From Desulfobulbaceae bacterium (GTDB lineage: Bacteria; Desulfobacterota; Desulfobulbia; Desulfobulbales; Desulfobulbaceae): a stretch of DNA of 24,000 bases. Both the position numbers and the translations under genes were made by a program. This document shows, one piece after another, positions 1 through 24,000 of this stretch. The notes beneath the pieces were generated by a model. The model was not told the origin of the DNA. It saw only the letters and a list, made by a program, of their open reading frames with translations, and ran no database searches. Each line of letters opens with the position of its first letter. Position 1 is the first letter of the stretch. The stretch is from the NCBI GenBank assembly GCA_011391865.1, contig JAABPV010000003.1, positions 14,726 through 38,725 on the forward strand, written 5' to 3'.

Positions 1-810
1 CTCGCCGGTCAGACCGGAAGCCAGTCCGGCGGCATCGCCTGCCAGCCAGACCGGGCCGAAGGCGTGGCCCCGGTAGTCGTAATTGATCAGCGCGGCTTGG
101 CAGGCCAGCTCGTCTAACTGAAAGCCGCGTCCTGCCGCCCATTTGAGAAAATTGCGCTTCAAACGGCCTGCGGACATGTCGGCCTGCGGGCTGTAGGCGC
201 CGACCGAAACGCTATCCTTATGCGGAAAAATCCACGCGTAGCCGCAGCCGAAGGCCCGTGCGCTGAGATGCCATTCCATCCGCTCGTAAACTTGTTGCGG
301 CACTTGAAAGTTGATGCCTGTACCGCGTTCCTCGGCAGGCAGGCCGAGACTGCGCCGCACCAAGGAATTCGCCCCGTCTGCGCCGACGAGATGTGAGCAG
401 GTGAAGGTCTTGCTTATGCCGCCGCAGATCGCCGTCACCCGCAGGCCGTCAACTGCTGTCACCTTTGTCTCGGTGATGATCTCCGCTCCGGCCTGCGTCG
501 CCTGCTTGGCCATCCACTGCCCCAGCGTCCGGCGGCTGATGGTGGCGATGATCGGCTCCGCCTCGCGCACCACAGTTTGCTGCAAGGAGGTGAAAACGTG
601 CTGCTCGCGGAAGCGGCCTTCGATCAGCTCTTCCGGCACTAAGCGGATCAGGCCGTCCCACGTGATGCCGCCCGCGCAGACTTTCGGGCCGATCTCCTGC
701 CGCCGCTCCAGCACCAGAACCTTGCGGCCCTGTTCAGCCAAAATTTTGGCGCAGGCCAGCCCGGCTGGCCCGGCCCCAATGATGAGGATGTCTGTGCTGA
801 CAGAGGACAT
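1..810 (-). CDS. NAD(P)/FAD-dependent oxidoreductase, geranylgeranyl-reductase-like (3' end runs off the window)
   Basis: My own minus-strand translation from ATG (revcomp of cat at 808-810): MSSVSTDILIIGAGPAGLACAKILAEQGRKVLVLERRQEIGPKVCAGGIT... This has the GxGxxG dinucleotide-binding motif, and later ...HLVGADGANSLVRR... and ...WLAGDAAGL..., typical of FAD monooxygenase/GG-reductase folds. It is open to position 1 with no stop, which is why it is missing from the ORF track. The listed + ORF 311-817 is its Arg/Ser-rich antisense shadow. Confidence 0.75.
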   Translation of the reverse strand, partial: MSSVSTDILIIGAGPAGLACAKILAEQGRKVLVLERRQEIGPKVCAGGITWDGLIRLVPEELIEGRFREQHVFTSLQQTVVREAEPIIATISRRTLGQWMAKQATQAGAEIITETKVTAVDGLRVTAICGGISKTFTCSHLVGADGANSLVRRSLGLPAEERGTGINFQVPQQVYERMEWHLSARAFGCGYAWIFPHKDSVSVGAYSPQADMSAGRLKRNFLKWAAGRGFQLDELACQAALINYDYRGHAFGPVWLAGDAAGLASGLTGE

Positions 811-951
811 GAAGTGACGAAGAAAGGTTGCAGGAGCACCGCAGAGCGGCGGCGGGCGCAATCGCCCTTAGCCTTTTTACCAGCAAGAGAGGATTTCCGC
901 AACAAGAGGGCGGAAAAATGCGGGCCGGGGCGGATTTTTGCAAAAAAAGAC

Positions 952-980
952 TTGTGTGATTTTTTTTTTTCGGCTAAATA
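952..980 (+). promoter_or_regulatory. Putative sigma70-type promoter for tRNA-Arg
   Basis: TTGTGT (952-957), a 17-bp spacer containing a T10 run, then TAAATA (975-980). It lies 11 nt upstream of the tRNA 5' end. Motif reading only. Confidence 0.3.
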
Positions 981-991
981 GTACGTCCACT

Positions 992-1068
992 GCACCTGTA
1001 GCTCATCTGGATAGAGCATCGGACTACGAATCCGGGGGTGGCAGGTTCGAATCCTGCCAGGTGCGCCA
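992..1068 (+). tRNA. tRNA-Arg (anticodon ACG), 77 nt with encoded CCA
   Basis: Hand-folded cloverleaf. Acceptor stem gcacctg/caggtgc is perfect. D stem gctc/gagc. Anticodon stem tcgga/tccgg with loop cTACGaa. T stem gcagg/cctgc with loop ttcgaat. Discriminator g, then cca. Confidence 0.9.
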
Positions 1069-1077
1069 AGGAAATTC

Positions 1078-1116
1078 AAGGGTTTGCTGTGAAAATCGCA
1101 GCAAACCCTTTTTTCT
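1078..1116 (+). terminator. Rho-independent terminator after tRNA-Arg
   Basis: 12-bp perfect stem aagggtttgctg (1078-1089) / cagcaaaccctt (1099-1110), 9-nt loop, then a T-run to 1115. Confidence 0.8.
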
Positions 1117-1201
1117 TTCCTCTCTTCCCAAGCCCCCATTCTGCCCCCACTTTTTTGCTCATGGGGCAATCTCCGCCCGGCGGCCTTTCACCGCCTTTGA
1201 A

Positions 1202-1717
1202 GCCCTTGGCAGCTATAAATTTGACCTGATTGAATACGGGCTGGATTTCGTCTTCTTTCACTGCACGGAAGACAACCGGCATATCCGGCTGCGGGTCTTC
1301 GGCATCCTTCAAGACCATCTCACCGGCCTGCGGATTGATGCCTTGATTGTCGAAAAAAGCAGAATCAGCGCGGAGCAGCAGGCACCCGAAGCATTTTATC
1401 CGCAGATGCTGGGGCATCTGCTGCGGCATGTGGCCGGACAGAACGAGCTGGAAGGCATCGGGGAGCTGATCGTCATCACTGACAGCATCCCCGTGAACAG
1501 GAAACGGGCTGCTGTTGAAAAGGCGGTGAAAATCACCCTGAAAAACATGCTGCCACCCGGCTGCCGTTTCCGTGTGCTGCATCATCCCTCCATGTCAAGC
1601 CTTGGCCTGCAAGCGGCGGACTACTGCTGCTGGGCTGTGTTCAGAAAATGGGAGAGCGGGGACGGCCAGTTTTTTGACCTGATCAAGGCGGGCGTGAAAA
1701 GCGAGCTGGCGATATAA
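1202..1717 (+). pseudogene. DUF3800-like protein, apparently 5'-truncated (5' coordinate approximate)
   Basis: C-terminal ...SLGLQAADYCCWAVFRKWESGDGQFF... resembles the conserved QxAD motif region of DUF3800. There is no N-terminal DESG-type motif. The first in-frame ATG is at about 1405. The long ORF 938-1717 runs back through the tRNA and its terminator, so its 5' part cannot be coding. Confidence 0.4.
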
Positions 1718-1747
1718 AAAAGGGGCAGCCTCCTGATGAGCTGCCCC
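1716..1747 (-). terminator. Hairpin with a T-tract on the minus strand (possible terminator for the 2014-3795 gene, or bidirectional)
   Basis: Stem ggggcagc (1722-1729) / gctgcccc (1740-1747) with a 10-nt loop. The A6 run at 1716-1721 reads as a T-tract after the hairpin on the minus strand. Confidence 0.45.
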
Positions 1748-2013
1748 GTTCGACCCCCCCGACTACCTTTGCAGGAGAAACCCTTGGTTTCTTGTCATCA
1801 GGGAGGAACCTTTTCTGCTTTCAGGATACCCGGCCCGGCAGAGGATGTAAAGAGTTTTCCGTTGAACCGTTGCTGTGCCCTGCCTGTTCATGCGCTGAAC
1901 GGGCAGGCAAAGACGTTTTACCTTGGAATTGGCTTCATTACATCGCCGATTGAGCCGATGACCTTAATGCTGAGTCTGGCGCGGTCAGCATGGGGTTTGC
2001 TGAATTCGTATAT

Positions 2014-3795
2014 TCACAATAATTCTGGTGGAATGACGCGGACTCGCACGCCGTTTTCTATAACAGAAACCTCTTCTATATTTTCTACTTCTTCGTTAGA
2101 AACAATATCTTTTGATAAATTTTTCTTAAATAGGCTTATTGTATCCTGACTTTCTTTTTGTACAAACTTACAATTTATTCTTTCTCCATTATTTAGAATG
2201 ACATCATATCCTAACACAATCTTATTTTCTACAGGAAAAATAGAGTTTTGATTGACCGCGCGTAATTTATATAAATCTTCCATTTTATATAGTTCATTTA
2301 TGATTTTGATTTTATCAGCAGGAATATTCATGCGTAGATTATCTCCAAAAAGATAAAAGCATCCATTGTTAAACTTAACAATTTCATTGCATGGTATTAT
2401 CCTTCCGTCATTCAAATGAATATCATATCCAAGTATATGTGAATCCTTTTGCTTATTTTCTATAGATTTTTCTTGCGCCTCTGCATAACCTCTTGCTGTA
2501 AGTTCTTTGCTTTGAATTAGAGATGCGCTTTTATTTTCAATGTCAAACGAATTATATGGGTCATTATCAGCTTTATTGATCAATACAATTAAAAATGTAG
2601 TTAAAATAACAACAAAAATACTGGCACTTGCCCTTGCAACTCCCCATTCTTTGTGATCAACAATGGATTTAGTTGATGTATCCCAGAGGGTCGTGCCGGT
2701 TTTTGTAAGTTTTCTATATGCAAACAGGCGTGTAAAAGAAGATAGAAAAGGTATTCCAAAACATTCGCCTTGAATATAGACTAAAAATGCTCTTTTGAAT
2801 GCAACCGGATATGAAAGTTTTTCTTCTTCAATATCTAAAACGCTTATGCCGAATATCCATTTGGCTGGAGTTGTTCCTATGCCTGCTATAAAAGCAGCTT
2901 CCATAGGTATCCATAAAATAGAGAGCATTACTCCAGCTATGATTGGATTACTTATAGCATTGACAAATGATTCTACATTAGAAGGAAAGAATAGTCCGAC
3001 GAAAAACGAAATAATAAAAATAGAAAATATACCAAACATTAAAACATCAGTTGTTCTTGCAAATAAACGTCGCCAAGGGTGATGTATGCCACCAAAAAAT
3101 GTTTTGCTTTGGTCGATTTCATTTGTTTTTCTATCAACGGAGATTTTATTACTCCGAATTTCTTTGGTCTCGCTCAAGAGAACCTTTGGAGGATTTTTTG
3201 ATTCGGCACGATAATATCCTTTGTTGAATTTACTTAATTGTTCCTCTATCTGCTCGTACTTTTTAGCAAGATGCTTCAGTTCCACATCATCGATCATCTT
3301 TAGATTTTTCCCTGTTTTCCTTAGATACCTTCGCACGGAATTGATGATATTTTCTTCATGTACACCATAGAATGCATCTCCTATTCCAGATAATGGAATA
3401 CTCAGAAAAACGAGTGTTCCAAGAATAGCAGGCCCCCATTCACGAGAGAAAACGGCAATAATAGCAAAAATAGAAGAACCTATTGAAGCATATGTCAACG
3501 CAGAAGCAAATTCTGAACGTGCAAAAAATGTAGCTAATTCAAGCGGCGGCAAAAAGATTGACGCATTGACCCGAAAGAACGTCTTATCTTCTTCATCAGC
3601 GAAAAAGTCTGGATTCTTAATAAGAATAGCATTTGCTAAATTTTGGTTGCGAGAATAGATCATCTGACAGTACGCTCTGATCATCGCGGCCACGACAGGC
3701 AGATACCACCACCACAGATTTTCTGTGTCCGTCGTAAAAAACAATACGGTGAACACGATTCCAGCAAAGAGCAAACTCCCTATTAGCGTGATCAT
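2014..3795 (-). CDS. AT-rich multi-pass membrane protein with a central RDD-like domain and two C-terminal repeats
   Basis: 593-aa ORF with an ATG start. RDD-family-like signature: HPWRRLFARTTDVLMFG ... TPAKWIFGISVLD ... TLWDTSTKSIV. Several hydrophobic helices. The C-terminus has two copies of an LGYD(I/V)xLN(D/N)G..I.C module. Composition is strongly AT-rich compared with its neighbours. Confidence 0.7.
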   Translation of the reverse strand: MITLIGSLLFAGIVFTVLFFTTDTENLWWWYLPVVAAMIRAYCQMIYSRNQNLANAILIKNPDFFADEEDKTFFRVNASIFLPPLELATFFARSEFASALTYASIGSSIFAIIAVFSREWGPAILGTLVFLSIPLSGIGDAFYGVHEENIINSVRRYLRKTGKNLKMIDDVELKHLAKKYEQIEEQLSKFNKGYYRAESKNPPKVLLSETKEIRSNKISVDRKTNEIDQSKTFFGGIHHPWRRLFARTTDVLMFGIFSIFIISFFVGLFFPSNVESFVNAISNPIIAGVMLSILWIPMEAAFIAGIGTTPAKWIFGISVLDIEEEKLSYPVAFKRAFLVYIQGECFGIPFLSSFTRLFAYRKLTKTGTTLWDTSTKSIVDHKEWGVARASASIFVVILTTFLIVLINKADNDPYNSFDIENKSASLIQSKELTARGYAEAQEKSIENKQKDSHILGYDIHLNDGRIIPCNEIVKFNNGCFYLFGDNLRMNIPADKIKIINELYKMEDLYKLRAVNQNSIFPVENKIVLGYDVILNNGERINCKFVQKESQDTISLFKKNLSKDIVSNEEVENIEEVSVIENGVRVRVIPPELL

Positions 3796-3822
3796 GACGT
3801 GTAATTATCCTATATTGCTCAA

Positions 3823-3893
3823 TTCGAATCCTGATAGGTGCGCCAAGGAAATTCAGGGAGTTGCTGCGAGTTTCGCGGTAACTCCCTTTTTTA
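3823..3893 (+). repeat. Direct repeat of the tRNA-Arg 3' end (T-loop to CCA) plus downstream terminator; attR-like tRNA remnant
   Basis: 3823-3855 ttcgaatcctgATaggtgcgccaaggaaattca matches 1046-1078 ttcgaatcctgCCaggtgcgccaaggaaattca (31/33). It is followed by a diverged but still foldable hairpin, gggagttgctgcg/cgcggtaactccc (3856-3886), and a T-run at 3887-3892. Confidence 0.8.
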
Positions 3894-3947
3894 TTTCGGC
3901 AGCCTTCAAGATGCAGTGACAGGCAGTTTAATTCTGAGCCGTATTGT

Positions 3948-3986
3948 GAATTTAACCCAAGTTGTAACCTGTAACAAATTGGGTTG
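3948..3986. repeat. Left inverted repeat plus a local hairpin (pairs with 4603-4619)
   Basis: aatttaacccaagttgt (3949-3965) equals the reverse complement of acaacttgggttgaatt (4603-4619) at 16/17 positions. A third inverted copy, acaaattgggtt (3974-3985), forms a 12-bp, 1-mismatch hairpin with 3954-3965. Confidence 0.6.
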
Positions 3987-4110
3987 TCACTACGTTTTTA
4001 GGACTGCTCTGTTTTGAACTCTTGCAGGAATTGCAGCCAGGCGGAACGCTGCGTCATGCGCTGCGGAACCGCTTTGTTCCGGCTGAAAACCCGCCGCAGC
4101 CGCCGGAAAA

Positions 4111-4383
4111 CGCGTTTGCATCGCCCTGATTCCAATTGGAACCGGGGCGTTTTCGATTGGAACCGGGCCAAAGTCAATTGGAATCGCCCTGATTCCAGTT
4201 GAAATTGACACGATTCCTGTTGGAATCAGCCCGGTTCCAATTGAAATCGCCCTGATTCCAATTGAAATTGCCCTGATTCCGATTGGAATTACCCCGATTC
4301 CAATCGGAAACGTTCCAATTCCAATTGACTTTGCCCTGATTCCAATCGACATTGACACGATTCCAATTGGAATCAGGGCAAAA
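4111..4383. repeat. Tandem array 1: 12 clear units plus 1 degenerate unit of 21 bp, consensus CCAATTGGAATCGCCCTGATT
   Basis: Units stay in constant phase from 4132, for example 4237 ccaattgaaatcgccctgatt, 4258 ccaattgaaattgccctgatt and 4174 tcaattggaatcgccctgatt. Across unit junctions the sequence forms the 16-bp palindrome GATTCCAATTGGAATC, which is perfect at 4359-4374, separated by 5-bp GCCCT spacers. Confidence 0.9.
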
Positions 4384-4600
4384 CAAGCGTGCTCCGCCGC
4401 AATTGAAACGAGCATCCTTCCGGCGCAGGCGGCGAAAAAACAGAATAATTCAGCAGAGCTGCTGTGAACGCGCAGAGACAGCCTTGCCTGCGGGAAAAGC
4501 GGATGCTTCAGGCTGGGCTGAACAAAAAAACTTCTGCATAAGGTTTATGCTCCTCTTTCCGCCCGGCATACGCAAGAAACTTTTCCGTGAACAGCAGAGG

Positions 4601-4624
4601 TCACAACTTGGGTTGAATTTAAGG
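4601..4624. repeat. Right inverted repeat (partner of 3949-3965)
   Basis: tcacaacttgggttgaatttaagg. See the left-repeat entry. Confidence 0.6.
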
Positions 4625-4661
4625 AACTGAAGCAGGTCTCGCAGCAATCGCCGGGAATGCG

Positions 4662-4702
4662 CAAGGGGAGTGCAAAGCATTTTGCCCCCCCCTTGTGTTT
4701 TT
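4662..4702 (+). terminator. Strong hairpin with a T-tract on the plus strand, abutting the stop codon of the convergent 4702-5349 gene
   Basis: Outer stem caagggg (4662-4668) / ccccttg (4689-4695), inner stem gcaaa/tttgc, followed by tgttttt (4696-4702). The minus-strand reading has no T-tract. Confidence 0.45.
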
Positions 4703-5349
4703 CACGCTGAAGCGTTATTTATCGCATCAGATCTCTGCGGCTCGCTGCTTCGGGTGTTGTCGAGCGTGGAATCTGTGGCCGCGCTCAGATCAAACGCCTG
4801 CCGGATCTTGCGTCCTATCTTGTCAACGACTGCGCTGCCGCCGCCAATCACGCCGCCAGTGACTATGACATCCACCAGCGCGAAAACAGTCTTCTGCGCT
4901 CCCTCCAGCACGGACTCATCCACCAGCCCGCTCAGGGCACGCACGCCAACCAAGCTGATCATCACGCCAAAGGCGAAGCTCAGGCAGTGCGCTTGGCGGG
5001 CGGTGTCCAGCCGGTACGCATCCAGCCGCTCCTGCTCTTCGGCAAGTCTGCGCAGGCTGACGACATCATCCCCGCCTTTCGCCTGAAGCCGTTTGATTTG
5101 CTCTTCTATCTGCTGCCGCCCCGGTGTTCTGCCCGAGATTAAAACCACCTCGACCGAGCGTTCGGCAAAGACGGCGACCACGAACAGCGACGTGATGATG
5201 CTCGTCAGCGCACCGTCCATGATTGAAAGGTCTTTGAAGGTCAGGGCGGAAAATTGCCCCCAATGCAGCACTGCGGCGATGCCGCCGCAGACAAGCAGCA
5301 GCGCGCCAATGTTGCGCCGGTTCTCCCGGACGACTTGCAAATCAATCAT
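4702..5349 (-). CDS. Hypothetical membrane protein with a central charged/coiled segment
   Basis: 215-aa ORF with an ATG preceded by AGGAGG (revcomp of cctcct at 5356-5361). Hydrophobic helices (IGALLLVCGGIAAVL, ITSLFVVAVFA, LSFAFGVMISLVGV, VIVTGGVIGGG) surround QQIEEQIKRLQAKGGDDVVSLRRLAEEQERLDAYRLD. I do not recognise a family. Confidence 0.65.
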   Translation of the reverse strand: MIDLQVVRENRRNIGALLLVCGGIAAVLHWGQFSALTFKDLSIMDGALTSIITSLFVVAVFAERSVEVVLISGRTPGRQQIEEQIKRLQAKGGDDVVSLRRLAEEQERLDAYRLDTARQAHCLSFAFGVMISLVGVRALSGLVDESVLEGAQKTVFALVDVIVTGGVIGGGSAVVDKIGRKIRQAFDLSAATDSTLDNTRSSEPQRSDAINNASA

Positions 5350-5439
5350 GATTGCTCCTCCTTTGAGCGGATTGACAGAACGGCCATGCGCTGAATGCGC
5401 GCCGAAGCAGCTTGATGCGGACTGTCAGCAAAGCTGGCA

Positions 5440-6474
5440 TCACCACTCAATGCCAAGCATCACGGAATTGATGCCGGAGCCGATGCCAAGCAGGGCAGCG
5501 CGTTGGCCATGCTTGAGCTTGCCCCGCTCAACGCCCATAGCCATGGTGATGGGCGCGGAAACGGAGCCGACATTGCCCAGCACGTCCAAGGTCTCGAAAT
5601 TGCGGGCCGGATCCAGCTCCAAAGCGGAGAAGAGCCTGCGGGCGTGCGCCTGCCCGACCTGATGGCAAAAGAAACGGCTGACGCTTTCCCGCGTCCAGCC
5701 GGTTTCGCTCAAAAAATCCTGCCAGCAGAGAGCGGCGGTCTCCACGCCTTTTTCCAGTAGCAGCTCGGAGTCGGTAGACATCAGAGTTTCCTGCTCACAG
5801 TTCTGGCCGCCTTGGCAGAGATCGTTGTGCTTGGTGTTGGCGCGGCAAGAGCCGCCGATCAGTCTGCGGCCCGTGTCCCGCGCCTTGCGGTCGCCCATGA
5901 CCAGCGCGACGGCACCGGAGCCGATGGTCAAAGATGCGAACGCAGGCTTGACCGTCTTGCGGGTCAGGGTTTCGTCCGCGAGCAGCTGCCGCACGGTGGA
6001 GTGGACCAAATCCTCGGCGGTCTCGCAGGAGACAATCAGGCCGTATTTCACTTGGCCCAGCTCAATCATGTTGGCCAGCAGCACCATGCCGTTCAGAAAG
6101 CCGAGGCAGGCGTTGGAGAGGTCGAAGATCTGGCAGCGGTCGGGCAGGCCGAGGCTGCGGTGAACAAAAGAGGCTGTGGCTGGCTCCATCATGTCCCGGC
6201 TCACGGCGGTGAAGACGAGAAAATCAATGTCCGCAGGCGTGAGGCCGGAGGCGGTGAGGGCTTTCCGACCAGCAAGGGCCGCGCCTTGGCTGGGCTTGAA
6301 GCCTTCGTCCCAGAAACGGCGGCTGCGGATACCGCTCATCAGCTCAAGTCGGCCTTCCGGCAGCTTGAGGCGTTCATAGACCGGAGCAAGCTGCTGCTCC
6401 AAATCGGCGGAGGTGACAACGTTGGGCGGCAGCTCGTAGCCGAAACTGTGCAGACAGACGCGGGAGTATTTCAT
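5440..6474 (-). CDS. 3-oxoacyl-ACP synthase III (FabH/KAS III)-like condensing enzyme
   Basis: MKYSRVCLHSFGYELPPNVVTS... with the Cys-His-Asn triad contexts DLSNACLGF, FFCHQVGQ and LGNVGSVS. I prefer the ATG at 6474 (344 aa) over the 392-aa extension to 6618, which would overlap the S4 gene. Confidence 0.85.
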   Translation of the reverse strand: MKYSRVCLHSFGYELPPNVVTSADLEQQLAPVYERLKLPEGRLELMSGIRSRRFWDEGFKPSQGAALAGRKALTASGLTPADIDFLVFTAVSRDMMEPATASFVHRSLGLPDRCQIFDLSNACLGFLNGMVLLANMIELGQVKYGLIVSCETAEDLVHSTVRQLLADETLTRKTVKPAFASLTIGSGAVALVMGDRKARDTGRRLIGGSCRANTKHNDLCQGGQNCEQETLMSTDSELLLEKGVETAALCWQDFLSETGWTRESVSRFFCHQVGQAHARRLFSALELDPARNFETLDVLGNVGSVSAPITMAMGVERGKLKHGQRAALLGIGSGINSVMLGIEW

Positions 6475-6562
6475 CAGAGTGCTTTTGGTGGCTGCATGGA
6501 AGAGTTCAAGTTCATCTTTCTGTACAACAAACAGCCGCGCCAAGCAATGAAAAAAAGCGTGT

Positions 6563-6784
6563 TCAGCCCGCCTCAGCCCGCACCTGCCGTCCGCCGTAGT
6601 CCACCACGTCTCCGGCAATGATTTTGCGCCGCTTTCGGGTCTCCACCTCGCCGTTGACCCGCACCAGCCCTTGGCTGATCAGCAGTTTGGCCTCGCCGCC
6701 GCTGGCCGCCATGTCCTCCCGTTTCAGCAGGGCGCACAGCTCAATAAAACCGCCCTTGACTGCCGCAACGCTTTCTTCGTTCAT
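6563..6784 (-). CDS. Small S4-domain RNA-binding protein (YbcJ-like)
   Basis: MNEESVAAVKGGFIELCALLKREDMAASGGEAKLLISQGLVRVNGEVETRKRRKIIAGDVV is typical of stand-alone S4-domain proteins. The track start at 6787 is GTG. The adjacent ATG at 6784 has better spacing from GAGG. Confidence 0.75.
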   Translation of the reverse strand: MNEESVAAVKGGFIELCALLKREDMAASGGEAKLLISQGLVRVNGEVETRKRRKIIAGDVVDYGGRQVRAEAG

Positions 6785-6811
6785 CACGCCTCGTGTGTTG
6801 TTTGCTGTGGT

Positions 6812-7453
6812 TTACCTGCCAACCCAGATGTGCAGCAGGATGATGTCTGCGAAAATGCCGCTGATCAGCGCGGCGGTTACGCAGACAAGTGTTCGGAGCA
6901 GCCTGTTCCAGCGTGGATGGCTGATGCCGAGGCTTTGCAGCATGGACCAAAAGCCGTGGCTGATGTGCAAAGCTAATGCCGCGATGCCGACAGCATAGAG
7001 CGAAGCCAGCAGCGGATCGGTCAATGCCCGGCTGATCCGCTCCACCACCGGCACGGCTGAATCAGCGAAACGCACTGTGGCGAGATGGAGCATGAGAAAG
7101 GCAAGATTAGCCGCGCCGGTGAAAGGCATGGCGCGTGAGACCCAAGTCTGGCCGCCAGCGGACGCGCTGACCGCGTATCCGCGCCCTTTTGCCCGGCGGC
7201 TGCGCAGGAAGAGGCTGGCACCGGTCGCAATATGGACAAGAAACACCATCAGCAGCAGGATGCCTGCTGTCGGCAGGAACAGACCGAGCGAGTGCAGCCA
7301 CTGGGCGTAGGTGGAGAAGGCTTCCCGGTGCTGAAAGATCAGGCTGTTGCCTGCGGCGTGAAAAACAAGGAAGCCGCCCAGCAGCAGGCCGGTCAAAGCC
7401 ATGATGTATTTTCTGCCCAGCGTCGAGGCGCAGAACTGGAGAAAGCGGGACAT
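6812..7453 (-). CDS. Succinate dehydrogenase/fumarate reductase cytochrome b subunit family (b558-type, SdhC-like)
   Basis: MSRFLQFCASTLGRKYIMALTGLLLGGFLVFHAAGN... has five hydrophobic helices carrying conserved-looking His residues (FHAAGN, LVHIATG, LMLHLATV, ALHISHGFWS). Start chosen at ATG 7453. The track ORF extends to 7519. Confidence 0.6.
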   Translation of the reverse strand: MSRFLQFCASTLGRKYIMALTGLLLGGFLVFHAAGNSLIFQHREAFSTYAQWLHSLGLFLPTAGILLLMVFLVHIATGASLFLRSRRAKGRGYAVSASAGGQTWVSRAMPFTGAANLAFLMLHLATVRFADSAVPVVERISRALTDPLLASLYAVGIAALALHISHGFWSMLQSLGISHPRWNRLLRTLVCVTAALISGIFADIILLHIWVGR

Positions 7454-7565
7454 GCTGCTCTTGGCGGAGTTTTTGAGGGGAGCCGGAAACATTGTAACCA
7501 AGATGCGGCAGTTCCGCAATCGCGGCCTTGCCTTCCGTCCTGAATGTCCACGGCTGTTTTTTGTC

Positions 7566-7594
7566 TTGCCAGACTGCGGAGGACTCTATATAAA
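7566..7594 (+). promoter_or_regulatory. Putative sigma70 promoter of Cys-rich paralog 1
   Basis: TTGCCA (7566-7571), a 17-bp spacer, then TATAAA (7589-7594). The same TCTTGCCAGAC...TATATAA arrangement recurs upstream of paralog 2. Confidence 0.4.
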
Positions 7595-7638
7595 ATAAGC
7601 ATCCGCCTTTGTCCAAGCGCACAAACAAGAGGGGTGCT

Positions 7639-8961
7639 ATGAAACGGAAGATGCTGCCGCAGGCCGCTGCGGCGTTGCTGCTTTTGTCAGTGGGTGCCGC
7701 GCAGGCTGCCAGCACCATCACCACCATCGGCAGGCATCCCTTTCATCAGCCGCCGCTGCAATCTGCTGAAGAACTCAAGGCGATGATGCGGGAGCGGCAG
7801 TCTGAAATCAAGGAAGGCATGGACAAAGCGGGCAGCGGCCAGCTGCATGAGCTGCTGAAGGCCCAGTTTCCTTTCGCCTCAATCAGCGAGGCGCGGTACG
7901 AGATAGGCACGGTATTTCGCTGGATGCTGTTCAAACGCAATGGCACGGGCGAGGTGAAAGTGGCCCGCGACCTCACTTGGGCTGGAGTCGGCCCGGTTGC
8001 AGGCTACGAGTTTGCCCTGACAGATCAGGACAACTGCCTGAGTTACACGTTTGCTGTGCCGAAAGGGTGCGGCAACTTGGCCCTGCTCAGGACGGAGCGC
8101 ATTCAGAACTGCCCGCCTGCGCCGGAGGAGAAGAAAATCCCAGAACCGGCACCGCCGCCGTCTCTGCCTCCGCAGCCTATTGTCTGCCCCGAAGCCTGCG
8201 CGACAGGTCTTCTTTTGGAAGGCTGTCCGCCGGAATGCCTGCCTGAGCCGAAGACACAGGCACACTGCTTGGAATGTCTGCAAAACTGCCTGCCCGCCTG
8301 TCAAGAGCATCCGAAGGATGTCGGCTGCCCGCCTTATTGCGCCGACTGCCTGAGCCAGTGCGCCCCCTGCCCGGAGGAAGACTGCCCGCCAGTGACCTGC
8401 GCCGATTGTCCGCCGAAATGCGCGGATAATCCAGATGACGACGACTGCCCCGACGAATGCGCGATGCTGGACTGCCCGCCGCCGCCCGTTGCGTGGCAGC
8501 TGCCGCCGTTCCGCCTCATCGGCGACCTTGGCTACTTCAAGCAGACCGATCCGGCGGACTACATCTTTGGCCGCTTCGGCGCGGAGTGGAGTCCCTTTGC
8601 CGCAGGCCATCGGCTGGAGCACATTTCTTTCGCCACCATGCTTGGCGGTGCGTTGAAAGTTGGCGGCTCGGACGGCGACGACGGTTTGGTTTTAGATATG
8701 ATGGCCAATTACAACTGGACAGCAGGATCGGCGGACGGCTGGATCGGCGCAGGTCTGGGCGGCTGGATCACCTCCGGCGATGTGGACGATGACTCCGGCG
8801 ACAGCGACCTTGATTTGATTCTTCAATCCGGTGTCCGTGTCCACGGCGATCCGAAGGCGTTCAATATCTCAGCTTTCTTGGAAATACGAAGCGCGGTCGA
8901 TGAATTCGACAGCTTGGCTGAGTACGGACGCTTCGGGGCCGGGCTGCGGTTCAAATTCTGA
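7639..8961 (+). CDS. Exported Cys/Pro-rich protein with a C-terminal 8-strand beta-barrel-like (OMP-like) domain, paralog 1
   Basis: Start taken at ATG 7639 after GAGGGG. Signal peptide MKRKMLPQAAAALLLLSVGAAQA. A globular N-domain, then a PPAPEEKKIPEPAPPPSLPPQP linker, then about 21 Cys in CP..C/C..C...C spacing (about 8111-8490). The C-terminal domain has alternating hydrophobic residues and ends ...GRFGAGLRFKF, a terminal aromatic as in OMP signatures. Confidence 0.75.
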   Translation: MKRKMLPQAAAALLLLSVGAAQAASTITTIGRHPFHQPPLQSAEELKAMMRERQSEIKEGMDKAGSGQLHELLKAQFPFASISEARYEIGTVFRWMLFKRNGTGEVKVARDLTWAGVGPVAGYEFALTDQDNCLSYTFAVPKGCGNLALLRTERIQNCPPAPEEKKIPEPAPPPSLPPQPIVCPEACATGLLLEGCPPECLPEPKTQAHCLECLQNCLPACQEHPKDVGCPPYCADCLSQCAPCPEEDCPPVTCADCPPKCADNPDDDDCPDECAMLDCPPPPVAWQLPPFRLIGDLGYFKQTDPADYIFGRFGAEWSPFAAGHRLEHISFATMLGGALKVGGSDGDDGLVLDMMANYNWTAGSADGWIGAGLGGWITSGDVDDDSGDSDLDLILQSGVRVHGDPKAFNISAFLEIRSAVDEFDSLAEYGRFGAGLRFKF

Positions 8962-9052
8962 AACACGGCGACTGGCTTGAGGCACGAAGCTGTCTGTCAG
9001 CGGCAGCGTTTTCGGTTCCTTTCTCCGCTATCGGCTGGGCTTCTTTTTTATC

Positions 9053-9081
9053 TTGCCAGACAGCGATGAAAATTATATAAC
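9053..9081 (+). promoter_or_regulatory. Putative sigma70 promoter of Cys-rich paralog 2
   Basis: TTGCCA (9053-9058), a 17-bp spacer, then TATAAC (9076-9081). Conserved with 7566-7594. Confidence 0.4.
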
Positions 9082-9194
9082 AAAGAAAAAAAATTTTACT
9101 TCTCTCAGGCGGCCTGCGTGTTTTTTGTATGCCGGGGGGTCGGCGGCGGGGCAGAGAGAGCACAAATTAACAACTGCACAAGGAGAGTTGGACG

Positions 9195-10253
9195 ATGAAA
9201 ACAAAAATGGTCTTGCAGACAGCGGCGTTGCTGCTTCTGTCAGCAGGTGTTGCTCATGCCGGTGGCAACAAATTTGGCAAGCAGCAGAAAAACTGGACCT
9301 GCGACGACTGCACACCCGCATGTTTGCAGAATCCTTATGACAAGGGCTGCCCGGACATCTGCAAGTCGCCAGCATGTCAGAATTCTTGCGACTCTTGCCC
9401 TGATTCCTGCAAACAGCAGCCTGGTGCGCCGGGCTGCCCGGAGATATGCAGCGATGTTAAGTGCCAGACCTGCACTGACTGTGCTCCTGAGTGCAAGACC
9501 AGCAACGCTCCGGCAACCTGCCCGGACATCTGCAAGGACATCAAATGCTATAGCTGCGACGACTGTTCAGCTGAATGCATAGAGACCCCGGCTGGTCCGA
9601 ACTGCCCGCCCGCATCCATCTGTGGCGATCTGGAATGCAACATCTGCGACAAACTGCCCAAGAATTGCCCAGCCACCTGCAAGGAAAGCCCGGACGATCC
9701 GGCAAAATGCCCGGCAGAGTGCAAGAGTGTTCCTGAGAAATGCCTGATGCCCGCCGTTGAGCAGGAAAAGGAGCCGGAAACAACGGTTGATCTTGGGCCG
9801 TTCCGCTTCCTCGGCGATGTTGGCTACTACAAGCAGACAGATCCAGCTGACTACATTTTTGGCCGCATCGGTGTGGAGTGGAGTCCTTTCGCCGCAGGCA
9901 GCCGGTTTGAGCAGGTTTCCTTCACCGGCATGATCGGCGCAGCTGCGCAGGTCAAAGGCACGGACGGCGACGACGCGCTGCTGCTTGATGTGATGACCAA
10001 CTACAACTGGCAGGCTGGCGATGTGAACGGCTGGGTTGGTTTGGGCTTGGGCGGCTGGATCACCTCTGGCGACGTGGAAGACGATTCCGGCGACAGCGAC
10101 CTTGACATGATCGTCAATGCTGGTGCCCGCGTGTACGGCGATCCGCAGGCGTTCAACATCTCTGCCTTCTTGGAGATTCGGAGCGCGATCGACGAGTTTG
10201 ACGGCTTGGCCGAGTACGGACGCTTTGGCGGCGGCCTGCGGTTCAAGTTCTAA
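9195..10253 (+). CDS. Exported Cys-rich protein with a C-terminal beta-barrel-like domain, paralog 2
   Basis: AAGGAGAG RBS. Signal peptide MKTKMVLQTAALLLLSAGVAHA. About 30 Cys within aa 36-183 (nt 9300-9743), in roughly 28-aa modules such as CQTCTDCAPECKTSNAPATCPDICKDIK. The C-terminal roughly 150 aa align with paralog 1 at high identity by eye (FR.(I/L)GD.GY.KQTDPADYIFGR.G.EWSPFAAG ... AEYGRFG.GLRFKF). Confidence 0.8.
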   Translation: MKTKMVLQTAALLLLSAGVAHAGGNKFGKQQKNWTCDDCTPACLQNPYDKGCPDICKSPACQNSCDSCPDSCKQQPGAPGCPEICSDVKCQTCTDCAPECKTSNAPATCPDICKDIKCYSCDDCSAECIETPAGPNCPPASICGDLECNICDKLPKNCPATCKESPDDPAKCPAECKSVPEKCLMPAVEQEKEPETTVDLGPFRFLGDVGYYKQTDPADYIFGRIGVEWSPFAAGSRFEQVSFTGMIGAAAQVKGTDGDDALLLDVMTNYNWQAGDVNGWVGLGLGGWITSGDVEDDSGDSDLDMIVNAGARVYGDPQAFNISAFLEIRSAIDEFDGLAEYGRFGGGLRFKF

Positions 10254-10292
10254 ACAGCAAAGGACTTGCCTTCGGGCAGGCTCTTGAAAAAA

Positions 10293-10323
10293 GGCGCGGG
10301 ATGCTTTCCCTGCGCCTTTTTTT
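10293..10323 (+). terminator. Rho-independent terminator after paralog 2
   Basis: ggcgcggga (10293-10301) / tccctgcgcc (10307-10316), followed by T7 (10317-10323). Confidence 0.75.
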
Positions 10324-10364
10324 ATGTCTGCCGCATCAGCCCAGTTTTTTGTGTCTGTGATGCC

Positions 10365-11555
10365 ATGCTCTTTCCCGCCGCTCTGAAAAAGGCCGTCCGC
10401 GCCGCCCTCTGGTTCGCCTTCCTCACCTTCCCGCTCATGGTGATCAAGGTCAATCCCTACGAGCGCACGGTTGTCTGGCGTTGGCAGAATTTGCTCTATG
10501 TCGCGCTGGCCGCCTTTGTTGGCTCGCTGCTTGCGCAGGCTGCTGCCGCCTTCAAGTCGAGGGGAAAGCCGCAGGCAGCCGCTGCTCCCGCCAAAGACTG
10601 GCTGTTGCTCTTTAACAAGACGGCAGTCCGGCTGCCCGCGCTGGTGCTGCTCCTGCTGGGTCTCGGCCTTTTCCCGCATTTGGTCTCCTCTTATCAGGTC
10701 AGTATTATGATTACGGCCCTGCTCTACGTGATGCTGGGCTTGGGCCTGAACATCGTGGTCGGCATGGCCGGGCTGCTGGATCTCGGCTATGTAGCCTTTT
10801 ACGCAGTTGGAGCATATTCCTACGCCCTGCTCAACCTCCATTTCGGCATCGGCTTCTGGACCGCCCTGCCCATTGGCGGACTCTTGGCCGCGCTCTTCGG
10901 CATATTGCTCGGCTTTCCGGTGCTGCGGCTGCGCGGCGATTATTTAGCCATTGTCACCCTTGGTTTCGGCGAGATCATCCGCCTTGTGCTGGAAAACTGG
11001 ACAGAGTTCTCCCAAGGTCCCAGCGGTATTTCCGGCATCCCCCGGCCCGGTTTTTTTGGCATGGAGCTGTCCTTGCAGCAGTCGGTTATTTATTTGTATT
11101 ATTTGATGCTCGGCATGGTCATCTTCACCATCTTTGCGGTAGGCCGCCTGCGAAATTCGCGCATAGGCCGGGCTTGGGCCGCCCTGCGCGAGGACGAAAT
11201 CGCCTGCCGGGCAATGGGCATCAACAAAACAAAGATCAAGCTGGCCGCCTTCGCCTCCGGCGCATTTTGGGCGGGCATGGCCGGGGTGCTCTTCGCGGCC
11301 AAAACCACCTTTGTCAACCCGGCTTCTTTCACCTTCATGGAGTCGGCGATCATCCTCTGCATTGTCGTGCTGGGCGGCATGGGTTCCATCCCCGGCGTGA
11401 TCATCGCCGCCTTGACGCTGATCCTCCTGCCTGAATATCTGCGCGCCTTGGCCGACTACCGGATGCTGGCCTTCGGCGCGGCCCTTGTGCTGATGATGAT
11501 ATTCCGGCCTGGTGGGTTGTTTCCGGCAGCGAGAATGCGCAGGCAGAAGGGCTGA
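10365..11555 (+). CDS. livM: Branched-chain amino acid ABC transporter permease LivM
   Basis: MLFPAALKKAVRAALWFAFLTFPLMVIKVN... gives the N-terminal extension typical of LivM. The permease core includes GLGLNIVVGMAGLLDLGYVAFYAVGAY, LRLRGDYLAIVTLGFGEI and ALREDEIA. Start moved from the track's 10266, which lies inside the upstream terminator, to ATG 10365. Confidence 0.85.
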   Translation: MLFPAALKKAVRAALWFAFLTFPLMVIKVNPYERTVVWRWQNLLYVALAAFVGSLLAQAAAAFKSRGKPQAAAAPAKDWLLLFNKTAVRLPALVLLLLGLGLFPHLVSSYQVSIMITALLYVMLGLGLNIVVGMAGLLDLGYVAFYAVGAYSYALLNLHFGIGFWTALPIGGLLAALFGILLGFPVLRLRGDYLAIVTLGFGEIIRLVLENWTEFSQGPSGISGIPRPGFFGMELSLQQSVIYLYYLMLGMVIFTIFAVGRLRNSRIGRAWAALREDEIACRAMGINKTKIKLAAFASGAFWAGMAGVLFAAKTTFVNPASFTFMESAIILCIVVLGGMGSIPGVIIAALTLILLPEYLRALADYRMLAFGAALVLMMIFRPGGLFPAARMRRQKG

Positions 11556-11618
11556 TGATAACGCCTGTTTCGTTTCCCGCAGCATAAATTTTTTCATTTT
11601 CAGAGAGGAGATTACGCC

Positions 11619-11939
11619 ATGCCAAATCAGCTTATTGAACTCCAGGATGGTCTGCTTGTCGAGGTGGAGGTACCGCCCGATCAGGTGCGTCAGATTTCCG
11701 GCGGGTTGCCAGAGCAGGTGGACAAATCAATCGATGCTGTCTACACCTTGCTGCTCAACGCCTGCCGTCCAGTGGTTTCAGTCTGGAGTGAACTGAACAA
11801 GGATATGTCTATCTCTGGTGCCGAGGTTGAGCTGCAACTTGGCTTTTCCGCTTCCGGCTCGGTCTTTCTTGCCAAAGCAAACGGCAGCGCGAATCTGAAA
11901 ATCAAGCTGTCAATCTCGCCAAAATCGGATAAGTCCTGA
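11619..11939 (+). CDS. Trypco2-like (trypsin co-occurring domain 2 / CU044_2847-like) small protein
   Basis: 106 aa, GAGAGGAG RBS. N-terminal LIELQDGLLVEVEV and C-terminal AEVELQLGFSASGSVFLAKANGSANLKIKLSI match, from memory, the family pattern (..dG..v.VEV ... vEfGvkls.eaGaviaka..eg.lkvkLtw). The stop is 2 nt before the protease gene. Confidence 0.65.
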   Translation: MPNQLIELQDGLLVEVEVPPDQVRQISGGLPEQVDKSIDAVYTLLLNACRPVVSVWSELNKDMSISGAEVELQLGFSASGSVFLAKANGSANLKIKLSISPKSDKS

Positions 11940-11941
11940 AA

Positions 11942-13666
11942 ATGGAACTCGACAAGCGGGCAATTTTCCTCCTGACCAGTGCCGACAGCGGCAAGAAAGC
12001 CTTCGGCACCGGCTTTGCGGTGGCCTGCAAGGAGGGCAAATTATATCTCCTTACCTGCGCCCATGTGGTGGAGCAGCTTGGCGGCAGAGTTGTCGCCAGC
12101 GGAGCCGATGCCGTCCCGCATGAAGCGGCGATTGAGGCGGCTGGCTCGTCCAACACGGTTGATCTTGCTTTGTTGAGCATCCGTCATGACGGCACAACGC
12201 CGCCGCTGCTCAATCGGCCTGCGAAAGGAAAGCCGGACATGCCGTTTCAGATTCTCGGCTACGGCCCTCATTTTGGAGCCAGAGAAAACTATGTGCTCCG
12301 CGATATTCAAGGCCGTTTGGGCAAGCCGATTTCCTTTAAAGCTGTCGGCATAAAAAGCATAGAGGCATGGGACATTCATGTTGACGACGATGAATTTTCC
12401 AAGCTCCAAGGCGGCTACAGCGGCTCTCCGCTCTGCGATGCCGCAGGAAGGCTGCTCGCGGTTGTCAGTCATAATGCCGATCCTGCCGCTGGACAGCGCG
12501 GTCATGCCGTTGCCGTCGTCAATCTGCAAGCCATCTTCCCGGAGATCGAGCAACTCCTTCCTGCTTTTACCGGTCTGACTGAAGAACATCTTGATCCGGC
12601 GGCCCGCATCAATCAAGCGATGATGCAGCTTTCTGGCCGCGCCTTTGAAATTTGCTCTATTTTTCCCGCTATCGGCTTGGAGCTGGAGCGGATGCGGAAA
12701 GAGGGCATCAGTGAGGACGACAAGGAAATCTTTGCCGAGATCAACAGATTTACTGAACGGACAATTGCTGCCGAAGCCTTTATTTTTTTCTTCAGCAATC
12801 TGGACAACAGAAGAAAAGCCGTCGCCAGCCGTCCTGATTACACAAAGCTCGCCGGGCAGCTGCAAAATGGTCAGGTCATCCTCTGTCTTGGGCAAGAACT
12901 GTCGCATCTGCTTGGCGTAGAGCTGCCTTCAACCGAGGCGATCAAGCAACATCTCAGCCGGAACGGTTTTCATGGCCCTTTGTCAGAACTTTGCGAGCAA
13001 AAAGAGCTGGCCTTGAACAGCAGCCGCGCTGATCTGGTCAATGACATCCGCGCTCTGTTCAAAGCAGACCAGAAAAAATCTCCAGTCGCGCTGCACGAGC
13101 TGCTGGCCAATCTGAAGAATCCATTTTTAGTCATCTCGACCGCCTATGACGATCTGCTGGAGCAAAGTCTGCGCGGCAGGCGGAAATTTGCCGTGATTCA
13201 TCCGAACATGGAAGACAAACGATGTCTGCTGCGCTGTTCCGATCAAAAGGATGTCTTCTGCACCCCGGAAGAACTGTCCAGCTTCAGCCTGCTGGAAAAC
13301 GGCTATGCGGTCATTTATCAGCTCCGGGGCGGCATTTTCAATGACAAAGGCCATCTTCTCCTGTCAGAACGCGATTATTTCACCTTCACCCGCTTCATGC
13401 AGCAGCAGTTTCCTGACTACATCGGCAGCAAACTGAAAAATTCGCTCCATTCGCTCTGGTTCCTCGGCCATCACCCGGAAAGCTGGGAAGAACGCCTGCT
13501 GATTAAGTCGCTTCAGGAGCTGCGGCACGACCGTGCGCCGTCGCTGGCGATTCAGGAAGGTGGCTCTTCGTTTGCCCAGTCGTTCTGGCAGGATAGAAAA
13601 GTGAAGGTCTATGATTGCCCGCTCAAGGACTTTGTGCAGGAACTTGCTTTGTGCGCAGCGAATTGA
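11942..13666 (+). CDS. Trypsin-like (S1/Trypsin_2) serine protease fused to a divergent SIR2_2-like domain
   Basis: 574 aa. Protease triad contexts: LLTCAH41VV, VD74LALL, GGYS160GSP. The C-terminal half (aa about 300-560) follows SIR2_2 order: VILCLGQELS...LPS (in place of flGAGvS..lPsw), LVISTAYDDLLEQ (in place of iiTTNYDdLlE), IYQLRGG...LLLSERDYF (in place of klHGs...lvlTeeDY) and LWFLGHHPESWE (in place of llFiGySl.D). Confidence 0.8.
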   Translation: MELDKRAIFLLTSADSGKKAFGTGFAVACKEGKLYLLTCAHVVEQLGGRVVASGADAVPHEAAIEAAGSSNTVDLALLSIRHDGTTPPLLNRPAKGKPDMPFQILGYGPHFGARENYVLRDIQGRLGKPISFKAVGIKSIEAWDIHVDDDEFSKLQGGYSGSPLCDAAGRLLAVVSHNADPAAGQRGHAVAVVNLQAIFPEIEQLLPAFTGLTEEHLDPAARINQAMMQLSGRAFEICSIFPAIGLELERMRKEGISEDDKEIFAEINRFTERTIAAEAFIFFFSNLDNRRKAVASRPDYTKLAGQLQNGQVILCLGQELSHLLGVELPSTEAIKQHLSRNGFHGPLSELCEQKELALNSSRADLVNDIRALFKADQKKSPVALHELLANLKNPFLVISTAYDDLLEQSLRGRRKFAVIHPNMEDKRCLLRCSDQKDVFCTPEELSSFSLLENGYAVIYQLRGGIFNDKGHLLLSERDYFTFTRFMQQQFPDYIGSKLKNSLHSLWFLGHHPESWEERLLIKSLQELRHDRAPSLAIQEGGSSFAQSFWQDRKVKVYDCPLKDFVQELALCAAN

Positions 13667-14016
13667 GCATTTTTGGTTTTTCGGATGCCAAAATCGCACT
13701 GGAAAACGTCTTGTTTGGAACAGCAAACGTGGCATTCGCGATTCAAAACGTCTCGTTTGACGCTGGCAACGACGTGTTTGCAGCAGCGAATGCCTCATTC
13801 GCAGTGTGAAACGTGGCATTCGCAACAGCGAATGAGGCATTTTGAACAGCGAACGTCTCGTTTTGAACTGGCAACGGCGTGTTCGCAGCAGCAAACGTGG
13901 CATTCGCAGCGTGAAACGTGACGTTTGCAACAGCGAATGAGGCATTTTGAACAGCGAACGTCTCGTTTGAAACCGGCAACGCGGCCTTCGCAGCATGAAT
14001 TGAACAGGCGGAATCA
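13660..14016. repeat. Tandem array 2: 14 clear plus about 3 degenerate units of 21 bp. Each unit is a 17-bp imperfect palindrome GCRAAYG-NNN-CRTTYGC plus a 4-bp linker
   Basis: Units in constant phase, for example 13786 gcgaatgCCTcattcgc-agtg (perfect 7-bp arms), 13744 caaaacgTCTcgtttga-cgct, 13891 gcaaacgTGGcattcgc-agcg, and 13828 = 13933 gcgaatgaggcattttgaaca (identical). A higher-order 105-bp (5-unit) period is visible (13828-13932 versus 13933 onward). The array spans the gap from the stop of 11942-13666 to the ATG at 14016. Confidence 0.9.
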
Positions 14017-17000
14017 TGAACAATCTTTCGGCAGCTTGCTTGGAACCCTACATCGGCCTGAAACCGTTCACCGAGCAGGAGAAAGACCGCTTTTTTGGCC
14101 GCGACCGCGAGACAAGCATTCTGCTGGATAAAATCCGCGCCAACCGCCTGACCTTGCTGCTGGCGGCCAGCGGCGTTGGCAAAAGCTCGCTGCTGCAAGC
14201 AGGCATCATGCCGGCGTTTCGGGCGGACGGCCATGCGGAACTGATCTATCACAACAGCTGGGCTGCCGAGCCGGGCGCGGCACTCAGGGAAAGCATCCTG
14301 AATCATTACGCCAAACGGCCCGGCCTGAGCGGCTTTGGCGGCGATTTCACCCAGCTTTCCCTGAAAGACACCTTGCTGGCCTGCACCCTCTTCGGCAGCG
14401 GCCAGCAGATTCTGCTGCTTGATCAATTTGAAGAGTTTTTCAACTATCAGCGGTTCCAAAAGGGCTTCAAAGCGTTTGTCGAAGAGCTGAGTGCGGCTGT
14501 TCTTGACCGCAGCCTCCCGGCCTGCTTTGTTTTTTCGATGCGGGAGGACTTCGCCCTTGAACTCAACGCCTTCAAGCCCTTTCTGCCCGGCGTGTTTGAC
14601 AGCTATTTCCGCTTGGAGAAGCTGACCCGCGACCAAGCGCGGCTGGCGATTGAGCAGCCGCTACAGCAAATTGGCTGGAGCTTCGCGCCAAAGCAGGACA
14701 GCAAAGAAGGATTGCTGGAGCAGGTGCTGGATGATCTTGCCAAGCGCGAGCAGGAGCGGCAGTTCGGCGTGCAGGAGCTGCTTGCGCTGCAAGAGCTGCC
14801 CTTGCTGGTGGAGCCGCCGCATTTGCAGATTGTCTGCCGGGAGCTGTGGGACAATCATCGGGATGAGGCGGTCAAGCAAATCACCCATGCGGCCTATCAC
14901 AAGGCTGGTCGGGCTGAAGGCATTTTAGAAACCTACTTTCTCCGCAAGATTTGCCAATTCAGCAAAAAGGAGCAGGTGCTTGCCTCAGCCTCTTTTGATC
15001 ATCTCGTTGGCCAGCGGGCCACCAAAGTGGCGCATCCGCTGGAGCGATTGGCCGAATTGACCCGCGCTGATGCCAATGCGCTGAAGCTGATGCTGGATAA
15101 GCTCCAAGATTGCGCTGTGCTGCGCCGCCAAAAGCGCGGTGAAGAGTTCTGGTACGAGCTGTATCACGACATTTTTTCTGAATCCATTGACAAGTGGAAC
15201 CGGGAATTCAAACATCGGCAGCGAAAGAAACGGCTGGCCGTGGGAACTGCTGCGGTGCTGATTGCAGGCGGCTTGTTATTTGCGGGCAACAACTGGCGGG
15301 CGAATTATTATGGCCGGTATTTGCAGCTGAGTCCAAAGGAAAGCATTTCTGATCGGATCGAAGTGTATCAGGGAACAGAGAAGAGTTTAGATTTGTTTCA
15401 GATACGCAACTTTGGCTATGAAACTCTTTTTCTCCGACAGGAGCTTGAGGCGGACAAGCGGTTTGGAACAAGCCTAATTTATGAGAAAAGCGAAATGCAA
15501 GCCGATATAGTCAGCGACATGCCGATGGTGGAGCGCATTCCTTTCTACATGGCGACAGGATTATACGGAAAAGGCCGCGAACTTGCTGACTCCATTTTGC
15601 GGGAGAACAAAGCGGAGAACATTCAGTTCCTTCCAAAGCACTTTGCACAGGTGCGGACAAAGGCGAGCGTTACCCTATTGTCCAGTTTGTTTGAAAAACA
15701 AAAGCTGAGGGGAGCGGTTATTACAGCTTTCGTCCAGTTAAAATCGAAGTCGTCGGTGCCGGATATGATTGAGATCCTGACCGACTCTGGTTATGGCAAA
15801 ATGAACAGATCTGTGCTCGTCCGGCTGATGTTGGAATTGGCGGTACCGGAGATCGTCAAACTCTTAGAGGACAGAGATAAAGATGAAAGTGTGCGGAGTG
15901 CGGCAGTCAGTGCCCTCGGCGAGCTGAAGGCGGACTCGGCGGTGCCGGAGATCGTCAAACTTCTGACGGACAGCGAGTCAAACGTGCGGAGTGCGGCAGC
16001 CAGCACCCTCGGCGAGCTGAAGGCCAAGGCTGCGGCTCAAGATATCGTCAGACTCCTGAGAGACAGCGATATAAACGTGCGGAATGCGGCGGTCAAAGCT
16101 CTCGGCAAACTGAAGGCCAAGGCAGCGGCCCAAGATATCGTCAGGCTCCTGACGGACAGCGATGAATACGTGCGGATAAGTGCGGTCTCCGCCCTCAGTG
16201 AGCTGAAGGCGGACTCGGCGGTGCCGGAGATCGTCAAACTTCTGACGGACAGCAATGAATACGTGCGGAGTGTGGCGGTCGAAGCTCTCGGCAAACTGAA
16301 GGCCAAGGCAGCGGCCCAAGATATCGTCAGGCTCCTGACGGACAGCGATCCAAACGTGCGGAGTGCGGCAGCCAAAGCCATAGGTAAACTGAAGGTGGAC
16401 TCGGCGGTGCCCGATATCGTCAAACTTCTGACGGACAGCAATGAATACGTGCGGAGTACGGCGGTCGAAGCTCTCGGCAAACTGAAGGCCAAGGCAGCGG
16501 CCCAAGATATCGTCAGGCTCCTGACGGACCGCAATAGAAACGTGCAGGAAGAGGCAGCCAAAGCCATAGGTAAACTGAAGGTGGAGGCGGTGACAACGGA
16601 GATTGTCAAGCTCTTGGCGGACAGCGATCCAGACGTGAGGAGTACGGCGGTCGCAGCTCTTCGCAAACTGAAGGCGGAGTCGGCGGTGATAACGGAGATT
16701 ATTAATCTCTTGAGAAACAGCAATGCAGACGTGCGGAGTACGGCGTTTTACGCCCTCGGCGAGCTGAAGGCGGACTCGGCGGTGCCGGAGATCGTCAAAC
16801 TTCTGACGGACAGCGATTCAGACGTGCGGCATAAGGCGGTCTTCGCTCTCGGCAAGATGAAAGCAGAGGCGGCAGTGCCGGAGATCGTCAAACTTCTGAC
16901 GGACAGCAGTTCAGACGTGCGGAGGGCGGCGGTCAAAGCCCTCGGCGAGCTGAAGGCGGACACGGCGGTGTCGGAGATCGCCAGGCTTTTGGAGGACAGC

Positions 17001-18512
17001 AATGAAGAAGTGCGCGGTAGAGCAATCGAAGCCCTCGGCAAGCTGAAGGCGGACTCGGCGGCACCAGAGATCATCAAACTCTGGGCAGGCAGCGATTCCA
17101 ACGTGCGGATTCCGGCGGTTGAAGCTTTCGGCAAGCTGAAGGCGGACTCGGCGGTGCCAGATATCGTTAAGCTTCTGGTGGACAGCGATTACAACGATAA
17201 ATACGTGTGGAGTGGGGCAGTCGAAGCCCTCGGCGAGCTGAAGGCGGACTCAGCGGTGCCGGAGATCGTCAAGCTCCTGACGGACAGCGGTTGGGACGTG
17301 CGGAGGGCGGCGGTCAAAGCCCTCGGCGAGCTGAAGGCGGAAACGGCAGTGCCGGAGATCGTCAGGCTCCTGACGGACAGCGATTCAGACGACGTGCGGC
17401 TTCAAGCAGCTCTTGCTTTGGCAAGGATGAATGATTCCTCTCCTCAGCTTCAGGCTTGGCGGGAGCAGGCGTTCAAGGAGGCGGAGGAGAAAATTGCCGA
17501 TGATGAAAAAAAAGAGGCAGCCGAACTTCTTGCCCCTGTTTTCACCGCGCAGGCCGCAACGCTGCTTGCCCAGCTTATGGATGATGCGGATCAGAATGTG
17601 GCGCAAGAGGCGGTTAAGGCCATTGGCTTTGCCGCCGAATTCCATCCTGAATGGATTCCAAAAGACAAGCTGCTGGCCTTGCTCAAGCATCCTGAAATAG
17701 ACATGCGGGAAACGGCTGTCACCAGCCTTGGCCAGCTCATCGCCTTCCGGGGCGAGAAAAAGGCTGCAAATTTTCCAGAGCTGGATCAGCGCGTCCGCAA
17801 TGTTCTTTCCAGCCTGATCAAAGATACGCAGCAGAAAACCAGCATCCGAGCGACCGCCATTGATGCCTTTGGCGACACCGGACGGGAAGAATGCGCGCAA
17901 TTCCTGTTCGAGCTGCTGCCCGCATTCGACCGCAGCAAGGAGGAATCCCTGCACTCGCGCTGCATCTTCTGGCTTGGCCGCATGAACCACGCCCCGGCCC
18001 GCGACTACGTGGAAGACGAGCTGCGCAAGCTGGAACAGGCCAAGGCGGAATGGCGCGAGCAGCGCGACCAGAACAGCGGCAGCATCGCGGACAAAGATGA
18101 TGCGTGGTGGCAGGTGCGGGAATACCGCCTCGGCAGCGCATTGGCCCGCATCGCTTCAGCAGAACGCGGGATTGAGCTGCTCGGTCATCCGCTGCATTAT
18201 GTACGCCAAGCGGCTGTCCGCGCCTTGGCAGGCAAGGCCGACGCTGACTTGATCGGCAAAATCATCCACGCCCACCAAAACTTCGACCCGGACGACCTGC
18301 CTTCGCCCTTCCCCTATACCGCCTTCCAAGCCATTGACCTCGCATTGTGGAATTTGGAATACACCGGCACGGCGGCTGATCTGGCCAAACTAAAAACCAT
18401 CCTCAGCACCGTCCCAGAAAAAAGCAATATTCCCGGCCAAGACGGGGCAATCAAAGAACGGCTGGAGTGGACGATTGAGCGGCTGCAAAGCAAAACAGCC
18501 GAGCGCAAATAA
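14016..18512 (+). CDS. nSTAND-type (novel STAND) P-loop NTPase, single predicted TM helix, long HEAT/PBS-lyase-like repeat array
   Basis: 1498 aa. N-terminal hallmark PYIGLKPFTEQEKDRFFGRDRE. Walker A LLLAASGVGKSS (K56). Walker B ILLLDQFEEFF. PHLQIVCRELW and WYELYHDIF...W motifs are typical of this STAND clade. KHRQRKKR is followed by LAVGTAAVLIAGGLLFAG (aa 407-424). Then come 17 regular 31-aa units of the form ADSAVPEIVKLLTDSxxxVRxAAVxALGELK, plus degenerate HEAT-like units to the C-terminus. Confidence 0.85.
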   Translation: MNNLSAACLEPYIGLKPFTEQEKDRFFGRDRETSILLDKIRANRLTLLLAASGVGKSSLLQAGIMPAFRADGHAELIYHNSWAAEPGAALRESILNHYAKRPGLSGFGGDFTQLSLKDTLLACTLFGSGQQILLLDQFEEFFNYQRFQKGFKAFVEELSAAVLDRSLPACFVFSMREDFALELNAFKPFLPGVFDSYFRLEKLTRDQARLAIEQPLQQIGWSFAPKQDSKEGLLEQVLDDLAKREQERQFGVQELLALQELPLLVEPPHLQIVCRELWDNHRDEAVKQITHAAYHKAGRAEGILETYFLRKICQFSKKEQVLASASFDHLVGQRATKVAHPLERLAELTRADANALKLMLDKLQDCAVLRRQKRGEEFWYELYHDIFSESIDKWNREFKHRQRKKRLAVGTAAVLIAGGLLFAGNNWRANYYGRYLQLSPKESISDRIEVYQGTEKSLDLFQIRNFGYETLFLRQELEADKRFGTSLIYEKSEMQADIVSDMPMVERIPFYMATGLYGKGRELADSILRENKAENIQFLPKHFAQVRTKASVTLLSSLFEKQKLRGAVITAFVQLKSKSSVPDMIEILTDSGYGKMNRSVLVRLMLELAVPEIVKLLEDRDKDESVRSAAVSALGELKADSAVPEIVKLLTDSESNVRSAAASTLGELKAKAAAQDIVRLLRDSDINVRNAAVKALGKLKAKAAAQDIVRLLTDSDEYVRISAVSALSELKADSAVPEIVKLLTDSNEYVRSVAVEALGKLKAKAAAQDIVRLLTDSDPNVRSAAAKAIGKLKVDSAVPDIVKLLTDSNEYVRSTAVEALGKLKAKAAAQDIVRLLTDRNRNVQEEAAKAIGKLKVEAVTTEIVKLLADSDPDVRSTAVAALRKLKAESAVITEIINLLRNSNADVRSTAFYALGELKADSAVPEIVKLLTDSDSDVRHKAVFALGKMKAEAAVPEIVKLLTDSSSDVRRAAVKALGELKADTAVSEIARLLEDSNEEVRGRAIEALGKLKADSAAPEIIKLWAGSDSNVRIPAVEAFGKLKADSAVPDIVKLLVDSDYNDKYVWSGAVEALGELKADSAVPEIVKLLTDSGWDVRRAAVKALGELKAETAVPEIVRLLTDSDSDDVRLQAALALARMNDSSPQLQAWREQAFKEAEEKIADDEKKEAAELLAPVFTAQAATLLAQLMDDADQNVAQEAVKAIGFAAEFHPEWIPKDKLLALLKHPEIDMRETAVTSLGQLIAFRGEKKAANFPELDQRVRNVLSSLIKDTQQKTSIRATAIDAFGDTGREECAQFLFELLPAFDRSKEESLHSRCIFWLGRMNHAPARDYVEDELRKLEQAKAEWREQRDQNSGSIADKDDAWWQVREYRLGSALARIASAERGIELLGHPLHYVRQAAVRALAGKADADLIGKIIHAHQNFDPDDLPSPFPYTAFQAIDLALWNLEYTGTAADLAKLKTILSTVPEKSNIPGQDGAIKERLEWTIERLQSKTAERK
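15840..17432 (+). repeat. Intragenic 93-bp (31-aa) tandem repeats, 17 units, with a 186-bp two-unit higher-order period
   Basis: Strings such as gcggactcggcggtgccggagatcgtcaaacttctgacggacagc recur almost verbatim. 16209-16394 and 16395-16580 are near-identical at the nucleotide level. Unit types alternate: ADSAVPEIVKLL and AKAAAQDIVRLL. Confidence 0.9.
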
Positions 18513-18537
18513 CAAACCGCTGCTTCGCCATGACAAT

Positions 18538-19326
18538 ATGACAGCACCAATCCTCGATGTCATCGGCCTGACGATGAAATTTGGCGGCATCCGCGCCTTG
18601 GACGGGCTTGATCTGCGCGTCCGGCAGGGCGAGATTGCCGCGCTGATCGGCCCCAACGGCGCGGGCAAGACCACCTTTTTCAACTGCGTCACCGGCATCT
18701 GCAAGCCGACTTCCGGCCAAATTCATCTTCATCCGCCCGGCGGCAACGCGGTGCGCCTCAACGGCCTTGCCCCGCACAAGGTGACGCAGGCCGGAATGGC
18801 CCGCACCTTCCAGAACATCCGCCTTTTCCCGGAAATGACCGTGCTGGAAAATGTGATGATCGGGCGGCACTGCCGGACAAAAGCCGGACTGCTCGGCGCG
18901 ATTTTCCGCGACAAACGGACGCGGCAGGAGGAGCAGGAAACGGCAGCCCGCTCTTTTGCTCTACTGGAGAAGACAGGATTGGCTGCGTCTGCCGATGAGC
19001 TGGCGAAAAATCTGCCTTACGGGGCGCAGCGGAAGCTGGAAATCGCCCGCGCCTTGGCCACAGAGCCGCTGCTGCTGCTCTTGGACGAGCCTGCGGCGGG
19101 CATGAATCCGCAGGAAACTGCCGAATTAGACAGCCTGATCTGTGCCATCCGCGATGAAGGCATCTCCATTCTTCTGATCGAGCACGACATGAAATTGGTG
19201 ATGAGCCTCGCTGATCACATCTTTGTCATGGACTATGGCCGGAAAATCGCTGAAGGAAAGCCGGAGGAGGTGCGCCGCTGCCCGGAGGTGATCCGGGCCT
19301 ATCTTGGAGATGAGGCCGAGAGCTGA
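18538..19326 (+). CDS. livG: Branched-chain amino acid ABC transporter ATP-binding protein LivG
   Basis: MTAPILDVIGLTMKFGGIRALDGLDLRVRQGEIAALIGPNGAGKTTFFN (Walker A), the LivG-type signature LPYGAQRKLEIARAL, Walker B LLLLDEPAAGMN and LIEHDM. Start taken at ATG 18538 rather than the track's 18475, which overlaps the upstream gene. Confidence 0.9.
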   Translation: MTAPILDVIGLTMKFGGIRALDGLDLRVRQGEIAALIGPNGAGKTTFFNCVTGICKPTSGQIHLHPPGGNAVRLNGLAPHKVTQAGMARTFQNIRLFPEMTVLENVMIGRHCRTKAGLLGAIFRDKRTRQEEQETAARSFALLEKTGLAASADELAKNLPYGAQRKLEIARALATEPLLLLLDEPAAGMNPQETAELDSLICAIRDEGISILLIEHDMKLVMSLADHIFVMDYGRKIAEGKPEEVRRCPEVIRAYLGDEAES

Positions 19327-19328
19327 CG

Positions 19329-20063
19329 ATGCGAATCTGGGACATCAGTCCGGGTTATCTCAATCGGCAGAGCCTGCTGGGCGAGCACCGGGAACTGCAC
19401 GGCATTGTCTCCATCTTGACGCACGGCAAGAAGGGCTATTCCCGCCACCCGGAAACACTGCGCTGGACAAGCTGCTTGCAGGCTCTGGCGCGGCGGCATC
19501 AGCAGCTTGCCTGCGAGATGGCCTTGCGGGGCTTCCGGGAACAGTCGCCGGTGGCTGGTTCATCTGACGGCGATGCCGCATGGCCTGCGGTGTATCTCGA
19601 CGAGCCTGCGGCGCAGTTTGCGCGGCTCAAAGAAAAATATGCCGGGCGAGAAACAGGCCGGATTCCCCTGCCGCGCAATGCCCAGCAGCTCTGGAGCCAG
19701 CATAAATATTCGGTGCTGGCCCGCGATGTCCAGCTGTATAAGGAAACAGGGCGGCAGACGGCCAGCGGCACGGCGGATTTTACCCAGCTTGCCCGGCAGC
19801 TGTCTGAGCTGCTGCGGCAGCCGCCCACGACTGGAGGTTTGAAAAACGCCCTTCAGCACATGTGGGGCCATGTCGCGGAGCTGCCACCCGCGCCGGAGGA
19901 AAACCCGGCAACTTGGTCGTGGAGAAAACTGCTGGGGGAAACGCAGATGCGGGCCATGCGGCACGGCGAGCCGTACCTGAGCGTCTCCACCGCATTGAGC
20001 GAACTGATGGTGTGGACAGTGGAAATCTTTCCTGATCAGCCGAAGGCCAGCCGCTGCGCATGA
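19329..20063 (+). CDS. Pyrimidine-dimer DNA glycosylase / endonuclease V (DenV-like) family protein with a C-terminal extension
   Basis: MRIWDISPGYLNRQSLLGEHRELHGIVSIL...GYSRHPETLRW matches the characteristic N-terminus of the Pyr_excise family. The ATG is 2 nt after the livG stop. Confidence 0.7.
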   Translation: MRIWDISPGYLNRQSLLGEHRELHGIVSILTHGKKGYSRHPETLRWTSCLQALARRHQQLACEMALRGFREQSPVAGSSDGDAAWPAVYLDEPAAQFARLKEKYAGRETGRIPLPRNAQQLWSQHKYSVLARDVQLYKETGRQTASGTADFTQLARQLSELLRQPPTTGGLKNALQHMWGHVAELPPAPEENPATWSWRKLLGETQMRAMRHGEPYLSVSTALSELMVWTVEIFPDQPKASRCA

Positions 20064-20509
20064 CAGACCGCCACGGCCAGCGCGTCAGCAGCATCGCTGC
20101 TGGGCGGGCCGCTGAGTTCGAGCAGCACTTGAATCATGTGCTGCACCTGCTCTTTCTCGGCGTGACCGTGGCCGGTCACGGCTTGCTTGACTAAACGCGG
20201 CGGATAGCCATGCACCGGCAGTCCCTGCCGCAGCAGCGCGACCACCGCCGCGCCCCGCGCCTGACCGAGCTTGAGGGCGGAGCGGGCGTTATGGGAAACG
20301 AAAACATCTTCCACCGCTGCGGCCTCCGGTCTGTGCCGCTCAATCACCTCGGACAGGCCGTCAAAAATAACCAGCAGCCGCCGGGTGAAATCCTTCTCAC
20401 GCTCGGCACGGATGGTGCCGCAAGCGACAAAGCCGAGGCTCGGCCCCAGCTTGTCAATAATCCCGTAGCCGGTGATCCGCGAGCCGGGATCAATTCCGAT
20501 GATCCGCAA
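20036..20509 (-). CDS. ruvC: Holliday junction resolvase RuvC
   Basis: (TTG start) MRIIGIDPGSRITGYGII... AVEDVFVSHNARSALKLGQARG ... AEKEQVQHMI ... SDAADALAVAVCH. Canonical RuvC motifs. Confidence 0.9.
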   Translation of the reverse strand: MRIIGIDPGSRITGYGIIDKLGPSLGFVACGTIRAEREKDFTRRLLVIFDGLSEVIERHRPEAAAVEDVFVSHNARSALKLGQARGAAVVALLRQGLPVHGYPPRLVKQAVTGHGHAEKEQVQHMIQVLLELSGPPSSDAADALAVAVCHAQRLAFG

Positions 20510-20517
20510 CGGCAGGG

Positions 20518-21267
20518 CTATGACAGCTTCTCCATCAACTCTTCGGAGATGTCGAAGTTGGCGTGCACTTTCTGCACGTCGTCGTGATCCTCAAGGCTTT
20601 CCAACAGCTTGAGCAAATTAGCGGCGGTCTTCTCCTCGGTGACTTCAATGGTGTTCTTCGGCACCATCAGAATGCTCGCCTCGCTCATCTTGACCTTGCT
20701 CTTTTCCAGCTGCTCGACCACCGCGTTGAAGTCCTCCGGCGCAGTGTAAATCTGGAAGCCGTCTTCCTCGTTCACCACGTCCTCGGCCCCGGCCTCCAAG
20801 GCCAGCTCCATCAGCTGCTCCTCGTTCACGCCTGTCGCATCAACGCTGATCACGCCGCGCTTGTCGAACATCCAGCCCACGCAGCCGTTTTCGCCGAGGT
20901 TGCCGTTGTTCTTGGCGAAGAAATGACGAATATCCGCCACCGTGCGGTTCTTGTTGTCGGTCATGGTCTCAACCAGCACCGCCACGCCGCCCGGCCCGTA
21001 GCCCTCGTAGAGGATTTCATCATAAACCGCGTCGCCCAGCTCGCCGGAACCTTTTTTGATCGCCCGCTCGATGTTCTCCTTGGGCATGTTCTCGGTCTTG
21101 GCCGCGTTCACCGCGCTGCGCAGACGGGGATTGCCGTCAATGTCGCCGCCGCCCATCCGGGCCGCAACCATAATCTCTTTGATCAGTTTGGTGAAAATCT
21201 TGCCCCGCTTCGCATCCAGAGCACCTTTCTTCCTTTTGATGGTGCTCCATTTAGAATGTCCTGACAT
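20518..21267 (-). CDS. yebC: YebC/PmpR family DNA-binding transcriptional regulator
   Basis: [32 protein letters not shown]...[12 protein letters not shown]...[23 protein letters not shown]. Textbook YebC. It sits upstream of ruvC, as in many bacteria. Confidence 0.92.
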
Positions 21268-21293
21268 TACTTGTTCTCCGTCGTTATTGCGCT

Positions 21294-21314
21294 AAAACCG
21301 GCAGTGCCGGTGAA
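21294..21314 (-). terminator. Weak hairpin with T-run after hicA (minus strand)
   Basis: Minus-strand reading: caccgg-cactg-ccggt, followed by tttt. Short stem. Confidence 0.3.
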
Positions 21315-21318
21315 TTTT

Positions 21319-21537
21319 TTATTCAAATACAGAACGAGCAAGACCTGACTGCCGAATAATGGACAGCAAGGTGCCAGTTTTGATCTCTTTATGGTCTGGC
21401 ACAGGAACGGTGATTGTGCTGCCCGCAATTTCTTTCTGCATGACAACATGGCTTCCTCTCCTTCTGGCTTCCTGAAAGCCATGTTCAGCAAGAAGCTGAC
21501 AGAGTTCCCGGCCTGAAAAGACTCTGATTCTGCCCAA
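21319..21537 (-). CDS. hicA: HicA-family mRNA interferase toxin
   Basis: (TTG start after GGAGGTGA) GRIRVFSGRELCQLLAEHGFQEARRRGSHVVMQK...VPVPDHKEIKTGTLLSIIRQSGL is a typical HicA dsRBD-like sequence with the conserved GSH. Confidence 0.8.
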   Translation of the reverse strand: MGRIRVFSGRELCQLLAEHGFQEARRRGSHVVMQKEIAGSTITVPVPDHKEIKTGTLLSIIRQSGLARSVFE

Positions 21538-21751
21538 CAGTCACCTCCAGATAGGTCACATACACTTCCTCATGCAAACGGGCGTTGATTTCCTCCGGCG
21601 AGGCGGTTTCAAAAAACAGTTCCAAGGCTTCTTTCAAGTTTGCCCGCGCCTCGCCGACAGTGTCTCCTTGGCTGGCCACATCTACTTCCGGGCATAATGC
21701 CACGTAACCGTCACCTTCTCTTTCTATAATGGCTGTCAGCTGCCGTGTCAT
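21485..21751 (-). CDS. hicB: HicB-family antitoxin (UPF0150-type)
   Basis: MTRQLTAIIEREGDGYVALCPEVDVASQGDTVGEARANLKEALELFFETASPEE. A classical short HicB. Its reading frame continues 53 nt into hicA. Confidence 0.75.
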   Translation of the reverse strand: MTRQLTAIIEREGDGYVALCPEVDVASQGDTVGEARANLKEALELFFETASPEEINARLHEEVYVTYLEVTVGQNQSLFRPGTLSASC

Positions 21752-21817
21752 TGCATTCTCTCCATTATCAGATGCGCCTGTTGCCGAATTATGCCACTGA
21801 AAATGATGCTGATTCTT

Positions 21818-22444
21818 TCAGATGCCAGAGTGCTTTTCATTTTTCCCGCTCCGCCGAAACCCCTTCCCCAGCACAAACACCTCGCGGCTTTCCACGCGGG
21901 AGCTTTGCGGCTTGATCACCTTGACCTCAACGAAATGCGCTTTGCATTCTTCGACAAAGGCAGGGAAATCCTCGCCCTGAAAGACCTTGCAATAGAAACT
22001 GCCGTTCTCATGCAGCAGCAGCCCGGCGATTTCCAAGGCCCGGCGCACAAGCCGCAGCGACTGCTGATGGTCAGCGAAGCGGCTGCCGGTGGTGGAAGGG
22101 GCCATGTCGCTGATCAGGACATGAAAGCCGGGCCACTGCTTGCGCAGCTCGGCAATCAGCTCGTCGGAATAAACATCATAACAAAGCCAGTGAATTTCGG
22201 CATGGTCTTTCTGCGCCGGAATGTCCGTGTGCTGAATGTCAACCCCGGCCACCACGCCGCCTTCGCCGATGATCTTGGCCGTGTAGAGGCTCCAGCTGCC
22301 CGGATGACAGCCCAAATCCAGCACTCGCTGCTTGCGCTTGAGGAACTTGTGCTTGTTCTGCGCCTCTTCCAGCTTATATACCGAGCGGGCCGGATAATTA
22401 TCCTTCTTCGCCTTATGAAAATAGAAATCTTGTTCTTTGCGCAT
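21818..22444 (-). CDS. rlmE: 23S rRNA (uridine-2'-O)-methyltransferase RlmE/FtsJ
   Basis: ...YPARSVYKLEEAQNKHKFLKRKQRVLDLGCHPGSWS ... VLISDMAPSTTG ... FYCKVFQGEDF ... KPQSSRVESREVFVLG. FtsJ SAM-methyltransferase motifs. Confidence 0.85.
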   Translation of the reverse strand: MRKEQDFYFHKAKKDNYPARSVYKLEEAQNKHKFLKRKQRVLDLGCHPGSWSLYTAKIIGEGGVVAGVDIQHTDIPAQKDHAEIHWLCYDVYSDELIAELRKQWPGFHVLISDMAPSTTGSRFADHQQSLRLVRRALEIAGLLLHENGSFYCKVFQGEDFPAFVEECKAHFVEVKVIKPQSSRVESREVFVLGKGFRRSGKNEKHSGI

Positions 22445-22468
22445 GAGAAAATGAATTATAGAGATTGC

Positions 22469-23440
22469 TTAACTACGCTGAATAATTTGTTCCGGGTTAT
22501 TTTTTTGGATGTCCAAAATTTTTTTTGTCACGTTCAGCCAATCTACTCCAAATCTTTTTTTGTTCTCTGGAAAAATATCCATCATAAATATTGCGTCCCA
22601 TCCTTGCTGTGTTATGTTAGCTTGGAAGGATGGAGAATATGCTTCTGCAAGCCTTCTCTTTTCTTCTGGTGACAACCTTTTTTTCTTGTTTTCCTTGAGA
22701 AATTGCTCACGCGTCCGATTCATTCTTGCGACTCGCTGATCTTCTCGCATTGAAACAATTAAATTTTCTAACATTTCATCATAGAGAAGAACAGGAAATA
22801 TTGTTCTGTCAATTTTGCAATTTACTTCATTAGATGCACTAACTATAGCATCGTCAAAATTTGTTGGTTGATCTGATAAACGTCTATAAAACTCTTGCGT
22901 CGAATCGAGAACCTGTTTTGGTTTTAAATCATCATAAGGCCCTGCGATCACAAGGGCAGGAGCTGTTAGCCTTGATTCTTTCAATGCCTTAACAAAGGTT
23001 AAAATCCCTGCATATCCTTGACAAGCTGCGATCAAGACGATCAAATTAAATCGCGTTGCAATATTCAATCTTTGAAGAGGGTTAGTTAATTCATCCCATG
23101 TCAGCCCATTTACTCCTTTTTCTCTGTCCGACAATCCTTTCGTTGAACCATGCGCCTCAAGGTGAATAAGCGGAATTATTCCGTGATGCTCGGCATCTGT
23201 CGCGGCCCGCTCTATCGCGGCTAGCACTTCATCTTTGCTTGAACATTTCCAATATATTGATTGAAAATATTTATATTCCTGCATCCGTTTATGCAGCTCT
23301 CTCCCTGTATGAGGGTCATTTGACGACAACCACTCTATAATCCAAATATGTGTTGGCCTCTTGAAATAACCTTCCTTTGGCAATCCGTAAAGCTCGTCTA
23401 TCAATTTTTGTTCATCTTCTGTCAATTTAATGTTATCCAT
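22469..23440 (-). CDS. AT-rich hypothetical protein with a caspase/CHAT-like His-Cys dyad arrangement
   Basis: 323-aa ORF with an ATG start and a visibly lower GC content than its neighbours. IIPLIHLEAH97GSTKGL and FNLIVLIAAC140QGYAG each follow a hydrophobic strand, as in clan CD peptidases (xHG ... xxC-x-G). The C-terminal part is Lys/Arg/Glu-rich and helical. Confidence 0.6.
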   Translation of the reverse strand: MDNIKLTEDEQKLIDELYGLPKEGYFKRPTHIWIIEWLSSNDPHTGRELHKRMQEYKYFQSIYWKCSSKDEVLAAIERAATDAEHHGIIPLIHLEAHGSTKGLSDREKGVNGLTWDELTNPLQRLNIATRFNLIVLIAACQGYAGILTFVKALKESRLTAPALVIAGPYDDLKPKQVLDSTQEFYRRLSDQPTNFDDAIVSASNEVNCKIDRTIFPVLLYDEMLENLIVSMREDQRVARMNRTREQFLKENKKKRLSPEEKRRLAEAYSPSFQANITQQGWDAIFMMDIFPENKKRFGVDWLNVTKKILDIQKNNPEQIIQRS

Positions 23441-23502
23441 TTCAAGTTATTGAATAATTGTTTATTTTCGCCGCAGTCGCAGCAACCTACGCCTCCGCTT
23501 CT

Positions 23503-23712
23503 TTATCCCCTCTCAGCATAGATTTCATCGCGGTCGCAATGAAGCTCCTCTCCAATAGGAAACTTTTTGACTTTAAATACTTTTCGGCGGCACTGATTGG
23601 ACAGGCTCGATTTTATATCCTCTTTCAACGACTGCAAGATAATCTCAATCAGCTGAATTCGCTCAGTCAGCGGCGCATGTTGGATCTGCGCAAGCATATC
23701 TTTGGCAACCAT
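23503..23712 (-). CDS. Small protein resembling 'addiction module component' antitoxin-like proteins
   Basis: MVAKDMLAQIQHAPLTERIQLIEIILQSLKEDI... resembles the LsxxERlxLixxLwxSL motif of that family. ATG 23712 is preceded by AAGGAAGAGAG. The track's longer start at 23763 lacks an RBS. Confidence 0.45.
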   Translation of the reverse strand: MVAKDMLAQIQHAPLTERIQLIEIILQSLKEDIKSSLSNQCRRKVFKVKKFPIGEELHCDRDEIYAERG

Positions 23713-23793
23713 GATCTCTCTTCCTTTTCTGTTCAGGAAATTTCTGCTCCCATGCCGAAACACGGGAGCAGAACGTCAACATAAACCAATTCC

Positions 23794-24000
23794 TCACAGC
23801 ACCGCTGTCACAATATTGCTTGGCGCGCCCTCGCCCGCGTTGTTGATGGCGATGACGCGGTATTCCCATTCCTTGCCGCGCTCCTGATTGTTGAGCGTGA
23901 TCTCGGTTTCAACCGATATCCCGGCCAATTTCCAATCACCTTCAGCCCGCTCGCGCCGCTCGATTTTGTAGGAGGCCGCTGCGCCGCCGTCCGCAGGCTT
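23794..24000 (-). CDS. C-terminal end of a fibronectin type III domain protein (5' end outside the window)
   Basis: My own minus-strand translation: KPADGGAAASYKIERRERAEGDWKLAGISVETEITLNNQERGKEWEYRVIAINNAGEGAPSNIVTAVL*. This is a classic FN3 C-terminal strand pattern (Y.VRV.A.N..G.G..S). Confidence 0.6.
   Translation of the reverse strand, partial: KPADGGAAASYKIERRERAEGDWKLAGISVETEITLNNQERGKEWEYRVIAINNAGEGAPSNIVTAVL

Follow-up and report, generated by a model that had tools for sequence, protein, structure and literature searches.

Array 1, a tandem array of 21-bp palindromic units in the DNA analysed here (a stretch of 24,000 nucleotides from a Desulfobulbaceae contig, hereafter the window), is the core of a discrete element of 659 bp that occupies positions 3955-4613 and contains no gene. 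The reading we favour, with a probability of roughly 0.8, is that the array is the internal, fast-evolving minisatellite of a non-autonomous, MITE-like composite repeat built like a BOX element. The element has defined boundaries, terminal inverted repeats (TIRs) and a flanking duplication, its copies occur in multiple unrelated contexts in cable bacteria with arms of high identity, and whole units have been gained or lost between them. From one end to the other it consists of a 16-nt TIR, a left arm of unique sequence, the array itself, in which 9-14 units of 21 bp follow one another in tandem and each carries a degenerate 16-bp palindrome, then a second unique arm on the right and finally the TIR in inverted orientation. 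Mobilisation would be in trans, through a DDE-type transposase for which the TIRs are the recognition sites and whose cut would have a stagger of about 8 bp, and the array would gain and lose units, one to three at a time, through replication slippage or unequal recombination, in keeping with a 63-bp super-period. Its place beside an RDD-family gene and about 9 kb from a defence module would be incidental.

An earlier note on this DNA had described array 1 as 12 phase-constant units plus one degenerate unit, with 16-bp palindromes formed at the unit junctions and separated by 5-bp spacers. Laying the sequence out in a 21-nt register confirmed both points and gave a column consensus of GATTCCAATTGGAATC followed by GCCC(C/T), in which the 16-mer is a perfect palindrome. 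That description was accurate as to the units, but it missed that array 1 is the internal minisatellite of a dispersed 659-bp element. The partial degenerate unit (4107-4127) has ATCGCCCT at its 3' end. Tandem Repeats Finder (TRF) scored the 21-bp period at 160 and the 63-bp super-period more strongly at 218. Dyads with at most three mismatches were found at eight sites in the window, every one of them in phase within array 1, compared to 0.16 expected, and none of 100 shuffles reached eight. A perfect dyad is present in a single unit only (4359), and the units average 2.6 mismatches to the consensus. Self-complementarity was 0.73 for array 1 and 0.61 for array 2, which lies in the defence module, compared to about 0.40 in shuffles. 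The statement that both are non-chance 21-bp dyad arrays therefore held up as judged by TRF, dyad counts and shuffles. Array 1 lies between an RDD-family gene (2014-3795, minus strand) and a gene for a 215-aa protein without family matches (4702-5349, minus strand), in a region with a GC content of about 52%, near the genome background of 52-63%.

With regard to the limits of the element, homology to L125, L126, L127, L129 and L132 (loci fetched for comparison carry L numbers) spans the window from ~3952/3954 to ~4615 only, at 87-91% identity, and these limits coincide with a 22-nt inverted repeat that was found independently. The TIRs are 16 nt long (ACCCAAGTTGTRACCT); every full copy has the termini ACCCAAGTTGTRACCT…AGGTCAYAACTWGGGT, the latter being the reverse complement, and the DNA outside these termini differs by locus. 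In the 1.2 Mb scanned, the TIR motif is confined to element ends. The coordinates of the individual features are given in Table 1. The flanking duplication is a perfect 8 bp in the window (TGAATTTA, P ~4e-5) and matches at 9/10 positions over 10 bp at L125 (P ~1e-4), the two thus being unequal in length (8 vs 10 bp), and L132 has none. The hairpin at the left end (dG -12.1, z -2.2) is conserved as a perfect 11-bp stem in L073, L130 and L132. An IS200/IS605 or PATE-type element was considered on account of this hairpin and rejected, since clear TIRs and duplications are present. The whole element is predicted to fold end-to-end with a dG of -165 kcal/mol (z -14), the TIRs being paired with each other. 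The reading frame of the left arm differs from copy to copy, and a search of plasmids with the right arm gave no match.

Table 1. Coordinates in the window of the 659-bp element, its flanking duplication and the comparator array 2.
Feature	Position	Strand	Remarks
Left target-site duplication copy TGAATTTA	3947-3954	.	Identical to 4614-4621, abuts the element end; chance of 8/8 ~4e-5
Left terminal inverted repeat ACCCAAGTTGTAACCT	3955-3970	+	Reverse complement of 4598-4613 with one mismatch; inter-copy homology starts here
Inward partial third copy of the TIR core CAAATTGGGTT	3975-3985	-	Left-end hairpin with 3954-3964
Unique left arm, non-repeat	3971-4106	.	~96% identical to the L125 copy at an unrelated locus
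Degenerate terminal unit …GCGTTTGCATCGCCCT	4107-4127	.	Left junction of the array, kept in the window, L073, L116, L064 and L053
Array 1, 12 x 21-bp units	4128-4379	.	16-bp dyad GATTCCAATTGGAATC plus spacer GCCCY; 63-bp higher-order period
Unique right arm	4380-4597	.	~98% identical to L125
Right terminal inverted repeat AGGTCACAACTTGGGT, reverse complement of ACCCAAGTTGTGACCT	4598-4613	-	Inter-copy homology stops here
Right target-site duplication copy TGAATTTA	4614-4621	.	Same as 3947-3954
Array 2, comparator outside the element	~13655-14005	.	~14-16 units of 21 bp (AACGTSKCRTTYGCAACAGCR), between the Trypsin-SIR2 and nSTAND1-HEAT genes

Two strong plus-strand hairpins with U-tracts, both resembling intrinsic terminators, bracket the element a short way beyond its ends (3855-3897, z -6.1; 4662-4705, z -4.7), and no plus-strand gene is evident upstream of either. 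The second of these had been reported earlier as a hairpin with a T-tract at 4662-4702 and taken to suggest plus-strand transcription of the region. The hairpin is real (dG -24.7, z -4.7), but it is located outside the element and therefore says nothing about transcription of array 1.

Other copies were sought by a census with the pattern TTCCAATTG-N12-TTCCAATTG in one genome per species, and the matches listed were mostly chance singles or unrelated arrays selected by the pattern. Among these matches, real arrays of the same family were found only in cable bacteria and Desulfobulbaceae, namely on four contigs of Ca. Electronema sp. TJ, in Ca. Electrothrix gigas and in one Desulfobulbaceae MAG. 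Further copies were retrieved by a protein search with the 141-aa open reading frame (ORF) that runs through the array, a route that was used because gene callers call ORFs through such arrays. Some of the copies are low-coverage metagenome contigs and possibly chimeric. BLAST showed that the similarity between copies runs past the array into the unique flanks. The TIR-type copies occur in at least four distinct contexts: between the RDD and 215-aa genes in the window, beside TatA-TatA/DUF4160 in L125, and with other flanks in L130 and L132. Ca. Electronema sp. TJ has three copies at contig ends, where a dispersed repeat would be expected, given that assemblies of cable bacteria are known to break at such repeats (PMC10926707).

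Between different loci the unique arms are 95-98% identical, and the arrays there differ by insertions and deletions of whole units. The number of units per copy ranges from 9 to 14 and also varies between strains at one locus, as seen for L125 and L129 (11 vs 9) and for L132 and L133 (11 vs 12). Between strains the array is in fact the least conserved part of the locus, with 82-94% identity plus unit indels vs 97-99% identity outside it, in a comparison that calls for caution because of low-coverage contigs.

Moreover, arrays of the array-1 unit family occur without these TIRs in L116, L128, L053/L036 and L121, and L134 has other inverted repeats; the array may therefore predate, or be separable from, the present vehicle. 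By analogy with boxB in S. suis, it may be a module that is carried by more than one vehicle (PMC3049150). A metagenome scan gave one real array (L121) and three chance sites. In L121 (metagenome contig JACCEE012628685.1, 870-1260), about 11 dyad units of the same family have the hairpin GGGCGAAAAATTTTTCGCCC on either side, with 29-nt arms that are 93% complementary, and this array is positioned upstream of a pentapeptide-repeat gene; it represents a different vehicle for the same array. In L134, the conserved core (window ~4037-4575) is flanked by a different inverted repeat, TGGCCGAGCA/TGCTCGGCCA, and by further repeats of the GGCCGAGCA type, an arrangement that may be a nested insertion into another repeat family.

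The searches also brought up a number of arrays and sites of other kinds. One of the census matches listed (L011) is a coding coiled-coil that is unrelated to array 1. In a Gemmatimonadales MAG (L062, 2890-3245), an array with a 21-bp period, a 63-bp super-period and the centre CAATTG contains the dyads CAATTGACGG/CCGTCAATTG and has the string ATTCCAATTGACTTT in common with a unit of the window; its 20- and 22-bp units exclude coding, and its resemblance to the window array may be an effect of the search pattern or real. Tandem arrays of 21 bp in Bacteroidota (L113 5696-6060, L093 896-1162, L045 2829-3067 and L097 2029-2284), likewise selected by the search pattern, have an CCAATTGGAAT core followed by an A/T-rich tail, and one frame translates as IPIGFV…. 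Scans of viral contigs for the TIR, the dyad and the unit of array 2 gave nothing or single chance sites. On one IMG/VR contig (L145), four dyad-like sites with at most three mismatches are located at 1713-1779 with spacings of 22, 11 and 33 bp, far from the single exact dyad of that contig at 9236.

The element has the TIRs at the limits of homology, the several unrelated contexts, the lack of coding capacity and the highly base-paired fold that are expected of a MITE, but with a GC content of about 52% it is not AT-rich, a property that is also listed for MITEs (PMC3049150). No autonomous insertion sequence (IS) with matching TIRs was found in the window, in the 1.2 Mb of loci, on the viral contigs or in plasmids, and no transposase in the window or on the viral contigs. 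An empty site was sought by means of the 215-aa neighbour protein; there was no record of that protein, and no empty site was recovered.

The DNA of the window is cable-bacterial, the closest named relatives of the Trypsin-SIR2 protein (11942-13666) being from Ca. Electronema and Ca. Electrothrix. Two islands of low GC content (30-41% vs a background of 52-63%) are present, of which the first (2001-3800) encodes a 593-aa RDD-family protein and directly adjoins the element, and the second (22500-23500) contains a 323-aa ORF without Pfam matches. An ORF with a DUF3800 match (938-1717) overlaps tRNA-Arg(ACG) (992-1068) on the same strand; since the Pfam match covers residues 148-237 only, the true start of this gene must be further downstream.

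The defence module in the window consists of Trypco1, then Trypsin/SIR2 and then nSTAND1-HEAT. As a candidate defence module, Trypco1-(VapB-PIN)-Trypsin/SIR2-nSTAND1/HEAT (window 11619-18512; L135, L139, L140) is conserved and widespread in cable bacteria. The VapB-PIN pair is missing from the window and is found between Trypco1 and Trypsin-SIR2 in L135, whose SIR2 is 96% identical, and in Ca. Electrothrix sp. YB6. The nSTAND gene contains a coding tandem array of 93 bp (31-aa HEAT) at 15891-17391 in the window, 8803-10056 in L135 and 13448-14591 in L139; its copy number differs between close strains, the products being 1498, 1426 and 1318 aa.

Array 2 has the consensus dyad GCAAACG-nnn-CGTTTGC and a 105-bp super-period. 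The array, of about 350 bp, occurs only in the lineage of the window (L135-L138). Ca. Electronema sp. JM and Ca. Electrothrix sp. YB6 lack it; there, the genes for Trypsin-SIR2 and nSTAND follow each other without a spacer, sharing an ATGA overlap, and are probably translationally coupled (sites compared: window 13640-14020, L139 11670-11790 and L140 11640-11760). In the window, array 2 is flanked by a duplicated junction, GCAGC[AT]GAATTGA, and it gives the SIR2 protein a new C-terminus and stop (…ELALCAAN* vs …LEAAL*). It has no TIRs, no homolog in any fetched locus, no match on viral contigs and no other copy, and homology between the two arrays was looked for and not found. The earlier note had proposed that both arrays share a mechanism. 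They are indeed both recent, lineage-specific additions with the same period, but with array 2 lacking both TIRs and further copies, the link between them is weak, and a shared origin or a common binder family is at most possible. As to the census of 21-bp-period arrays put forward at the time as a check on this idea, no further array of this kind is present in ~43 kb from cable bacteria (L139, L140) that had been obtained without reference to the array.

Array 2 fits well with the view that such an array can arise in situ by slippage as a local, non-mobile minisatellite, considering the duplicated gene junction in its flanks, its lack of TIRs and the lack of other copies; the TIR-less arrays of the array-1 family fit with it too. 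For array 1 itself, whose likeness to other loci would then have to reflect vertical descent or recombination, we regard this as highly improbable: the array brings with it about 400 bp of unique arms, TIRs and a duplication, and these arms recur 95-98% identical in unrelated contexts. Even more improbable is that array 1 encodes a real heptad-repeat protein, represented by a minus-strand ORF of 141 aa (3990-4415) with (I/S)(P/S)IGIRA repeats. The ORF, with its IPIGIRA heptads, does have an ATG and spans the entire array, three subfamilies (window, L053 and L128) have a minus-strand ATG where the array ends on the right, and the best frames at L053/L036 differ by 6 synonymous to 10 non-synonymous changes, slightly above random. 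However, the ORF has no Pfam or PADLOC match, and the protein database search returned only nine singleton relatives of 106-214 aa with no Pfam domain; in the alignment of these relatives, the C-terminal flank of P0004-P0006 turned out to be window DNA in another frame. In L116 the ATG is absent and the ORF overlaps neighbouring genes or features, stops occur in L053 and L036, L121 (found by DNA alone) has stops in all six frames, and the substitutions at L053/L036 have no 3-periodicity. A perfect consensus array is stop-free in 5/6 frames by construction, so long ORFs on both strands arise automatically, and the window frame is open on the opposite strand as well. On the basis of six-frame translation of all copies, ORF comparison, the protein search and the synonymous/non-synonymous counts, a coding heptad repeat was rejected, and the frameshifts, stops and lost ATG among copies bear out the initial view of array 1 as part of a non-coding stretch. 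The palindromes could instead be kept for base-pairing, in an array that works as a structured RNA or, at the DNA level, through hairpins or cruciforms: every unit is able to fold into a hairpin, the fold of the whole element has a z of -14 and a terminator-like hairpin lies downstream on the plus strand (4662-4702). This is very unlikely, because the symmetric positions do not co-vary; in 103 unique units from 16 copies, 27 compensated cases were found at the eight symmetric pairs vs 34 expected (permutation p 0.96), and mutual information at these pairs (0.026) was below background (0.064). An apparent compensated unit in L053/L036, ATGTCAATTGACAT, was discarded for want of statistical support. 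Moreover, mismatches of the G.T type (94) vs the A.C type (73) give no decisive strand bias, Rfam at the gathering threshold matched tRNA only (permissive settings gave generic miRNA-hairpin matches far under threshold), no sigma-70-like promoter was found in 3700-4800, and the downstream hairpin is outside the element.

More weight, though still on the unlikely side, is given to the possibility that array 1 is a platform of sites for a dimeric, sequence-specific DNA-binding protein, perhaps a regulator, a protein of the nucleoid or centromere-like type, or the transposase of the element itself. The element would spread such platforms round the genome; the two explanations, mobile element and binding platform, do not exclude each other. 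The consensus is a perfect 16-bp dyad at a constant phase of 21 bp, and since 21 bp corresponds to two helical turns, all dimers would share one face of the helix. In the 103 unique units, dyad positions have a mean of 1.21 bits, and the centre of the spacer has 0.30-0.45 bits. The profile of information content has mirror symmetry, and the half-sites vary independently without compensation, as half-site recognition would predict, but a mirror-symmetric spectrum is also expected from strand-symmetric mutation of a palindrome. At L053/L036, where two species have an array in front of the same gene, identity is 92.7% within the array compared to 77-81% for the flanking intergenic DNA (Fisher p 3.5e-6), with substitutions concentrated in the spacer. 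That an orthologous array is better conserved than its flanks makes a protein-binding role for the dyads possible; it fits nucleotide-level selection on the dyads, and equally well either a repeat of more recent origin than the flanking DNA or homogenisation of the repeat. Junk DNA would be expected to show such a pattern only in the latter two cases. Read by eye, a good -35/-10 promoter follows directly downstream of the array in L116 and L053. Perfect dyads, on the other hand, make up only 0-2 of the 9-14 units per copy, the units averaging 2.3-4.7 mismatches; not one isolated dyad was found beyond the arrays in 162 kb of cable-bacterial sequence, and no DNA-binding gene linked to the copies was found in the window or in the neighbourhoods of the other copies. 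The array is also hypervariable between strains (82-94% identity and unit indels, compared to 97-99% outside). The idea of a family of dimeric binders, raised in the earlier note, thus gains from the conservation of dyad core over spacer and of one orthologous array over its flanks, but loses from the hypervariable array and the lack of isolated dyads; dyads that serve as functional binding sites would be a modest residual possibility.

When the MITE-like element is compared with known systems, the closest architecture is that of the BOX elements, which consist of boxA-boxB(n)-boxC with a variable number of boxB; S. suis has the same boxB array combined with end modules of different kinds (PMC3049150). 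Like BOX in S. pneumoniae and S. suis, the present element is non-coding, dispersed and intergenic with a strong predicted fold, and it has end modules of inverted-repeat character round a short tandem module whose copy number varies by locus and strain (PMC3049150). The likeness is one of architecture only, and no sequence relationship is expected. Unlike boxB, which is 45 bp, the internal unit is 21 bp and itself a 16-bp palindrome, and 9-14 units exceed the usual number of boxB; the element measures 600-660 bp, and it resides in a cable bacterium of the deltaproteobacteria. Target-site duplications can be seen at some copies of the present element; for BOX, they were not clearly evident (PMC3049150). 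With bacterial MITEs such as Correia elements and Nezha, the element has in common the TIRs, a target-site duplication at some of its copies, the lack of coding, many intergenic copies and a base-paired fold, together with a presumed mobilisation in trans by an IS transposase (PMC3049150). It differs from most of them in being larger, in not being AT-rich, in having an internal higher-order tandem array and in that no parent IS was found.

Intergenic arrays of short palindromes with variable copy number are also typical of REP/BIME. Mobilisation of REPs depends on RAYT tyrosine transposases, and REPs are not known to have TIRs or duplications. A GTAG or CGTC tag marks the REP super-families (PMC3733652). 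The present unit (GATTCCAATTGGAATCGCCCY) has neither tag, the units are strictly tandem at 21 bp and the element has TIRs and duplications; membership in REP/BIME therefore fails. Tandem dyad-symmetric sites at a spacing compatible with the helical repeat give the array some resemblance to iteron and centromere arrays, and if it bound a protein it would work in their manner. F-plasmid sopC consists of 12 x 43-bp repeats, each with a 16-bp inverted repeat, and the lambda ori iterons and tandem ARG boxes (21 bp centre to centre) are arrays bound by dimeric proteins. In contrast to these, the present element has many dispersed chromosomal copies and degenerate units, and a search for Pfam domains revealed no initiator, ParB, ParR or regulator gene in the window or beside the other copies. 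Because of this lack of a linked binding-protein gene, assignment to the iteron or centromere arrays fails. Array 2 is reminiscent of the mycobacterial MIRUs, tandem repeats with units of 46-101 bp that are placed between operon genes at the stop/start overlap; its position is the same, but it occupies one locus and has a 21-bp unit.

Cable-bacterial genomes have been described in the literature as rich in IS and fragmented by repeats, and a literature search for the dyad or for cable-bacterial MITEs gave no description of this element or its dyad. The element thus makes up a new repeat family in these bacteria, one that belongs to a known kind of mobile repeat and is defined by its ends ACCCAAGTTGTRACCT, its 16-bp dyad and its size. 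Its recognition removes a tempting misreading, as array 1 is neither a heptad-repeat protein nor a bespoke regulatory array tied to a SIR2/nSTAND defence module. It also has practical consequences: gene callers make spurious hypothetical proteins of 106-214 aa from the element, short-read assemblies break there, and strains could be told apart by their differing number of units.

Should the dyads bind protein, the family would illustrate how arrays of binding sites can be distributed by a mobile element. A bolder version, which we consider distinctly unlikely, is that the dyads bind a putative dimeric protein of cable bacteria, and that the MITE-like element and other vehicles would spread platforms of 9-14 sites, phased at 21 bp, upstream of many genes. 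If this were true, array 2 would be an independent case of the same array-building process, with a different binder and uncoupling two defence genes, and the family as a whole would constitute a network for cis-regulation or chromosome organisation, spread by transposons, in a bacterium that lives as multicellular filaments.

Follow-up and report, generated by a model that had tools for sequence, protein, structure and literature searches.

Between two genes of an amino-acid transporter, livM and livG, a cable bacterium carries three co-directional genes, here termed A, B and C, that probably form an NTP-dependent conflict module of the immune or abortive-infection type. Judged by sequence and by analogy with known systems, the module would belong to the Pepco-protease class, in which proteolysis releases a pore-forming protein, and it resides at a variable site specific to cable bacteria. 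The window, which is the whole 24,000-nt stretch of DNA analysed, contains these genes as three plus-strand ORFs (11619-11939, A; 11942-13666, B; 14016-18512, C), and the domains recognized within and around them are collected in the table.

The ORF map bears out the arrangement described in an initial annotation of this DNA, namely three same-strand genes between the end of livM at 11555 and the start of livG at 18538; the likely livM start codon is the ATG at 10365, and livM is 92% identical to that of Ca. Electronema sp. JC. The 2-nt spacing reported between the stop of A and the start of B is confirmed by the coordinates, a Shine-Dalgarno sequence (GAGGAG) lies 8 nt upstream of A, and a simple scan detects no terminator-like site at the two outer junctions, as had been claimed, or at the B/C junction. 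The profile searches that had been proposed as a check place Trypco1, Trypsin_2, SIR2_2, nSTAND1 and HEAT above their Pfam cutoffs. PADLOC-DB v2 contains nothing that models A, matches B and C just weakly through protease or HEAT models, and makes no system-level assignment, so that no curated defence system covers the cassette, which weighs against the defence reading. The core of the earlier interpretation is nevertheless supported, in that the cassette appears to be of the defence type and to join a protease and its most likely substrate, the Trypco protein, with a STAND-HEAT sensor; its Trypco2 label, its view of the Trypco-protease pair as uncharacterised and its ATGA insertion hint are not.

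Table. Features of the cassette and its flanking genes (window coordinates)
Feature	Position	Strand	Basis
livM, left flank; branched-chain amino-acid ABC permease	10365..11555	+	Pfam BPD_transp_2 5.2e-50; NCBIfam LivM 425 bits
Gene A, Pepco/Trypco1 protein, 106 aa; predicted protease-activated pore-forming effector	11619..11939	+	Pfam Trypco1; NCBIfam CU044_2847
Gene B, N-terminal S1 (HtrA/MarP-like) serine protease domain	11942..12541	+	Pfam Trypsin_2 3.7e-10; triad H41, D74, S160
Gene B, helical linker, about aa 200-300	12542..12838	+	AF2 helices 202-295
Gene B, C-terminal SIR2-fold domain with degenerate active site	12839..13666	+	Pfam SIR2_2 1.5e-11
Array of 14 x 21-nt units, each an imperfect palindrome RAAYG-NNN-YRTTYG	13701..13994		Repeat analysis; no Rfam family
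Gene C, nSTAND1 NTPase module; Walker A K56, Walker B D136/E139-E140	14016..15233	+	Pfam nSTAND1 1.7e-45
Gene C, single predicted TM helix, aa 407-425, KHRQRKKR just before	15234..15290	+	Hydropathy 1.79 over 19 aa
Gene C, hypervariable putative sensor region with about 17 canonical HEAT repeats of 31 aa (PBS-lyase type)	15855..17453	+	HEAT_2 537 bits
Gene C, C-terminal degenerate alpha-solenoid	17454..18512	+	HEAT-type matches; 83-91% identity to L001
livG, right flank; ABC ATPase	18538..19326	+	Pfam ABC_tran + BCA_ABC_TP_C; NCBIfam LivG 313 bits

Gene A and the proposed mode of action

The product of gene A matches Pfam Trypco1 over residues 6-98 of 106 (E 4.5e-9; 37.2 bits, cutoff 24.6) and NCBIfam CU044_2847 (30.5 bits, cutoff 23). 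Its former designation as Trypco2-like has to be replaced by Trypco1, since the Pfam and NCBIfam profile searches return no Trypco2 match. Both types have recently been lumped as Pepco, a beta-barrel pore that is switched on when its C-terminal tail is cleaved off behind a conserved Ile, and that forms an SDS-resistant 9-10-mer and becomes toxic upon exact truncation (bioRxiv 2025.11.14.688446). Pepco proteins are of ~100-120 aa and are encoded directly upstream of a trypsin-like or caspase-like protease, and the sensors of Pepco-linked proteases include "transmembrane STAND ATPases" (bioRxiv 2025.11.14.688446). The pairing of Trypco proteins with proteases, which had been held to be uncharacterised, has thus acquired a published pore mechanism, and the present kind of system is in this respect already known.

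The C-terminus of A (...ANLKIKLSI99-SPKSDKS) presents the Ile followed by a short charged, proline-containing tail that is characteristic of Pepco, with a candidate cleavage site after I99. Among nine homologues from comparable loci, L93 and P101 are invariant, K102 is nearly so, and position 99 is I or L. A low-confidence AF2 monomer built from database homologues (pLDDT 63) has strands at 3-7, 13-17, 68-76 and 92-99 and helices at 31-54 and 56-63; in the same model, the terminal strand (91-99) is amphipathic, the tail (100-106) is disordered, and the helix and the last strand have hydrophobic moments of 0.53 and 0.97, respectively. On the basis of family membership and the conserved ...L-x-I/L-x-P-K C-terminus, A is most likely a protease-activated pore former and the substrate of B. 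Genes for Pepco proteins and for paralogous proteases with FGE, HEAT or VWA C-termini are found on contigs of equal size, which suggests that they may share contigs and would make Pepco and protease the constant pair. A 100%-identical database entry for A resides on a 931-nt Logan contig.

In the proposed mechanism, C would act as a membrane-anchored nSTAND1 ATPase whose HEAT solenoid, C-terminal to the TM helix, recognizes a cue derived from an invader or from damage. By analogy with the STAND proteins of the Avs and NLR types, ligand binding would lead to NTP-dependent oligomerisation of the cytoplasmic NTPase modules. B, which in most relatives would be supplied from an overlapping, translationally coupled gene, may then be recruited or clustered via its degenerate SIR2-fold domain such that the serine protease is activated; the triad is intact, the SIR2 catalytic residues are missing, and B and C always occur together. 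The protease would cut A after I99, removing the SPKSDKS tail, and a pre-formed Pepco beta-barrel oligomer would become a membrane-permeabilising pore by which the cell is killed or arrested. This last step has been demonstrated for a Streptomyces Pepco-Avs4 pair (preprint, bioRxiv 2025.11.14.688446), and its extension to A rests on the family assignment and the C-terminus.

The closest parallel is that same pair, SsPepco and SsAvs4 of Streptomyces subrutilus, in which a small Trypco/Pepco gene likewise lies just upstream of a trypsin-like protease working with a STAND sensor, and in which a conserved Ile (Ile or Leu here) precedes a short charged, proline-containing C-terminal tail. However, SsPepco has 117 aa, a tail of ~20 aa and an N-terminal amphipathic helix with tested residues L10 and L17 (bioRxiv 2025.11.14.688446), whereas the tail of A comprises 7 aa and its helix is central (33-60) in the low-confidence model (pLDDT 63). 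The protease is also separate from the STAND protein in the present cassette, being carried on a protein with a pseudo-SIR2 domain, and the STAND protein is of the nSTAND1-TM-HEAT type rather than Avs4. In experimentally defined antiviral Avs proteins, the effector is fused to the N-terminus of the STAND, while effector and protease are separate genes here. The Avs2 and Hachiman trypsin-MBL modules (bioRxiv 2025.09.03.673762; 2026.08.25.746987) follow the same logic of a sensor, a protease and a latent death effector licensed by proteolysis, but their effector is an MBL-fold nuclease instead of a pore former and their protease is fused to the sensor. Similarly, in bacterial gasdermin systems a protease takes off a C-terminal inhibitory peptide to yield a membrane pore, although the pore-forming protein is unrelated and Pepco barrels are assembled before cleavage.

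NTP-dependent conflict systems of multicellular prokaryotes, with Trypco-trypsin pairing, were predicted by Kaur, Burroughs, Iyer and Aravind (eLife 2020), and nSTAND1 was defined subsequently (eLife 2021, PMC8195603). The present cassette shares with them the Trypco-trypsin pair, an nSTAND1 whose C-terminus bears a repeat or FGS sensor, and an enrichment among filamentous bacteria; the effectors treated in these papers are linked to the NTPase via common effector-associated domains, whereas no such domain is detectable on B or C, including the N-terminus of C. The searched text of the two papers makes no mention of a SIR2-fold adaptor. New details in the present cassette are the liv hotspot, an adaptor in which the protease is split off and joined to a pseudo-SIR2 domain, a hypervariable sensor located past the TM helix, and the 14 x 21-nt palindromic array restricted to one lineage. 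The newly described protease-licensed pore effectors gain an architecture composed of a stand-alone protease with a pseudo-SIR2 domain and a membrane-spanning STAND with a strain-hypervariable sensor. If the model is confirmed, the recruitment of a separate protease to a STAND oligomer, STAND receptor signalling across a membrane, and the defence of a shared filament by multicellular filamentous bacteria would all become directly testable. Multicellular filamentous bacteria of this sort cannot yet be grown in pure culture.

Gene C and its hypervariable HEAT region

The nSTAND signature reported for C (FFGRD, GVGKS, DQFEE, LQIVCRELW) and its repeats are borne out, with 156.7 bits to nSTAND1 (cutoff 27.1) and the strong HEAT_2 match given in the table. 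Across 11 homologues there is no or almost no variation in the motifs F26-F27-x-R29, S52-GVGKS-S58, L135-DQFEE-140 and P268-HLQIVC-274..LW278, and GVGKS and DQFEE are strictly invariant. The nSTAND1 match begins at residue 11, leaving C without an N-terminal effector. The predicted TM segment falls inside the conserved consensus of 11/11 N-terminal sequences, and its equivalent is the hydropathy maximum in seven of the eight comparison homologues scanned, those from Planctomycetes and Methylococcales included.

Downstream of the TM helix the protein is dominated by HEAT repeats, which TRF resolves as 16 copies of a period of 93, and this region is hypervariable between near-identical strains. 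In 100-aa bins, the NTPase module is 94-100% identical to that of locus L001 and 92-98% identical to that of L015, and over aa 401-1100 identity to the two drops to 29-67%, with indels. The basic stretch immediately before the single TM helix predicts, by the positive-inside rule, an N-in/C-out topology, and the HEAT solenoid is thus probably periplasmic. Were this so, a trigger of the Avs type, in which a phage protein is recognized, would be less obvious.

The periplasm of a cable bacterium is continuous along the filament. Conceivably, C could be a trans-membrane STAND receptor with a periplasm-facing HEAT region that relays strain-specific extracytoplasmic recognition to the cytoplasmic protease via a dead SIR2 adaptor, serving in assembly or ligand binding, and so commits single cells of the filament to suicide by a Pepco pore, the array setting the B:C ratio as a regulatory element of the lineage; this elaboration is speculative and on balance doubtful. 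The same parts could also serve a developmental, kin-discrimination or programmed-cell-death device of the multicellular filament rather than an anti-phage function, with damaged or invaded cells sacrificed on an extracytoplasmic cue if the HEAT region faces the shared periplasm. Relatives of the NTPase, which bear HEAT or FGE-sulfatase domains, are indeed concentrated in filamentous sulfur bacteria (Beggiatoa, Thiothrix, Thioploca, Electrothrix), and Kaur et al. (2020) frame such systems by multicellularity; the predicted N-in/C-out orientation points in the same direction. However, that topology is itself a prediction, and the variability of the sensor between strains, together with restriction-type cargo at the same hotspot, fits an arms race with parasites better, making a device of this kind an unlikely substitute for the conflict module. 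The distribution among filamentous sulfur bacteria agrees with the prediction of Kaur et al. (2020).

Gene B and its catalytically degenerate SIR2 fold

The serine protease triad of B (H41/D74/S160), described initially as intact-looking, is invariant across 29 homologues, and the domain scores 41.1 bits against Trypsin_2 (cutoff 27.6). An exact-sequence lookup for B returned nothing, and a 96% relative (P0001) served instead. In the AF2 model (pLDDT 84.8), the two halves resemble HtrA/MarP proteases and the SIR2 domain of KomC, respectively: Foldseek aligns the protease domain with Rv3671c and DegS (TM(target) 0.6-0.69; E 2e-10 to Rv3671c) and the C-terminal half with KomC (TM(target) 0.69-0.71). 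The intervening linker has no Pfam match. In a single-sequence PDB search the C-terminal half yields chance matches only (T-cell receptor chains), and a 14-sequence profile is needed to reach KomC.

That the C-terminal half is SIR2_2-like is upheld by both profile (45 bits, cutoff 24.5) and fold, but its active site is altered. KomC, the SIR2 NADase of the Kongming system (PDB 8zsf, 9xvc), is its best structural and profile match, and the substitutions were read from a profile alignment to this enzyme and its H146N/H146A mutants. KomC retains the Asn of the TTNYD motif and the catalytic H146 (exchanged in the H146N/H146A variants that have been deposited), both of which define a SIR2 NADase; B instead has A401 and R462 at these positions, and G317-Q-E319 in place of GAG, so that E319 replaces the second Gly. 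The degeneration extends to 29/29 homologues, in which GAG becomes G-Q/T/S/A/I-E/D/N, the Asn becomes A/G/S/C and the His becomes Arg. With its catalytic Asn and His missing, this half is not to be read as an NADase effector and is probably a pseudo-enzyme.

SIR2 domains are common STAND-linked effectors (Avs5, ThsA, DSR). It could therefore be argued that B is a dual effector whose SIR2-like half consumes NAD+ through a non-canonical site, with NAD+ depletion, and not the Pepco pore, as the main killer; the retained profile match and KomC-like fold are compatible with this, as is the strong conservation of the domain across the 29 homologues, with R462, E476, Y479 and W515-E516-R518 among its invariant residues. 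The loss of all three hallmark motifs in every homologue speaks against such activity, however, as does the presence in B paralogues of FGE, HEAT, VWA, TIR or other domains at the same position, and a dual effector is quite improbable.

Genomic context and the 21-nt array

The suggested synteny check shows that livM and livG abut, with the interval free of any insert, in 67 of the 73 related loci having both genes, and all six interrupted loci (6/6) are cable-bacterial. At the same junction, the remaining cable bacteria have Mrr_cat, PDDEXK_2 or unknown cargo, or else their livM and livG are no longer linked. Judged from these loci, a normally invariant operon junction has become an integration hotspot in one clade, the cable bacteria. 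The A-B-C order recurs in at least five unrelated contexts outside liv: after lepA in Electrothrix YB6, after a carbonic anhydrase gene in E. communis, in a third context from a metagenome, in Methylococcales, and in a further metagenome from JGI. A lies directly upstream of B in all cable-bacterial, Methylococcales and JGI loci retrieved, B co-occurs with C without exception, and B-C pairs stand in tandem in Planctomycetes. Given several unrelated contexts and a junction intact in most relatives, the cassette is, on this comparative evidence, a mobile module foreign to the liv operon. The earlier view of an inserted cassette is upheld to that extent, but not as a recent insertion into an intact livHMGF, since in cable bacteria livH and livF lie apart from livM/livG, the junction varies across the clade, and the adjacency of livM and the cassette, common to four Electronema-type lineages, spans lineages whose B proteins are just 63% identical.

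It is highly improbable that, in this clade, the three genes instead belong to a liv-type transport locus as a conserved accessory or regulatory component, a reading to which their orientation along livM and livG, the lack of detected terminators and the adjacency in four Electronema-type lineages would lend themselves, and which is already contradicted in the synteny data by the non-liv contexts, the 67 contiguous livM-livG loci without the cassette, and the unrelated cargo or empty junctions of other cable bacteria. The ATGA common to both junctions, taken initially as a weak hint of insertion into an ancestral livM/livG overlap, carries no information; livM-livG spacing in insert-free relatives is estimated at -31 to +52 nt (median about 28), and, as these relatives show a short spacer in place of a conserved overlap, the idea of an ancestral overlap is rejected.

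Rfam searches of the region containing the array between B and C give sub-threshold chance matches only. A coding role on the plus strand was rejected because stops occur in all three frames, as was one on the minus strand, where the single open frame (heptads xNxxFxx) contains six in-frame substitutions without third-position bias. Screening metagenomes for a degenerate pattern of three units, which itself forces an N-x-x-F reading, retrieves 117 contigs with 21-nt arrays; none is alignable to the array of the window or adjoins protease or STAND genes, and no array family can be claimed. Among the loci compared, the array is confined to the window, L001-L006 and L015, and in those relatives whose B/C junction was inspected, the stop of B overlaps the start of C. 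The array is, from this comparison, a lineage-specific insertion or expansion separating B and C, which as a secondary event would uncouple their translation. Its RNA has a minimum free energy of -131.7 kcal/mol (z -3.2). The intergenic hairpin array of the initial annotation is recovered as 14 units, and its reading as local mini-hairpins is partly supported: 10 of the units (10/14) pair at the central position, but the minimum-free-energy fold pairs long-range between units.

Architecture of the cassette between livM and livG

The three plus-strand genes between livM and livG, called A, B, and C here, are well supported as a real conflict cassette of the kind predicted in 2020-21. ORF calls recover the gene arrangement described in the initial annotation, including the 2 nt that separate the stop of A from the start of B, and a simple consensus scan likewise finds no terminator-like sites at the cassette junctions. 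A GAGGAG ribosome-binding site precedes A. Every motif previously quoted from the three proteins is present and conserved in homologue alignments. B and C co-occur strictly and, judged by sequence, protease and NTPase keep their catalytic motifs intact and SIR2 has lost its own.

Features of the window and of loci retrieved for comparison (L-numbers)
Feature	Sequence	Position	Strand	Remarks
RDD-domain gene	window	2014-3795	-	593 aa
ORF around second 21-nt array	window	3990-4415	-	
Second 21-nt array	window	4120-4374		about 12 units
First gene upstream of livM	window	7609-8961		
Second gene upstream of livM	window	9195-10253		
livM	window	start probably ATG 10365, stop 11555		ORF and profile calls
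A	window	11619-11939	+	106 aa
B	window	11942-13666	+	
B-C 21-nt array	window	13701-13994		14 units
C	window	14016-18512	+	
livG	window	18538-19326		
Glycosylase-DUF1722 gene	window	19329-20063		
Low-GC gene	window	22469-23440	-	323 aa
VapB/VapC	L001	4384-4985		
VapB/VapC	L008	9390-9991		
VapB/VapC	L012	8384-9036		
21-nt array	L015	7610-7769		at least 5 copies
21-nt array	L020	219-392		at least 5 copies

C contains an nSTAND1 NTPase (156.7 bits, Pfam), a class defined in a 2021 paper by the group of Kaur et al. (2020), with Walker A (S52-GVGKS-S58) and Walker B (L135-DQFEE-140) motifs that are invariant in the homologue alignment. Its single hydrophobic segment (residues 407-425, LAVGTAAVLIAGGLLFAGN) lies just after KHRQRKKR; hydropathy peaks at the equivalent segment in 7 of the 8 comparison homologues scanned, including those of Planctomycetes and Methylococcales, and the region is also kept in the consensus of all 11 aligned N-terminal sequences. 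The remaining residues, about 1070, form an alpha-solenoid with about 17 canonical 31-aa HEAT repeats, which the positive-inside rule would place outside the cytoplasm. Compared with two close relatives, L001 and L015, the NTPase is 92-100% identical (100-aa bins), whereas residues 401-1100 are only 29-67% identical, with indels; against L001, identity returns to 83-91% over the C-terminal 400 residues. Such a profile is the pattern expected for a diversifying receptor surface. Conceivably, a cassette carrying this sensor could act at the level of the filament, in cell death or kin recognition, but we consider that unlikely.

The AF2 model of B (pLDDT 84.8) displays two well-modelled domains. 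Residues 1-200 correspond to an HtrA/MarP-type S1 protease (Foldseek E 2e-10 to Rv3671c), whose triad of H41, D74, and S160 is invariant among 29 homologues. Residues from about 300 to 574 match Pfam SIR2_2, and the closest structure to this C-terminal domain is KomC, the SIR2 NADase of the Kongming system (Foldseek TM(target) 0.69-0.71). The fold is common to both proteins, but a profile alignment to KomC and its deposited H146N/H146A mutants shows that all three motifs typical of NAD binding and catalysis are degenerate in B: VGAGVS corresponds to L-G317-Q-E319-L-S, TTNYD to S-T-A401-Y-D, and the H146-G motif to R462-G463. R462 does not vary, and 29/29 homologues have A, G, S, or C in place of the Asn. 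Because of this degeneration, the domain is read as a pseudo-enzyme that may act as adaptor or scaffold or bind a ligand; that B is instead an active, non-canonical NADase on the KomC fold seems improbable. In paralogous cable-bacterial proteases with protease domains about 60% identical, the C-terminal position is occupied by FGE-sulfatase, HEAT, VWA, TIR, or other domains.

A proposed protease-armed effector

A had been annotated as Trypco2, but its profile matches are instead Pfam Trypco1 and NCBIfam CU044_2847. Its best-conserved part across 40 homologues is the C-terminus, A91-N92-L93-K-I/V-K-L97-S-I99-S-P101-K102, after which come 3-5 variable, mostly charged residues. The AF2 monomer is poor (pLDDT 63); in it, residues 92-99 form an amphipathic strand and the tail is disordered from residue 100.

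Kaur et al. (eLife 2020, PMC7159879) gave the names Trypco1 and Trypco2 to obligate partners, by gene neighbourhood, of the trypsin-like peptidases found in NTP-dependent conflict systems. A recent preprint, in which Trypco proteins are renamed Pepco, tested a Streptomyces Pepco-Avs4 pair: Pepco assembles into SDS-resistant beta-barrels (9-10-mers), the protease cuts behind a conserved Ile and so takes off the C-terminal tail of Pepco, truncation at precisely this Ile yields a toxic construct, and toxicity requires the catalytic Ser of the protease (bioRxiv 2025.11.14.688446). The sensors associated with Pepco-linked proteases there include "transmembrane STAND ATPases". From these results and the prediction of Kaur et al., a mechanism can be proposed in which C would sense a cue and its NTPase modules would oligomerise, clustering and activating B, probably through the pseudo-SIR2 domain; B would then cut A after I99 and so arm the pore. 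The 2025 work demonstrated this effector logic in an architecture other than A-B-C. New here are the putative protease-pseudoSIR2 as a split protein, the TM-HEAT sensor hypervariable at strain level, the liv hotspot of cable bacteria, and the 21-nt array.

The livM-livG junction and cassette mobility

A LivM scan with one genome per species yielded 80 loci, 73 of which contain livM together with livG. In 67 of the 73, livM directly adjoins livG at an estimated spacing of -31 to +52 nt (median 28 nt), and around the pair there are usually weaker paralogous matches that would fit livH and livF; the six exceptions are all cable-bacterial. The ATGA shared by the ends of the interval, suggested as a scar in the initial annotation, finds no support given this spacing. 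Despite its position, the cassette is most implausible as part of liv, a reading that the synteny data contradict.

The order livM-A-(VapBC)-B-C-livG occurs in Electronema sp. PJ, the window, and six metagenomic relatives. In Electronema sp. JM, livM-A-B-C is followed by an ADP-ribosylglycohydrolase gene, and livG is missing there. Elsewhere the junction carries a 228-aa ORF without known function and an Mrr-type restriction nuclease (Mrr_cat; Electrothrix marina), two ORFs without known function and a restriction-type PDDEXK_2 protein (E. laxa), or two small ORFs (another Electrothrix); in Electronema sp. JC and E. halotolerans, housekeeping genes come after livM. In Electrothrix YB6, where the genes downstream of livM are unannotated, livG was not found within 8 kb, and livH adjoins livM in none of the cable-bacterial loci. 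In Electrothrix YB6, A-B-C also lies close to lepA, and in E. communis it follows a carbonic anhydrase gene; a third context comes from a metagenome, a fourth from Methylococcales, where an argininosuccinate-lyase-type gene precedes the cassette, and a fifth from another JGI metagenome. These unrelated contexts, together with the variable cable-bacterial junction, show that the cassette is mobile and livM|livG a clade-specific hotspot. Its arrival in this genome is not recent, since adjacency to livM is common to a lineage in which B is only 63% identical. The window belongs to Candidatus Electronema, a cable bacterium of fresh water: its protein A matches a UniRef entry from Ca. Electronema sp. 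at 100% identity, and its livM shares 92% identity with the livM of Ca. Electronema sp. JC.

Tandem B-C pairs are found in a Planctomycetes MAG (L097, JAAEOT010000090), where two consecutive protease-SIR2-like and nSTAND1-HEAT pairs accompany further Trypsin_2 genes and one Lipase_3 gene. Trypco1 is absent from this locus, possibly a variant using another protease-licensed effector.

A VapB/VapC (PIN) toxin-antitoxin pair, absent from the window, lies between A and B in six relatives at 96% identity (L001-L006) and in Electrothrix YB6; in L012 the pair immediately precedes A. Between loci in which each B shares only about 53% identity with the B of the window, VapC is 81-84% and VapB 66-89% identical, so the pair is a recurrent companion of the cassette and better conserved.

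The liv operon is fragmented throughout the cable-bacterial livM loci (L013, L016-L021, L023, L026), with livG 1.4-7 kb off or absent within 8 kb; livHMGF is contiguous in 67 related loci, from Desulfobacterota and others. Where livF is expected, livG in the window directly abuts a gene with a pyrimidine-dimer DNA glycosylase domain and DUF1722, whereas L001 (roughly 90% identical) has a MurG-like glycosyltransferase there, so close strains also differ by rearrangement on the right flank. The position expected for livH is taken by two paralogous genes (about 48-50% mutual identity). Both are kept in L001 and Electronema sp. TJ, neither matches Pfam or NCBIfam, and the second product combines a signal-peptide-like N-terminus with a stretch very rich in Cys (CPxxC/CxxC repeats). 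Further out are two low-GC islands (0.33-0.39 versus a background of 0.55-0.62), probably horizontally acquired: the RDD-domain gene and a gene whose product has no significant family match.

21-nt repeat arrays

In most relatives examined at this junction, the stop of B overlaps the start of C. The window, L001-L006, and L015 instead have a gap of 290-349 nt containing repeat units of 21 nt that carry an imperfect palindrome, RAAYG-NNN-YRTTYG; L015 differs from the window in unit number. GAATTGARCA brackets the array, in the last codons of B and 10 nt before the ribosome-binding region of C, which suggests local expansion of junction sequence. As RNA, the array is predicted to fold strongly (-131.7 kcal/mol, z -3.2), mainly by inter-unit pairing. 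No Rfam family matches it, neither a sigma-70-like promoter nor a terminator turned up in it, and no evidence for protein coding was seen. Minimally, the array would uncouple translation of B and C in one Electronema sublineage.

A degenerate three-unit pattern from the array matches 117 metagenome contigs (L099-L215; soil, freshwater, marine, gut), 116 of them with period-21 arrays (median 6.9 copies, maximum 33; GC 0.23-0.67), some within large ORFs and many in short open segments. The matches do not establish a family, since the N-x-x-F reading that they share is imposed by the search pattern itself. Arrays of more than three copies were not seen in non-cable Desulfobacterota loci. A second array in the window (CAATTG-GAATC-GCCCT-GATTC, with internal palindromes in each unit) lies within an ORF that has no Pfam match and translates to PIGIRAI-type heptads, and further 21-nt arrays occur in L015 and L020.

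Follow-up and report, generated by a model that had tools for sequence, protein, structure and literature searches.

The repeat array and the genes around it

The module analysed here lies within a window of 24,000 nt, by which we mean the whole stretch of DNA that was studied. It comprises three forward-strand genes: a Trypco1 gene (positions 11619–11939), a gene for a Trypsin_2 and SIR2_2 effector of 574 aa (11942–13666) and a gene for an nSTAND1 NTPase of 1498 aa with HEAT repeats (14016–18512). The Trypsin-SIR2 and nSTAND1 genes sit inside a liv operon. The closest nSTAND1 proteins come from cable bacteria; for the protease, an exact-protein look-up returned no record and a metagenome search found no relatives.

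The 349 nt between the stop codon of the effector and the ATG of the NTPase gene (13667–14015) are wholly filled by a phase-locked tandem array with a period of 21 bp. The array spans 13658–14014 and has 17 periods, with 14 clear units at 13700–13993 and three degenerate units at 13658, 13679 and 13994. The protease stop codon (13664–13666) falls within the first degenerate unit, as do the final three codons of the effector (GCA GCG AAT TGA including the stop), and the NTPase ATG is at 14016. The consensus of the array is CAGCRAAYG-NNN-CRTTYGCAG, which can be read without a linker as 9+3+9 nt and has invariant columns at AA 6–7, G 9 and TT 15–16. Over 13658–14014, the autocorrelation reaches 0.52 for a lag of 21 and 0.69 for a lag of 105, whereas 500 shuffled versions never exceeded 0.36 at lags of up to 60. 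Furthermore, TRF reports a 105-bp repeat at 13747–13995 (2.4 copies, 85% matches), with two full copies at 13747–13851 and 13852–13956 that are 86% identical and a partial third copy that extends to 13995. The consensus proposed in a preliminary description of this DNA, GCRAAYGNNNCRTTYGC, has 15 matches within 13658–13975, every spacing being exactly 21 nt (0 mismatches in three, 1 in one, 2 in five and 3 in six), and gives only scattered 3-mismatch matches in the rest of the 24 kb. Thus, autocorrelation, TRF and consensus matches bear out what that description had reported, namely a gap-filling, phase-constant array of 14 clear and about three degenerate units on which a higher-order repeat of five units is superimposed.

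The units are only ~60% identical to one another, that is, they have diverged by ~40%, and the exact 21-bp phase is kept. Between 3 and 7 of the 7 arm positions form Watson-Crick pairs within a unit, mostly 4–5. Some units had been described as perfect palindromes, and this holds for GCGAATGCCTCATTCGC at 13786, which is the only unit with 7 of 7 arm pairs. Dyad symmetry is thus a property of the array consensus and is absent as such from most units.

The window contains a second, independent 21-bp array on the minus strand (4112–4384), with the unit TTGGAATC-GCCCT-GATTCCAA and a 63-bp higher-order repeat. This array lies between two minus-strand genes and carries its G-rich centre (AGGGC) on their strand. 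It is strongly self-complementary (folding z = -13) and shows the stem-loop feature of REP/BIME elements. A period of 21 is thus common to arrays of quite different sequence, as is also seen in a further array (L122:1226–1358).

Origin and distribution of the array

Judged by similarity, the window derives from a relative of Candidatus Electronema, a genus of cable bacteria: positions 11964–15316 and Ca. Electronema sp. TJ are 93% identical at the nucleotide level. The orthologous array in TJ has the same 17 periods without any indel and differs at 16 of 349 nt (4.6%). In comparison, 9–10% of third codon positions differ in the adjacent 300–600 nt (binomial p=0.0005 against 9.5%), and 15–17% across the compared parts of both genes. 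The HEAT repeats of the nSTAND1 gene, unlike the array, changed copy number relative to TJ. By a hand count from the difference positions, the changes affect 6 of 133 core and 10 of 216 non-core positions. Divergence along the locus is patchy, so that the estimate of constraint on the array is soft.

The preliminary description had suggested a search upstream of homologous nSTAND genes. In the three closest homologous modules recovered outside Electronema (L001, L002 and L003; 68–70% protein identity), a 4-nt overlap (ATGA) joins the effector and NTPase genes, leaving neither a gap nor an array, and L003 is syntenic with the window, at the same position in the liv operon. This comparison indicates that the array was inserted at the stop/start overlap of effector and NTPase genes after the split from L003 and before the split of the window and TJ. 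Since then, as the comparison with TJ shows, it has kept its copy number and phase, and its sequence has changed less than third codon positions close by. We found no target-site duplication: the flanking repeat CGCAGC(AT)GAATTGA does not outscore shuffled sequence, and the TJ version is weaker. A MITE-like element with common ends was rejected, as the flanks of nine Electronema arrays have nothing in common and the sole match is an inverted repeat around the array at 4112–4384.

The same core, AAYG-N3-YRTT at period 21, recurs in arrays that adjoin unrelated genes in Electronema TJ, PJ and KV, where they occupy at least 7 loci among the 120 genome loci listed. Their neighbours include PanD, FabF, DegT, a Peptidase_M48 gene, an Mrr-like nuclease gene (L019) and another STAND-like gene, namely a STAND-like ATPase ORF that an array separates from its neighbour (L014). 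Three of the Electronema arrays (L014, L019 and L069) each lie between co-directional ORFs. Arrays at different Electronema loci have in common only the 8-nt degenerate core and a loose arm consensus. Several arrays of 13–16 units hold their phase across ~40% unit divergence, and some arrays elsewhere are phase-shifted (L071 and L119).

Arrays that fit the same core pattern occur in many other phyla, and these matches are probably heterogeneous. The 73 ORFs that flank arrays in the different phyla showed no enriched Pfam family. With the same core, period 21 matched 115 viral contigs, compared to 52, 18, 22 and 65 for periods 18, 20, 22 and 24. Literature searches for 21-bp palindromic arrays and for repeats of cable bacteria returned no description, and the passages on repeats in two cable-bacteria genome papers discuss IS elements only and do not mention such arrays.

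RNA folding, strand polarity and expression signals

The preliminary description had proposed that the transcribed array forms a string of hairpins with 7-bp stems and 3-nt loops, and folding does not agree with this. Only 1 of 14 units forms such a hairpin with substantial energy on the sense strand (-8.4 kcal/mol), two more being partial and weak, and the array as a whole folds weakly (z of -2.6 and -2.2 for the plus and minus strands, respectively). Differences between arms are uncompensated within units, with no covariation at the level of the unit, and across 35 arrays the arms of one unit are no more complementary to each other than to those of other units. In a two-species RNAalifold comparison, pairing is retained at all 9 changes that fall in paired columns; however, both sequences had been used to fit the structure. 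Thus, unit folds, array z-scores, the complementarity comparison and RNAalifold give no independent support to a hairpin string or structured RNA. Among Rfam families, only a tRNA at 992–1065 reaches threshold in the window, and a relaxed search of 13500–14200 gave at best 22.5 bits compared to a gathering score of 98.

Electronema-type arrays carry a G-rich centre (AGG) on the strand of the neighbouring genes. GC skew on that strand is +0.09 to +0.15 in seven of eight Electronema array segments, the short L008a being at -0.14. Mutational GC skew was rejected as the cause, as skew at third positions in the neighbouring genes lies anywhere between -0.20 and +0.23 and has no consistent sign. Of 17 divergent-unit arrays whose flanking ORFs are co-directional, 12 had G-rich loops on the sense strand, a test based on few independent arrays and crude ORF calls; over all pattern-matching arrays across phyla, the polarity was 13 versus 7 and not significant. 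A simple consensus scan of 13600–14100 for sigma-70-type promoters and intrinsic terminators detected neither motif.

Interpretation and comparison with known systems

Our best explanation, to which we assign a probability of about one half, is that the array is a member of a lineage-specific, non-coding family of intergenic 21-bp repeats in Candidatus Electronema, similar to REP/BIME elements or minisatellites, and that at this locus it uncoupled translation of the NTPase from that of the effector. The array is probably co-transcribed with the operon, because the scan detected no promoter or terminator motif and the centres are G-rich on the sense strand. Its effect at the locus is likely to be generic and in cis. 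The ATGA translational coupling would have been replaced by a long, weakly structured, untranslated spacer with G>C, and translation of the NTPase would therefore start independently at a weak ribosome-binding site. In addition, the array may influence mRNA decay, as do REP elements beside stop codons in E. coli. The earlier idea that the array must affect expression of the NTPase relative to the effector is retained as a prediction.

Some observations run counter to this explanation. As folding is weak and units do not covary, a hairpin-based REP mechanism is unsupported. The loci have only the 8-nt degenerate core in common, unlike classical REP families, and core and non-core columns diverged equally between species. 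Furthermore, an RNA spacer does not need an exact 21-bp phase over 13–17 diverged units, which suits a reading at the level of DNA better.

Such a reading would be a cooperative binding array of the iteron, plasmid centromere or nucleoid/silencing site type, and we regard it as possible but rather unlikely. A dimeric protein would recognise AAYG-N3-CRTT, dimers two helical turns apart would polymerise on one face of the DNA, and the filament would block or insulate transcription between the effector and NTPase genes. This is consistent with the exact phase over 15 consecutive matches though units are only ~60% identical, with a conservation that is symmetric and confined to the consensus while half-sites vary independently and without compensation, and with the predominance of period 21 in viral contigs. 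The weak RNA folding and the finding that arms are no more complementary within units than between them also point in this direction. However, no candidate binding protein, rep or par gene lies nearby, and arrays of differing sequence with one period would need several proteins or a readout based on DNA shape. In addition, the hand count shows non-core positions to be as conserved between species as the core, and strand polarity relative to genes is unexpected for a symmetric site.

The array could also be a functionally neutral or selfish minisatellite, a possibility that we consider about equally unlikely. A palindromic 21-bp seed would have grown by slippage and higher-order duplication and would persist because it is harmless. 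Strand polarity would then reflect survivorship, as only the G>C orientation avoids C-rich Rho loading sites in operons. Arm complementarity is the same within and between units, and both values exceed the 1.25 of 5 that we estimate from equal base frequencies, which fits decay from a palindromic ancestor. The hierarchical higher-order structure, the unrelated neighbours with no enriched family, the equal divergence of core and non-core columns in the hand count and the phase shifts in L071 and L119 fit as well. The comparison with TJ argues against neutrality, as it revealed no indel and no change in copy number, and a divergence about half that of adjacent third codon positions. The phase that several arrays of 13–16 units hold across ~40% unit divergence is likewise difficult to reconcile with it.

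It is very improbable that the Trypco1 / Trypsin-SIR2 / nSTAND1 module has the array as a dedicated regulator or nucleic-acid component, for instance as a scaffold RNA or DNA that its three proteins bind or sense, or as a repeat RNA of the ToxI kind. The position of the array exactly between effector and sensor, which is kept in the TJ ortholog, would suit such a role, as would the array at a STAND-like ATPase ORF (L014) and the one beside an Mrr-like nuclease gene (L019). However, the three closest modules recovered outside Electronema have overlapping genes and no array, and arrays of the same family adjoin the PanD, DegT, FabF and Peptidase_M48 genes. These are two of three observations that the preliminary description had itself named as arguing against a role specific to this system, and they speak equally against its proposal of a nucleic-acid component. 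Furthermore, a ToxN-like gene is absent, the array reaches the threshold of no Rfam family, and PADLOC reports no match to a repeat-RNA defence system. We thus infer that the array is not a dedicated nucleic-acid component of this defence-like module.

A coding array is the least probable reading: although 21 nt equal seven codons that could specify a heptad peptide on one strand (xNxxFxx, e.g. ANATFAA), although the minus strand of this array, L014 and L019 is open in the frame that reads AAY as Asn and TTY as Phe, and although one array (L122) has a codon-like conservation pattern, synonymous changes make up, whichever of the six frames is read, no more than 6 of 16 differences between species and 5 of 22 between copies of the higher-order repeat, the open frame is sense in some arrays and antisense in others with stops in several, only 9 of 36 arrays vary most at the putative third positions and codon-like 3-periodicity is lacking, and translations of Electronema arrays score far below the curated cut-offs of Pfam (best E-values 0.03–0.27). 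On the basis of substitution patterns, inconsistent frames, missing codon periodicity and the lack of a Pfam family, we reject a heptad repeat and conclude that the array does not encode protein.

Under our best explanation, the array should not be counted among the components of the Trypco1 / protease-SIR2 / nSTAND1 machinery. It records a point at which the translational coupling of effector and sensor was broken in this lineage. The cable-bacteria family is unusual in that the exact 21-bp phase persists despite ~40% unit divergence, in that a symmetric consensus exists without maintenance of hairpins, and in that orientation tracks the neighbouring genes and the arrays are stable between species. 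More speculatively, and with little confidence, phase-locked 21-bp arrays with a symmetric core may form a class of cis-acting elements of the chromosome that has not been described before, in cable bacteria and possibly in many other phyla. A factor dedicated to them would recognise one site per two helical turns, either on DNA or on nascent sense RNA with AGG centres, and selection would keep them to insulate or tune the genes that they separate, including toxic STAND conflict modules. If the arrays are functional, they would offer a new way into operon-level regulation or the organisation of the chromosome in a multicellular bacterium that cannot be grown in pure culture. If not, they are still useful as strain markers and as a known cause of assembly breaks.

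When comparing the array to known systems, we find that it is not a CRISPR array, as had already been proposed: its units abut at a period of 21 nt and there are no unique spacers. ToxI RNAs of type III toxin-antitoxin systems and CsrB/RsmZ sponge RNAs consist of tandem short repeats that present a motif at regular intervals. The array likewise consists of tandem short repeats and is possibly transcribed, but its period and sequence are unrelated and it has no GGA loop motif. Where ToxI has a ToxN or AbiQ endoribonuclease gene downstream with a terminator between, the array is followed by the nSTAND1 NTPase gene with no terminator-like site. Iterons, ParR-parC type centromeres and lambda-type origin iterons are helically phased repeats of ~20–22 bp with dyad units, an architecture for cooperative binding on one face of the DNA. 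The array resembles them as a set of direct repeats at helical phase (15 matches at exact 21-nt spacing) with a dyad-symmetric consensus. It differs in that the 21-bp arrays are chromosomal, occur at several loci per genome with no adjacent rep or par gene, have only an 8-nt core in common or a single period in otherwise unrelated sequences, and show strand polarity relative to genes.

The SMAG-type palindromes of Stenotrophomonas and similar REP clusters occur singly or in head-to-tail clusters at specific intergenic loci, and cluster length differs between strains and is used for typing (PMC2613905). The array is similar in its small palindromic units arranged head to tail at an intergenic locus, whereas its copy number is identical in two genomes that are ~7% apart in sequence. 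Finally, the REP/BIME elements of enterobacteria and pseudomonads differ from the array in that REP units alternate in orientation with variable linkers, whereas the array units are direct with an exact 21-bp period. REP/BIME elements have a conserved GTAG or CGTC head and an associated RAYT (Y1) transposase. The array consensus has no such head, no RAYT transposase came up in the loci analysed, array sequences vary strongly between loci and units (~60% identity), and stable hairpins are not maintained. Nevertheless, REP/BIME elements, including the clustered REP325, resemble the array in having short units with a palindromic consensus, which are strictly extragenic and often lie between co-transcribed genes near stop codons. 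The location of the array within an operon, between the co-directional effector and NTPase genes, is typical of them, as they mostly lie inside operons or at operon ends. Like the arrays, for which at least 7 Electronema loci are listed, they are clustered, dispersed over the chromosome and lineage-specific.

An inserted array at the effector–NTPase junction

The stop codon of the Trypsin-SIR2 effector ORF (11942–13666) and the ATG of the nSTAND1 NTPase ORF (14016–18512) are separated by a gap of 349 nt. A tandem array with an exact 21-bp period occupies this whole gap together with the final 9 nt of the upstream gene. Its autocorrelation at lags 21 and 105 is 0.52 and 0.69, respectively (shuffle maximum 0.36, n=500), and TRF detects a 105-bp higher-order repeat at 13747–13995. 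The consensus of the preliminary description, GCRAAYGNNNCRTTYGC, has 15 matches from 13658 to 13975 that are spaced exactly 21 nt, and only background matches with 3 mismatches in the rest of the window. These results bear out the phase-constant array filling the gap that was proposed there, and the perfect palindrome at 13786 was confirmed. Units in register read CAGCRAAYG-NNN-CRTTYGCAG, where the columns AA (6–7), G (9) and TT (15–16) show no variation. The arms mostly form 4–5 of 7 Watson-Crick pairs, and the dyad symmetry resides mainly in the consensus.

The genes belong to a defence-like module that comprises, according to Pfam, Trypco1 (11619–11939), Trypsin_2 with SIR2_2 (11942–13666) and nSTAND1 followed by HEAT repeats (14016–18512). 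This trio is inserted in a branched-chain amino-acid ABC transporter operon (9195–19326), with the permease gene (10266–11555) on one side and the ATPase gene (18475–19326) on the other; the 3' end of the NTPase gene overlaps the ATPase ORF by 38 nt. The closest nSTAND1 proteins are from Candidatus Electrothrix and Desulfobulbus sp. US4 (cable bacteria and relatives; 68–70% identity), and the region 11964–15316 has 93% DNA identity to a contig of Ca. Electronema sp. TJ (L114). The window thus comes from a close Electronema relative.

In the homologous modules of Ca. Electrothrix aestuarii (L001), Desulfobulbus sp. US4 (L002) and a metagenome contig (L003), the effector and NTPase genes share an ATGA overlap and leave no spacer between them, and no period-21 signal was found at these three loci. 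We thus conclude that the array is a derived insertion at a stop/start overlap. The L003 module has the same liv-operon position, with the ABC ATPase gene adjoining the NTPase gene downstream of the module, and its identity to the window is 77% for the NTPase and 84% for the ABC ATPase gene. The comparison dates the insertion after the split of the L003 lineage and before the split of the window and TJ lineages. In TJ (L114 2463–2483), an ATG is located 18 nt upstream of the NTPase start and in frame with it; its counterpart in the window (13998–14018) runs into TGA (ATG AAT TGA), which looks like a remnant of the ancestral ATGA overlap. The array is bracketed by an imperfect direct repeat, CGCAGC(AT)GAATTGA (13653–13670 and 13988–14006), resembling a duplicated insertion target; its alignment score is no higher than in shuffled controls and it is weaker in TJ.

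The TJ array has the same 17 periods and differs at 16 of 349 nt, without indels. This divergence of 4.6% (13667–14015) compares to 9–10% at third codon positions of the adjacent 300–600 nt and 15–17% at those of the compared parts of both genes (binomial p=0.0005 for 16/349 against a rate of 9.5%). Because divergence between the window and TJ is patchy along the locus and core and non-core columns changed equally (6/133 and 10/216, by our own count from the difference positions), the constraint on the array appears real but modest and not motif-specific. The HEAT repeats, encoded by a tandem repeat at 15891–17391 (16 copies of 93 bp or 31 aa, higher-order period 279 bp), changed in copy number between the window and TJ, whose protein is ~110 aa shorter, whereas the 21-bp array did not. 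At 13770 and 13875, homologous sites of both 105-bp copies, the window and TJ differ by an identical C/T substitution, which suggests gene conversion between the copies.

Related arrays and their orientation

To find related arrays, we scanned a single genome of each species for three AAYG-N3-YRTT cores spaced at 21 bp. This resulted in at least 120 loci, compared to a chance expectation of ~2 for the whole collection by our own estimate. Among the matches listed (L004–L123, L396–L515), such arrays are frequent across phyla, including Treponema, Planctomycetes, Bacteroidetes, Verrucomicrobia and Acidobacteria, and with a stricter pattern the metagenome matches listed include contigs of the assembly containing L003. 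The cross-phylum arrays are often found at contig ends, and some MAGs contain several arrays with a common core and loop and differing arms (e.g. Prevotella HGM04866 with AAACGATACGTTT). The 73 ORFs next to arrays from different phyla show no enrichment of any Pfam family.

At least seven Electronema loci (TJ, PJ or KV) are among the matches listed. Their units follow the loose consensus C-N4-AAYG-NNN-CRTT-N4-R with ~60% identity between units, and the phase is exact over 10–16 units. All are intergenic, mostly between co-directional genes. Their neighbours include an AAA_16/nSTAND1-like ORF and a 787-aa ORF (L014), a CxxCxxCC protein and an Mrr_cat nuclease (L019), and a DegT aminotransferase and PanD (L069); two further arrays are found downstream of FabF (L122) and upstream of a Peptidase_M48 gene (L008). 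No common sequence was found in the array flanks, which gives no indication of a MITE with shared ends. As the L001–L003 modules lack the array and arrays of the same family occur beside unrelated Electronema genes, the system-specific role considered in the preliminary description is unlikely.

A second 21-bp array in the window (4112–4384; unit TTGGAATC-GCCCT-GATTCCAA, 63-bp higher-order repeat), which differs in sequence, is located between two minus-strand genes and has an RNA fold z of -13. A 22-nt inverted repeat (3949–3970 and 4598–4619, 91% complementary) surrounds it at some distance. The product of the RDD-family gene beside this array (2014–3795) looks Lys-, Asn- and Ile-rich by eye; the gene may be poorer in G+C than the remainder of the window and may have been acquired horizontally. 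A third kind, 21/42-bp periodic with a unit of about GTTYTGCCGAGTWGSAAAGGA, is found in Ca. Electronema sp. PJ (L122:1226–1358) between convergent genes that are ribD-like and nucleotidyltransferase-like, as judged from their translations.

The central trinucleotide of the Electronema units, read on the same strand as the neighbouring genes, is mostly AGG or G-rich. GC skew on this strand is +0.09 to +0.15 in seven of eight array segments, among them the 4112–4384 array (sense-strand centre AGGGC), and -0.14 in the short L008a; third-position GC skew of the neighbouring genes is scattered around zero. Divergent-unit arrays with co-directional flanking ORFs have a G-rich sense-strand centre in 12 cases and a C-rich one in 5, and over all pattern-matching arrays of any type the bias is not significant (13 vs 7). 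On viral contigs, loci with the same core have periods of 18 bp (52 loci), 20 bp (18), 21 bp (115), 22 bp (22) and 24 bp (65). Periods divisible by three are preferred, consistent with repeats being tolerated inside genes, and period 21 still has roughly double the number of loci of 18 or 24; because the viral matches are heterogeneous, this is only suggestive of a special 21-bp period.

Coding potential and RNA structure

Since the period corresponds to seven codons and a frame reading AAY as Asn and TTY as Phe is open on the minus strand, we tested coding directly. Of the 16 array changes between the window and TJ, no frame makes more than 6 synonymous, compared to 86/128 and 61/92 in the flanking genes; between the two 105-bp copies, it is at most 5 of 22. 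Across the Electronema arrays, the Asn/Phe frame is on the sense strand in some and antisense in others, several with stops. In only 9 of 36 divergent arrays do the putative third positions vary more than the other two position classes, and translations of the Electronema arrays have no meaningful Pfam family match. Together, these results reject a protein-coding repeat.

If transcribed, the array had been expected to form a string of hairpins. Its RNA folds only slightly better than shuffles (z = -2.6 for the plus and -2.2 for the minus strand), and a 7-bp/3-nt hairpin of substantial energy is found on the sense strand in only 1 of 14 units. Outer-arm complementarity is 1.6–2.5 of 5 in five Electronema arrays, within units no higher than between units, and 2.40 within vs 2.45 between units in 35 divergent arrays; within- and between-unit values both exceed the 1.25 of 5 that we estimate for chance from equal base frequencies. 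The hairpin string was thus not borne out: the consensus is palindromic, yet the deviations of single units are uncompensated. A simple consensus scan of the array found no sigma-70-type promoter or intrinsic-terminator motif, and the array matches no Rfam family.

Interpretation and known systems

The array is thus non-coding and belongs to a family that is dispersed across Electronema genomes. It was inserted where two genes formerly overlapped, is stable between two species and is oriented with its neighbours. We suggest that it is co-transcribed with the flanking genes, and that an untranslated spacer with more G than C would replace the translational coupling of effector and NTPase. The NTPase would then be translated from its own weak putative ribosome-binding site (CAGGCGGAATCATG in the window, CAGACGGAATCATG in TJ). 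In E. coli, REP elements near stop codons modulate mRNA decay and upstream translation; by analogy, a similar effect of the array is possible.

The main rival to such a transcribed spacer is a cooperative binding array acting at the DNA level, which would suit the exact phase and the symmetric but uncompensated half-sites; however, there is no candidate protein, and both the strand polarity and the unrelated arrays with the same period argue against it. A neutral minisatellite would likewise account for the polarity if it survived only in an orientation that avoids loading Rho, but fits less well with an array that is stable between species.

Among known systems, a ToxI-like RNA was rejected and, in agreement with the preliminary description, so was a CRISPR array. 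The cable-bacteria genome papers that were searched for repeats discuss IS elements and general genomic repeats and do not mention such arrays. Iteron and centromere arrays resemble the array in geometry only. The array is most similar to REP/BIME clusters and to clusters of head-to-tail palindromes such as SMAG. Unlike REP elements, it has neither stable unit hairpins nor a GTAG/CGTC head, and its exact phase and the divergence among units set it further apart from REP/BIME.
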